This document shows, piece after piece, positions 1 to 64,000 of a stretch of 64,000 nt of DNA. A program made the translations under genes and the position numbers. Positions within the stretch are counted from its first letter, which is position 1. The number at the start of each line of letters is the position of its first letter. Source of the stretch: Marsupella aquatica. Taxonomy: Eukaryota > Plantae > Marchantiophyta. The notes under the pieces are model-generated. The model had not been told where the DNA came from. It made no database searches and worked only from the letters and a program-made list of their open reading frames with translations. Location of the stretch: positions 124,001-188,000 of the forward strand of contig OZ316899.1 of the NCBI GenBank assembly GCA_973895155.1. Reading direction: 5' to 3'.

Positions 1-1447
1 CTGATATAAACATTTACCTTGATGGTAGTCACCATGAGAAATCTTAAAAAAATATCTTGTATGCCACTTGAGTGTAGCTCCCCTATGCCTTGTTCAAACA
101 TATTCCTTGAATACACACCAAAAAAGTCATAAGCATAATGTCAAAACTCACTTGCACATTCAAGACTAATCAACTATTCTCAAAACATTAAACTATTCTA
201 TTATTATAAAATCTCTACAAAAGTAAGGCTATGACTTTCAATTGATTAGTAAAACATACATTTAAAAAACAGAAATGAAGTTAGTATGTTTCTTCTCTCA
301 TGAAGGTGCCTGTGTATAAAGTTACTCTCTTCCCAACATGATCATTATGATTCTACACTTATGGGTTTTTTCTTCGTTTCCATTTGCCATTAAAATTGAT
401 GAGAATTTTGTTTTTGTCATTACTAGACAAATCATGATGAATAAATTACACTTTCCAAACAAAAAGTATACTTGTCTCCCCACAAAACAATTAAAAAACC
501 AATGCTATAAATAGTTTTTGAGTTTATGAATTTGTTTGTTAGCCATGTCAACTTTTATTATGCAAACTTCAAATACTTTTAAAAACATCTCATAATTTTA
601 TAGACAAGTACAATGCATAATTATCCATTGCACAAAAACATTGCAGGACAATGAAGTGCAGGTGATTGCCTAGCTCCTTGCCTCCAAGATAGTTTGTTGC
701 TCACCCTTGTGATGAATAATTTGTCACTCGAACAAGCAAGGTGATTGCTACAGTGAGGAGTTGCAATGTGAATTACATAGAGAGGTGGAGACAAACAAAG
801 GATGACAACATTATGAGCTCCTTCCAAATTTTTGGCACTGTATTTGGGCACATCATAGAGTTTTGGCAAACTTGATAACCAAGAAAGACCAGGAAAGAGA
901 ATTAGTAAAACAAACAAATACAATATTACCAATGTGTTAAAAAAAATGAGTTGGACCCACATACTAGTTTTAGTTACATGTCCTCGCCCATGGTTGATGG
1001 GGGGCGGGGTCGGTCTATCTCGTGCCAAGATTTCACCACAAAATACAATAATATGGAGCCTGATGAGACCCTGCCAGGCCAAGTGAGACTCCCCAGTCCC
1101 CACAACCGCGCCGCGGACCTGGTAATGGGAAATGAAGCTTGAGCCAGACATTACATAACTGTGCCTGTCAACTGGCGGCTTAGGACTAATCATTGCAACC
1201 TAGCATTAATTACCCTTCTCAGATTCATTCGCTCGCCCTTATTTGCAAAGACGGTCCATCGCCCCTATTCAATGGGCCGACCAAAAGGATAAAGGAGTGT
1301 CATTATCATTATAATAAGGACCCTAAACCGGATTCCACCACCCTTTTTAGTGGATCATGATCAACATTATTGTATCGCTACCGTAGGGCAGTATTGTGAA
1401 CAACAACACTACTGTTCCAAGAATTTCCTTTGCAAAACTCTCAAATA

Positions 1448-1495
1448 CCAGGCCCGTGACCGAAGCGGTCGGTCACAAAGGCTGAACCATTTTAC
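1448..1495 (-). mobile_element. Helitron-like 3' terminus (copy 1); element would extend rightwards
   Basis: Perfect 8-bp-stem hairpin GTGACCGA-AGCGG-TCGGTCAC (1456-1476). The minus strand reads ...CACGGGC-CTGG|T, matching the Helitron hairpin + CTRR|T end. A near-identical copy lies at 17260. Confidence 0.55.
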
Positions 1496-1714
1496 GCGGC
1501 TTCTACAGTAGTAGATGTGTTAAAGTAAACTGTTGAAATATTCTACGCTCGATTTCGCGGATGAAAGTCGTCTTTCAGATATGGCTGATGATATTTTTCA
1601 AGTATTCATGATATAGTATAGCATGCTCATCCTGGAACATGCTTTACTTTTTGTCTTGTAGTGATATTAAGTGGACAAAATTAAAGAGTAAGACTAGAAT
1701 ACATATTAAATGTG

Positions 1715-1914
1715 AATGAAATCAAATAATATAAATAAAATACATACAATAAAAGTACATGGTGACCAATGGAAAGTACAATTTCATTACACAAAGTTGC
1801 TACGAGTTTTGCACAATGAAATCAAATAATATAAATAAAACACATGCAATAAAAGCACATAGTGACCAATGGAAAGTACAATTCTATTACACAAAGATCC
1901 TACGAGTTGTGCAT
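1715..1914. repeat. Tandem duplication, 2 x ~100 bp, AT-rich
   Basis: aatgaaatcaaataatataaataaaa...gtgaccaatggaaagtacaatt recurs at 1715 and 1815. Confidence 0.9.
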
Positions 1915-4741
1915 GTATTTCAGTGTGTCTTATTAATGACTCTTATTCAATAAAAACCATAAACTTAGGAAAGAAAGCCACAAGGGGAGTTTAAGACAGG
2001 ATGTGCTGACATTTCTTAGAATCATTCCTCTCACTCATGAGTATCCTTAAAAGCCGTAGAAAATGAAACCCTTAGTTTCTCTCTAGGACTTAACAAAGTT
2101 TACAAATTATAAGGGGGCTGCCAAAATAAATTCAAAACACTATAGAATACCAAAAATTTAAAGGGGTCCAAAAATGACTTAAAAGTCTATGTGATACAAA
2201 GGATGCCCCTTGTTAAGGTACATTCTAATAAAAATTCATGATACACAAATATGAATAAGACAAAACATGAGATAGCAGCTTCATGAAAAACCAGGAGTTT
2301 ATAGGATCTCATCACGGATAACATTCTCGAAGGTATTATGTACCCAAACTACCGTTGCCTCTGCAAAAACTAAACCTGGTTGGGGGGACAGAGTATAGGG
2401 TATTTTTGTGAGGAAAGTATGCGGAGAAAAGAGCTTGGAATCATTTTCGGGCCATTCGTCTGTCACAATGCCTGCCTTGCATCTGCCCAAAATTCTGGAC
2501 ATTTTGGGAAAATCTGAATATCTAAATTATCATTTAAATATACATGTTAAGAGTCGCCTGCAAATAAATTTTAAATTTAAAAAAAAAACACCCTCATGTT
2601 GTGCGACCATACATGGACCACCGTTGCGCGTGCCCATGCACAAACCTTTTCCCTCCCCAATAGCAACACTTTCACAACAATAACCTCGGGGGCCTCACGC
2701 CAAGGGGGTCTCATATCACAAAGTTTTTGGGGAATAGCACATTAGACATGAGTAAAAGTTTTAATCACTGATTTTTTAAACACAAATTCTTTTGACTTTT
2801 TAGAATCTTCTTATAATTTGCAAAAATTTATTAAAACAGCCCTAATGTTCTTCCACAAAAATGTATTAGTCTTTCACAAAATCCAATAAAAAAAACCTGC
2901 ATTATGGGTCGGAAGCAAATAAGTGAGGACCAGCGGACAACAACAACGATGACCAAACTGATAATAACAATTTTACAGCACTAGCAACCCAACCAAAATG
3001 AGGAGAGATTTGCAACCATGAAGAATGACAAACAATCCGGCCCGTGCATTTTAATGTAGTGCACTCTCATGGTTGTTTTCCAAAAACTTTGTGCCAACAA
3101 AAGACTGTGAAGCAAAACATGGAAGGGGTCAAAGAGACTGGAAAAAAAAGGGGGCGATGATCAAGGAGAAAGTGGGAGGCACATGGATGGGAAGACACGG
3201 CCTTCGAAGCTCTATGGATGAGAAAAGGGGATGATAACTTTTGAATTCAAAACTTAGAGCACGGTCAACCATTTTTTACTTTCATTCGTACTTTATTCAA
3301 AAGTTGAAATTTGAAAGTCTTAGAGCTCATAGAATAAACATGGTGACCATATACTGTGGCAAAATCTTAGTACCAATGGAGCATGGGGTCAAGATTAAAA
3401 AAATAGGCAAAGATAGCCAACATTTGCCTGATTCAAATCAATGTGGCATGGAAGAACTAGAAAAAAAACCTAACCCTAATAACTCTTTCCATGATATGTG
3501 AAGGGTTGTGAAATGAATGTCGTTTTGCATACGAATGGACTTTCTTATTGCTAGTTGTGTTGAGATACATGTGTTGAGGAACCAGGGTACAACGCACAAT
3601 CTATCTTGACTTGAAAGATGTTTGGTTCACCCAGTTCAGGGTGCGTCCTTGACCAAAATGCTAGGGAAAATTGACTATACATAATTATGAACACCATACA
3701 TTGGCCATAGCTTGGCAAATCACATGCTGGGTCGATGACACTATACTCTTCTCTCACTCCACTCTCCAACGCTTGAACATTGATATCTAGTGTCAGCACA
3801 ATGAAGTGTTCCTCCAAGGTATATAGGCCCTCTCCACTATTCTAACCTCAGCAGCACTAATTCATGGTAAAGTACGTTGTGTTTGGAGGGCTTAACCTAT
3901 TTAACCACTTGCTTGTCTTCAGTTAAGTATCAACAAGTTGTTAACCCTTGCTACTCTCAACAATGTTGTTATGGATGGGGCACTTGTAAGGGAAACCTAC
4001 ATCCTCATTCTCCCTCCCCCATCATCCCTTACCACATGAAATTAGTTTGTGGACTCCCTGGCTACATTTTTTAGGGCTTGTTTGAGTAAAAATAATCTAT
4101 GTAATGCTAGCTTTAACTCAAGTTGCGAGAGCCTATTATGGTCCAAAATGTTATGGTATCAAAGATTATTACGATGAGATAGTTTTACAAATCTTAATGA
4201 AAGTATAGGAGAAATTACCTCATGCATACAAATCTGATTTTATAATGTTCTTCATAATGACCAGGAAAATAAGGGCCTTTAGCTTGGGTTTTGAGAGGCT
4301 AATATGGTCCATAATGTTCTGCTAGCTAGAAGACATTAAAACACTTCAGCTCTATGAGATATTTTAACTATTATTACATTAAAACACTTAAGAGATATTT
4401 TAACTAAGTTTAGAACATTAATTCATGAACCCAAGGCACAGTTTTGTTTATGTTAGTTGATTTTGGCATTGGATGGCACTATATTCAACCAATAAATTGC
4501 CCTGGGCACTCAATTTGAGTTGAGAAGACACAATTGAGAAATCTGCTTTTCTCAACAAGGAACCCTAAGCTTTCTAGTAGCTGAGTCCTCTTTGTAGATT
4601 TGTCAATGTACTTTCAAATAACTGGAAATTCTAGAGATGTCACTGAAGTCTGACTTTGGCAAGTTTTGAATTAGAGGTTAATAGCCTCATGACCTTGACG
4701 CAACTATTCACCAAATGGAGAAGGGTAGCGCTTAAGCTTTC

Positions 4742-4744
<3 letters not shown>

Positions 4745-4808
<64 letters not shown>
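4745..4808. repeat. (AG)32 microsatellite
   Basis: Uninterrupted AG dinucleotide run. Confidence 0.98.
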
Positions 4809-4812
<4 letters not shown>

Positions 4813-6488
4813 CTGATTAGGAAGATTAGGAAGGGATGCTGGTAGTCATGTTGTGTTCGACAAATATGATTGATAGATTTTCACAGCTTGCATTGTTTAG
4901 ATTAGATTTTATCAAGAAATCATTGTGGACCCATTCAGCCATGCCCTGAGCAGTTTGACATTTTTTCAACTGTCACAGGAATGCTTTGCTTTCCAGGCCA
5001 AAGTCGACAACATGGTTATCACAAGCAAATGTCAAAATCAGTCTTTTTTGCTACATGCAACCAACCAAATTCTCAAGCTAAGAGAGTTAATAGTCAATCC
5101 TCGGCAAATACATTTGAAACCAGTTCAATGTCTGATCAAATGAATTGTATCAATTCACCAAGTTCAAGTTCCGACCATAGTTTGCCTAAATTGCAAAAGG
5201 TTGAAAATCTTACTCCATGTGCTAATTACCCTTTAACAAGGAAGTTATCAAGTTAGTTATTAGTCATTGTTTATTACATGATTTAATTTTTAAAATTGGA
5301 TATGTAACTAAAATGGTTACATAGTGACAGTTTTACCCGTCTTGCTCTTTGCATTTATAAATTTTTACATCCCTTTTTTACTCTAAAATTTCTAAACCCT
5401 AAACCCCAAACCCCAAAATTCACAGCCAAGTTGATGCAAACATGAATGAAAACTGCAAATTTGATTCACAAAATGGACAAGTCTTGTTTGTTGTAATTGT
5501 TGTTGACGTGGCACACTCTGGTGCCAGGAATTTTGGAAGGGACCTCTAATGGGGTCCGTTCCAACTTTCCTTTTTGGAAGAGTCCAAATTGACAAAAAAG
5601 TGATTGGCAATTTAAAGCTCAATAATGTTACCCTAAACTAGACCTACATACTGGTTTAATTTATTAACAATTATTCTTCCACTACTTTTGTATTCCTCCC
5701 CTCTTTTTTAGCCCCTTCAAAAGAGTCGTCCCTCTTCCAGGTGACCCATTTCACCCAAAGGAAAAAGAAATAAAAAAAGAATTAAATTAAAAAAACTGAT
5801 AAATCAAAGACATGGAACGCTCCCACACAAAAAAGGTCCCTTAAAAAGAGTCAAGCCCCTTGGAAACAGTGTCACAGGTGACCCATTTCACCCATGGGAA
5901 AAAAAGAAAAGAACAAAAGAGAAAGAAGAAAGAAGGAAAAAACAAACACATTGAAAGTAAGTTGGAGAGAATAAAGATAGAGGGAGCCATTGATGATAGT
6001 ATACTGTGTAGTTCTATGCCTAACAAGAACTAACGAGTGTTTGTAGACGGTACCTTGTATTTTTCAAGTAGTATACGCAGAATAGTGTGCGAGGAACGTA
6101 TACGCAGGCAAAAAGAAGAAGTTTAGAGTCCTTTTTCGGCCCCCACCACAAAACTGAACTTAAAGGTCTACAGGAGTTCAACCAACGGTCAATAATCACT
6201 CCACTTACAAATATTCTCCTCCGGCCCCAACTCTGGGATCCCTCGCGATTCAATGGGCTGGCGCCTGTACTGCATAGGGTTCATAAACGACGTACTGCGC
6301 TAGTCGGCACCCACGGACCCACCATAACCAGTGGAATAGTAGATGCGTGATTCGGTGATTGTACACCTACCGTCGGGGAGAACAACAACTTACTGTGAAC
6401 CTTTCAAGACCCACTCTGAAATATATGAATAGATGAATGTACAACACAATAATCCCGTAATTTTCTCTCTACAGGACTATAAATATTG

Positions 6489-7916
6489 GAGGTATATGCT
6501 CAATCAAACCCCTTTGGACTGTTTCCTGCTTAATCGACCCCCTATGTTCAAATCTGCCCCAATCGACCTCCTATGTTCGAACCTGCCCCAATCGACCCCC
6601 TTTGATATGTTTATGGTTCATGACATGCCGTGTATTGCAATTGCAATCTACCTGAACCTGTCCGTGGGTGCAAGCGACTTGGCCAAACCATCAAATGCTT
6701 CATTTAGGGTCGGTCGTGCCTTGACGGTGACGATCAAGGATTTCAGAAATGATGTGAAGACAATACATGTTATGTCTTCAGGTGTTGCATTATTGAATTA
6801 GCCTCATATAACTTGGTCCAAATGTTCATTGTTTCAAATTCTGTCATGATGACTTCTGTTGGTCATGAGGTTTGGGGGAATCTATTGCATTGAGGGTTAT
6901 TGGGAAGCTCAGTCTCTTTTTTGTTAGAGTTTGCATGCAATCTAGATGACATTGTAGTCGTGTGAGGTACACTTAGAACTATCAATGTTGGAGATTTTGA
7001 TGTCATTGTGCATCTCTGGCATAGAGGGGATCTATTTGAAGTGGACATTTTTTAATGTGACATTTTATCACTACAAGATAGAGCGTGCCCAAAAGCAAGA
7101 CTCAATTGCACGTGGGTTTAGGATAACTGATGGGAAAGCCTATAAGAAAGTTTGTAAGAATTTGATGTTGTCATCAATTGTTGTTGATATGTTTATTCTA
7201 GTGAATACAATACACTTTGTTGAGAGTACATAATGCAGAGTGTCTTAGTTCAATTGCTCGTAATGGAAGCAACAGGCAACTCAAATTCAAACACTAAACC
7301 CTAAACACTTCAAGGATTTTGGAGAATTTTACAGGTGTTTTGGATTCTTGGCTGTCATAATGGTCTTGCGGCATAAAGATTGGAAACATTTTGAAATAAT
7401 TTCTGAATGCAAGTGTGCCGATTTAGCAAATTAATCGGTGTCAAACAGATCCAGCAGGGCATTTTCTGTGAGTGAGATCCAAACATAGATTTGTCTCTAG
7501 TGGAATGCACTCATAAAGATTCTCAACAAATCAACTATATAGGAACATTATGGAGATAGCAGCCCAGTTTTATTACCTCTAAACTTCAGACAAATGGAGA
7601 CCCCTAAATGTTTGAAGACCATACTAGTTTTGTCTTCAAACACAAGTATCCACGACTGCGTCCGGTATCATTCGATCTTATCATGCGTGGATTGTGGGCC
7701 CACTCTTATCTCGACATAATTGCAGCATACCACGGACGAGACCACGGGCTCATATAATAGAAAATTAGAGTTTACCGTGATAAACTCTCCCTATACTACT
7801 CTTCCCAAGAATTATATGTAAGAAATTGTCAGAGGGGGTCGATTGGGGCAGATCTGAACATAGGGGGTTGATTAAATAAGAAACAGTCCAGAGGGGGTCG
7901 ATTAAGCATATACCTT
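6489..7916. mobile_element. Non-autonomous Mutator-like (MULE) TIR element
   Basis: ~85-bp imperfect terminal inverted repeats (left GAGGTATATGCTCAATCAAACCCC...CTGCCCCAATCGACC; right ...GGTCGATTGGGGCAG...GGTCGATTAAGCATATACCTT). Flanking 9-mers TAAATATTG / GAATTATTG match at 7/9 positions, like a decayed 9-bp TSD. No intact transposase inside. Confidence 0.7.
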
Positions 7917-8462
7917 GAATTATTGCTGTTAGGTTTGTCACAGATCCACTAAATTTTGAATGACGAGAATCTTACCCAGGGAGGATTCATGATGATGCAT
8001 TGATATTGTCAATCGTGGTAAATAGAAAAACCTTCCCGGCGGCCGCCGCCACCACTGAGGATGTATTCACTTTCTAGTCACTTGTAGCGCGAGTCGTCAA
8101 ATGACCGCACTCCTCCAGCCCCACTCCTACACAATAATACTCCCCAAGTTCGACAGAACTACGGGGAATATATTTCGAGAGTACAATTTTGTGAATTATG
8201 AACTGCCGTTTCCCGCCCTAAACCATAAACTCGCATCCAAGCCGCCCAAAAATTATCCCGACTCCATGCGCCAGTCCGAGTCTGCCTGTCCTGCAAAATC
8301 GAAAGACTGAGGATTCTCATCCTTCAAACGAACCGATCGAGCCCCCGTGCGTGACTTTTGCAATCCCTCCATTTTCTCAGGCAGGGAGGACCGAACCCAA
8401 TCACAACCGAAGCGAGGATTGTCAGCAAGTCTTTCCGTGATCCCTGCCTTGCTAGCTGATCG

Positions 8463-8515
8463 TCTTAGTGTTCCTTAGTACTCATAGTGTTCCTTAGTAC
8501 TCTTAGTGTTCCTTG
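8463..8515. repeat. 19-bp tandem repeat (~2.8 copies) just upstream of the chimeric gene
   Basis: TCTTAGTGTTCCTTAGTAC at 8463 and 8482, partial copy at 8501. Confidence 0.9.
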
Positions 8516-8546
8516 ACACTCTGGTCACTTGATATATAGGCAGGAT

Positions 8547-10758
8547 ATGGTTCTCGAGAAGGTGACCTCCGGAAAACAACATGAGATGTCTCGAAAATCG
8601 AAGGTGGGGGGGAGGGGGCCATCCTTCAATTGGGCCTTACAGGATCGGGTGCACAAGATCCGCGAGCCGCAACACGCGGAATATCTCCAGCAGACCGGAC
8701 TTGCCGACTTTGTGGTGGAGGTTTGCTGGGATACGAAAAGTTATCCGGACTCGGATATGATACAGTTCATACAGAACTATGACCACGAAAAATCAAAGAC
8801 CTCTGTCAGAGGTCACCCAATCGATTTGAGCATGGAAAATATTCGGAAGACTTTCCGACTGGAGGGGGGGGGGCCGCCGTTAGACGCTAAAGTGACTAAT
8901 TACACTCCCACGACGTTCAAGGCTAGAAGGGCCACAAATGGTTCTTACAAGTTGACAGATTGCGAGCACACTGTCATCCGAGAAAGGTTGGCATTCCAAT
9001 TCGTAGCTATTCATATTCGGCCAGCAAAGGGCGAGGCGTATTCTTGCCACATAAAGCAGGTGGAACAGTCGGCCAGACATGATTGGGGCAAAACTTTTGG
9101 CGGCAAGCTCCGTGAATCACTCGGCTTAGCTCATAAGCAATTCGTGGACGGTAAGATGTCGTCCTACACTTGCCATTTCTCGCCGCATCTTCAAGTCATG
9201 CTAAGTGGGCACACCCCTTGCGTCATGTCTTCGTCATCCCCGGCTCGAGATGCTTCATGCGACGATGAAAGGGTACAGATCACCCTAAACCCCCCGATAG
9301 ATCCGGATGTGAAGGAGTTGGAGCAAGACATAGCGGAAGAGGCGGCCACTGTGAATGATGCGGGTCTGGACGGGGAGCTGGGTGCTGTGCAAGGTGGGGA
9401 TGCAGGTGAACGGTGCCAGTCTCCACAGTACTCGATTGGTTTTTCGGTGGTGACCCCGCACGGAATCCGGAGTCAAACACCGCCAGACGCTGGCAGCGAC
9501 GGTGGTGGAGTGGAAGATGATGTGAACAATGCGATCCTCCCCCAGATTGCCACACCTGCTATTGCTTTACCCGGAGCGGACACATGTTGTCCATGCTCAC
9601 TCCTCGTAGGAGCCTTGGAAAAAGAGAACCTGCTACGGGCGGATGAGAATAACAGGATGGCAACGAGTTTCAACCACAAGTTTGATCTCCTTGAGAGCCA
9701 ACTCCATGAAGTCAAACTTCTTCTAGAGGTAAAGTAACAATAGGATCTTACTAGCCATATCATTATTTCCTGTTCATCTGTCCGGACCATCGAGTATGCG
9801 TTAGTACGTACTATACAAAATGGTCAATTAACTCCTACGTACTTAAACTACTACAAAATCACTAGTGAAAGGACCCTAAATGTTTCCCTTGTCGTACACT
9901 CTATTTTTCATTCTTCAATTCACAATCGCCCTAGCCAGAATGATGAAATATGCTGGTCGGCATAGGTGTGTGGTGACGGGAGACAAGTGTTCCATTATGT
10001 ACTAGAACCGAATTGTTTCAATTGTGACGTGCAGGCCAGAACTCCTCCCACCACCTCGCACAACAGCGCAGGCGAAGAAGACATGAAACCTGATATGCAC
10101 ATCATGTCCACCCTAAATTTGCAGAGAAAACGGATTTTCGATGCATCCGCCCCGAGCAGTCCACCTCCAGCTTCCACACAGGACACCCGAAAACACAAGT
10201 CCGTCCGACTCGCCGACCCTGAAACAGCCACAATGCAGCCAGCCCAATTCGTTGACCCAGCCGGCAAATCGAACTGCAACACGACGAAACATGAACGCAG
10301 ACAAAATAGAAGGTGGACCGAGGAAGAGGAACAGTGCCTCAGAAGTGGAGTAAACAGGTGAGTATGGAGACATCCTGCATCGATGCTCCGCGTTCCACTC
10401 ATATTGATTATCCTGTTTGTGCTTTTCATCACACAGTGAGTTACAGACTATTCGTGTATTCTTGCGGCCAAGATGTATTACCTACTATGGGCTAATCATG
10501 TGTTTGTCAAGGAACATTCATTCTCATTGAATTTCTAACAACAGGTTTGGGAAAGGCAAGTGGAATATCATCCGTAAAGCAAGCTTGGATATTTTGAAAG
10601 GTCGAACAGAGGTAAGCTTTGGTCATATTAATTCGCAATACCACGTTTCAATCCACGGAATGCAAATACGACCCATCGATTTACTCTTGTGGCTTGTGGC
10701 ACAGGTCGATCTCAAAGACAAGTGGCGGAATTTGGAGAAGTCATCTCACGACGATTGA
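8547..10758 (+). CDS. Chimeric 4-exon gene: retrotransposon accessory-ORF domain (Athila ORF1/PF20167-like) + C-terminal TRF-like telobox Myb domain, ~541 aa
   Basis: Exons 8547-9728, 10035-10357, 10545-10611, 10705-10758, all with GT-AG introns and compatible phases (0, 2, 0); total 1626 nt, no internal stop. C-terminus RRWTEEEEQCLRSGVNR|FGKGKWNIIRKASLDILKGRTE|VDLKDKWRNLEK carries the telobox VDLKDKWRN signature. The exon 1 N-terminal domain aligns by eye with Gypsy ORF2 at 56635-58632. Confidence 0.8.
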
Positions 10759-11799
10759 CTGGCTATGGCCATACTGGACAGGGGATATATGGCTTGTACA
10801 TGATTTCAGAGCTGCTTTGTTGCCGTCAATTACACACAAGAAGTGAGCTCCGATTGCACGAGTGATGCGTCGTTTGCCTCTATATATCTCCGAGGCGGTG
10901 AGGTAGAGCACACAGCTTCGTGTCTGGAATGCTCCATAAAACAACCTTTGCAGCATCACAATATAGGATGTTTGTTAGGATTGGATTGGGCTTTGGCCGG
11001 TCGTGTGCACCAACTCAGTCTGGTCAGGAGAGATCACTCGAGCAGGCAAGTGTGGGTTTCTAGGTAGGTGGCATGGCACTATCTTCCCTTACCAGGAGTT
11101 CGCCTATCTATCGGCTTAGTTATGCAATATAAAGATTGAATTGCAATCTACCTATATATACATTTCTTTTTGTTTTTTGTTTAATTCAAGCAAGCCTTCT
11201 TGTCTCCTTCCAGACCCCAAACCCTAAACCCATTCGGTATTTGGTTTCACAATATTCAGTTTGACAATGTCAAGTTAATTCATCCATTTTGAACAATAAT
11301 GTTGGGCCTGTATGGGATGAGCCAGTTTATCGGCCTAAAAAGCTTGACACCACCCCCCATCCTATCGACGTCGCATCTGAACCGCAAAATCCGACATCCT
11401 TCAACTCTTTTCCTCGAACGTCAACCCATGGTCATAATCTGCATCCAGAGAGGTACTTGCGGATGACGACAGAAGGTACAAGGCCAAACGCACCCGTGCT
11501 TCATTCGCTCACCCCAAAACCCTGAATACATGCTCTCATCCGCCCTAACCAAAGCCTGGCCAATTTCGTTTGATGTCCCGATTCATTGACCTACCACAGG
11601 CCAGTAGCTCAATTCCGATGATGATATTGTACTACATCATCATGCTGCCTACAAAACAAAAATTCTGCACGACTGTCGGGTAGAGCCCCTAGCTGATCAA
11701 AATACCTCCCCAACAACACATATCCTTGCTTAACAGATGCTGCTGTAGCTCTACGTGATAGTCGTGCAACGGCGAGGTTGAAGGCAGAGTGGGCGGAGT

Positions 11800-12700
11800 T
11801 GATGTGAGGGGGGTTAAGGAAGAAGGCCCCAGTGCTATCCGAGCTCGTGATGCCGTCACGTTTCAGGAATAGCGGAGATCGATTTACTTTTTAATGTGGT
11901 TCGTTTGTATTTTCATGGTGGGACAGTCTTTTTCGGTCACTGGTGGCAAAACGACCACAAAGATCGGGCATTCCGGTTTCGGGGTGTATGAATCACATCA
12001 GTTCTGTTCTGTTCCGTTCTGGAAAGTAAAAACCACCATCCCGAAGTGCAGCCACTCACACAACAGTATTGTAGAGCAAACCGGATGTCCCTGACTGAAG
12101 GACAGAACATCAATAACAGGACAAAACAACAACCTACTAGTTGAATTTCCTGTCACAATAAAGCCACAGTTGTGCGTCACACTTTCCAACATGGTGCCTT
12201 CTAACATTACGGGAGGATATACATTTGGATCCATGTGTTCTAAAAATCGGATACCAATGTGATAGTCCGGATGACAAAGCTTAGTTTCTTTGGGGTACAT
12301 TGCATTGGTGGTGATGTGATGAAGGCTGTTCATGATTTATGTCATCATTTGGGCTAATTGTTTCGTCGAATACTAAACCCTAAACACCTAAACTCCCAAG
12401 ACGAAACTCCCGAGCCCATTGTGCATGCCATAAACCCAAGGATAAGCATTCAACCGGCCCATAACCTGTGATTGTGTGCCGTTACAAAGAGATGGAATGA
12501 AATGATCGCTCACTGCTTTCATTCAGTGTATGCTGTGTGAATCACATCGGGTCCGTCCGGAAAGTAAAAAATGCGCCAGGAAGAACCCCGGTGGATACAC
12601 GTCCAAAGCCAGCCACTCACACGACAGTAGTGTAGAGCAAACCGGACAGAACATGAAAACGACAACATGTGCTTCTTATGAGACGATTGAACCAAGTACA
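11800..12700. repeat. Member of a dispersed repeat family (other copies ~30880-31090, 34860-37160, 38440-38580)
   Basis: Shares the blocks GTGCTATCCG(A/G)GCTC...GATCGATTTACT...TTTGTATTTTCATGG...GTCTTTTTCG with the 35-38 kb copies; telomere-like CCCTAAA motifs nearby. Confidence 0.7.
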
Positions 12701-15034
12701 GTGCTAAGCCTCATGACTGGCGTCTTGGAGACACCTACTCCAACGTCTAAAGTTTGCCTATCCTAAACCTACCCTAAATAAACCCTAAACTTTAAACCCA
12801 TAATCTTGCGTTCGATCGTCGGATGACTTGCTGTCGGACTCGAACAGATTCCTCTCAGCGGTCCGGATCCCATAATTTCCTTCAGCCTGGCAATAAACCG
12901 GGATGATAGACGGACAGCCGCCAAACTCGACGCCATCGGACGATGGCTAGGAAATGCTACTGCCTTCTGCTTCCGGCTCTTCCCCCATGATGCCGTCACA
13001 GGCTCGGAGGTTACAAACTCCACCTCAGCAGGCTGGGCCATTGATGGTCCCATCGATGTGGGTACGGCCATCTCTTGTAGGTCGAGGACGGTAGTGGTGG
13101 GTGTAGCCATCGCTGGGCGGGATGGGAAATTGGTCCCATATGAAGTCGTCGGGTCCCCCGGGGGCTCGAGTCGTCCGTGTCCGAGCTCACCCTAAATCCT
13201 AAACCTCCGTAACCACACGGCACTGAGGTGCGGATGGAACATAAGTGCACTGTGCTCATAAACCCTAAACCCTCAACGAACCGGTACATTAAGAGGTTGA
13301 GTCCAACCCCAATCCGGTCTTCTATTCCTTTGCTGGAAACAGTCGATCCTGTAGATATTACTGTGAGTTTCAAAGCTGGATCAAACATTGTGTAGTTGAG
13401 GCGACTGAGAAATGCCCTACACTGAGACATACCTCTAGAAGAATCTTACTAGTGTAATGCCCAATGAAGAAATACCTACAGAAGAAGACTTGTGCTCATC
13501 TACTCTAATTCTCCTATTTACTATCTAGGTAAGTTCCCACAAACCTCCAAGTACCACTCCTCAAACTGAATTCGCTTGTGGCCTCCATAGGTACCTCCTC
13601 CTACCTTCAATTGTTACCCCCAGTAGCTCCTTCCCGGTCTCTAGTAACTCTCTAATTCTTGACCCTAAATCCTGGGCACTCATCTCAATCCTCAAATCTC
13701 TCTCTCTCTTGGATTCCAACAGCACTCCGATCTCTCCATACTCAACCCTGGGGTGTCTACTTGACCTGGTATCACTCCTTGGATCCCTGAGCAACACCCA
13801 TAAGCCACAGGCAATGCACACGAATTTTCCCTCGAATCTCAATGCAGGTTCCAATGGAAATGGGCTGCGAATCATGACGATAATGATAATGCGCGCAGAA
13901 ATTTGTTTGGATTATTGTACAAAATTGGATTGATCTTCTTCACGCAAATGATACCAAGTTATTTAAAAGGTCCCAAATCTGATAGCTCCTGTGTTGTACA
14001 ATACGATGAATTGAAAAACGTTTGGCTTCAATTTAACCTGATTGAAAAAAAAACCGAAACTGAAGACAACAATTCTTTCAGGTTGCTTCATATATAGTCC
14101 GGCTGAAGAGAGCCCCAGCTCCTTTTTGATCATTTACTTGGAATCTCCAAAAGACTCACGTCATGCTTTCCATGCTGAACAGGAGTGCAACACTGCAACT
14201 TGTTCTTCTAAGCTTATTATACTGAAGCCATTTCTCTATCTGCAATAAGCTGTTGAGTACTGATAGTTGGGCTGGACTGGGGTAGTTGCCAATCGATTCC
14301 CTGCCACTTTTTGCCAGAATCAACATCAACTGGCCAGGCTGCAACAGACATTTCTCGCATATGGGACACCGATGGCGATGGAACATGCCCAGCTGTGCTG
14401 CTCTACCTTGCAGCATCAGCCTCGGCCCAGCTTAACCCCTAAACGAAAACATGGCAAAATGGATTCCAAAGAATTTTAGAACCCTAAACTCTCTCCACAA
14501 CGCTGAATCACAAATTCGTCGGAACCAAACACAAATTCACGTCCAGGTCGTCTCCTTGGAAGATGGCCTCTTGGTGAATGACATATTTTTGTCTTTCACA
14601 GGATTACAAAATCACAGGGTACTGTCGGGAATCATGAGAGTACTACTAATTAACTTGAGCCACAGTTCCGCCCATCACCACTGCAATTAATTCAGCCTAA
14701 TCCAATTCAGAACTCGTCAACAAAAACTACTACTTCTTCTATGTCTTCTGCACCTGCTGTTGTTGTACCGTGATCCAAGCAGGATCTGGGCAGCCACTGG
14801 GTCCTCCCAAAGCCTCTCACCGTGATCCAATCCACCCTCCACTTTCAACCCTCGCTAGGTAAAAGGATCAACAAAACAATGCCAATACCCGATTCAAGGT
14901 CAGACCTTTTGTCACACATGCAAACACCAGAAAACCCAGCTGAACTGGAAAAAATGAGGAAATGGCACCGGTCAAAATTCTCACAGAGCACTGGATTTGG
15001 CCTCCGATGGAGACCACCACATGGGTTACAGCCG

Positions 15035-15088
15035 CCTGCCCTGCCCGGCCCTGCCCTGCCCTGCCCCGCCCCGCCCCGCCCCACCCCG
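15035..15088. repeat. GC-rich pentamer run (CCCTG/CCCCG)n; G-quadruplex potential on the minus strand
   Basis: cctgccctgcccggccctgccctgccctgccccgccccgccccgccccaccccg. Confidence 0.8.
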
Positions 15089-15949
15089 CTCTTGTTGCTT
15101 GGATCATTTTCTTGCTACTGCTGTATACTAAACATGAGCTCCAATAGGCACACTCCGCCAGTTTCCATCCATGCAGCTAAGAGCTGAAAAGAGAGAACGG
15201 GCATTCGAGTAGATCCACATTCAAGCTTATCGAAGGAGGAGTGCAAGGAGCAAAGAGAGGCTCCGATTTTAGATGACAGGGCTCCCGGACAGGCTAAAAT
15301 TTCAGACTACAGAGAACCAATTGAATCTATCGAAGCTCCTAGTGAATCAATTGAATTTCCTCCTGTCCACATTGACAAATAACGAAAATAAGTGCCTCAC
15401 TTCATTGCAATGTCCCACTAAATTTGACAGCACAACCGCATCAGCAAGAGGTGGAGAGTAGATTGGCAGGGCTGAATCAAGAATGAACCCCAAACTTAAA
15501 TAGCTAAGTTCAGTTCGAGCAGTTAGATCTATGGAAAAGAGATCTTTGTAGTACTACGTGTGTCTCTGGTGGACGCGATTGAAAACATTGTTGTATGAAT
15601 TGGAAAGCTCATCACCATGGCCACAGACTCGGTTTCAAGTCGTTTGTATTGATTTTCAAACTCTTTCCCAGCTCACGCATTTTGGAATGCATTTACTTAA
15701 GCCCGTTGTGTTTTCAAAACACTCACCCTGCCCCCAATCCTTGGAACACACCCTCGCTCCCAAGTTCAACAAGCCCCCATAATGACGGTCTCGAGGGTTA
15801 ACTCTACACCCTAGGTCGTGAACCCGCTTCATCATTACTTAAGACTAGCACCGACTACCCATTCTTTAAACGTCAGTACCTGAGGAGAGTACAATAAAAT
15901 GTAAACAAAATGTATTCCATATTCCAACTCTTGAAATGTCTCATTTATA

Positions 15950-16022
15950 AAAGCGCCAACTACAACCTACAGTTGGGGTCTTAGAAGCCTAGGCCCCAAC
16001 TCGTCCTTGTAGTTGGCGCTTT
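15950..16022. repeat. 73-bp hairpin / mini inverted-repeat element
   Basis: Perfect 16-bp outer IR AAAGCGCCAACTACAA / TTGTAGTTGGCGCTTT plus inner 8-bp IR AGTTGGGG / CCCCAACT. Confidence 0.8.
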
Positions 16023-17259
16023 ATGAGTAAGATAGCAAATCGTGTCACGATGGGCGAGAGAACATACAACTATTCACATCAAGCATGAAATGCTCGTCCC
16101 GTATCGAAGCTAGCTGTCGACGCCGTGATTTTGGTTGTTGCATGATCATACGTCGACTATCGCGTCACTATAAACAAAAAAAACGTTCAACAAGAAATAT
16201 GTGAGTCACTGTAATCGGAGAGAGCCAAGCGCTAAGCACTACTGGACTCCAAGCAAAGCCTCTTGCATACAACTAATCAATTGTGCCGAAGCAATAGAGT
16301 ACCGTCCATGAATAGTAGTCGCGCAGTGTTGTTTGCACTCAGGGCTTTAGGTAGTTCTTTCGCCCTGACAAAGATTCACCGCAGCACCATACACCTGCAA
16401 AGGATTCCGCGATCGATCAATCTCATGAGCAGTCCACTCACAAAACTCCACATAAAGTAATGCTAAGCTTTATGAATCATCTCTCAACGGTCTCCTCAGT
16501 AGGAGTGGATCGGGGAGTCGTCAGAGGGAGAGGCGAAAATCTGTAGTAGAGGTTGCTACCTCGAACCTGGACCAGGGCTACCCAGAGCGACCTGCGGGGA
16601 GGAATTCAAAACCTTTGCCGAGAATAATTTGATTTGACTTACACTCATCCTGCCACATGCAAGCAGTAAAGTAGATTGAGTCGAGTGAAAATAATACGTC
16701 AGTTTGTTGACATGTCTCACCAGGAAATGAAAAGCAAAGTGGGCTCCAATCAAAAGGCCGCTCCTCTGTAAGCTTGCGTTTGCTGCTGGGGCGATTGTTG
16801 AGGATGCAAGCTGGGATGATTGTCGAGGACAATGATCTGCAAAACAATGATCAAACAGCAAAGCAAAAATGAAATGGCATTTGAGCGATCATTACTGAGC
16901 TGGAACTTCCCTTGCATTCACAGGACGTAGCTACTGTGCTTTCCCACGCACCGCCATCGCAATATCCATCGGCTCCCTTGTGCACCTACCCTCGCATTCC
17001 CGTTTGACACTGCCAGATCTGCCACGCCGCCCGCTTTGAGATTTATGCTACTTTTGACCTAGTTCGCGCTCCCCTGCATCGTGTTACTCCTCACCCTCAC
17101 TTTCCGTCAGCACCCGCAATTTTTTGACCCTAGAGTTATGGTCTAGAGCCTTCACTCTAGACCGTACGCGTGAACAATAGCTTCTAGTCTACATTTATTT
17201 TCTCCTCGCCGCTATTCATGTTCAAAAGGACAAGTACAGTAGTCCCGGCTAGTATTATA

Positions 17260-17300
17260 CCAGGCCCGTGACCGAGCGGGTCAGTCACAAAGGCTGAACT
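17260..17300 (-). mobile_element. Helitron-like 3' terminus (copy 2)
   Basis: ACCAGGCCCGTGACCGAGCGGGTCAGTCACAAAGGCTGAAC, near-identical to 1447-1488; hairpin GTGAC...GTCAC followed by CTGG|T on the minus strand. Confidence 0.55.
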
Positions 17301-18595
17301 AAATTACACGACTACTAGAGTGTACTCTGTAGTTGTTTCCAGAAAACCCTAAACTCTATGGATGAAAACCCATCTTTGCAACATGTCCAATGTCATTTTC
17401 CAGTTATTGATGAAAAACCAAGAGTTACCTGGAATTGAGTTGACAAGAGTGGTGCCATCATGGAAGAAGAATACCTTTGTCTCGGAGGACTGACTGCTTA
17501 CTTGCATTGAGTCACTCTGTAGCAAACGTATTCGTGGTCCACTATGCTTTTGGGCCAAATTGGGTAATATGAGAGTGACGTTGGGGTGACCTCACCCTTG
17601 GACAAAGCAAAACTTTTCACACCAGGCACTTTGTCTCTTTAGTACTATGAGACCACTAAGGAAGCACTGAAAAATTCTCTTCGATCATGACCATGTAAAC
17701 AATTAGCAAATAAGTATGCCAAAGGGGATGCCCTCATGGATCAGAAAATTCCAAGTCAACATTGAGACACCTCAAATTCTTGGTCTTAACCTAAATCCAG
17801 CCACTCCCATTGGTGATATAAGTCAATAAAAAGCACACCTGACCCAAATCTTATATAATCTTGGCCTTAATTACCTTAGTTATAGTCACACTTAATTTTG
17901 TAACTACTAATTAAAACACACCTAACTCAAATCTTATACAAAAGCTGACCTGCTTAGAAATTTTTTTCACACATTGTTTTGTTCTAAACCCTAAACTCTA
18001 AACAATACCCCGACCCTAACCCGCCTGCCACAGAAGAGATATTAATAGGGACTTGAAATATATATTATGTTGATAATGAAAACGAAATGTGCCCATCCCT
18101 ATTATATATACTGGTTCTACCCTGGATCTAAACACTCACCAAAGCCCGGCGTGCCAATGAAGCAAAAACTTCGCCGCTTGAAGTAAATTGATCAATTAGA
18201 GCAGGCGACCTTCAGGCTCACGCTTCTACCTACCGTATAGCTCGAATGGGTGGGGTTGGCACATCCCCGTGTAGAAGTAGGGTAGTTATTAGTACCAGTG
18301 CCAGTGCCGCTCTAACGACGAACACTGAGCTCGAAGGGTGTGGTGGCCGCATCACCGTGTAGTACTAGGGTACTTAATTCTTAGTACAAGCGTCACTCAA
18401 CAAGAAACACTCAGTCGCATATTCTGCTCGGGGCATCTCTCTCATACTCAGGTAGTTCAATGCTTTCATCAGGCGACGCATATGAAACACTGTTCATTTG
18501 CACATTTCACTTTTCGGGCTATCGGCGGGCGAGGCGAGGCATGGTTTTTAGGGTTCAACCATCCTTTGGTGTCATTCTTTATTCGTGCTATAACG

Positions 18596-20845
18596 ATGGT
18601 GAATCAGGCAAGACATTATTGGGGCTGTGTTCTCGAGTACGGGGGTCTACTCATAGCAACATACGAAGAGCAACAGCCAGAGCGAGCGGATGAAGAGAGA
18701 CAACTCATACAAAAGTTGTGGGAGCTCCTTGAGGTTGCATTCGTCGGCGGGGAATGCATTTATGTGGATCTTTTATGGTCACCATCGGTTGATGAACTCA
18801 ACCGCATTTGGTTCGAGGAGGATCAGTTGTTGTCGGTAAGGCGAGCGATTGATAGGTGTCCAGACGACAGGTGGGTACTACCAGGCTGGACGTTGAAGTG
18901 GACGCCAGAGGCTGTGCTAGGTGAAGGCTCACGGCGAGGAAGCAAGGGGAAACAAGCTCTGCTGGCAGCAAATGCACGCGGGAAGAAACATGGAGAGGCA
19001 GTCGTTGCGCCACCGGCAAAAATAAAGAAGAGTGGAGCAGGTTGGGAGTCAGCACGACCGCGATGAAACGGGACACCGACAGTGCCACCAACGAGTCTAG
19101 GTCGGAATAGTGAGACTGGGGAAGAACCGGGAGGAATTGATGATGCGGTCACCACATCGACGCCAAAGGATTGGAATTGGAAGGGTTGGGTTGACACGGT
19201 AGCAAAGGAACTTCGACTCAAATTTATTCGGGATGACGACGATGTATTCTGAGTCGTAGTTTCGGGCAGGTATCCCAAATTCCTACACGGGTCGGGGCTG
19301 GAGAATTTTGTCTGGTTACCCTGGACTGCCCAAGATATAACCCACAGAGAGATGATGACGTTCGTAGCTAATTGGGATCCTGAGCGCAAGCTCACGCATA
19401 TATTTGGTCGAGAATTCCAATTTTTAGAGAAGGTGGTATCCGAAGTGTTCGGGCTAGCCTTGGGACAGCCGGTTAAAATCGGCAGGACGGTTCACGATAA
19501 GGACACCAAGTGCAGGGACTTTGAGGGACCACCCAACGTAAACGGATTCTTGCGCTGTGAATGTATCAATATTCAGACTCGCGACATCCTGGATTTCCTT
19601 CGAGTTACGATGTGGTTTACTCCAAGACGGCCTGAGTTCGGGAAGAATGAGGTGGCATTGGTACATCAGCTCAGCACAGGGGTGGACTACTGTGGTTTTC
19701 TTTTCAAGAGATTGTTGGAGGCGTTGAATACCAATCATAGAATGATGTCGGTTGGGGGTGTTTCCCGGCTGGCCTATCATTTGCCATTGATCATAAAACA
19801 TGCTCGATCTCAACTACATCAGCCAGCAGAGATTCCCACTCAAATCGGACTAGGGAAGGGACAAGAAGATGCAGAAGGCCGGGACCCAGCACTTATCATG
19901 TGGAGTAAGAAACCACTGCCGCTGGCGCTAAGGCAGACAGCAGAGGTCGACACCTCAAAGTCCCAAACAGAACTAGGAGATGACATGGGAGTTCCTGTGC
20001 AGAACGCCGAGGACGATGAGGTTGAGCAATTGTTTTCCCGACGATTCACCTCGGGGTTAGCTCTACCGGCTAGAAGTACGATATCGGAATCCTGTGCTGA
20101 CAACAACGGCGGAGACGAGTCTGAAAATAACCCGGCCGTAGGACCACCCGCAAGAATCTCGATTGGACACGAGACGGTTCCGACTGTGAAATATCAACCC
20201 AGTGCTGAATCACCAAAGGGAGCCCAAACAATTGAGAAGGTTGCACCCCTTTTACAGGAGGAGTTGCGGAAGCTCGTGCAGGAAATTCGGCGGGAGGAGG
20301 AGGAGGCGTCCAAAGCTAAGAAATCGCTTGAGTCGGTTTGTATACAATTGAGTAAGGTGTCGCAGGAGACAGCCATACTCAAAACTCGGTATAGAGCCAA
20401 ACTGGCAGCCGAGAAAGCAAAGACCGCTGAGGCCAACACAAATTTGGTGAAATTACGACATACCAAGCACCAGCAAGTATCTAATTTGGAACTCAAGTTG
20501 GCCAGAGCAGTTCAGGACCTGGCCAAGGAAAGGGACAACTCGATCCACAACTTGGGCTTAGCCGCAAAAGAATTGGAGGCCGACAAAAACAAGTCAGAAG
20601 CCAAACTTGGGGAGATGCAAGCTAAGTTAGAGACAGAGGTCGCAAGTCTTCGATCGGAGAACCAGGCACTCCAACATCAATTGCAAAAGGCTAATGAGGA
20701 GTTGATGTCATGAACTGCAGAGAGACAGGCTTTAGGGTTGGAATGCGAAGATCTCCTCGACCGGAATCAGCTTCTGAAAACGCAAGCACAAAATCAGCTA
20801 AACTAGCTGAAGCAACTAATGGGTTTAGGGTTTACGGAAGCCTGA
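18596..20845 (+). pseudogene. Disabled retroelement accessory protein; ORF1-like and ORF2-like modules in one frame, C-terminal coiled coil
   Basis: Track ORFs 18338-19066 and 19352-20713 are in the same frame. Reading through stops at 19064 (TGA), 19250 (TGA), 20711 (TGA) and 20804 (TAG) gives a continuous ~750-codon ORF. ARHYWGCVLEYGGLLIATYEEQQPERADEER aligns with Gypsy ORF1; FLHGSGLENFVWLPW...MMTFVANWD...VFGL aligns with Gypsy ORF2. Confidence 0.75.
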
Positions 20846-23789
20846 CTAGGAGATAAATCGGGGCCCAGGGTCGCCAGAATTCCCAGGAGGGGAGTTTCGG
20901 CAGCTGGCATAGAACCGATTGCTTGTTAGGGTCATGGATCATGCCCTGCCTTTTAACCGAATGCCTGGGAGGTTTATGTGGCCTGTTCTATACTTTGTAG
21001 GGGCACATTGTTAAGTTTTCACCAAATCACGTTAGGGAGGGAAGCATATCTCCTAAGGATCTGGTACCTGTATATAAAGCAAGTTGTTCATTCAGGAGTT
21101 GGTATTCGCTTCTATTCCAACACACTGAACATCGAGTAATGCCACACAGATCAGCACAACGTGAAGGGTCAGTTTCATCATTATTATCCATTCACATCTT
21201 TTGCAATGTGTTGTCTTGTAGACAGGCATGGGCGAGCCACTCAAACTGTGGATCGCATAATTTTAGGGATGCGTGGAGGTGTAAAGTGATGGAATTGCCG
21301 AGGCTGTTGGGCACGCAGGCGAGTGTGGATCAGGTGAGTGTGGATCGTGAAAATGGGGAGAAGCCAGCTACAGACGTTCTACATTCAACTTTAGACCCTA
21401 AATCCAACATAGCCCGGGGGGGGGGGTTACCAGACAAGCTTGCAACGTCTCTCTGGTGGGTTTCCAATGTTCAAGAGCTGGTGGCCTTCCATCCATGTTT
21501 TGGCTGGCCCTGAGGCTGCCTTTCAGCAGTTCATGGACAAAGTCATCATGGGGAACCCTAAACCCCGTCGTCATGTCAGTGGCATCAAGCCACTCGCCTC
21601 GAGATGATGCCTCGTCATAGATACGCGTTTCCCCAAGCTGGTGCCACAATGTGTGGTTCACAGGCTTGCCCTGCCTTTTTATGATAGTTCAGGGTCGATT
21701 GCAGAATTGAATGTTTTTCAGCCCGAGAACGTGTGCTCTACAAAGCGCCCATAAGTTATATTGTCCATAGGGTTCCGGATGATTCCGAAAACTTACGTTT
21801 TGAAGGCCACGATTGTTAAGTACAGAAGGGCGATACTCCTTGTTTTTGTGATGACGGCACTTCCCCTGTGATAACCCTGAACTTCCCCTGTTTTGTTGAA
21901 GATCATATTTTGTAAGGGTCACGCATCTCCACAAATTGGGTTCCGAATTTTGAAATTCTGAATTGATACATGAGTATCTGGTGTACACCGTGCCTTTGTT
22001 TAAGGAGGATGGTACTACTCCTTCATTTGTTATGACAAGACAGAGCAAATTGAATATGCAATGGCCCAAAGCATGATGCACCCTCAACCCTGAATATGAA
22101 CAATTTCCACGGATGCCTCCTGTGGATACGTACACGCGGCAGCGGCAGTACCAGGCAATGCTAGGAGCACTTAAATATGGATTTGGTGAAATCCGGTCCC
22201 CTCCCCCTTAGATATTCCACGGAACATCGAAGTGCACTCGAGCGGGTATTTTGGACCTTTCATTTCACGGTCCTCCATCCAAACAAATGCACATCCATTC
22301 ACTTAGTTTTCATGCTTACTCCGACCGATGATGCATACGGCCAATGTGTGCTAGACCGCAAATCTGCTTTCAGGTTACTTATTCAAATTAGGCGGAGGGA
22401 CCTGTATCTGCATCTGACACACTTTTAGTTTTGTTGTATGGCCACAAGAAACCCAGCCCGGGGCTAACAAGTCACTTCAAAACCGGAGCATCATATAGCA
22501 TCATATAGCACATACACATCCATTTAATTTCACTTTAACAGGGAGCAATGTCTATTTACGATGTCTTGTCCACTACCAATATGCAACGTTTTATTCAGCT
22601 TATGGATGTACATGCTATTTAATATACTATTCGCTACATATATAGGATTCAGCGAAGGGCATGGTATGAGTAGAAAACGGCGGGACCGTAGGAGATGAGG
22701 ATCAAAAGGGGAACACAAGCTATGATCAACGGCTGACATGATAGTCGCCAAATACGCAAAGACAGGGAGGAGCCTCAATGTAACGGCGTCACACTTCCCC
22801 AAACTACTGTACATTTGACCCAAAAGGTTCCAATACCCCCTGCGGACTAAAAGCGAGAACGGAAGTGAACAAATTTGACAGACCACTGGATGGTTCCCCG
22901 CCGGGGCTTCTTCACTGGCCGGTCTTACGGAGTGTGGTGCTCCGTCTACAGTGGTTGAACGTCTTGTTTACCTGCCACCCTCTGGGGGCCTTTCGTCTGC
23001 CATGGTGCCGGCTTCCCCAGTTTTTAGCACGTCGTCCTCCAGTTCCCTTTGGGTGTTGTTCCCCTTTCGTGGGCCACCCTGTTGTACTGTGTCACTTCCA
23101 ATGGAATTAAATTTGATGTGTCAAGGCAAAAACATTGACAGACCTCGCGACGATCGTGTGAAAGAACGCGCAGGGAGCTGCCATGACGATTAGTCATGTG
23201 CTGGTGTTGGTTGCAAGTGGATGCGTGTTGAAGTGTCGGCACAGCTGTCTCGCTTGTTGTCCGTTGGCTGCAGAATCAGGCCGGCGAAAGTCCGGATGGA
23301 GGATTTGAACACCAACATACTTCCACGCTATGAAACCTTCATCGATCTGATTTGATTTTCACCGGTTTTGATTTTTCACCTGGCATTGAACATGTCCGAT
23401 CTTCGCAGGGTCACTATCGGTGTTGACACACAGCATAAGAAAGTCCGTGAGAGCACTGTCCATCGGAGAGATAGAAACATAGATTTGGATCAGCGGCAGC
23501 AACGCTGCGAGTTTAGCCAGTCGATTTCATTGTAAGCATGGCATGACGCCCACCTTAATTTTGTCGTTAGCAGCAAAGGCATCATTGAGCGACCAAAAGC
23601 CTACGAATGGGGATGGCTCAGCCGCCGTTCGGATCCTAACCGGATCTTTAGGAGTTAACAAGTGTATGTTTGGCCGTGGGAATCATTCTGACCAAAGGAC
23701 ATGGGGATGCGACGCAGTTTCACGCTGAGAGCAGGCCGTCCGAACATGGAAGCTCGCGCCACTTTGAAACTGGCAGAACGACGAAGGAA

Positions 23790-25200
23790 GCAATGGGAGA
23801 AAGTTTCTCGGGCCTGGGGGCTCATCGCGCCACTTTAGAGTTTCCAAACTCCCTCACTCCAAATAGCTCTCGAAATCACAGCAACGGACATAACGCTTCA
23901 CGATAACTGAACCATCCGGAAGCAACAATCCATTTGGAGTCATGGCATCATCAAGCCCGCTGCGAGCCGAGGTCCCGCCGGCCAGGAACAAGAAGGGGGT
24001 CCTAACCGCAGAGGAGAACCTACGCAACTCCAATGCCAAGGTTCAGCAGATTGAGGAGAGTCGGCGACTCCTCGACATGACCAAAGTACGTCTACGGCCT
24101 GATCCGAATGGATTGTTGCCTATCAATCGGGATGGCTAGCGGCGTGTGTTCCAAGGTTTCTAAGGTGACGATATCACCTGAGTCGTTATTCGTAACTTAC
24201 GGAGGAAAGACCTACAACATCTCCAAAGCACGGTTGTGCGATATGTTTGGATTACCAGTTGTAGGGAGGCTGCCACTTGCGTATAAGGTAAAAGCACTGG
24301 ATACAGGAGAAACCGCCGCATTTATACAACGGGCGGAGGTTCCGATAAATCGGAGCAAGATTCAATATGGCTCTGTAAACAGCAAGGAGCGCCGGAACTA
24401 CGTCGAGTTCTTCACCAAATGGGTGTTGATTTTTCATCACACTAGCCCCACACAACTCGCATTGCCCAAGGCAGTGCCGGAGGGAGTCTACCACCACGTC
24501 CAGGTATGGAAGGCTTGCCTATCCGAGACCATCCATGCGAAGGGATGCCCGAGGTTCCCTTCTTTAGTGGCATATGAAGTAAGTGTAATCCTGCATAATA
24601 GCTTAGGATTAAAAGATCCTACCTGCGGGCGACACGCCAACAAATTAACAAATCGGACGAGGAAACTCCCGTTTCAGCTCGCGCGACCAAGGGACGTCGA
24701 AGCAGCAAACCACCACAACAATGACATAAATGTCAAACGTAGATGACGACGGATCCGATGATATAGCTGAAGAAGATGAAGAGGATACTAATCTCAGCGG
24801 AGTTCTTCAAGAATGAGAACCCAATAATAAGGTGGGTTAGTTCTTCGGCACCAACCAAGGCGTACCTCTTGGTGTTTGCTCCCACCCACGTTGATGAGGA
24901 GACGGAGTACGAAGAGGAATCCAGGGGAGGAGTATTGCCAAGAAGATATAGTGGCCGGAGAAACACCGGGGGAAATGAACGAGAGGCGTCTCCATCGGCG
25001 CAATGCCTGGAGATCGAAGGCAGAGGCGAGCACAACGGCGTAGGTCGCACAAAATGAAGTCGACGAGGCCGGTTTTCACTCAGCATTTGGAGCCCATTTT
25101 GGGATACCGTTAGACCCGCCCGCAGAAGGTACAACTGACTGAGACCGTAGAAGAAGAAGATTGATCCCGCACATTGCTCCACTTAGCTGATCATTCAAGG
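23790..25200 (+). pseudogene. Degenerate third copy of the accessory-ORF family
   Basis: 24108-24746 contains LFVTYGGKTYNISKARLCDMFGLPVVG, matching the family 'V.G..I.LS...L..MFGLP.G' motif. It is broken by frameshifts and stops, has an acidic/low-complexity tail (24776-25057), and a weak ORF1-like remnant (QWEKVSRAWGLIA) near 23790. Confidence 0.5.
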
Positions 25201-26310
25201 TTGTGAGGTTTCATTGTACTTGATGCATTTCGGAATGCATTATTTTTGCTCAAATCCTCGTGCGACTAAACAACAGGGACATAAAGCAATTCCCAATTAC
25301 GAACCCCTCGACTCCACGCGCGACACATTCAATCACATCTTCCTGGCCTTTCTCCAGACGGCATGTCTGAGTGCCATTTTGACAGCTGCTCCGACAGAGG
25401 TTGACAAAGTTCGCATAGTCTATTTGGAGGATCTGGGTACCTAGGTAGCTTCTTGAGATCGCATGCCATTTCCCAATGGCCACTTACAGACGACGTCTGT
25501 GGACTCGGATTGCAGAGATTGTTGTAGTAGTTCTGAGGAGGGTAATCGTCCTCAGATCGAGGCTGCTGATGGTATTTGTCTGAGCGTACGTGGCTATCAG
25601 TATCATTCTTTACGTGGTGAGCATCACCCCTAAACCCTAAAAGGAACGGATGACAGCCACAGCTTCTTCAGTGTTGTCGACTTGCTTGCACTGGTTACTG
25701 CAGCCTCCAATATTCAATCGTCAAACTGTAGGCGTTCTAGCAGGTTAATTAGTTCAATTGGCAGTGTTGCCATGTGTGTTCGGAAATGTGACCGGTATTT
25801 TCATTCCATCGGAGAAAATAACGATGTGCGTTAAACAGTTTTATGAACACGTACCCCTACCTAAACCCGGCGATGCAAGGGATCTTTTGTCGAGGTGAAC
25901 TGGCCAACATTTGTCCATGTCGCTCCTAAGCATGTTTTTTCTTTTCAATACATATAGATTTCTATATTATTATGTCCGCGACACCCTACAGCTCACCTCA
26001 ATCTTCTTCATCGACGCATATATTCCATTGTTTTCATCCGGCAATGATTTGTGCCGTCACCGATTTGGTTTCTTGTTTACCGTTTAAGGGCGATGCTTTT
26101 TTATTAGGTTGGAATGCTATCCATGCACAGCACACCGCCAGAATGATTTAAATCCAACTCGTGACCTTCATAACAGGTTGGAGTTTGGCGGCGACCAATT
26201 TCCATAGTCTCTTGCTGATAAGGGTTGGTCGACTCATTAACAGGCTTGCCCCTTATCATCGCGGAGAGAACAGTGTACGTGGGGGAGCGATTGCTATATT
26301 TGTGTTATCG

Positions 26311-26495
26311 ATCAGGGCATGGACTATGGCCGGAATATATTGCACATATATGTTCCTGGATTCAATTCAATCAGGGCAGCCATGGACTATGGCTAAACTA
26401 CATTACACGTATATGTTCCTGGATTGAAATCAATCAGGGCATGGACTATGGCAGGATGGACTACATATATTACACATACATGTTCCTCGATTCAA
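26311..26495. repeat. Tandem repeat, 3 x ~60 bp
   Basis: ATCAGGGCATGGACTATGGC...TATGTTCCTGGATT unit repeated three times with drift. Confidence 0.85.
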
Positions 26496-29400
26496 AGTTG
26501 CTAATTTGAATTTTGCACGAGGACGGTCCACACTCTAAACTATTAATTACTGACAAACGGTTGTCCAACAACGACAAATCCGTTTGGAGCATCCATCACA
26601 TGTCATTACACCACATACTGCTCTTCATCTTGCATGAGCTTCCAGTTTCCGTCATGTTCGGGTAATCTGGTGCCCGAGCACTTGGTGGCCTACGCTGTGA
26701 ATGGTACGTTTTATTATTGGTTTGCTTTAGGGTTCAATCTCGGGTTCAATCAGGATTTAGGGTCCTGTACTCTAAAACCCTAAATGATATTAATCGGTCC
26801 TGTGAAGTTGCTCCCGACTTACCGGAAACTTACAGTCGCAATGGCAACGTCTAATAATTGCATATCATTGGTGTGATATGATACCGAGCAATTGAGGGGA
26901 ATCTGCTTGTCTGGCTGCTATTATTGGCTCCCTATATATGGTTCAAGTACCTGCGGGAATTGACCAATGTATGAGTTTTATTATGACGCACACGTTACCT
27001 GCGTTCCATGTGTACTCCAAGATTCTACGTACTACCTCTTGGGGATGTTAAACCGTAAACTTGTCGATGTCCCTCTCGCGCCTGAATGAATCAACTCCCT
27101 CAGCTTCATCTTCAATGAATGTACATCCAAGACATTCAGAGTCTCCTTTAATCCTTCAATTCTATTAGGGATGGAGGGGGGGGAACTTAAAGGTGGAGCA
27201 CAGGGAGCAACCAACCCAAGGTTGCCTGGACACTTTGTCCGAACAAGATTTCTCCCTTCATGCATGAATGTCGTGTTTGCCTATGAGGACGCGATTCTAC
27301 TACTCTATGATACTTTAACTCACCTTTTTCGAGGGCACACCTTCTGCGCCCAGGTTACGCTATAAGCATTTTTATGACAAAATGCAGACAGTCAGTGAGC
27401 TCCCAAATCTCACACAGACAACCCAGTCGTTAGGCTCTCCGGAAACGCAAAGGGTTACCAGCAATATATCGGTGGAAAATATAAAATACCGGAATCTCGG
27501 GACGAACAGCTTCCCAATCTATGCATGCATACTCGTTGGCATTCTTGTCCTAGCTAGTGTCACCGTCACCGTCACCAAATAAACTGTCCGAACAGGATGT
27601 CTCCGAACACGACCCTCGTTAGCTATTCAACAAGTAAGGATCGATTATGAAAGAGGGAAAAAAATATCTAACCCATTACGATGAATTTACTGGTAATCCC
27701 GACTTCGACAGATGTATGTAGTGCGGACACACATCCATACACAACTCACATCGTGGCACACCATGTAAACAAGAAAACAAATAATCACACGACACACAAC
27801 ACATGTACGCCAAAATCCATAACAATCTCTTGCAAAACGGGACCCCGCTGCAAGGTATCACTAAGTCGAGCCAAACTCACCCGCTAGCCATGCGGGACTC
27901 CAAGTCTACTATACACATAGCAGAACCCTGCCAATGTCGCTCTACGTGCCAACCGGCATACACTCTCTCTCTCTCACCATAGCCACACTCACATGAGCTC
28001 TACTAGTGCCGGAAGGCTCAACTTGGAAGAATGAGGAGCTAATCCCTCATTCTCCAAGGTATACCCCCATGGCACAAGGCATGGTAACCTGGGTGAAGAG
28101 GTCACCCTTACCAGGTGACCTGCTATGCCAGGTCATCCTCCCAAAATCACAACACATGTGCAACCAACAAAGTTGCAACTCAAATGCAACATGGTGTGAC
28201 ATGTACCTACTCCTTACCTCTCCAAGCATTTTAATAAACTTTTTTTGAAGTGTGGTCAGCTGTCTCTACTATTGTACGCTCGCCTGCCTCAATCAATGGG
28301 AGACCAAATTGCGCTGCAAAAGCTGCATTAAAGCCAACTTTATGTTCCTCGCGTTAATTCTGAATGCATGCAGCTGCGCGCGCCCACCTGCGGCGTCTCC
28401 ATGCGTTTTGCTCAAGAAGGCGTCTCTCGTTTGTTTAATTTCACCCGGGGTTTCTCCAGCACCGAGAACATCTCATTCCCAGTATTCCTCAAAAGTCCCC
28501 GCTTCTCATTCTCGTTTGATCTGAATTTCATCATGAATGGTGTGACCTAGAGCTGCGCCTTGGTTAATGCTGGCTCACTTTCCCATCTGAGCATCGAATT
28601 CTCTTTGGAAACTTCTGCCGAGATTAGCAAACTGTAAAGCCTGGCCCTAATTCATCTCTCCCCATCCATGCCTACATCCGCTTCGACGGCCCTTCCTCGT
28701 CTGTCCACTGTTTGTACCAATGTGCTCGCGTAAATAACAGTAGCATTTCATGTGGCGATCGAGGGTCCTTTGGCATTATACAAAGTAACACCGATGCCGC
28801 ATATATGTGGACATCCCTAACACACTGCCGTATTTCATCAAGGAAGGGCGGGACGGTCCGAATCATGTTTAGCCTGGGCGTGTGTACTCTAATCCCAAGA
28901 TTGTGGCGCCATATCGATTAATACCCCAACCGTTGGTACGCCTTTCTCGATTGTCATATATATGCCATGTACTTATCACCGGACAGAACTTGGAACACAT
29001 TATTTAATGAAATCACGGGGAGGTGACCGTACGGTCCACATACAGCAAGGCTAGCGAGCTGGGCCAAAATCACTTCCCAGCACTCTAAAATTCTCTACAC
29101 TAGCTTCTAACCCATCTAACTACATTGTCGGCACGTCGAAGTCACAACCTCAAAAAAAGCTCTCGATCTTCTTCCCACACGTAATTTTTTGCGTCCTCCG
29201 GATTGAAGGGGAACTCGTCGGTTTGCATGAGCTCTCCGATCCTTGGCAGGCTACAGCCAGCGGCAGGATCGATCCCTTTTCAATTTGTCATAATACTCCC
29301 AAGCTTCATGACTAATTAGCATGGGGGAGGACTGGTAGATGTACAAAACTCATCCACCCACTGCTGGATACTGCGATATATGTGGGTGGTGTAAAAATGA

Positions 29401-31740
29401 AAGGACTGAAGACCACGTACATGTCGTGCCGCAATGTGGTTAGTTGCGTTCCACTCTGCTGCTTAAATAATTAAAAAACAAACGATCATTTGGGGCAGCG
29501 TACGTACTTCCCACGGACTTTTCATTTTCCCCAATTCAACTTTCCAACACAAGGGGTACCACTAGACCGGATTATTTTCCTATGGAGTCCGGGGCTATTA
29601 TATTGAACTTCTGAATGATTGTGCCTCCTCGGAACGTCGATCCGGGTACCGATGATCTCCATGTACTAGAACGGTCAGGTATAATTGAGGGTTGGCAGGG
29701 TGTTCTATCTCTAATTCCAATAATACACGGAAATTGCGTGAGTCCGCTACTTGCCTTTGGGTACTCAATATTTTGGATTGTAAGGGGTATTACGTACATA
29801 ATCCGGTCAAGGTTTCCTAGTCGAATGGCGCGTTTGTTGTTAATTCTTGCACCCGACGGAATGATGTGCAGGGTCTCCAGCCCCATTGCCTCATCCGCTT
29901 CAATCGATCGTCGTTAGAACGCCCACCCGCTGGACTGATCGAACAAGCCCTTTCAAGAATAGAATGCTCACCAGTTGGACTTTCTTCGCTTACGTTGATC
30001 AGGTCTTCCAGCGCTTCTGCTAGTATCTTGGCAGCAGTGGCAGCCTCCTCCCTTAATTAACACCTGTACTTGGAATATCCCAAGCTTTGTACCGAACATA
30101 TTAATTTAATGTTATTGCTGGACCAGTTTGTTCCCAGCTATGTACTTCCCTCAATCACTTCTCCATTTCTTTATCTCTCCTCTCTGCACTCTCCGCGAGC
30201 GCGGCAATTAAGTAGTGTAAGCACTCTTCTCCTCCAGCTGCTGGCGGAGTCCTTTGCACTGAACTTCATCCCGATGGAACTTTTGTTCCTACTCCAACAT
30301 CTCCATCCTTGCCGTGCTCTCCATGGAACCTTTGTTCCTACTCCCATGGCGGCTGCAACGTCCCCTTTCTCCGTCGCAGCTAGCAGAATGGCGATCAACT
30401 CGCGCCGATGCTGGACTGGTAACTGACCTTATTGGCATAGTCGACGCTACAAACGCTTTAATCATTCTTTTGTTGGTGGATTGCGTGGGTGATTATAAAC
30501 GCCAGCATGGCAAAGTCGCTCTGCTTGGTTGCATTGCCTGGCCGAGTGGATAAGCTGCTTCTCACCACGAGTGCACCGGTGGCATTTCGGTGCACCGTGC
30601 TCTTCGGACTGAAACCACCAAACAAACAAAAAACTGCATTTTGCGACTATTTGGATCAGTCCTTAAGTACCGGGCCGCACAAAACAGAGGCTCTACACGA
30701 GAGCCGCATATCCCGGGTCGAAATTGAATTTAGGGACAAAGTCTGCTTAGGTTTAAGGTGTACGGTTGCTGTTTTTCAGTTAGTGAACAGTTATGGGCTA
30801 TTTCTGCCCCTTTAGAGTTGAGGGTGTCTGCACAAAGACTCTAGAGAGCCTGAAAACCGGGGGGTGTGTGGTGTTGAGCAGGGCATGGGTTCAGTTGGGC
30901 CGGAGCCAAAGAACGGATACCAGCAGGGTGAATGGTGCCATGGTATGATGCCATGAGAGTTCGCAACTGAGGTAGCTGCACTATCCGGGCTCCTGATCAG
31001 TTGATGTTTTGAGGTTGGGGGCGAATGGACTTCCTTCTTTATTACTCTCCAACACCATGTCACCTTGGATGTTTGAGAGGGGGTGGTCCCCTCATATATA
31101 CTACTTGAACCACAACGCATGAGTTCTTAAATCTGGTGGGAAGTACAACCGAGTCTGGGAGTAGGAACCCGGTCTCCATCGGTGCTGACTCTCATTAGGG
31201 ATGGGACCCCGGGGCCTTTTTGCACCCCAATAACTCCGGGGAGTCTGGACCGTCTCAAGAAGTCGGTTTGTGGGGTCTGTGTACGGGGGGATGCCCTCTC
31301 CCTTGTTGCTCCTTTGTCGTTGATCTTCTCTCCATCGTGGCTCCTTTGTCGCGGATCGCGTCTCCATCGGTGCTGACTCTCAGTCTCCTTGGTCTCTGCC
31401 TTGGTTGCCGCTACCTCCTACATAGGGGTCGCGTGGGGCAGCTCACGGTCGTTAGCACAGCCACACAGGGCCGCCGGGCGGGGTGACCTCTCCCACCCTA
31501 ATAATAATATTATATTATTAAAAGCGGGCCGCTCCCTCCCTCCTCATAGACATATACGATGTATGACACCCCTGCATACCGTCATAATCCTAGTTTTTTC
31601 TTTTCAATCAATGAATGCAGCCACATTTTGATGTGTGATTACCAGCAGGGCTCATATATGTGTGGCGCCGTGGCGGGGAGGCGGGCTTGTTGCTCCCTCC
31701 CTTGTCGATGGGCGTGGTATCCATTATTATTATTACTAGA

Positions 31741-32640
31741 ACTAGAATCTAGCTCAATACCCGTGCGTTGCACAAAAGAAGTCGTGTCGGCCAAATAAGA
31801 TGTCGAGTTGGCCAATAGGTCGTTGAGAGAAAAGATTTCTTGTAGGCCAAGATGTCGTTGAGAAAAAGGATGTCATGTAGGCAACGACATCGTTGAGGGA
31901 AAAGCCAAGACATCGTTGAGGGAAAATACCTGTGCGTTGCACAAAAGATGTCCTTAAAAAAAAAGGTGTTGCCCAAAATGTCGTTAAAATTAACATGTCG
32001 TGGCGCCCAAGATATCGTTAAGAAAACAGATCATGTCGTGTCCCCCAAGATGTTGTGTCCCCCAAGATGTAGGTAAGAGAAAAGTGTTGTGGCACCCAAA
32101 ATGCAGTTAAGAGAAAAATATGTTGTGTTTCCCAAGAATGATATTCTTAAGTGAAAGATGTCATGAAGTAAAACGATGTTGTTAAGAAAAAGAAGTCATT
32201 TTACCAAAGATGGCATGTTGCCAAAAAGGTCATCAAGTAAAAAATTGTCGTCAAGTAAATAGATGTCATGTCGCCAATGATGTCGTTATGCCAAAGATGT
32301 GGTTAAGTATTAAGATGTTGTTAAGTACAAAATGGTCAATAGATAAAGTATGTCATTAGTAAAAGATGTTGTTAAGTACATATTGGGCCTGATACCTGTG
32401 CATTGCACAAATGATGCATGTTGAGGTGAGAAAATATGTCAAGGTGAAAAAAGATGTCAATGAGAGAAAACATTTAGCGCTGAGAAAAATATGTCAAGGA
32501 GAGAAAAGATGGCAAGATGACAAAAAGACGTCAATTAGAGAAAAACATTCTGAGGTCAGAAAAATATGTCAAGGAGAGAAAAGATATGTTAAAGAGACGA
32601 CACCCATTCAAGGCCAAGTCAATACTTTACATTGAAAAGT
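31741..32640 (-). mobile_element. Non-autonomous Helitron-like element end with internal degenerate AT-rich repeats
   Basis: ACTAGAATCTAGCTCAATACCCGTGCGTTGCAC is the reverse complement of the classic plant Helitron 3' end (GTGCAACGCACGGG...CTAG|T). The hairpin recurs at 31932 and 32398; GATGTCGTT(G/A)AG-like units lie between them. Confidence 0.6.
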
Positions 32641-33436
32641 CATATAAAAAAGTCACGGCATCTTAGGTCAGGGCAGGGAGATAGCAACACATGGATGAGC
32701 ACATACACCAAGTCCTTCGCAAGTAGAAAGATTAACATAATAATACAGCCTGACCATTATGAGGGAGGAAACAGGTCCGAGACTTGTTGAGGTCAATATT
32801 TACACTGTAGCTATATCCTAGCATGAGTCAGAGATCAATGAGCGCATAAGAACAGTATGTTACACTATAGCATCCCCAGTCATGGGTGGAGCACAATAAA
32901 GTATGAAAGGTCTGTGGCCTGCATCATAGTAAGGCATTCCGAAAAAATATCACGAACAGGAAGCCATTCAAACGCGCGGCTGGTATATAGATTTGTGGAT
33001 GAAGTGTAGAGACAGTCGGTCTTGTGCTCGTGTAATGGTTCGTCGTCCATGCGAAAGCTGAGTAATCTGTCGATCAACTGAACAGGGACACGTAGGTGAG
33101 CATTGTCTGACCAAGTAGGGAGCGCAGAAGGGAAACGTGAGCAAAATTGAAATGGAGAAAAAGATGAACTGTCCAATATTCATGAGAAAAAAGCACTGTG
33201 AGGAAAGGATACAGACAGGATGTCAAATGAACCTACGGACGGTGGCGAAGCAATTAGACAGCGTACAGGGCAGCAACCGAGCGGAGTATAGAGATAAAAA
33301 GGTGAAAAATGAATATATCTCAGAACTGCATGTGTTACGATAGGCGCGGCGAGAAAATGCAGGTGTGCTACAATCTACCTTAATCCTAAAAGAGCAAATG
33401 ATAAGCTATCCACTCCTAGAGATGTCGCAAGTATTC

Positions 33437-34765
33437 TTAATCACACATCATTGAAGTGGATGTTGCGTCGTGGAAGAGGTGACTGTCCATTTGCCGATCC
33501 AGGGGAGCCTGATGATGTCGGGCGTCCCAAAGACCGGCTAAATGTCCCGGCCGTGCCGTTTGGAGTGTTGGGTTCTTTTTTGTCACAGAGGTTTGTTCAA
33601 AGAATTCCCTAGGCTTGATCAATGTTTCAATGATGCGTGCCCCTCTTGGCATCCCCGTATGCTGAGAGGAGTTGAATGTGCATTCGGGTCCCGCAGCCGT
33701 TCTCCAACGGCTTCTAAGATGAACTGTCGTACGAAGAGGAACGCGACTTGATCCAAACTAGTACGACGAGTGTCACCACCCAAAAAACTCATCATGAGAA
33801 CCAATCTTCCTTGCGCAGATGAAGCGTTAAAAAACAAATCAAGGTGGTTAGCCATATACCAAATAGCGTGATCAAACCAGACGATTTGGCCGGTACATCC
33901 TCCCTTCGTAGTGGAATTACAGGAGCATCGAAGGAATGGCCGATGCCAGTTCCAGAATTTAGTCTTTGTGTTCATGTGGAGACCGAGAAGAATTAGTATT
34001 GAAGTGTCCCCTGATCTTCACTCCAGCTTCGACGCTGCACTTGTACTTAGGGGCCCCACATACGGTCATGGGCCATCGAGTCACAAAGAGCGGCGTAGTT
34101 TCGATCCATGGAAAACCTTTAAGAGCGTTGTTCCGACAGGTCTTGATGTCTTCGTCAGAGAGAGACGCCCACGACTTCCACATCTCGATCGACATGGGGG
34201 CAAGATTGTTAATGTTCGGGATTCGCCACATACAGCAGTCAACTTTAGAGGCTTCCCACTCAAGAAATCGAGGAGGGTTATTGGGCACAAATGGTTTGCC
34301 GTCCTGTTTGAAATCATCCAACTCTCTCTGTGAGGATTGCGCTCCGTCAATAGCCTCATCAAATGCAGCGCGTTCCTCTGTTGAGAGCCATTTGGTGTTG
34401 AGAAGCGGGTTCTCCCGAAGTTTGGTAGCGACATCTGAGATAGAAGGAGCGATAGGGATATCGTTACAACTCATCGGGGTGTATGCAAGCATTCTAGCTA
34501 GTCGTCTGCTCGTCATACGAGATTGCTCCAGTTCGTCCTCATCAATGTTCTCAAAGCTACTCAGCAAAGTCGAAAAAGAATTAAGTTTTTCAAGCGCAGC
34601 AGAGGTACCAACGCAACCAGCAGCCTGGTAAATGGAAAACCACTCATTGATTCTCAGGATGTGTAACAATAACTGACCTGGCTCCTCATCCTCACCACGT
34701 TTCATCACCTCACGATCATGTATCTGTATGGCGTCATGAATCTCACTTTGTCGAATGGATGCCAC
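33437..34765 (-). pseudogene. Orphan ~440-codon frameshifted ORF of unknown family
   Basis: Three overlapping minus-strand ORFs (33959-34765, 33619-33975, 33437-33652) join with two frameshifts. Composition is protein-like; I recognised no motif. Confidence 0.4.
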
Positions 34766-34859
34766 GATTATACTTCTTGATAGTTCTTGTTTGATTGATT
34801 GATTTACGGCAACAACATTTGCAGGGCCCCGGGAGAGATGGAGCCACGGTGAACTAGGG

Positions 34860-35340
34860 TTGATTTGGGAGGCAGAGGACGGATACTAGCAGGGTGAATG
34901 GTGCGCGGGTTTGATACCATCAGGGCTCGCGGTGGGATCGCCGCACTATGTGGGGTGTCATGATCATGAGTTCACGTTTCGAGAATGGCAAGATCAGAGT
35001 TCATCCCTTTGTGTTTTGCATGGCCGAGGCAGGGAGCCACAACGAAGAAGGGAAGGGTTTAGGGAAAACCCCTAAACCCTAAACACAGAACCCTAACTGG
35101 GAAGGCTGAGTGGTGCCCTGGTTTGATACCATTGGGGCTCGTGATGAGATTGCTGCACTATGTGGGGTTCTGATCATGAGTTGACATTTCGAGAATGGCA
35201 GGATTGGAGTTATCCCTTTGTGTGTGCGAGGCCGGGGCAGGGAGCCATGACGAAGAAGGTAAGGGTTTAGGGAAAACCCCTAAACACGTAAACACAGAAC
35301 CCTAACCGCCTGGAAGGCTGAGGGGTGCCCTGATTTTCTG
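34860..35340. repeat. Tandem ~200-bp units, each containing a telomere-repeat hairpin
   Basis: Units share GATACCAT...GCACTATGTGGGGT...GAGAATGGCA...GGGTTTAGGGAAAACCCCTAAAC; related to 30880-31090. Confidence 0.8.
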
Positions 35341-35665
35341 CCATGAATGGAGTTTGAGGTAATTCCAGGTTCGGGCATCCCTAAACCCTAAACCCTAAAC
35401 TTCAGGCAGGTGTGTGTTGGCCAGCCGCACAGGGAGAGGCTCTACGCAATAGTCGTGCAGCGGGGAGGTGGAAGAAGGCAAAGATGGGACTAGTACAGTA
35501 GTGGTGGTAGTGTAGTTTTGTGGAGGGCGTTCATGTTCTCTAAGGCGAGTGCTGTGCCCATGGAGTGAACATGGGTGGAGGGTCTAGGGTCACGTGTCCT
35601 GGTTGCTGTAAAGCCAGGAATCGGGTGTCGCAAAATTAGATGGCGGGCAAATGATTGAGTGTTAC

Positions 35666-37047
35666 GGAATTGGCCAGAAAGAGGCTAGGTGAATCCCGTG
35701 AGTGAAGTTCCAGGAGAGGCAGAGGTGAGGCAGTCCACAGTGGCCGCAGCGTATGGAGAGGCTCTACGCGATAGATGGCAGGGTAAGCAGAGTTGGTGCG
35801 AGGGGAGTACGGGAAGAAGGCCTTAGTGCTATCCGGGCTCCCAAAGCAGTGACGTTTGAAGAATGGTGCAGGGATTGATTTACTTTGTATTTTCATGGCA
35901 CGACTGTCTTTTTCGGGTGTTCGTGGCAAGAAGAACACGAAACTACGGTAAACCCTGAACCGGAAACGGTAAACCCAATAAACGTAAACGTGAGTTGGCA
36001 TTTGGAGGATGACAAGATTGTAGTTGATTCGTTGGTGAATTGGGGGCCGTGGGAGGGAGGCACGAGGAACAGCCCAAGGGTAAGGGAACCCTAAAATAAA
36101 CCCTAAATGACGGGGAGGGAGGGTGGGCAGAGTTGATGCGAGGGGAGTATGGGAAGAAGGCCTTAGTGCTATCCGGGCTCCCGAAGCAGTGAGTTTTGAA
36201 GAATGGTGCGGGGATCGACTTGCTTTGTAATGTTGGTTCCTTTGTATTTTAGGAATTGGCCAGAAAGAGGCTAGGTGAATCCCATGAGTGAAGTTCCAGG
36301 AGAGGCAGAGGTGAGGCAGTTCACAGTGGCCGCAGCGTATGGAGAGGCTCTACGCGATAGATGGCAGGGTAGGCAGAGTTGGTGCGAGGGGAGTACGGGA
36401 AGAAGGCCTTAGTGCTATCCGGGCTCCCGAAGCAGTGACGTTTGAAGAATGGTGCAGGGATTGATTTACTTTGTATTTTCATGGCACGACTGTCTTTTTC
36501 GGGTGTTCGTGGCAAGAAGAACACGAAACTACAGTAAACCCTGAACCGGAAACGGTAAACCCAATAAACGTAAACGTGAGTTGGCATTTGGAGGATGACA
36601 AGATTGTAGTTGATTCGTTGGTGAATTGGGGGCCGTGGGAGGGAGGCACGAGGAACAGCCCAAGGGTAAGGGAACCCTAAAATAAACCCTAAATGACGGG
36701 GAGGGAGGGTGGGCAGAGTTGATGCGAGGGGAGTATGGGAAGAAGGCCTTAGTGCTATCCGGGCTCCCGAAGCAGTGAGTTTTGAAGAATGGCGCGCGGA
36801 TCGACTTGCTTTGTAATGTTGGTTCCTTTGTATTTTAGGGGGCCGTGGGAGGGAGCCACGAGGAATAGCACAAGGGTAAGGGAACCCTAAAATAAACCCT
36901 AAATGACGGGGAGGGAGGGTGGGCAGAGTTGATGCGAGGGGAGTATGGAAAGAAGGCCGCAGTGCTATCCGGGCTCCCGAAGCAGTGAGTTTTAAAGAAT
37001 GGCGCGGGGATCGACTTGCTTTGTAATGTTGGTTCCTTTGTATTTTC
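35666..37047. repeat. Tandem duplication, 2 x 586 bp plus a 210-bp sub-duplication
   Basis: GGAATTGGCCAGAAAGAGG at 35666 and 36252; identical track ORFs at 35885 and 36471; CAAGGGTAAGGGAACCCTAAAATAAACCCT at 36661 and 36871. Confidence 0.92.
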
Positions 37048-37183
37048 ATGGCGGGACGTCTTTTTCGGGCACTCGTGGCAAAAAGACCACGAAAAAGACC
37101 GCAAAGACCGGGCATTGCGATCGCTGGGCTGCACGAAAATGTATATAGGGTTTTCTCCAAGGTTTTTTGAGGCAGATTTTTAA

Positions 37184-37716
37184 GGTTTTTTCCAAAAAAT
37201 ATTCACGCATAAATTGGTGGCCAAGATGGATTCCCCGGGGAAAACCTTCCCCCTTTTTTTCCCTTTTTTTTCCGGAATTTTTCGGGCTTTTTTTGGGCCT
37301 GTATTCGGCCTTTTTCGGAGGGCCTTTTCACCCCAAAAAACCATGCCCCAAAACTGATGAACCACTTCGAAAACAAGGGGCGAAAACTCAGGGCCAAACT
37401 CGGGGCGAAAAACCCTAAAACCCTAAACCCTAAACCCTAAAGGGTTTTTTCCAAAAAATATTCACGCATAAATTGGTGGCGAAGATGGATTCCCCGGGGA
37501 AAACCTTCCCCCTTTTTTTTCCCTTTTTTTTCCCTTTTTTTTCGGGCTTTTTTCGGGCCTGTTTTCGGCCTTTTTCGGAGGGCCTTTTCACCCCAAAAAA
37601 CCATGCCCCAAAACTGATGGACCACTTCGAAAACAAGGGGCAAAAACTCGGGGCCAAACTCGGGGTGAAAAACCCTAAACCTAAAACCCTAAAACCTAAA
37701 CCCTAAACCCTAAACC
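37184..37716. repeat. 2 x ~259-bp units, each ending in short interstitial telomeric (CCCTAAA)n tracts
   Basis: CCAAAAAATATTCACGCATAAATTGG at 37192 and 37451; telomeric tracts at 37410-37440 and 37670-37716. Confidence 0.9.
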
Positions 37717-38205
37717 ACTCCTCTCAACCTCCCCATCTCAACCCCAACACACAACTCCCTAAACACCCCACACTCTCAACCTCCTAATCCCAACTCAACA
37801 CACACCTCTCCCAAAACACTCCTCTCAACCTCCCCATCCCACCCCCACACTCTCAACCTCCTAAACCCAACTCCACAGACCTCCCCAACCCCCCACACTC
37901 TCAACCTTCTAAACCCAACTCAACACACACCTCCCCCAAAACACTCCTCTCAACCTCCCCATCCCAACCCCACAACTCCCTCAACCCCCCACACTCTCAA
38001 CCTCCCCAACCCAACTCCAACACACAACTCCCTCAACGCCCCACCCCCCAAAACACTCCTCTCAACCTCCCCATCTCAACCCCAACACACAACTCCCTAA
38101 ACCCCCCACACTCTCAACCTCCTAATCCCAACTCAACACACACCTCCCCCAAAACACTCCTCTCAACCTCCCCATCCCAACCCCAACACACAACTCCCTC
38201 AACCG
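37716..38205. repeat. C/A-rich, nearly G-free degenerate satellite (~100-125-bp higher-order unit)
   Basis: AAAACACTCCTCTCAACCTCCCCATC recurs at ~37813, 37939, 38049 and 38151; almost no G on the + strand over ~490 bp. Confidence 0.9.
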
Positions 38206-38836
38206 TGCACAGCATGTAGGAGACCATGTTCCGCGCTCCCTAAATACCCTGAAATGGCCTGAAGACGGGCCTCATTGCACGCGCTGTGCAGAGAAGATAT
38301 ATACAGGTTTGAACAATAATGTTGTGGGGAGTCCAAATGTTGAAACGTTGAGACCGTGCACTGCATGTAGGAGACCATGCACCGCGCTCCCTAAATACCC
38401 TGAAATGGCCTGAAGACCGGCCTCATTGCACGTGCTGTGTAGAGATCGACTTGCTTTGTAATGTTGGTTCCTTTGTATTTTCATGGCAGGACAGTCTTTT
38501 TCGAGCACTCGTGGCAAAAAGACCACGAAAAAGACCGCAAAGACCGGGCATTGCGATCACTGGGCTGCACGAAAATGTATATATAAAAAATACCCTAAAA
38601 TGGCCTGAAGACCGGTCTCATTGCACGCGCTGTGCAAAGAAGATATGTACAGGCCTCATTGCATGCGCTGTGGAGAGAAGATATATACAGGCCTGAAGAC
38701 CGGCCTCATTGCACGCGCTGTGCAGAGAAGATATGACATTGTACAGGCTCCCTAAATACCTTGAAATGGCCTGAAGACCAGGCTCATTGCACGCAGAGTG
38801 AGAGGAAGATATATACAGGGTTTAGGGTTTAGGGTT
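38205..38836. repeat. Degenerate tandem repeat ending in a (TTTAGGG)n tract
   Basis: GCTCCCTAAATACCCTGAAATGGCCTGAAGAC...CTCATTGCACGCGCTGTGCAGAGAAG repeated ~4 times; GGGTTTAGGGTTTAGGGTT at 38818-38836. Confidence 0.85.
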
Positions 38837-40580
38837 ATAACCCATATAAGAGTTAATATTAACCCAAATACAAAATGGGAAACAAGTTCATAGTATTGGG
38901 TAGTTTAGGGGACAGGTTAGTAAAATGCTGTTTTTTTTTTAACTATCATGGCATAAGCTTGCAGCTGACCAGCTCATGATCAGTGACAAACTGATGAGGT
39001 TCTCAACAATGACCACCCTCCCGCTCATGAACAGTGACAAACTGATGAGCTTCCCAACAATGACCACCCTCTACAACCCGTAACAGGTCAGTTTTAGGAC
39101 TGAAATGTAGAGAGTGTCATCCGTGTCAAATAATACGTTTGGCAAGGTCCATCCGGGTTGCTCAAATCTACATCAGCATTTCAGCATACTTGAAGGTCCA
39201 TCCTGGCTTCAAGTTCTCACGGATCAGGTCCTTGCTTTTTAATTGACAAGCTGGAAAAGCATCTTCAATTCCACCCCTGAGGGGTCTTTCACTTGCTTCA
39301 TACAGCTTTCCCCATTAACTTTTTCAATGGGGTTGCCATGGGGATATCGCCCTCCTGCAATCAATCTGCTCCTCAAATAATCCAAGACTCGTCAACTGTG
39401 AATGTACATCAGGAAATTAGGGTTCCTATTATTTTGCAATTAAACAATGATTTATAAACTCACGAAGGGTGCGATAAGAATACACTGTAAAATCATAAAT
39501 GTTATCATGTTGACCTGGCATTACTAGATATTTGTGGGTGCCACAATGATTCATTGCTTTGTAATTTTCACAAAATATTACATTAACAAATCATTGGGCT
39601 CATCGTGATGATTCATTGTCAAGTTATTCCACGTTTATTCTTGCATGATTCTACAATGAAATACATTGTTGGATCATTATATTTTCATTGTTAGATCAAT
39701 GTTTGGTCAATATTGTATGGACAGTGTAACAATGTATTTTCAATACATTTGGTAATAAAAACCATTCTTCAATTAATAGACTTTCATTGACAGATCAATA
39801 TGTGGTCAATGTAGTATAACAATGTAGTTTCAACCGTCCAAACATCAGGGATCAAATAGAATTTCATTGACAATACATCAATAAACCAGCATCTCTTCTT
39901 CATCAATATAATCATAGGTATCTAATGTTGATAAGACAATGATAAATACCTTTATTTTCATTAACATGTCATGGGTCATTGGTACTTATTATCTGTACAT
40001 TATATTTTGGACACTCATATATCACTGTTTTTCCTTATCTTCTTTGCATAATCTCTAAGGTTTATGGATAATTTATTTGAGGGTACGACTTGACATTTTA
40101 TATCAATGTTTCAACATCTTTCATTTATCTTTACACCAATACATAGTCCTATATTCCATATTGAACTGATCTAATGGAATTAGTTTGTCATTTCAATATA
40201 GTATACGATACTAAAATCCAACATTATTTCAATGTTATTGAGTATACAATTCTACATCACATATAGGTTAGGGGTAGTACTACAATTGACATATGAATCA
40301 CTTTCGAAAGACCTTTACAAAGAGGAGGAATATGTCATATATGTAACATTTCATTTTAAAGACAAAGACAATAAAGAGTACATGATGCAAGAGGGTCAAC
40401 TCATCCCTCTAACTACATTGAGTCTACGATTGACCCAATGTATATTCACAAGCACCACTGACAAAAAACCCTTGTTCCTGGTGCTATTTCAGGACTGCTA
40501 TTACTAGCAAAATTGCTCACCACAGCTTAACGCCAAGATTCAACGAACCTACAGCGAAAGCACTGAAACACCTAAGTTAC

Positions 40581-43500
40581 CTCACTGTCTAGTTGACCAA
40601 GATGTGCTTCCATATTCCTTAACTTTAACTGTGCAAGCGCTGTAACTACTTGCCCCTCGAGAACCATTTTTTCGTGCCCTGCAGCTTCCCTCTCCATGAG
40701 CAGCCTCTCTCTTGCTCCTTCTTGTTCCTGTGAAGAGAACCAGTTAACAGATTTGTTTAAGAGACATCCTAGCCAGCTGGAAACGAATCATTTCTCAATA
40801 ATTTGATTAGCATGAACTCCGAACAGTCCGATATAAACTTAGCAAAGGGATAGAAGTGACTTTGAAGTACCTTAAGGTCCTTCGATGCAGCTGCCATTTC
40901 CTTTTTCATGGATTTGATACTCTTCTCTATGTCTTTCAATCGAGTTTCTCGGTCCCGACCATGCTCGTTAATTGCTCGCTCCAGGTCGGAGGCTTTCTTT
41001 ATGCATTCATTGTGATGGTTCTCCTTGTTGTCTAGGTCCTTCTTTTCTGCGTCCAGCTCGGCCTCCATTGTTGAGATCGACTCACTTAGCTGACATCGCG
41101 CAGGTATTCGATGTCAACGATACATAAAGCTGACAAGGACCCGACTAAACACTTCGCTACTCATGACGACTGCACTCTTCAAAAATCCCAAGAATCTTGA
41201 CTGTAAACATGAGAAAGAGCGCTACTATTGAAACAACAATTTGCGCCCGTAAACTTAAGCCCAACAGTATATCTAACTCGTACGGGTAGCCATACACGAG
41301 GGGCTGAACTCGCTTATACTGTCAAAGCTCTGATGCCAAGACAGTAGACCGTAAAAACCTAAGAAGGACATCCTCCCTCATTTTCCTCACAATAAAGTGA
41401 TTCTCAGACACGTTGAATTGTCACTGATGAAACATGTTTGGAACCGAGAAATTGCAACAAACCTTGTGATGTTTGCTCTGCTCAGCCCTGGTTTCATACA
41501 GAGAGAGATCATATGACTTCAGTTCCAATTGTGACTTTAAGTGGGCATATTTCTTCTGCATGGGTGCCAACTTCTCAATCTGCAGCATTCGCATGTACAA
41601 ATTAAGGACAACGGAGGTCGTCGTACATTGGATCAAAAATCTTCACGACCACCAGATGTAGCTATAAGAACCCAGTCTCAACGGGGATGGACCAGGTATA
41701 AACAGATCCTGTTCTACTGCGTCATGTATAAACTCGACGTCACGTCCAAATCAAACATATATAAAAGCCTTACCTCTTTCTCGATCTTTGAAAGTGCCTG
41801 AACATGCTCTGCCAAGCTGCCCTCCGCCTCTGCTAGTGCATGAAGTTGCATCAGGAGTTCCCCACCATTCCTGGAAGGAAACATTAAATGAAATACTTGC
41901 ACTGCGACTTCTGCAGGACATCTAAACTTACGGCGACACTATGCTTCTACGTTACTCTAAGCAGAGACGGTACGCATGAGGAAAATCTGCCCAGCGTTTG
42001 AAACCTGTATAGCTCAATTTCTTTACTTCGGATGAGCTGATTGCAACAATAGCTCCATTCCACAACTCGGACGTTCGTACAAAGTGAATTAGCTCAGAAA
42101 CGGACCTGCGCGAACCACCGGTAAGAAGACCACGAGGTTCAAAAACATCCCCCTGCAGGGTCACCGACTTAGTATTGACGTCCTTGTGGAAAGCCACCTA
42201 CACCAGCCGATACTTCAGCGAAAATCTGCTGAGTTTACTTCGAATATAATCATTTTACTCCAAGGCTAGCATGAATATAAAGTCAACTACTGGTAGGGGT
42301 TTTAGTATTCAAGAAGTCTGCACTAATGAGAAGGGTCAACTTTATCATAAGGATCTACAATTTCAAATATGCAATTGCTGAAATTCACCTGTTTGGCCGT
42401 TTCAGTATCATTACAGACAAACGCTCCACCAAAAACGAAAGCCATAGCCGCCTGCATTATGACATTACTATATCAGAATGTTCTTTACTTCAAACGTTAG
42501 ACAGACGTCAATAGAATTGTTAATACGTAGTACCTTTGAATCGTCTACTTGGAGACTAACTAGATTTGCATACGCTAAAGCAGGAGAAGCTGATCTCTAA
42601 ATACGACAGGAAGCTACATTTAACTTACTTGAAGCTCGTCAGGGTAGCCAACGAGGGACAGTGCTGGTTTTGCCCTGGCAGGACCCACCTGTACGAGACA
42701 AAAGCTGCTCAGACTGTACATCTTAAGGCCATCATAGCGAAATTTCGATTTGGACTAAGCGAAGCACTGAGTCACACACACCAGATCTGATTGCTCAATA
42801 TGTGAAAGATCCAACGGCTAAATTTAAGGAACAAGACATTTGCAATGCAACATTGTCAGGGAACCATCTTCAAACGTAGCACCCCTTCGAAAGAATCAAA
42901 CAAAAGAGTGAAGCATTCATTCTGAGGATACGAATAGTTTGCAGTTCCCACCTAAAGATCATTTTCTCAACCCCTTTATATCTCACAACCAACCATGGGT
43001 TCCGGCATCTGCTGAAGATAAATAACTATTACGATTCGACATAAATCTTTCCAATCTAAGAAGAGAGCACTGAAAGCGATGCAAGATGGGAACCTTTCTT
43101 TAGCGAGAACATACGTTAGAAAAGAAATCATACCAGCTTGGCCGCTGCCGCCTGAGTTCTCGAAGAGATGGGGTTGGCTTGAATCTTGTTGAGAGGAATG
43201 ATGGTAATCCTTCGGCGCAGCCCACCTTTCTCTAGGAGCAGTTTAGCAGTTTGCTCAGTGTCCACTACAATATTATAAATTTTACTTCCTGTAATAACCT
43301 GTTCGCAAGATTTGTACTACCATTTCAGGCTCCTGATAGTGTCTCAAAGTTAAAATGTGAAGCCACACCATAGCAGTTTCATACAAAGAAATACAATATG
43401 AATTCAACAACAAACATGGGAGTTGGGGATCACACACCTCAAGGGCAGTCATAGTAGAGGCATCATTCACCTGCACAAGGCGTGGTACTGGTCCTTTAAC

Positions 43501-46039
43501 CCGTGACTTCTCGAATCCCCTCTCAGGGTCATTGTATGAGAATTGAAGGCCCGAAAGTTCCCCCGTAAGATTGCTAACCTAAGTTGTCTTGAGTCCCTTT
43601 ACCGTTTCAGCCTCGGTTCTCCGGCTCTGGAGTGCAATGTTCACGTCAATGTTTGTTAGGTTGTCGAGAATCGTCCAAGAGAACAACAGCCTTCATTAAA
43701 GCTGAGAATGACTGTGCAATTCCAATTCGTGACTTGTTATTGCACCGTGTTCAGATAAGGGCAAAACAACAGGTTGACGAAGGACATAGAATACAACATA
43801 ATTAAGAGCAGATTTCCACGCCCAGCAGACGAGAACTGCACCTACACTTAACCCTTGTAGACATGCTAGAAGCCAGAAATTCACAGCAGAAACATGCGCA
43901 AGGTCATACAATTGGGCCACTACATTCCCCGCACACCTAAGAACAGGTGCTAATCAAAACAATGGGAGTTCACAACTGTGGGAGAACCTGTTCCAGGGAA
44001 TTCATTCGGTCCTCTTCGAATCCTAGTTTATTTATGGCATCTTGCAGCTTCTCCAATTCCGCCTTACTTGAGCGCAGCTCCTCCTATGCAGCAGCTACTT
44101 CGTGTTGCTTGGAATTGAAATGCTGTTGTTTTGCTTTCAGCTCTTTGTCGAGATGTTTGATCTTTGTTTTGCTCTGCTGCACCTCAGTCGGAGCTTTCCC
44201 TACCGCAGCATTTGCATCATCTCGCTGGTCTGCCAGACTCTTTTGTTCAGCCCCACTAGCCTTCCCTGCTTGAATCCCCTGAACCAAACGAATTTCGACG
44301 AGCCACTGACTTTTCACCTGGACTCTGCTGAATGGACGAAATTTGAATCTTCAAAGTAAACCCTTCAGCTGGTGTACTGTTCTTAGACAAAAACATATTG
44401 CTATGAACATGCTAAAGTCAGCATCGATAGCAGATTATTACCAGTTTTATCAGTGTTGGCTCAATTCCTGTTTGCATCCTTAGAGTTCAAATAACTACCT
44501 GGTAATCTCGTTCAAGGTCTTCCAATGTCTTTGCCTGCTGCTCCACTTTCTCTTTCAGACCTGAAAATTCTTCCTCAGCTTGAAGTTCAGCAGCAGTTTT
44601 GGCGGCGATGACACCATCCAAATCCTTTACATTTCTTTGCAGCTGATAGATAACAGCCAGAAAATTGAGGTGAGTAAACAGGGGTACCTCCCATGATACG
44701 GCTCATGTACCAAAACCTGCCTGCTTTACAGTTTGGCGTCTGAGATTGGTTGCATACCTGCTCAGCAGTAGCTTTCTCGACGTCAAAAGACTCTTGTTTT
44801 GCATTGACAGCAGAGTCGACCTTCACAAGAGCTGTATAGAGCTTATCCACCGCATCAGACAAACTTCTCATGTCACTATTCATCTGCTTCTCTTTGGCCT
44901 CAGTCAATGCAGCAACAGAAGCCTCATTCTGGGCTATTTCTTCCTCTAATCTTACCAACGGCAGATAATTTAATAGCCTCAACCTTGTCTTGCATTTCGG
45001 CCACCTCACCCGAAGAAGCTTCCTTCAACCTCCAGCCTCCGAAAAATTGAAAGCAATGCAGAATCTGTCGAGACGATCCACCACTGCATTGCCGGAAGTC
45101 CACTGTTGGTACTGCGCTCGTTCTTTCCATAGCTTCTCGAGAGCTGGAAGGATGTTTTGACTCAAAAGGTTGTCAATTTCATCCACTTAATTTTGCCTGC
45201 TTTTTTTCCAGAGTCTTGAGAGCGTTCTCTTTTTTCGACTCGTACATCTTAGTTCCAGCTGCCTCTTCTAGCATTGACAGAATCTCAGGCGGCTTCATGT
45301 TGAGTACTTTCGTGATACGACCTTGCATGATGAGAAAGTGAGGATTGTTGATATTCAGCTGTACGGAGTGGAAGAGATTTTGGACCTGGGTGGGCTGCCT
45401 TACGTGGCCATTTATCCAGTACTTGTTCCGTCCACCAACGATAATCTACAGTATGACAAAAGACCATATAATCAGACAATGCCTGACCATGGAATACTGT
45501 GCGAATCGAAATGTTCTCATGTTCTGTCTGCCACTCATTGGATCCGTATCTCTCTTGGCTATTGATCATCAAAATATTTATTCACGAGGTGTGGGGAGCA
45601 TCGGAAGAAAAGACTGACTGTTTCCAGGCCAACAGAGACGGGTGTCTCGGCAAGAGGGCCAACTTAATATCGGAAATTGAATGAAATGAAGTTCAGATAA
45701 ATTCGTGAGGGGTAAACTTACCTGGCGAGTGACAGTAATCTCACTCGAGTCTTCATATCCGATAGGACTTCGCTTACGGTTCGAATTGTCAAACAGAATT
45801 GAAACTGTTGCTTTTGTAATTCCCGCCTGCCCTTGCTTGTAAACCAGCTCTTGCAAGTTGCTTGCCCTAACTTGCTGCAAATTCGTAATTCCCAGCACGA
45901 AGCAAATAGAGTCCAAGATGTTTGACTTACCTGATCCATTCAGCCCTGTTATTGCGTTGAATTGCTGATCAAAGCCGGAAACCACAGTCCTTTGAGCGTA
46001 CGACTTGAATCCGTCCAAGGTTATCTCCTTCACATACAT
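40581..46039 (-). pseudogene. SMC2: Condensin subunit SMC2 (CAP-E) pseudogene, 3'-truncated
   Basis: Exon 1 (45722-46039) [14 protein letters not shown]...[19 protein letters not shown] (Walker A). Further exons: 44758-45445, 44499-44642, 43988-44278, 43438-43626, 43134-43298 (hinge, GGLRRRITIIPLNKI), 42629-42688, ~42106-42197 (SVTLQGDVFEPRGLLTGG), 41774-41870, 41463-41579, 40871-41089, 40581-40727. Frameshifts in exon 2 (extra TTAA at 45187-45190; also ~45030 and ~44953) and TAG stops at 44084 and 43579. No LSGGQ/Walker B exons found downstream. Confidence 0.9.
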
Positions 46040-46809
46040 CGCGCCAGCGTCCCCTGGACGACGACAACCTCTGCGCCAGACATGGAGGTTTGATGGCCAC
46101 CAACATCTCTACATGATCTAAGGACATCCGGGTGCCTATCCTCGCAAGCTCACAATCCTTGTAGAATTCACAATCTGCTAAGAATTACTTGTCGTACTGG
46201 CTTCGGATTGCTCAGTTGCTATAGTTGCTTCTCGGGGACTTGGTATCGAGCTTTGCGTAGCTACATGCTCACGAATCCGGTCATCCCTGTTAGGTTCGCG
46301 TTACCACTTTTACACGGCCTCTCGTCAAGTCCTTTGGGCACACAATTCCTAGTAAGGGCCCTACCTATATACGTATACTGGATGTTCTTCTGCGTTTCGA
46401 CCTTACATTGCTGGGCAACTATACTTCTCACCTCTGAGCGCCCAAGGAAGCGGGACAGAATCTCTTCTTCAGCTCGGGATACTGTCCATCCTGGTTCAAG
46501 TCCTGCTCATTTCTTGCATGACGTCTCCTATTGCCTGAGCTCCTTTTATTTCCCGTCACAATCTACATCAATTTTGTTGCCACTTGCTCGTTACTTGCTT
46601 GTTGCCACTTGTCGTCAATTCTTCGTTTTGTATGCACGACACTTCAGTTGCAAAGGGTTCTTTCTTGGAGGGCGATAAACAAGAGCACTCGCGCCATAGT
46701 TTTTCAGAGGGCAATGTGCGGGTATGACGGTGGGTTGCTTTGGGGTTTGGATGGAAGATCTTCTCATACTTTTTCTTCTCAGAACTTGTAGTTTTGATTC
46801 TCAAGTTTT

Positions 46810-47156
46810 GATGGCAAAGCTGGGATGATTCATAAAAGAGTCCAGCAGGAGGAATTTGATCCTGGAGAAGATACCGCTACTGCTATCAAATTCAGAACAA
46901 GAGTGTTATTACTTGGACCAGCATGATTGCGGGATACGCTAGGAGTGATCATGTTCAATCTGCACTCGACATTTTCAATCTAATGCGCCAAGAAGGCGTG
47001 AAGCCAAATGAGATCACGTATCTGAGCACCCTGAATGCATGTGGCAGCCCATTAGCTCTAACATGCGGAAAATAAATTCATGAGCATGTTCGACAGGTCG
47101 GCTTTGAATCATCCGTGCGTGTAGGGTCTGCTCTCGTACTGATGTACGCTAAATAG
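46810..47156 (+). pseudogene. PLS-class pentatricopeptide repeat (PPR) fragment
   Basis: NKSVITWTSMIAGYA...ALDIFNLMRQEGVKPNEITYLSTLNACGSPLALTCGK*IHEHVRQVGFESSVRVGSALVLMYAK*; stops at 47073 and 47154. Confidence 0.9.
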
Positions 47157-47510
47157 TTCGCATTTTGACCCGAAGCTGTCCTGACGAGATGTCAAGGTCT
47201 CTCTGGTTTGAGAGTCGAATGACGGATTGTGAATGAATGAGTTGACAAAGATCCACAAATGATTTTTGACCTGAAACGACTTCACCATCATGTGAGCCTT
47301 CCGAATCATAATGAAGTCCTTCCAAAACATCAAACACATTAGTCTTCAGGATGTCAAAGTGTTCCCTGAAGAGCTTCTTGGCTTCCCCTTCAAATTTAGT
47401 TGCTGCAAACTTCCGAGCGAGTTTGAGCATCTGCCGTACATTATCTACTCCTAATCGTCGGCAAAGCTCAGCCTCGCAAAACTCAGCGTCGATGATTAAT
47501 TATTTAGCAT
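47157..47510 (-). pseudogene. BTB/POZ-associated (BACK-like) fragment
   Basis: DAK*LIIDAEFCEAELCRRLGVDNVRQMLKLARKFAATKFEGEAKKLFREHFDIL resembles the 'L...CE..L...L...NV...L.LA..Y....L......F..V' helical region that follows BTB domains; in-frame stop upstream. Confidence 0.45.
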
Positions 47511-47911
47511 CTAGAACAAATTGGAAGGGATATCTAGTGAAGGCCGATCGCGATGTAGCAGTGATGACAAAACAACGTTGTAGGTCCTGTTTGGAGGCCA
47601 ATTCAACGACGGTGGTTTGTATCAGCCCATCAAAAGTGGAATAATGATCAGCGGAGGTCAACTATTTTTGTAAATTTGTAGCAGGTCCTAGTACAGAACC
47701 ATAGTACTGAAAGTTGCCCTTTCTTTTCCCGAGGGGACATTTATGGCAGGACGTGATTGTTTCTCACCTAGAGATAGCCGATGGCATCACAATCTCTCTG
47801 GTGCTCCAGCCAAGCACAGCTCCTTGTTCCCAGAGTTACTGTCCAGAGTGCTAACTTACGTCGTGGCAGTCCTAGTGTGAATCAAGCTTTATCAGGCCCC
47901 AATAAACCTGA

Positions 47912-48022
47912 CAGAGCGGCTACATACTGAGGCTTGATTCCAATCTTATCTGAGCATGCTTTGTCCCAGAGCGGCTACATACTGAGGCTTGATTCCAAGC
48001 TTATCTGAGCATGCTTTCTCCC
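47912..48022. repeat. Tandem duplication, 2 x 55 bp
   Basis: CAGAGCGGCTACATACTGAGGCTTGATTCCAA at 47912 and 47967. Confidence 0.9.
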
Positions 48023-48927
48023 AGATGGGAAGTCTGACCTCTGGGTCCCGCCCCGTAGCATCTGCTCGTCCCAGTTGTTTATCGAACTGTCCCCATCGCC
48101 CATTTGATCCCTAGGCTGTGTACAGCTGTAGCCCCTTTTCCTCCTTGCCCCCGCACTTCCGAATTGCAGCTTGAATGAATGTGCACTTTGTAGCCGACTG
48201 AGCAGCCAGGTGGATCAAATCAGCTTTAGTATTATGTCAGTCTTTTCCCTTTGGCCCAGTGTCCAAAGCTGCTGACATGGCTGTTCTAATCACATTGGCT
48301 TGCTACAACATTACTCCGACAGCATCTACTCTCAGTGACCCAACAGCATCGCGATCCCTACTCTCAGTGACCCAACAGCATCGCGATCCCTAACTACTCC
48401 GCCAAATTTTCCAAAGCTCAGCACAGTATTGACTTTACACGTGACCTCTTAAGCAAACCATTCATTCCTGTAGACTCAAGCAACCGATGCTCAGAGTCTC
48501 ATCGCCTTCGCAGATCATTGGGGGGCAACAAACCACCGGCAGCACTTGAGAGATAGAAGGGATGCATGCCGACGCGGGAGCTCAATCACCACTGAACAGC
48601 CCCGCCTGGCATCACCATTCTCTGGCTCGTGGGGTCCCGCCTTCATTTCTTCATCGTTTTGCTTCTCGTTGGACTATCGCAGCTTGAGTTTAGGGTCTTG
48701 TCGTCTTGAGCTTCATCGAGGAGTCTCTAACATGTGTACTTGTCGCTCGTCTGGTTAGATCGACTTTGTATCGACTGCTGCTGCCAACAGATCCTTGTGG
48801 TGAGTTCTCCCTTCTCTAGTTTGAATGTAATATCTTCCCTCCATTCTGTTGTGCCTCCCCCTAGAGTCCTGTGGGCAGGATAGAGATGGATCCTCCGAGC
48901 TTGTATAGGAGGAGAGATTGATGGACA

Positions 48928-49188
48928 ATGGTTCAATTAGCAAAGAGGCGATTTGATCGCATGCGTAAGTATGCAGAGAATGATGTCATTGTCCCGGCGA
49001 AGTTAAAAGAGTTTCTGAACACAGAGCAAGGTGAAACTGAGGTTACATTGGGTGATGCCGAGAAGATCATCAATGAGCAGATGGCTCACGAGAATACGAT
49101 ATTGATGAAAGCGAAGCACTCCTTCACATTGGATGCATTCCTCCGGTACCTTCTCGACCCGGTTGTCAACATTGCTTACTTAAACAAG
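48928..49188 (+). CDS. PLC: Phosphoinositide phospholipase C first coding exon (EF-hand-like domain); downstream exons not found in window
   Basis: KYAENDVIVPAKLKEFLNTEQGETEVTLGDAEKIINEQ...FTLDAFLRYLLDP...LNK|GTGAGA resembles the plant PI-PLC N-terminus, with the donor just before the expected VHHDM X-domain start. Confidence 0.75.
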
Positions 49189-49613
49189 GTGAGACGAAAC
49201 TAGACGCGTCAATTTTTCCGTTTCTCATGTCTCGAGTAAGGCACAAATTAGAGTGGAGCCAATCCAGTACTTCACGGTGAATTCTAGCACACTATTGTGG
49301 CTGCGGTAGTCGGCAGATCGGTGCAGATTGACTTGTGTGTTCCGACAATGAGTGATTCTATAAAGCTGTGAAGAGGGTCTATATATGGCGGATCTTTATA
49401 GGTACGGATGGCTCATAGGCAGTTTTGTGACTTTCGTGGTCGGAAGCTGCCTTCAATCTGTCCCGAGATAAGGCTGGGAAATGCTTTCCATATTCAGGGG
49501 AAACTAGGTTCTCATTGTGTGTAAATTAAGGCTTCAAGAAAAAATGACTAGTCTTGAGGGCTATAGTTCAATTTTTATTGATCATTGATCTGAGGTTTTG
49601 TCCTTCTTCTACA

Positions 49614-49712
49614 TTGCAGGATGTTGTGTATCTATAGTGAGAAATAATTATATCTCGTCATTGAGTTTGATGACCTGGACTTCAAGAGGCATGGACTTCT
49701 CCCCACATTTTG
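49614..49712 (+). pseudogene. Degenerate CDKA-type cyclin-dependent kinase exon fragment
   Basis: With frameshifts reads LQDVVY..SEK*LYLVIEFDDLDFKRH/MDFSPHF versus CDKA [29 protein letters not shown].F. Confidence 0.55.
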
Positions 49713-50397
49713 AAATTACATTCTGGTGGGTGCAATAGGTCCAATTTATATGTGTGGTGCAACGTTACATTGAAAAACCTCAATTGGTGCTTCTACTACT
49801 AGAGCAAGGTTGAGGTGAGCCGGGGAGTTGGAGTTTCTATCTAATCTTTGCAATTCATATTTCAATGAGATCTGTGCAGACACATTGACCGTGTATTTTT
49901 CTACAAGTTTTATTCTTCAAAAATCCAAAAAATGACATTTCCACAACCCACTCAAGTAAGTAACATAATATCTATTTTTTTCAATCATTTTTAAAAAAAT
50001 TATTAATATAATAGACATTATGGATTTAAGTAACTAAAAAATATTATATTATTACAAGTTTATATTAATTTTTTAATCAAAATTCTGATTGGTAATAAAT
50101 ATTTACTATATTTAATAGTGTAACAGTTTTATTTAAAAATTTTGGAAAACAATTTGATTAGTACTGATACAAAAATGCAAATTGACAATTTTGCAGATGC
50201 TCCATAAATGAAGGGAGAGGAGAAAAAATGAAAATAAATTTCATGAATATGGCGCCGAATTTTCTATCATAACATTTTGTTCAATATGGGATTATCTAAG
50301 CAAATTATGTGAATCTAAACAACAATTTATTTTATATTGGATTTTAAAAAATGAAAATATATTTGTATATTTTGTTACACACATTTTACAAATAAAT

Positions 50398-51573
50398 GTG
50401 TCCAATTTTTCAAGAGCTAAATTTTTGAATGGGTATAACAACCGCAGAAGTGCAATTTCACCAATTCTCCCTCTTCAAACACTTCAACAAACCGAGAAAA
50501 TCTTTCATCATCATCAACAGAGACAAAAATTTCCTCCACTATTGAAAAAATTCATGGGAAAATTTCACATCCTTAACCTATCCCAACTCCGTACCTTACA
50601 AGTAGAGAGGGTAGCTTCTTGTAAAGTTGACAATACATTCTCTTCAACACAAGTAGAAGTGCAACAAATATCAAAATCACAACTGAAAAAATTGACTGGA
50701 GTGATAATGGGAAATTGGAATGAAGACATGACTAAAACCAATCATAGTAATCTTACATTCACATTTGAGTGTTATCCATCAAATTTTCTAGTGATAGAGA
50801 AATCTGAAAATATTGTTTACTTTTACGACAAGTCAGGGAAAAAGCCTTGGCTTGTAGCAATGCTTATGCACCAACAAATATTGGGAGTGACAACATTACA
50901 ATTCATTCGAAAACTTTTGAGTGCATTGTTTGTTGCTCATTCTCCATTTCAAAGAGGCGAGGGGAAAAAAGCTTTTGACAGCTTCATGACAGGATATGGT
51001 CCTTGGAATAGCAGTTACATGGGTGGCCGTTTGACTTATTACACACACCAGAAGAAGATGAATACCATTTTCGATGATTGCCTTGATGTCAAAGATTTTG
51101 AGAAGTGGATCGATAAATATTCACATATTGAACTTATGGATATTATATTGGGGCTTTATATGTGGTGGTGCCCAGAGATGATAGAGTGTTTTTTGGAATA
51201 CTCTCATCCGTACTTACTATCATCTGATCGTGACAAATATCATGGAAGTGAAGAGCAGATAGGGGAGAATGTTAGACCTAGTACTTACCAATTATATATA
51301 AGTGAGGATTATTGTGTGCAAACACATGCTGATGATGATGCAACTGACTTCACCTTAGCGTATGCTAGTCATCCTGACCATTTCCTTTCAGCAATCGATT
51401 TTGTAATTCCAGAGTATGGAATTCGATTGCCAATTAGAGATGGAAATCTATTTGCATTTCGGAGCGATGTTGTTCATGGTACAGGCTTTAGAATGAAAAC
51501 ATCGAATCCTGCATATGTTGGAGCTATTACCGTGAATAAAAACCTCAGCAGACTGATGCAAAAATTACATTAA
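50398..51573 (+). CDS. Intronless TET/JBP-like Fe(II)-dependent dioxygenase (first ATG 50554, 339 aa; frame open from 50398)
   Basis: HxD motif THADDDA (51325-51333); DFVIPEYGIRLPIRDGNLFAFRSDVVHGT with the distal His (51475) 50 codons later; upstream QRG...MTGYG...GRLTYY. The pattern fits compact TET/JBP DSBH enzymes. AT-rich, no internal stops. Confidence 0.65.
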   Translation: MSNFSRAKFLNGYNNRRSAISPILPLQTLQQTEKIFHHHQQRQKFPPLLKKFMGKFHILNLSQLRTLQVERVASCKVDNTFSSTQVEVQQISKSQLKKLTGVIMGNWNEDMTKTNHSNLTFTFECYPSNFLVIEKSENIVYFYDKSGKKPWLVAMLMHQQILGVTTLQFIRKLLSALFVAHSPFQRGEGKKAFDSFMTGYGPWNSSYMGGRLTYYTHQKKMNTIFDDCLDVKDFEKWIDKYSHIELMDIILGLYMWWCPEMIECFLEYSHPYLLSSDRDKYHGSEEQIGENVRPSTYQLYISEDYCVQTHADDDATDFTLAYASHPDHFLSAIDFVIPEYGIRLPIRDGNLFAFRSDVVHGTGFRMKTSNPAYVGAITVNKNLSRLMQKLH

Positions 51574-52479
51574 AATTATTGTGTAGATGTGCTCTCCCGG
51601 GGCAAGCTGAGAGCGCTTGGAGGGGCTACTCAAAGTGGTGAGTGCTCGTACGGTGGAGATGACACCATGGTCATTTTGGATTTAGCCTGGTCATCATTAG
51701 ATTTGGTATTGAAATTCAGATTCTGACGTCATTTTAGCGATTCTTTCAAGAAGAGTAAGGGTTTGGCATAATCTGGTTGAAAAATGGAATGTTGTCATCA
51801 TGACTTTGCAATATTGGGCATGTTGAGGTGTGAAAGGTAAGGCATGTTACTTGTTATGGGGGTGATATATTGAAATGGGGAGGTTTTGCAAGATAGAAGA
51901 ACTCAAATAAATCAACTCAAAGGTGGAATTGACATGATCAGCACACGTACCCTTGAGAGTAACAAACACTTTGATGATGAGGCACCAACCACAAGTTGCA
52001 AACCCCAAAGGACAAGGGTGGGTGTGGATGTCCGGAAAATGGTCTTATTCTTGTGGGGTTAGTGGTATGCATTCATTGTATGACTTTGTAGAAGAAACAT
52101 ACAGGCAACTTCACCTTGTTTAGTAAATCACCCTTATTGGGCTCGTTACTTGCTTCCCATGGGCTGAAGATACAACTGTAGAGATTCTATATAGGTGGGC
52201 ATCCAAACTCATCAAGGGCATAGTTACACTTGATTTGCGTGAACACCTCCAGTCATCAAATTATTGAATGTTGTCCAAACTAATCTTCTAAGCCATTTTG
52301 GTTTGCCATGACACAACCCATGCAGACCATTGAAATAAGCACATGTCAAACTGATTTTTTTGAATACCCTGTCTGATTCTTGTAGGCCCGCTTGTACGTC
52401 CATTACAAGGAGAGTGAATTGCAGAATTGGCCATTGTTTCTAACGGGTCTGGAAGGCTTGACAAGGTTAGTACATCTTA

Positions 52480-53120
52480 ACACTTGCATTTTATGATTGA
52501 CATGAGGGCATTCCAGCACTCATGTTGCAAGGCAGGGGGCTGTTTCACCTGGATTCAATTATGATAAGAATTACATATAAAAGTAGAAAGGAAGAATTAA
52601 ATTCACATCCTTTATTGCCTCCTATTATTTTCACCTTCCCATGTACTTGTTTCGTCTATGGTATCACATTATTTCTGGGGGCGGTGGTGGTTGGAAAAGG
52701 TTGGCACATTTTGACACTTGCATTTAACAATTGAGATAAGGGCATTCCGGCACTCATGTTGCAAGGCAGGGGGCTGTTTGACCCGGAGTCAATCATACAA
52801 AAATTATATATAAAAGTAGAAGAAAAAAAAACCAAATTCACATCCTACATTTCCTCCTACTGTTTTCCCTCTCCTGCTTGTTTCTATTATGGTATCATAT
52901 TATTTCTAAAGAAGGAGGGGGCAGCTCAAAAAAGTTAATATATCTTGACACTTACATTTAATGATTGAGATGAGGGCATTCCGGCACTCATGTTGCAAGG
53001 CAGGGGGCTGTTTGACCCGGACTCAATCATACAAGAATTACATATAAAAGTAGAAAAGAAAAACCAAATTCACATTCTACATTTCCTCCTACTATTTTCA
53101 CTTTCTTACTTGTTTCTATT
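52480..53120. repeat. Tandem repeat, ~3 x 234 bp
   Basis: GGGCATTCC(A/G)GCACTCATGTTGCAAGGCAGGGGGCTGTTT, with the ATG at 52522, 52756 and 52990. Confidence 0.92.
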
Positions 53121-55879
53121 ATAGTTGTAGTTTGCCAGAGAGAACCAAAAGCACACTTTTATGTCTCTAAACTTTTATGAACCCTAAAGTTCCACTGACC
53201 ATTTGTCTTATGAATCTATACAACACAGCGGAGTTATATGAATTCACATGGTCCGAGAATTCCCAAGATTACAGGGATTTATGAAAATATACATTTTGAC
53301 TAGGATGACAAAGATTTAGAGTAAAGATCTCTTTATTTTCACACAAAGTGCATTTTGGAATGACATGGGAGTTTAAAAGTTTACATGGATATCCTCTACG
53401 AATGCATGATTCTTTCAACATCCCATCCGAGCTTATGACTCTTTTTGGTCTTTCGCCGTGGTTTAAAAAGCAAAAGCCAACGCCCGCTGAATGACTCCCT
53501 TTTTGCTAAAAGGCGTTAAAACAGAAGCTCAATTTAGTCAATTGACACATTAGCTGTCCGCTATAAAGTTGGATTGCACGACATCACGAGTGACGTGTTT
53601 ACCATGTTTTGGGAGCTATTCCTTCGCAGTAGCTGTAACCTTCTCCCAAGCCTGGTGGGTTGTGTTGTTGAGAGATCGCTACTACTACAGTACTCGTTCT
53701 ATTGACGGACGATCAGCTGGGCAGGAAAGCAAGGAGCGATACAAATCAGACTTCGAGATTTGTAACTCGATTCTGACCTCTGTGTCAACTAGTAACATTT
53801 GGCAGTACTATCTGCGGGTTTCCTTCTCAAGCTATCACCAATGGAGAAATCGAGTCGTTGGTCAGTCTGTTTTACTGGGCCATTGCACCTTCATTCGCCG
53901 GTGCCCCATGTCAATTGTATCAGAATTTGTGAAATCAAGATCTAAAGTGCCTTGGTCCTCTTAAAGCGACAGGTTGCCAACCAGCTTTCATAGCAGATCG
54001 GAAGGAAAAATTGAACTAAGTCTGCCTCACTGAAGGTGCATGTTTACAGATTTTACACGTCTTGCCTCTACCACTTCTGTTGACATTTTGTCCTAGCTCA
54101 GTGACTGAGGTAGACTTGTGATGATATCCGAAACTCTATGTTAAGTGTATGCGGAAAAGAGATAGTCCTATGAATATCTTAAGAACGTCCTTGAACTAAA
54201 GGACATGAGGGGCATTTTGACTAAAGCTTTGTACAGATCATTTAGAGTAGGTCCATATCAATAGACATAATTTTACGGCTGGAGTTAGTAGCCATTCGGA
54301 TTAATACAACATGCACGGCACCTTAGGCATACTCCAAATCCCACCTTGTAATTTTACTGGAGACCCCAGTTTTGATCAGGTTGACGGCATTTTGTCTACT
54401 CAATTGATTCAGAGCCCTACACCAGCTTGCCAATTTGTGATGGCATAAACGAAGGAATTTTGCGTCCTCATCGGCCGCTGCAGTCTAGCTCGTCTACCAG
54501 CAAGACGAGCGCGAACCATACTTACACCATAATAGGTTCAGATCCATGATTTGGGAAAATAACCTTCTTTGGGAAGTGTTTGCGGCTCCAGATGGGACCC
54601 GGCCCCGTGCCTATCAATCTCATGAGTGCCTCTATATTATTTGCCTTGTTTTGAGCAGTCACTTACATAATCGTACTGTCTGGAGTCTCCAGACAAGAAG
54701 GTTTGTTTGATTTTTTGTCATCCCTGATCCACATCGTGGGTCGTCTCCTCGATTTAGTCACATTTTTGTTGTATCTGATTGGCATGTACGTTCCGTTTGT
54801 GAGTACGTTCTAGTGAGAATCCTCCTTGTTACTACCTACTCCAACCACCCTGGATTGCAGTGCGTGGGTGAGCAGAGTCTCTTTCTTGTTGCCTCGAAAA
54901 AAACCAAAAGAACTCCATTCAATTAGTCAGCATACAGAAAGGTGGAACCCCTGAAAGGAGCACCAACCCAGGTGGACCCAGAAAGGAGCACCAACCCAGG
55001 TGGGCTGAAGGTCCATGTGTCGGGACCGGTGAAGCAGAGTCTCTTTCAAGCTTCTCCTCTCGGTGGAAAATTCCGAGTCCCAAATCCCAAGGGTCCAGCC
55101 CAGGTCTCTCCTCCAACCTTACTCAACCCCAAAAGTAGATTATCTGGGACAGTGGGATCGCCTCGGTGGATGGGAGGGGCGGGGGGCTCCAAGATTCCCC
55201 ACTGCAGCCTCCCATGGGAGTCTGGGCCTTGTCTCAGTCCTAATGCAGGGGCGGATCAAGAAGGCTCCAAGAGGGTTAGTTTTCTAGAGTTAGAAAGTCC
55301 GTAGCCCCTTGTGTATCCTCAATCAGCCAGCATATTGTCAGATTATCGTCAATATATTCCTTTGACCTATCTGCCTGTCCAATTGCCATTTTAGTTATTG
55401 TAATGCTCGATCACATTGGGAGTTGAGCTACAAACAAAAGAATGGACGCTTCAAGCTGCCCAAAGGGCAACGTGACTCACTGCCCAAAGAAATAGATTTC
55501 CTTTAATTTGGTCTGACTGTGTGTGACGCCGCCGGTACGGCGGTTAATGAGTGATTCAGTCTAACTGCGCTCGGCACGCGCGTTAGGTGGGTCTTAGGCC
55601 GCTATTATTAGCATAACGACAGTATTTAGGTAATCATTAGGGGTAGGACATCATTAGGCAATAAGGGGGACTTCAGGTTCGGGCTGGCGGCGGGTCGCTA
55701 TTCGCACACCCGGGTTACGAGTGTGGAAGGGCCCCTCCCTCGGGTCCGTATAACAAACTTAAGGAAGCGGCCACTGACGCACGCTAACTCAGACCGGCGG
55801 AGTGGCCGGTACACCACAAGCGTGAGCGGTTCAGCCTATGGGCGTCGAGGAGACGTCGGGGATCGACAAGCCCTCAAAG

Positions 55880-55886
55880 TATAAAA
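55880..55886 (+). promoter_or_regulatory. TATA box of the element promoter
   Basis: TATAAAAGGGG followed by a pyrimidine-rich leader and the ORF1 ATG ~100 bp downstream. Confidence 0.6.
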
Positions 55887-55987
55887 GGGGAGCCAACCCT
55901 TTGTAGTGCACCAGTCCATCAGTCCGCGCGCCAGCTTCGACCCCAGCTCTCTCGTTCTCTCTAGATCGCCACTACTATCTCCTCTGA

Positions 55988-56638
55988 ATGTTGCACACGA
56001 TCCTCTCCAGCTCGGCCATTCGATTCTGGACGCAGTTCCTATCTACCGGAAGGCACTTGGCCGATTCATTGAAACACGCCAACCCGCGCCGATACGAAAT
56101 CGAACGCGAATACGAGAGAGCCATCCGCCTAGCAGGACGACACCACTACGTCCTTAACTTTGACTACCCGTCTCGGAGCGAGCTTTACCGACCAGCAGAG
56201 GTATCTGGGTACTTCTTCAACGGAGACAAATATATCGGGTTCTGGGAAGCATTGCTTCGGCTTCCGGACGAGGTCTTCAATATCCCGGGTACAATCGACC
56301 TGCAGCGACATCACTTCGACCACATCCCTGCCCGGGTTCGGGCTGTCATTAACGGCGAGTCCAGTACCAACCGTTCGACAAGAGCGTCCGCACTCGCTTC
56401 GGAGAACTTCTACCAGCACCTGCAGAGCTTCATGGGAACTCGGCCATCAACCAACATGACCAACTCAGCCGGGCCCGTACCCGTACCCGTGCCCATGCAA
56501 CCTCAGGCTCAGCTTCAGCTTCAGCCTCAGCCGCAGCCTAGCCAAACCCCACCACCTATCACCCAGCCAGCACAGGTACGCTCCGTCATCAACGCTGTGG
56601 ATCTTAGCGATGACGACGAGGCTACCCCACCCTCTTGA
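55988..56638 (+). CDS. Gypsy accessory ORF1 (216 aa, unknown function)
   Basis: Open ATG-initiated ORF; globular N-terminus homologous by eye to 18596-18900; Pro/Gln-rich tail. Confidence 0.7.
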   Translation: MLHTILSSSAIRFWTQFLSTGRHLADSLKHANPRRYEIEREYERAIRLAGRHHYVLNFDYPSRSELYRPAEVSGYFFNGDKYIGFWEALLRLPDEVFNIPGTIDLQRHHFDHIPARVRAVINGESSTNRSTRASALASENFYQHLQSFMGTRPSTNMTNSAGPVPVPVPMQPQAQLQLQPQPQPSQTPPPITQPAQVRSVINAVDLSDDDEATPPS

Positions 56639-58632
56639 CCAGGCGGCCCAGAGGAACAAGCGCTCGGGGGGCCGACACTATATCGTCCCCACCCCCTTCT
56701 CTGACCCCAGGAGCGGCCCCAGTAGACAACATGGTGACCGTGGCCGCCCCGGGCCCGTTACCAACCGCAGTGGCACTCCCCAGGCCCGATCGGGAGGATG
56801 GGGAAGTATCACCTTCCCCGAGTCAGTCACCGGGAAAGAAGAGGAAGGAATCCGCCACTACATCCGGGTTACCGTTGGCCACGGTAGCCGTAGCCAAGGT
56901 GACGATGCACCGCATGGGGGAAAACGTTCACAGCAACATCCTCCATCCCAAGCATGCGGTGTACCTGAAGACTCAGGGATTTGAGCACCTCACCTCTCTC
57001 CCCTGGAACACTTGCAGGTACTACGGGGAGGACATGACAGAATTCGTCAAGAATTATGACGACGTACGTCAACAGACTCGGCTGCGGGGAAGGAATATGT
57101 CCCTCACAGAAGAACGGCTCAAGATGATCTTTGGGTTACCCGAAGGTGACCATCGAGTCGAATCACGGGCTCCCGGGGGCAAGGGGGCCAAGTACCAATC
57201 TTCAAGTTTTCCCTCAGAGGGAGCAGTAGACAACGGGTTCGTGATGAGGACCTGCCTCATGCCCGAGATAGCTGAGCGGCTGGAGTTCCAAAGGTACGCT
57301 CTCCACATGATGGAACCCCGGGGGGAGATCTCCGCCGCCCAGGTTATCCAGGTCGAGAACTATCGACCTAGGAAATGGGCATCGTACTTCGCTAAGAAAT
57401 TCCATGAAGAGATGGAGCGGCGAAGGAAGACGCTGTACATTGGCGGGAAGGCGTATTTCGCTAGCCACATCGAAATCATTCTTGAGTGGTACGCCCGGTT
57501 TGATCGACGAACCCTTCCCCGCATCAACGTTACAAAGCTGGTTCCAGCTAGGTGGGTGTTTCCGGCATTGGAGAGACGGCCCCAACCTGAGGCCCGAAGT
57601 CCAGTGGACACGCCAGCTTCACCCACCCCACCTCCACAAATAGCTGTAACCGTAACCGAGGAGGCGCCGGAGGGGTCGGTCGTTGCAACCGTTGATGCGA
57701 CCCAACTAGCCGGGCTAAGTACAGAAGTTGGTACGGCAGAGGTCTTACCCGAACCCGGGTCTCCCAAGGACCCGCCGGTGGCAATTCCGGAGAACCGGAC
57801 ATCGCTGCAGGAGGACACTCCAGCCCCTTCCAACGTTATGTCCCCAGGGCTAGACGTCACTACCCCGGCCCCTGCGCGTGTTGACGTCTGCCCGTGCCCA
57901 AATCCGGACAGGCACAACTTGGACCACCCAGAACTCTTCGTACAGGGTACGTTCCTGAACGGGCTTCTGGGAGATTTCTCTCATCAAATTGCCCGGGATA
58001 CCGGGGAGTTCATGGCCCGGAAGGTAGCCTGTTTCTTCAATCAGGAGTTGGTTGCCGCCGTAAAGGCAGGTCGGGCCGAGTCGGAGGCCCTTCAGAGGAT
58101 AGAGCGGTACCGGGTGGAGTCCGTGTACCTAAAGAACAAAGTGGCGGCTCAAGAGGCTGAGCTTCTGGCACTACGACCCAAGGTTGCAGCCGCCGATGAG
58201 TTGTTAGCAAAGGCGTACGCTCTTACCGCCCTAGCCGAACAGGCCAAAGCTGGGAACGAGGCCAAGATTACACGACTCCGGAACCAGATTGACAGTTTGA
58301 ATAAACAAGCTGTCACCTGGCAGAAAGACCTGGAGGAGGCCGAGGAGCAAGCCCAGCGGGACACGGCGGAGATAGCTACGCTGCAGGCTGAGATGGCGCG
58401 GCTCCAAACCGAGGCCGAGAAGCAGGACCAGCTGGCGGGTAAACTGACGAGCGACGCCCAGCAGCTGGAGGAGGCATGTCAGGAGGCAGCAGAGGAGACG
58501 GACGCGGCGAGGCGAGAGAACGAATCTCTGCTGGACCAGGTCCAGCTCCTCAAAGCGGACAATGACAGGCTTCGAAGGCAGCGGGATGGCCGTTCCCATT
58601 CGAGCGGCTCTGGCAAGCGTGCCAGGCATTAG
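56635..58632 (+). CDS. Gypsy accessory ORF2 (Athila ORF1/PF20167-like domain + Pro-rich linker + long coiled coil); first ATG 56731
   Basis: 666 open codons; DMTEFVKNYDDVRQQTRLRGRNMSLTEERLKMIFGLPEG motif; heptad-rich C-terminus ending in basic SGKRARH. Confidence 0.8.
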   Translation: MTRRPRGTSARGADTISSPPPSLTPGAAPVDNMVTVAAPGPLPTAVALPRPDREDGEVSPSPSQSPGKKRKESATTSGLPLATVAVAKVTMHRMGENVHSNILHPKHAVYLKTQGFEHLTSLPWNTCRYYGEDMTEFVKNYDDVRQQTRLRGRNMSLTEERLKMIFGLPEGDHRVESRAPGGKGAKYQSSSFPSEGAVDNGFVMRTCLMPEIAERLEFQRYALHMMEPRGEISAAQVIQVENYRPRKWASYFAKKFHEEMERRRKTLYIGGKAYFASHIEIILEWYARFDRRTLPRINVTKLVPARWVFPALERRPQPEARSPVDTPASPTPPPQIAVTVTEEAPEGSVVATVDATQLAGLSTEVGTAEVLPEPGSPKDPPVAIPENRTSLQEDTPAPSNVMSPGLDVTTPAPARVDVCPCPNPDRHNLDHPELFVQGTFLNGLLGDFSHQIARDTGEFMARKVACFFNQELVAAVKAGRAESEALQRIERYRVESVYLKNKVAAQEAELLALRPKVAAADELLAKAYALTALAEQAKAGNEAKITRLRNQIDSLNKQAVTWQKDLEEAEEQAQRDTAEIATLQAEMARLQTEAEKQDQLAGKLTSDAQQLEEACQEAAEETDAARRENESLLDQVQLLKADNDRLRRQRDGRSHSSGSGKRARH

Positions 58633-59652
58633 CGGCGGAGTAGGAATAGATTAGGATTAGGATTGGCTTAGTCAGGCTCTTGGGACAGGCACCTGGCTTA
58701 GGTACAGCAGCGCTGCCCTGCTGTCCAGCCTGCGTAGATTAGGATCTTCTAATAAGACACAGCCGTTTTCCGGCCTGACTGTCAGCTTAGTTAGGACCTT
58801 AGTCAACGAATCTTTGGCGAGAGGACACCCCGTCCCTCGGCTCTTAGTATTTAGTGCACCCCTTGGTAGAGGCAGGGGGGGTTTTTAGTTTTAGAGTCGG
58901 ACATCCACTGGATATGCGGGGAGTCCCGACCTCTGGGAATGACAGAGTACCAAGGGGAGGGGGTAGGACTAAGCTCGCCGGGCGAGTGCGGAGCCGGGCT
59001 CCGTTGTAGTGTGCACCCTCGGCCTTGAACCTGTTCATTCCAGGGCTGTCGGGTCAACTAAGTGTACGCATATGTTCCCTTTGTAGTAAAATCCTTTCCC
59101 ATCATTTTTCTTCGTGTAAATCGAGATTGTATGCATGTGTGCGCATATGTGTGTGGGTTTCTCATATATGGGTGGCAGCGCCAGGCCGAACGCACTACCC
59201 GAGACGTGCACAGGGTGCAGCCTGCGGGTAAGTGGTTGCGAGCACGGGTTGAGGACCGGTATCATCGAATCCGGATCGAAGGCGGACAGCACGAAGGCTT
59301 AGAAGCCCTTAAGCCGGGGTCGATCCTGCTATCGACTAAGGTACGTTCCGGCGGCGGAACACAAACCATACCTAGGAGGTGTCCGTATTTAGCAGTATGC
59401 GCACTTAGCGCTAGTTTACGAGAATAAGGTGCATTATGTGCTTCCCTTCCTGCCCGAACCCTCAGATTTACGAGGGATGTGCCCGTCTAAGCTGAAGTCT
59501 GAGTTAAGGCCGAAGCCTACGATGTGACATAGCCTTTGTTTTGGCGCTAGATGGAGGGGGCACTCTACATATCATAGAGGGGAGACATGTGCGTATTCAC
59601 CTAGGCAGGATACATCAGGACGTAGTACTAACCATTGCATTTATATGAGTAA

Positions 59653-62600
59653 ATGCCCGTCACTCGTTCTCAAGCAGCTTACTTGAGGAGATTGACCAGC
59701 GAACGAGAAAGTGCAACCACAACAAGCTCCGACTCGTCGGGCTCGGAGGACTCGCAATCGTCCCGACGTATGAACATACACCCGGGACCTTCGGGGTCCG
59801 GTTCGACCGGCCCTGCTGCGGTTCCACCACCACCACCACCACCTATGGCAGCCGCTCCACCGGTGGCCCGCGCTGCTCAGGCACCCCCACAAATATCGCA
59901 ACGATCGCGATTTCATTATCGACCTTTCAAAGGGCGTCATGGGGATGATCCGGATGAATGGTTGGATGAGTTTGAAGCCACTGCTAAAGCTAATGGGGAA
60001 GACGCCATTAAGCTAACCGTCCTCCCGGGAGTGATGCGGGGAGAAGCTCGTCCATGGTACAACTCGTTACCACCCGGGACTACCTGGGCACAATTCCAAG
60101 CTGCATTGCTGCAGGAGTTTCGTGCCATTGGATGAGAACAGCGTTCTCTATTAAAGATTGGCCAGCTTCGCATGGAAAAAAGAAAGTCCCTGCGGAAGTT
60201 CATTCAGAAGTTTCAGAAACTTGCGGCCAAGATCCGGCCCAGGCCAGGAGACGCGCTCCAGCTTACATGGTTCCTTCATGGTTTGCCCACGAATATGCAA
60301 TTCTGGGTACGCCAGAATAATCCAATTTCAATGCAGGCGGCCATAGCGTGCGCCGAAACTTACCGGGAGTCCACCTATAACTCCCGGCGGAGCCAGCGAG
60401 CACGCCGCAGGAAGGGTAAGTACGAAACCTTCAGTGATAGTGACTCCGAATCGGACGACGAGAGGAAGAAGAAACGCAAGAAGAAGAAGAAGAAACATCG
60501 TTCGACCTCGTCCAGCTCCGAGACGGAATCCAGTTCGGATTCAGCTTCAAGCATCGGATCCTCTACCTCCAGTTCATCAGGAAGTGACTCGGAGAGCGAA
60601 AGCCGGAGCAAAAAGAAGAAGAGACGAGTGAAGAAGGAGGGGAAGATTAAACCCCGGGCGCGAAGAACGATACCAGATCCAAAGGCTGCCGAAGCAGACA
60701 AGCTAAACGAAATCATGGATCGACTCAAAGCACTGTCAGTACATCTTGCGGAAAAGCCGGTGGAGAAGAAGAAGCCATCTGAGATTCGAGCCCATGCGTG
60801 GTGTTCAAAGTGCTTCCAATCCGGCCATGTGGTGCAGGAATGCCCAAGGTGGAAGAACCGAGTTCACCAAGTAGAGCTGGATGATGTTGACAACCCGGGC
60901 CCCGAATCGGAGTCCACGGAGTATTTCTTTGAGGACCCTCCTGATTCCGTGTACCAGATTTCAACGGTAGGTCCGCGTAATTTAGCGGGTAGAACTGCGT
61001 ACCCCTACCCAAGTAATGGCCGGAGTTTCCAGGTTATCAGTAACCCGAGCATCCCTCCTAAGCCAGGGATTTGGCGGTCCCCGGTTTGTTACAACTGTGA
61101 AAAGCCAGGACACTTTGCGAGGGAATGCACCGAACCAAGACGTCAGGGAGATGGCCGGGGCACCCCACTATGTCAAGTTTGCAAAACGGAGGCTCATTCC
61201 ACGGCCATCTGTCCGTTGGTAATCGCTGCTCGAACGAGTGCGGCTAGACCGGCCCAGGCTGGACCAGTCACGAGCGATGCAGTCGTCCAAATGATTGCTG
61301 TAGAATGGCAAGATGACAACACCGAGTGGGTGAATCTGGTGGACGTGGTGGAACACCCTAATCCATTGGATGAGGCCGAGTGCTACCGAGTGTCGACAAG
61401 GGCCGAACGGAAGGAAGAAAAGACAGAGGAGAAACGGAGGAAAAAGAAAGATACTACTCCGGTGCAGCCAGCGATAAATATACCCCCGGAAAAGGACGAT
61501 GACTACCGACGGGACGACCCAAAGCTGTTTTTCCCCCGCATCAAAGAATTGGTAAAGAAACAGCTGGAGGCTTACGAAGCTCGGGAATACCAGAAGGCAA
61601 TCGATAAGGACATCAAAGCAGCCGAGACAGCCCGGCGACAGGAGCAAGAAAAGCAAGATAAACAAGAGGAAGCCAAGCAGCAGCCAACGAAAGACACAAA
61701 GGAGGACTATGATATAAAGGAGGACGTGAAGAGTTGCCCGGTTACAGCGACGGTGGGGCAACTGCTGCAGAACAACCCACAGTACAGACGACAACTGAGG
61801 GAGTTGCTCATGGGTCGCCGAAGGAGGAGACTACCCCGAGTTGGGAGTGCGGACTGCAACATGATATGCGAGGACCTTGGAGCGCCGGACATCTCGATCG
61901 AAATTAATAACTGTACCATCAAGATGGTTCTTGTAGACGGAGGAGCGGGAGTCAACATCATGACTGAAGAAACGTCAGTCAAGTTAGGATACCTCACGTA
62001 TCAACCCACGGCCCGAGCTATCAGATTAGCAAACGGGGCAAGGGTCCTCCCATTAGGCACGCTCACACGAGTGCTCACTCTGGTGGGAGGGGTAGAGTTC
62101 TATCTCAACTTCTTAGTCATGAGGCCGGTTCGTCCCTCCTCTTATCCGGTTCTTCTGGGCAGGCCGTGGTTGTACGGTGGCCGCGTAGTCACGGATTGGG
62201 GAAAGAAGGAGCTACGGTTTGGGGAACCCACCGTACGGGTATCCTGGGCAATGGACGATTATCAGGGAGAAACCCCACAAGGACCCGAGGAATATGATTC
62301 GGAGACCTCGGAGGAAGAGGAACTCAATATGATCGAACTCATCTCGTCCCTATCCGAGGAAGATGTCTTCGGAGTTGAAGCAACCCGAGAAACACATCTC
62401 CTAAATTACCCGAGGGCTGCCATTGAGTCCACCCCAAGCACATCTACTGTCGGGGATGAGGAAACGCACGAACAACTCGTCGAGACGGAGGACACGGCTC
62501 CAGCTAAGCAGGGAGCCGAGGCTACTCCTTCCATTTCAGAGCCTCGTAACCATGAACCAGCCCAACAACCGCCTGAGGCCGGAAACTCGAGACCGAGACA

Positions 62601-64000
62601 TAAAAAGCGAGTCTCATGGGATCCGTCCATTCCGCAATTGGAGGAAGTAAACCCCATCCCGAGACCAATCCCGGTCCCACCCATGTACGGAGGGGTTCGG
62701 TTAGCTGAGCTTGACGCGAGCCTGGACCCGAGTCTGCGAAACCAGGTTGAAGTCATCAGGAAGGAGCACTACCGGAAGTACACTATTGGGATGGACAAAT
62801 CTTTTAACCTGGGCCAAGCTCTGACGGGGAAGGCTGAAAAATCCATCCAAGCTTTGCTCAAGGAATATGAAGATGTGTTTGCATGGAGTCATCATGATTT
62901 AACAGGCGTCTCCCCCGAGTTGGGAGAACACACGATCGATCTGAACCTAGGAGCCCATGCGGTACGACAGCGACAACGTCGCATGAATCCGAGGTACTCC
63001 ATCTTAGTGAAGGAGGAAATTGATCGTCTCCTCGCCACCGATATCATTTACCCGGTAATGGCCAGCGACTGGGTCTCTCCCATTGTCATTGTACCAAAGA
63101 AGGGAGGTACGGATGGAAAACCTAAGATTCGTATCTGTCAGGACTACCGTAAGCTGAATGACGCAACCCGAAAAGACCATTACCCATTACCATTCACGGA
63201 TATGGTTCTAGATATGGTGGCCCGAAATAATCTATACATTTCTTGACGGGTATTCAGGTTATAACCAAATCTGGATTCGTCTCGCGGATCAGCTCAAAAC
63301 AACTTTCACTATGGAGTGGGGGACGTTCGCATTTCGGAGGATGCCTTTTGGTCTGTGTAACGCCCCGGCTATGTTTCAGCGCCTTATGATGAATATCTTC
63401 CACGATTTCCTACGGGAATTTTTGGAGATATTTATCGATGACTTTGCCATCTTCGGAACCGTTGCCATGCACCCCGAACACCTACGACGAACGTTGCAAC
63501 GATGTCGAGATGTTAACCTCAAACTACATCCCGCCAAATGCTTCTTCGGGGTAGAGGAGGGGGTGTTACTCGGGCATCGTGTGTCCAAACGGGGCATTGA
63601 GGTGGACCAAGAGAAAGTTGCGGCCTGGATGGCGGTGGTGTTCCCCTTGGATCAAAAAGCAGTACGATCCTTCTTGGGCTGCGTAGGGTATTACCGCCGG
63701 TTCATTAAAGACTTTGCTAAAATTGCGTTGCCCTTAACTGAGATGATGAAGAAGGACGCAGCGGTCGAGGAGACACCCCGAAGACGGATTGCTTTTGAGG
63801 AACTCCGTAAACGACTCACCACCGCGCCTATCATGGTCACCCCAGACTGGAATAAGGAGTTCCACGTGTATGTCGATGTGTCAGGGTTCTGTATCGGATC
63901 CGTACTTAGTCAGCTAGATGAGGATGGACGTGATCACCCCATCTATTTCGCTAGCCGTCAACTATTTGCAGCCGAAAAGAATTATTCCCCCACTGATCGA
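59653..64000 (+). pseudogene. Gag-Pol polyprotein (capsid, 3 CCHC knuckles, aspartic protease, RT, RNase H), disabled
   Basis: Capsid DPDEWLDEF...GEARPWY; CCHC knuckles at 60802, 61087 and 61171; protease LVDGGAGVN (61936); RT FIDD (63431); RNase H FHVYVDVSGFCIGSVLSQ. In-frame TGA at 60133 and a frameshift at ~63237 (Y|SFLDGYSGYNQI). Confidence 0.9.

Follow-up and report, generated by a model that had tools for sequence, protein, structure and literature searches.

A predicted liverwort gene joins a probably transposon-derived plant-mobile-domain-type fold to a telobox-type Myb repeat

The gene at positions 8547-10758 on the forward strand of the window, by which we mean the whole 64 kb stretch of DNA that was analysed, is predicted to encode an intact protein of 541 residues that couples an N-terminal module of the plant mobile domain (PMD) type to a single C-terminal Myb repeat of the telobox-reading kind. 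The reading that we favour, and hold to be reasonably probable, is that the gene belongs to an old bryophyte family in which a PMD-type module, derived from an accessory ORF of Ty3/gypsy elements, was fused once to a telobox Myb and serves as a chromatin tether. The initial annotation knew of no described protein of this architecture, and our search of the literature likewise found no publication on a fusion between a PMD-type domain and a telobox Myb.

As judged from the sequence and a check of the phases, four exons bordered by GT-AG can be joined in phase to give a CDS of 1626 nt (541 aa plus stop) with no internal stops and with all eight splice signals intact (Table 1). The 9728/10035 junction and the end at 10758 proposed in the initial annotation agree with the borders and phases found here, and its description of the gene as free of disablements is correct for the window copy but not for near-identical copies elsewhere, which carry a stop and frameshifts. 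The window has 18 ORFs of 150 aa or more, and the one containing exon 1 (402 aa) is among the longest. Exon 2 runs from a low-complexity basic/Pro-Ser linker into a basic arm and the first Myb helix (RRWTEEEEQCLRSGVN, residues 486-501). The tandem repeats that precede the start codon may belong to the promoter or to the 5'UTR. Contigs from four runs that contain this stretch cross the exon-intron borders without joints and none is recorded as RNA, and for this reason the 9728/10035 splice stands as a prediction. Contig depth spikes at exon 4, with loose ends at 10699 and 10736-10741, which indicates that this exon is common to other loci; in the contigs of the runs it is near-identical at those loci.

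Table 1. Features of the predicted gene and of the related retrotransposon in the window (L003 and L004 are loci of relatives described in the text)
Feature	Position	Strand	Basis or remark
Three tandem 19-21-nt repeats TCTTAGTGTTCCTTAGTACTC	8463..8521	+	Repeat search; end 26 nt before ATG
Exon 1	8547..9728	+	394 aa; ORF and ATG
Predicted folded PMD-superfamily domain, in exon 1	residues about 25-222, nt 8619-9212	+	AlphaFold model, fold matches
Predicted disordered linker, in exon 1	residues 223-347	+	AlphaFold model
Predicted single long helix, in exon 1	residues 349-393, nt 9591-9725	+	AlphaFold pLDDT 75-95
Intron 1 (predicted)	9729..10034	+	306 nt; GAG/GTAAAG ... TGCAG/G
Exon 2	10035..10357	+	Ends in phase 2; same end and phase in L003 and L004
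Exon 3	10545..10611	+	Second Myb helix FGKGKWNIIRKASLDILKGRTE; homologous exons in L003 and L004
Exon 4	10705..10758	+	Myb recognition helix, telobox signature VDLKDKWRNLEK, then 5 residues and stop
Telomere-like motif CCCCAAACCCTAAACCC	11211..11242	+	450 nt past stop; candidate Myb target
Paralogous retrotransposon ORF	56635..58632	+	665 aa; same N-domain (residues 96-286), long coiled coil, no Myb
gag (zf-CCHC), aspartyl protease and RT-RNaseH of Ty3/gypsy element	60172..64000	+	Pfam, translation

The origin of the N-terminal domain is indicated by a second ORF in the same window. Residues 33-222 of the protein align with the ORF at 56635-58632 (BLASTP, 28% identity, E 1e-23), and this alignment takes in the motifs quoted in the initial annotation, which had proposed the kinship and had named an N-terminal domain dissimilar to the Gypsy ORF as counter-evidence; the match obtained speaks for the similarity. 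The Pfam matches of this ORF are all of coiled-coil type, and in the tree it clusters with the relatives P0002, P0009 and P0012 (support 96/92). It lies 1.5 kb upstream of, and on the same strand as, the gag-protease-RT frame of a Ty3/gypsy element, the RT part of which is broken on translation near 63212-63243. The window element is 43% (gag-PR) and 72% (RT) identical to an element of Calypogeia fissa, which has a matching layout with a PMD-like ORF upstream of gag-PR-RT. ORFs paralogous to the N-domain are therefore associated with transposable elements both in the window and in C. fissa. The region covered by the window is rich in broken elements.

The product of exon 1 matched no Pfam family at E values up to 1, with PF10536, PF09331, PF20167 and PF03078 all missed, and a Foldseek search of the PDB alone gave one weak row (E 0.013). 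This row became clear after VIA-align, in which the modelled domain (~200 aa; AF2 pLDDT 94.3) superposed on VANC21 from its complex with DNA (9lnj_A) with a Z of 8.4 and an rmsd of 3.8 Å over 192 of 203 residues, at 10% identity; no other chain reached a Z of at least 2. Atlas comparisons with clusters of PF20167, PF03078 and PF10536 gave TM scores of 0.67-0.73 over 179-197 residues, and a language-model search pointed toward DUF1985/PMD clusters (0.90-0.91). PF20167 was weakly matched by 3 of 28 family members (best E 0.001). As modelled, the N-domain thus has the fold of the plant-mobile-domain superfamily, and the relationship to PF20167, PF03078 and PMD that had been suggested at the outset holds at the level of fold (TM 0.67-0.73) but not at Pfam sequence thresholds. 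The domain retains the conserved core residues of its family; no catalytic-looking residues are conserved in the PMD-like module.

The C-terminus is a telobox-type Myb, as originally claimed. PF00249 recognises a single repeat here (E 1.7e-10, 41.3 bits against a cut-off of 24.4), which reads RRQNRRW...VDLKDKWRNLEK and so combines a basic N-terminal arm with the third-helix signature VDLKDKWRN. Its best single-domain matches of solved structure are the telomere binders TRF1, TRF2, Terfa and plant TBP1/TRP, with E values of about 1e-8 for TRF1/TRF2 and of 1.7e-6 to 1.4e-5 for the plant TBP1/TRP Myb domains. Judged by its sequence, the repeat is predicted to read double-stranded motifs of the AAACCCTA/TTTAGGG type. 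There are 27 sites of AAACCCTA in the window against 1.9 expected, a 14-fold enrichment, and the telomere-like motif downstream of the gene is one of them. In the plant TRFL family I, a C-terminal Myb extension is required for telomeric DNA binding in vitro. Such an extension (a fourth helix) is absent from the window protein, whose stop stands 8 residues past WRNL with no splice donor before it. Exons 1 and 2 gave no Pfam match to a TRFH dimerisation domain at E values up to 1, and a homodimer prediction for helix 335-394 scored 0.09 and gave no answer.

An exhaustive HMMER search among 1.84 billion proteins defined a family of 64 representatives, the named ones all from the liverwort C. fissa. 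The family emerged by this route alone, as word-based protein searches with exon 1, exon 2 and a 24-sequence profile returned nothing useful. A scan of metagenome contigs with a narrower alignment produced 514 pattern matches and no confirmed relative, and the wide alignment contained no stretch conserved enough for such a scan. The closest relative, P0001, is with its cluster 47% identical to the window protein, and downstream of it lie called ORFs of 128, 52 and 84 aa in a layout that, on these ORF calls, resembles the window gene. Three more distant relatives are followed, on their own strand, by Myb exons: P0071 at locus L003, P0004 at L004 and P0016 at L005 (29, 36 and 27% N-domain identity, respectively). 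Intron positions are the same in L003 and L004, and the L005 contig stops inside the first Myb exon. A check of L003 showed the phase-2 split ahead of FG, and the locus offers a GT-AG join that keeps the frame; the recognition helix has there drifted to VMIKDKWLG. P0004 and P0016 share one sample, so deep paralogues coexist. In the tree, the four Myb-linked members fall within an 8-row group (87/86) that is separate from the group of the Gypsy ORFs (96/92), and the flanks of the relatives are unrelated. Because distant relatives carry the same split Myb exons, two of them with the same introns, the fusion appears to be old rather than a chance juxtaposition.

These relatives also bear on the alternative that two separate genes are present, a retrotransposon-derived ORF, either expressed alone or dead, and an independent small telobox-Myb gene. 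The fusion transcript is predicted, an in-frame stop lies directly past the donor of intron 1, and the relatives were called as stand-alone ORFs, with a Myb in 0 of the 64 representatives themselves; P0003 (locus L001), of the same clade, has no Myb within 1 kb downstream. In addition, exon 2 holds in-frame ATGs (M412, M416 and M419) that could start a protein of ~130 aa, and a separate short Myb protein made from them is possible. We nevertheless judge the two-gene arrangement to be decidedly unlikely, as the stand-alone calls were the output of callers unable to splice, and the window gene has in-phase consensus splice sites while L003 offers an in-frame join. Moreover, neighbourhood, strand and order are repeated in three relatives whose N-domains are 27-36% identical, and a chance insertion would not recur in this way.

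Over 3 kb around the gene there are 24-103 contigs, with one variant found on up to 6 of them, which indicates several near-identical copies. These show 9 synonymous and 18 non-synonymous differences (pN/pS about 0.58), and differences are no rarer in coding (27 in 1626 nt) than in non-coding sequence (13 in 1375 nt). In organism A, contigs have a stop (Q494*) within the Myb; frameshifts at 8605, 8863 and 9290 are present as minority variants. Constraint among the near-identical copies looks weak. Such a pattern, in surroundings full of broken elements, is what would be expected of a decaying pseudogene that has stayed open by chance and has no function, yet we consider this very improbable for a copy with 541 open codons over four exons and every splice signal intact, in which the modelled domain reaches a pLDDT of 94 with the family core residues kept, and in which the canonical telobox helix is retained in an exon 4 that is nearly identical at other loci.

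The several near-identical copies, some of them with stops or frameshifts and with the same pN/pS, could also be those of a DNA unit, mobile or duplicated not long ago, that carries the gene as an accessory. The protein would then either protect the unit in a VANC-like manner, by binding telomere-like motifs within or close to its own copies and holding off their silencing, or guide the unit to chromosome ends. The fold match to VANC21, itself a transposon-encoded anti-silencing protein, is in keeping with this possibility, as are the local enrichment of telobox motifs and the position of P0003, on a metagenome scaffold, 1 kb from a 1490-aa RecQ-type helicase (which has no relative in the window). 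We regard it as unlikely all the same. No terminal inverted or long direct repeats (LTR or TIR) bracket the gene in the window, there is no second copy within the 64 kb, and no transposase, integrase or RT is next to it; the closest ORFs that Pfam recognises are >35 kb away. The surroundings of the relatives of 27-36% identity are unrelated, and in two of these relatives three introns have kept their positions, a pattern that accords with vertical descent or with simple duplication of the gene. The initial annotation had weighed a domesticated transposon protein against one carried by a mobile element; of these, the data point rather to a gene family that is old and derived from a transposon, given the lack of LTR or TIR around the gene in the window, the conserved introns, the unrelated flanks and the separation of the Myb-linked group from the Gypsy ORFs.

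If the gene does belong to such an old fused family, its PMD-type module would stem from the accessory ORF that lies upstream in Ty3/gypsy retrotransposons and would have been joined in a single event to the C-terminal telobox Myb repeat. The Myb may recognise the AAACCCTA/TTTAGGG-type motifs that are abundant in this subtelomeric region, and its binding would tether the PMD-like module to telomere-motif chromatin. By analogy with VANC and with MAIN/MAIL1/MAIL2, the module might there modulate, and would probably oppose, silencing at repeats or promoters bearing teloboxes. Telomeric proteins with a single C-terminal Myb usually depend on pairing, which the 45-residue helix ahead of the Myb may supply here. 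Evolution of the family seems to proceed by birth and death in subtelomeres, a process that would leave the window copy intact and some near-identical copies broken.

PMD proteins are a leading example of transposon proteins recruited to gene regulation, and how they find their targets is unsettled. They have been proposed as possible direct DNA binders, and the promoters at which PMD-C proteins counter H3K27me3 bear teloboxes as well (bioRxiv 10.1101/2024.09.27.615353). An anciently conserved fusion of a PMD fold with a telobox reader would provide a direct, testable link between PMD proteins and teloboxes. It would also be a fourth architecture among the known plant telomere-repeat binders, and the extra ORF of liverwort Ty3/gypsy elements would prove to have been domesticated; were the gene silent or decaying, it would be a mere curiosity of a fast-evolving subtelomere. 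A more speculative thought, and one to which we give little weight, starts from flowering plants, in which PMD-C proteins work in trans, beside teloboxes, against Polycomb silencing. A PMD-fold module linked in cis to a telobox reader may then be a "Rosetta stone", with the implication that PMD-type transposon proteins would have acted on telomere-repeat/telobox chromatin from early land plants onward, and the liverwort family would lie in a subtelomeric island of transposon-derived chromatin genes that might jointly set silencing at chromosome ends.

Several known systems share one half of the architecture. In Arabidopsis host genes, the PMD domain is combined, in cis or in trans, with a partner module (PMC7156037). 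Like the window protein, the PMD-C proteins MAIN, MAIL1 and MAIL2 and the PMD-PP7 fusion MAIL3 are transposon-derived and belong to the same fold superfamily (TM 0.67-0.72 to PF10536 clusters); the window protein differs in lacking a PF10536 match, in having a telobox Myb rather than a PP7 phosphatase as partner, and in its liverwort lineage, with an ORF upstream of gag in Ty3/gypsy as donor. VANC21, a sequence-specific DNA-binding anti-silencing protein encoded by a transposon (PMC5735166), provides the sole solved structure that matches the N-domain (PDB 9lnj), but it comes from the Mutator-like DNA transposon VANDAL21, has no Myb and binds motifs of its own element rather than telomere-like repeats. 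ATHILA ORF1 (PF03078) and Transposase_32 (PF20167) have the same fold (TM 0.70-0.73) and are extra ORFs of plant Ty3/gypsy elements, as the liverwort donor ORF also lies beside gag-pol, whereas the window protein matches neither family (E up to 1), stands outside an element and has introns and a Myb.

The other half recalls the TRB/SMH and TRFL/TBP1/TRP1 proteins, which likewise have one Myb repeat whose recognition helix reads VDLKDKWRN. In TRB proteins the Myb is N-terminal and is followed by a histone H1/H5 domain, with a coiled coil beyond it in the TRB/SMH family; the window protein has no H1/H5 match and carries its Myb at the C-terminus, so it does not share the TRB/SMH layout. TRFL family I proteins differ by the Myb extension that follows their repeat. 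In overall plan, the window protein resembles vertebrate TRF1/TRF2, in which a flexible basic linker likewise connects a large module at the N-terminus with a Myb at the C-terminus; it differs from them in having no detected TRFH dimerisation domain, and pairing by way of helix 349-393 is a guess.

The claimed intact gene at 8547-10758 (+) stands: four exons join in phase into a predicted spliced product of 541 aa with no internal stop. A stop lies immediately past the donor of intron 1, so that continuation of the long frame requires splicing. Contigs from four sequencing runs, none recorded as RNA, pass over the gene continuously across the exon-intron borders and contain no joints. In each of these runs one contig lacks, relative to the window, 4 nt at 8532 in the presumed 5'UTR. 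An ORF found elsewhere in this repeat-rich region matches the SMC N-terminal ATPase head and probably represents a single exon of a normal host gene.

Features of the predicted gene, its surroundings and the relatives with readable DNA
Feature	Position	Strand	Details
Exon 1	8547-9728	+	394 codons; starts ATG 8547, ends GAG/GTAAAG (9728/9729)
Exon 2	10035-10357	+	GT...AG borders, in-phase join
Exon 3	10545-10611	+	GT...AG borders, in-phase join
Exon 4	10705-10758	+	GT...AG border, in-phase join
Tandem repeats	8463-8521		three, 19-21 nt (TCTTAGTGTTCCTTAGTACTC), just 5' of the start codon
Separate 1.4-kb element	6485-7920		91-nt inverted ends, 86% complementary, made of 29-30-nt subrepeats; telobox motif at 7296; ends 630 nt upstream of the gene
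SMC-like ORF	45578-46039	-	153 aa; PF02463, E 1e-30
Gypsy ORF	56635-58632	+	1.5 kb upstream of gag
Ty3/gypsy element	60172-64000	+	gag (zinc knuckle), aspartyl protease and RT/RNaseH frames
RT frame change	63001-63243 / 63212-64000	+	between YPLPF block and LDGYSGYNQI block
P0071, locus L003			N-domain identity 29%; Myb exons downstream, same strand: RRRRWSKEEEQAVRDGVLK / FGTGKWVCIRDHYKVLKNNGRTN / VMIKDKWLGIQK
P0004, locus L004			N-domain identity 36%; Myb exons downstream, same strand: RPWAQKETDFLKTLVQR / FGEKWAMIAFAGRNTLADRTG / GDCKDRWRNL; splits placed as in window
P0016, locus L005			N-domain identity 27%; first Myb exon MKWTDAEVKALREGFDK downstream, same strand; contig stops there
P0003, locus L001	5617-6504	+	N-domain identity 32%; no Myb exon in 1 kb downstream
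RecQ-type helicase protein, locus L001	143-4615	-	1490 aa; divergent from P0003, 1 kb apart; metagenome scaffold

Residues 33-222 of the product, the N-domain, align with the ORF that precedes the gag-PR-RT frames of the window's Ty3/gypsy element (28% identity, E 1e-23), as the initial annotation had proposed. This Gypsy copy has a single frame break; because it splits the RT, the copy is damaged, though the upstream ORF, which resembles the plant mobile domain (PMD), and the gag-protease ORF are still open. The same layout is found in the leafy liverwort Calypogeia fissa, where the family protein P0015 lies 2.8 kb upstream of gag-PR-RT sequences 43% and 72% identical to the window's. Position upstream of gag-PR-RT in both elements makes the N-domain an additional ORF that is conserved in a Ty3/gypsy lineage of liverworts, in keeping with the accessory origin first put forward. 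The family is small, with 64 representatives among 1.84 billion proteins in an exhaustive HMMER search, and those that are named all come from C. fissa; taken together with the RT identity, this points to a liverwort as the likely host.

Exon 1 matched no Pfam family even with the threshold relaxed to E 1, and among its relatives only PF20167 (Transposase_32) recurred (3 of 28, at about E 0.001). The AlphaFold model of the N-domain, built on an alignment of 28 sequences, is confident (pLDDT 94.3). It matches ESM Atlas clusters with PF20167, PF03078 (ATHILA ORF1), PF10536 (PMD) and Ulp1-protease-linked proteins (TM 0.67-0.73 over 179-197 residues), and the sole PDB chain with a Z of at least 2 is 9lnj_A, VANC21 with its target DNA (Z 8.4, rmsd 3.8 Å, 192 of 203 residues). 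VANC21 is a sequence-specific anti-silencing protein of a Mutator-like transposon (PMC5735166), and a preprint describes VANC as structurally related to the PMD-C domain of Arabidopsis MAIL1, and reports that MAIN, MAIL1 and MAIL2 counter H3K27me3 at promoters also bearing teloboxes (bioRxiv 10.1101/2024.09.27.615353). The family's near-invariant positions hold hydrophobic residues (F, L, F and W), which suggests a binding function and not an enzymatic one. When the whole of exon 1 is modelled, the fold (25-222) is followed by disorder (223-347) and a single long helix (349-393); since the Gypsy ORF also has a terminal long coiled coil, the fold followed by the helix is the original arrangement, to which the Myb was added.

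The last 63 residues of the protein match Myb_DNA-binding (E 1.7e-10), and the Pfam scan returned no further family. The recognition helix is the canonical VDLKDKWRNLEK and a basic arm, RRQNRRW, stands before the helix, confirming the telobox assignment. Among solved structures, telomeric Myb domains give the top single-domain matches: those of zebrafish Terfa, human TRF1 and TRF2, and plant TBP1/TRP.

DNA was readable for four relatives, and in three of them Myb exons follow the N-domain on the same strand (table). At L003 the introns occupy the same places as in the window and the split codon before FG is likewise in phase 2. ORF callers overlook the spliced exons, so no entry among the 64 database representatives bears an annotation for both halves. 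The pairing of exon 1 with the Myb is backed in part by its recurrence, the splicing being predicted, and we consider it unlikely that the locus holds two separate genes. Maximum-likelihood analysis places the four Myb-linked members inside one group of eight (support 87/86), apart from the C. fissa groups and from the retrotransposon-ORF group to which the window Gypsy ORF belongs (96/92); this grouping fits one old fusion followed by duplication. Deep paralogues coexist within one organism, since P0004 and P0016 were recovered from a single sample. At L001, the neighbouring protein has a long N-terminal region before a RecQ-type helicase (residues 897-1285, E 2e-30 to RECQ5), and the two families may travel together.

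The four runs contain the gene in multiple highly identical copies, with 24-103 contigs over 3 kb and any single variant carried by at most 6 contigs. The 40 best-supported differences between these contigs and the window include 9 synonymous and 18 non-synonymous changes (pN/pS ~0.58). At Q494, within the first Myb helix, a stop dominates in contigs of organism A; it is absent from run X3 of organism B, and the remaining run of that organism, X4, has no contigs there. Minority frameshifts occur at 8605, 8863 and 9290. The initial statement that the gene lacks disablements therefore holds for the window copy but not for some near-identical copies; that the window copy is a pseudogene still open seems to us highly improbable. 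Exon 4 shows a three- to six-fold rise in contig depth, and contigs of X2, X3 and X4 branch off at 10699 and 10736-10741; other loci in these genomes therefore hold a telobox exon that is almost identical but has other introns and tails. Five organism A contigs also diverge past 10838, 80 nt past the stop codon, where their sequence turns into TAATATATATAATTA; an organism B contig is unbroken there. The break marks an insertion polymorphism or, alternatively, the point where the duplicated unit ends.

Such multiplicity, the disabled sister copies with their pN/pS, and the near letter-for-letter recurrence of exon 4 would suit an accessory gene of a mobile or duplicating unit. However, a repeat search of the 64-kb window found neither an LTR or TIR pair flanking the gene nor a second copy, the flanks of the relatives have nothing in common with the window's outside the gene, and the conserved introns argue against retrotransposition, leaving this reading unlikely. 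The nearest structured repeat, the separate 1.4-kb element, looks like a non-autonomous DNA transposon. The gene seems instead to belong to a subtelomeric family with birth-and-death turnover, of which the window copy is intact.

Copies of the telobox motif AAACCCTA number 27 in the window, where 1.9 would be expected, and 24 of them are on the + strand. There are clusters inside satellite arrays (35.0-38.8 kb) built of 147-300-nt repeat families, and the pattern is consistent with a subtelomere whose chromosome end lies on the left. One motif lies 450 nt past the gene's stop, and the excess makes candidate Myb targets plentiful near the gene. The reading that we favour, with moderate confidence, is that the Myb tethers the PMD/VANC-like module onto telomere-like repeats or telobox promoters, where the module would modulate silencing, an analogy drawn from VANC and the PMD-C proteins of Arabidopsis. 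The PMD-like domain may act as a second DNA-reading head, and the long helix could mediate pairing.

Because the protein ends 8 residues past WRNL, it has neither the Myb extension of plant TRFL family I nor the H1/H5 domain of TRB proteins. No published account of a PMD-fold module joined to a telobox Myb came up in a literature search, so that the architecture, as was suspected, appears undescribed; PMD proteins, telobox Myb proteins and the PMD-PP7 phosphatase fusion (PMC7156037) are each known already.

Follow-up and report, generated by a model that had tools for sequence, protein, structure and literature searches.

A divergent, predicted TET/JBP-like dioxygenase gene with an early stop codon in a plant genome

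To determine whether a plant genome, from a group thought to lack TET enzymes, carries a gene related to the enzymes that oxidise methylated DNA bases, we analysed an open reading frame on the forward strand of a 64,000-nt stretch of Marsupella aquatica DNA (contig OZ316899.1, positions 124,001 to 188,000; hereafter the window, with all coordinates relative to its first nucleotide). A first-pass annotation, made from sequence alone, had described an intronless TET/JBP-like dioxygenase with an atypical co-substrate site at 50398-51573. What it observed in the sequence was confirmed. The ORF spans 50398..51573 (391 aa, GTG start, TAA stop at 51571..51573), and the Fe(II)-binding HxD...H motif comprises H310 (51325-51327), D312 (51331-51333) and H360 (51475-51477), giving the 50-codon spacing that had been described. 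The strand pattern FVIPEYGIRLPIRDGNLFAFRSDVVH and the tail GTGFRMKTSNPAYVGAIT were both present, and no Arg occurred 9-15 residues after H360, the only Arg being at +5 (R365). An open frame of 459 codons at this base composition is not a chance event (0 of 20000 shuffles had none; analytic probability 2e-16).

Two qualifications apply to this gene model. First, the GTG at 50398 is only the mechanical ORF start, as homology to a relative (P0001) and confidently modelled helices continued 61 codons upstream. The likely true start is an in-frame ATG at 50197..50199, which gives a 458-codon gene comparable in length to relatives P0001 (456 aa) and P0002 (449 aa). Second, codon 5 of this longer frame is TGA in the assembly (50209..50211), so the frame described earlier as intact is intact for the catalytic domain but not for the full-length gene in this allele. 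Contigs assembled from two other public sequencing runs, X1 and X4, read CGA (Arg) at this position (50209 T>C; 127.4 of 127.4 in X1 and 426.9 of 426.9 in X4), a C-to-T difference at a CpG, and give an intact 458-codon ORF. The first in-frame ATG after the TGA lies at 50554..50556 (M53 of the GTG ORF, M114 of the model), and a product starting here would keep the whole catalytic domain. The intervening segment, 50212..50553, encodes a conserved N-terminal helical extension (pLDDT 72-93) that is open in frame but has no ATG of its own. Immediately upstream, 49920..50196 is very AT-rich (GC 18%, no CpG), forms the left part of an AT-rich island and is the putative promoter and 5' leader; its left edge is crossed by X1 and X4 contigs.

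We next asked which family the protein belongs to. Sequence searches did not answer this. The window protein had no Pfam hit at E values up to 10 and no hit in a PDB sequence search, and family profiles recovered no TET from the PDB. Word-indexed homology searches added almost nothing, the single protein finding one hit, the family profile two members already identified and the divergent relative P0042 only itself, and thus no sequence-profile bridge to PF20515 and no phylogeny with reference TETs could be built. An hhalign comparison of two of our alignments (A2 against A3) was circular and served only for residue correspondence. The protein therefore belongs to a small family, 41 representatives, that Pfam does not annotate, in which the catalytic motifs are conserved at 23-40% identity. 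Six of 42 members gave PF20515 hits, all sub-threshold (best E 0.0014, 19 bits against a cut-off of 27), and one gave a Tet_JBP hit (E 0.13).

In contrast, structural comparison gave a consistent assignment. An AlphaFold2 model (pLDDT 84, pTM 0.87) matched all four solved TET/JBP types best, with VIA-align Z scores of 17.3 for TET2, 17.0 for CMD1, 15.7 for CcTet and 14.5 for NgTET1, compared to 11.9 or less for the next group, AlkB/ABH. This held both as a re-ranking of Foldseek hits and in an independent scan of 48,161 chains. The top 22 Foldseek hits in the PDB were all CMD1, TET2 or CcTet, led by CMD1 (E 2e-8). AFDB clusters returned 'Tet-like 2OG-Fe(II) oxygenase' and 'JBP1/TET' entries (E 4e-15 to 1e-8), with fungal TET-like hits covering model residues 20-451 and so including the N-terminal extension. 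Swiss-Prot models returned JBP2, JBP1 and CMD1, and a search of the Atlas returned Mucoromycota, PF20515 and PF12851 clusters. The predicted double-stranded beta-helix catalytic domain occupies 50590..51570 (model residues about 126-452), the structural match to TETs beginning at model residue 115-131. That the best hits might be oxygenases that do not act on nucleic acids had been named beforehand as grounds for rejecting the assignment, and this was not the case.

The metal-binding residues are conserved across intact relatives; H310 and D312 (51325..51333) form part of a family-wide HxDxD and H360 lies in an HGT motif. The co-substrate site, however, differed between the two clades of the family. 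The Arg at the start of the last strand (strand VIII), which binds the distal (C5) carboxylate of 2-oxoglutarate in TET2, NgTET1 and CcTet (PMC7854593, PMC11040006), is Ala372 in the window protein (His+12, 51511..51513) and Ala, Val or Leu in 17 of 17 sequences of its own clade (clade A), whereas Arg is kept in 4 of 4 distant relatives (clade B; P0036, P0037, P0038 and P0042). The chain ranges of the structural alignments are consistent with this placement. Clade A instead conserves an Arg at His+5 (R365, 51490..51492) in 16 of 17 sequences, a candidate relocated 2-oxoglutarate-binding Arg whose role is inferred from the alignment alone. R186 (50953..50955), in an RG.GK...M.G.G motif invariant in both clades, is a candidate equivalent of the N-terminal active-site Arg of TETs (TET2 R1261, NgTET1 R224, CMD1 R244, CcTet R205), again inferred without residue-level structural comparison. 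The residues with which TETs recognise 5-methylpyrimidines were not conserved. The Asp/Asn at HxD+3 is A315, variable across the family, and the aromatic residue six positions after the strand-VIII Arg is T378, so the substrate cannot be assigned from these positions, although CcTet also deviates at HxD+3 (Gly331) yet is active on DNA (PMC11040006).

Comparison with individual characterised enzymes placed these differences in context. Fungal TET/JBP dioxygenases (PF20515, 2OG-FeII_Oxy_6), such as Coprinopsis CcTet (PDB 7vpn/7w5p/8jkk), are often carried by KDZ, hAT, EnSpm or Helitron transposons and were the nearest by fold and by language-model features; they are likewise intronless, multi-copy and often decayed. 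However, the present host is a plant, no transposase is adjacent in the window, and CcTet Arg385 (His+9), essential for co-substrate binding, and Phe391 have no counterpart here (PMC11040006). Chlamydomonas CMD1 (PDB 7cy4-7cy8), the ascorbate-dependent 5mC-modifying homologue carried by the DNA-1_cRei transposon (bioRxiv 10.1101/2022.06.16.496473), also comes from the green lineage and has the HxD...H triad and a non-canonical co-substrate site, but identity is only 14-16%, and its base contacts Asp350, Phe416 and Arg418 are not conserved. CMD1 keeps Arg410 in its sequence but turns it away, blocks 2-oxoglutarate with Trp358 and binds ascorbate through Thr399 (PMC7854593), whereas here the Arg is absent from the sequence. 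Animal TET2 and Naegleria NgTET1 (PDB 4nm6, 4lt5) share the double-stranded beta-helix core with its TET-specific elaborations and the Fe(II) triad, at 6-13% identity. The window protein lacks a Cys-rich domain or CXXC, and Arg1896/Arg289, Asn1387/Asp234 and Tyr1902/Phe295 have no equivalents (PMC7854593). The kinetoplastid thymine dioxygenases JBP1/JBP2, of the same superfamily, were the top structural matches among reviewed proteins (E 2.5e-7 to 1e-5), but with low TM scores (0.3-0.38 by query), and the window protein has no base-J-binding or SNF2 domain.

The genomic setting was also informative. The gene sits in an AT-rich island (GC 32-35%) within flanks of 41-45% GC. The CpG observed/expected ratio was 0.49 in the ORF and 0.33 in the 3' flank, compared to 0.73 for the window, with TpG and CpA in excess, suggesting a likely methylated setting. 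An SMC_N exon (E 1e-30), whose nearest SMC cluster is in Streptophyta, lies beside the island, and a PPR fragment and (CCCTAAA)n repeats also occur in the window. The host is hence at least a streptophyte, and probably a land plant, and the repeat-rich region looks subtelomeric. Multiple diverged and decayed copies were found. Paralogous contigs at about 80% identity over 51392-51542 occurred in runs X1, X4 and X6; among relatives, L004 is 5'-truncated, L007 and L008 are frameshifted and P0007 has lost metal ligands. No other TET-like copy occurred in the window. There was no transposase domain among the window's ORFs, no TIR, LTR or TSD around the gene (TIR or LTR pairs sought around 49.2-53 kb), no long repeat pair bracketing the island, and no second recognisable gene on the short contigs of relatives, although an element could be larger than what is visible here.

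Taken together, the locus is best explained, with reasonable but not high confidence, as a plausibly intronless gene for a very divergent member of the TET/JBP superfamily of Fe(II)-dependent nucleic-acid base dioxygenases, carrying a CGA-to-TGA nonsense change in the reference allele. Our analysis establishes the predicted fold, the H310/D312/H360 triad and the family-wide conservation of the catalytic motifs; everything concerning activity is inference. There was no evidence of expression, as runs X1-X6 have no recorded library kind and their contig depths fit neither plain single-copy WGS nor a clean transcript. In this view, the open allele would encode an enzyme that flips a base out of DNA and oxidises a 5-methylpyrimidine (5mC or T) through an Fe(IV)-oxo intermediate, and its most plausible role would be to counteract cytosine-methylation silencing of the multi-copy element or gene family it belongs to, as proposed for transposon-borne TETs of fungi and Chlamydomonas. 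We favour 2-oxoglutarate use through a relocated Arg, R365, over a new co-substrate. The first-pass interpretation was thus supported only in part. The TET/JBP-like assignment is strongly supported by fold and the atypical co-substrate site is supported at sequence level; the analogy with CMD1 and ascorbate is not supported specifically; and a transposon-borne or horizontally acquired origin is suggested by the lack of introns, the AT-rich island, the many decayed relatives and the paralogues, but is not shown. Its descriptions of the gene as intronless and the host as a land plant are plausible.

Among the alternatives, the strongest, although we consider it unlikely, is that this copy is a decaying relic of a mobile or horizontally acquired TET gene, methylated and eroding by CpG deamination, whose long open frame only reflects recent inactivation. 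The TGA at codon 5, a second CpG-type difference at 50770 (TGT here, CGT in X1 and X4), the CpG depletion, the many truncated, frameshifted or ligand-less relatives and the lack of a neighbouring transposase are consistent with this. However, the remaining 454 codons are open (P about 2e-16 by chance), all catalytic motifs are intact, two other datasets carry the open allele with a proper ATG, and the ATG at 50554 could still give the full catalytic domain. Less likely still is that loss of the strand-VIII Arg means the clade no longer uses 2-oxoglutarate but another co-substrate, such as ascorbate, to write a hypermodified base. CMD1, among the best structural matches, shows that TET homologues can switch co-substrate, but it excludes 2-oxoglutarate by a different route (PMC7854593), CcTet needs 2-oxoglutarate (PMC11040006), and the conserved Arg at His+5 offers a simple replacement. 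Similarly doubtful is that the protein acts on something other than DNA bases, for example RNA, or a protein or small molecule, and only shares the TET-like scaffold. The unconserved base-contacting residues and a top Swiss-Prot structural hit to S. pombe Cif1, which is not annotated as a DNA dioxygenase, point this way, yet all four solved DNA-acting TET types outranked every other 2OG oxygenase by 3-5 Z units over about 260 residues, including the TET-specific elaborations. Contamination or misassembly, for which the GC contrast and the fungal affinity of the nearest large structural clusters might argue, and which had also been named beforehand as grounds for rejection, can be dismissed, as a single 3336-nt X1 contig covers 49435-52768 with 17 mismatches and crosses both edges of the island, an X4 contig crosses the left edge, pieces occur in runs under four organism labels, and host genes and plant telomere repeats lie in the same window.

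Reviews describe active DNA demethylation in plants as the work of DME/ROS1 glycosylases and TET oxidation as an animal route (PMC8594673, PMC6073778), and we found no report of a land-plant TET/JBP gene in the literature searched, although prior description cannot be excluded. A TET-fold gene family in a plant genome, invisible to Pfam, would provide a directly testable candidate for oxidised methylpyrimidines in plant DNA and for an anti-silencing function of mobile or subtelomeric DNA. The natural Arg-to-Ala change, with Arg-retaining relatives as controls, is a ready-made experiment on how TET enzymes choose their co-substrate, and the nonsense and open alleles offer a ready-made genetic contrast. 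A bolder possibility, unlikely but not excluded, is that a land-plant lineage carries an active, multi-copy clade of such enzymes lacking the canonical Arg, acquired horizontally as part of a fungal-type subtelomeric mobile-element set. These would write an oxidised or hypermodified pyrimidine (5hmC, 5hmU or a 5gmC-like adduct), giving plants an oxidative route against 5mC silencing alongside DME/ROS1 glycosylases.

Finally, we examined the immediate surroundings of the ORF. A PLC EF-hand-like ORF at 48928-49203 raised the possibility that it is the first exon of a PLC gene with the TET-like ORF in an intron, but this was rejected as no PLC catalytic motif occurs anywhere in the window. Downstream, the non-coding stretch 51574..51730 remained alignable with relic L004, from another run (blastn, 83% identity over 51315-51607; MAFFT alignment continuing with gaps to about 51730), and is probably the 3' UTR or the tail of the element.

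To confirm the gene call, ORF prediction was performed on the window and returned a 391-codon ORF at 50398-51573 on the plus strand, starting at GTG. This ORF contained H310-x-D312 (51325-51333) and H360 (51475-51477), 50 codons apart, together with the strand pattern FVIPEYGIRLPIRDGNLFAFRSDVVH and the tail GTGFRMKTSNPAYVGAIT, in which the only Arg is located at His+5. A frame of this length cannot stay open by chance in 35% GC DNA (0 of 20000 shuffles had none; analytic probability 2e-16). The first-pass annotation, which described an intact ORF with a 50-codon HxD...H spacing and no Arg about 10 residues after the distal His, was confirmed in its observation.

However, the true gene is longer than this ORF and the allele in the window is interrupted. 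The closest full-length relative, P0001 (456 aa, 40% identity), aligned beyond the GTG, and the in-frame translation upstream of 50398 remained open and homologous back to 50212. In the AlphaFold2 model of 50215-51570 (452 aa), these upstream residues formed confident helices (pLDDT 72-93). The frame contains an ATG at 50197, followed four codons later by a TGA at 50209-50211. We aligned Logan contigs from four public sequencing runs to 48500-53500. At 50209, where the window has T, the only contig in run X1 (depth 127.4 of 127.4) and the only contig in run X4 (426.9 of 426.9) have C, making the codon CGA (Arg) in those datasets. The gene is then an uninterrupted 458-codon ORF from ATG 50197 to TAA 51573, which matches the lengths of P0001 and of a second relative, P0002 (449 aa). 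The window allele therefore carries a C-to-T nonsense difference at a CpG. A second difference at 50770 (TGT here, CGT in X1 and X4) was of the same type, and both T-against-C differences within the gene are CpG-to-TpG changes on the window side, which fits methylation-driven deamination of a gene that may itself oxidise 5mC. The first in-frame ATG after the stop is at 50554 (model residue 114) and precedes the part of the model aligning to solved TETs, which starts at residue 115-131. A re-initiated product would therefore keep the catalytic domain.

Sequence-based methods did not identify the protein, with no Pfam family detected at E up to 10 and no PDB chain detected by either phmmer or family profiles. 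An exhaustive HMMER scan of 1.84 billion representatives identified 41 relatives, 9 of them below 1e-30, and most of the 41 were fragments. Six of the 42 family sequences gave sub-threshold hits to PF20515 (Tet-like 2OG-Fe(II) oxygenase; best E 0.0014) and one gave a weak hit to Tet_JBP. In contrast, the predicted fold was decisive. The model, built on the 42-sequence alignment, had a pLDDT of 84 and a pTM of 0.87, and the top 22 Foldseek hits in the PDB were CMD1, human TET2 and Coprinopsis CcTet (E 2e-8 to 7e-6), followed by generic 2OG oxygenases. Structural alignment with VIA-align gave Z scores of 17.3 (TET2), 17.0 (CMD1), 15.7 (CcTet) and 14.5 (NgTET1) over 217-269 residues, with AlkB/ABH3 following at Z 11.9 or less, and a Foldseek-independent scan of 48,161 chains ranked the same four first. 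AFDB clusters returned fungal-type ‘Tet-like 2OG-Fe(II) oxygenase’ and ‘JBP1/TET’ entries at E 4e-15 to 1e-8, several of which covered model residues 20-451, so the N-terminal helices are shared too. Swiss-Prot models returned JBP2, JBP1 and CMD1, whilst the ESM Atlas pointed to a Mucoromycota cluster (TM 0.77 by the hit), a Basidiomycota PF20515 cluster and phage Tet_JBP clusters. The best structural hits were thus not non-nucleic-acid oxygenases, the outcome set beforehand as grounds for rejecting the TET/JBP-like assignment.

The Fe(II) triad is intact and conserved in intact relatives. In published structures, the Arg that binds the distal carboxylate of 2-oxoglutarate is located at the start of the last DSBH strand. 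This is R1896 in TET2 (distal His H1881, offset +15), R289 in NgTET1 (H279, +10) and R410 in CMD1 (H397, +13) (PMC7854593), and R385 in CcTet (H376, +9) (PMC11040006). In the family alignment, four distant members (P0036, P0037, P0038 and P0042) have Arg at exactly this place (R-[FYI]-x-[GS]-V), whereas the window protein and all 16 other members of its clade have Ala, Val or Leu; in the window this residue is A372, at His+12. The end-points of the structural alignments fit this correspondence for TET2, CMD1 and NgTET1. In 16 of 17 clade members an Arg is found at His+5, within an HGT-x-[FYW]-R motif. The absence of the canonical Arg is thus real and clade-specific, and the simplest reading, inferred from sequence alone, is that the basic residue has moved, although the pattern rests on a single phylogenetic split and is weak as covariation. 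The comparison with CMD1 drawn in the first-pass annotation is imperfect, as CMD1 keeps the Arg in its sequence but turns it away, with Trp358 blocking 2-oxoglutarate (PMC7854593). Residues that read the base in TET2, NgTET1 and CMD1 are not conserved here. The Asp/Asn at HxD+3 is A315, which varies in the family, and the aromatic residue six positions after the Arg is T378, whilst the family instead conserves HxDxD. CcTet also departs at HxD+3 (Gly331) and acts on both 5mC and 6mA (PMC11040006), so these residues do not assign a substrate.

The gene lies in an AT-rich island of about 1.66 kb (49920-51575), in which the upstream 277 bp has 18% GC and the ORF has 35% GC with a GC3 of 29%, compared to 41-45% GC in the flanks. 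CpG was depleted, and TpG/CpA enriched, in the ORF and its flanks, with CpG observed/expected ratios of 0.49 in the ORF, 0.33 in the 3' flank and 0.61 in the 5' flank, against 0.73 for the window. This is what methylated DNA looks like. A multi-exon SMC (condensin/cohesin-type) gene is located on the minus strand at 40.7-46.0 kb (40700-46039), its 5' end about 4.2 kb from the TET-like gene and in divergent orientation. Its first exon matched SMC_N at E 1e-30 and was nearest to a Streptophyta cluster. Between the SMC gene and the island (46100-49210) lies a mosaic of isolated gene fragments on both strands. This included a PPR_2 repeat (46923-47072, plus strand; E 3e-11), a topoisomerase-II-like piece without a Pfam hit (47109-47430, minus strand) and a PLC EF-hand-like piece (48928-49203, plus strand; E 2e-7), with no PLC catalytic domain anywhere in the window, as well as perfect or near-perfect tandem duplications of 55 bp (47912-48021) and 32 bp (48326-48389). 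The mosaic resembles either gene-fragment capture by a Helitron or Pack-type element, or pseudogene debris. Plant-type telomere repeats, (CCCTAAA)n, occur at 35379 and 37421 within a block of tandem and nested repeats (34890-38600; units of about 113, 209, 259 and 590 bp), an interstitial telomere or subtelomere-like structure. The host is a streptophyte, and the PLS-like PPR fragment suggests a land plant.

Misassembly was ruled out, as a single 3336-nt contig of run X1 covers 49435-52768 with 17 mismatches and crosses both edges of the island, and near-identical pieces occur in runs under four organism labels. Contigs of X1 and X4 share a break at 49435-49482, with the same loose end at 49482. 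Sequence to the left is a dispersed repeat of higher depth, and the low-copy segment holding the gene runs from about 49482 to 52768. No transposase, TIR, LTR pair or second TET copy was found in the window.

All relatives that could be traced were found on short Logan or ENA contigs of 1-4 kb, as single, intronless ORFs with no recognisable neighbour. Several are relics. L004, a relative from another sequencing run (836-1131 of its contig), is a 5'-truncated copy with its stop shifted, keeping only the last 85 codons at 83% nucleotide identity to 51315-51607, with alignable sequence continuing about 150 bp past the stop. Two further relatives from other runs, L007 and L008, each need one frameshift to read through, and the family member P0007 has lost metal ligands. 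Contigs about 80% identical to the conserved 51392-51542 stretch in X1, X4 and a further run, X6, show that paralogues exist in the same organisms. This is the profile of a multi-copy, mobile or subtelomeric gene family, resembling TET genes carried by transposons in fungi (PMC12730594) and Chlamydomonas (bioRxiv 10.1101/2022.06.16.496473). Plavaka-type elements have been reported in streptophyte algae and a moss (PMC13519894). However, carriage of this gene by a transposon, and a horizontal origin, remain inferences, and the interpretation of the first-pass annotation, a TE-borne or horizontally acquired base-modifying enzyme perhaps with non-canonical chemistry, was only partly supported.

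Taken together, our analysis establishes the predicted TET/JBP fold, the metal triad, long-term conservation of the catalytic motifs in a family whose members share 23-40% identity, and an open full-length allele in other datasets. What the protein does is inferred: the enzyme would oxidise a 5-methylpyrimidine in DNA through an Fe(IV)-oxo species, and its likely biological role would be to counteract 5mC silencing of the element family. We consider it very likely that the protein is a TET/JBP homologue, whilst catalytic competence of the open allele is about as likely as not, and it is an even question whether the reference copy itself is non-functional. Use of 2-oxoglutarate held by R365 (His+5) instead of the canonical Arg is our favoured but tentative reading of the co-substrate site, and a different co-substrate is unlikely.

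Reviews assign plant demethylation to glycosylases and TET oxidation to animals (PMC8594673, PMC6073778), and no land-plant TET/JBP report was found in the literature searched, which did not extend to two papers by Iyer et al. that might mention one. The locus described here represents a Pfam-invisible TET/JBP clade, found in a plant, with a co-substrate site that, judged from sequence, has been rebuilt.

Downstream of the gene, by about 0.9 kb, are three tandem copies of a 234-bp unit (52446-53122; 71-86% identity), and the single-copy X1 contig ends at their edge (52768). Further downstream, two long plus-strand ORFs were identified, one of 665 aa of coiled coil (56635-58632) and one of 1024 aa with a gag-like zf-CCHC knuckle (60172-63246).
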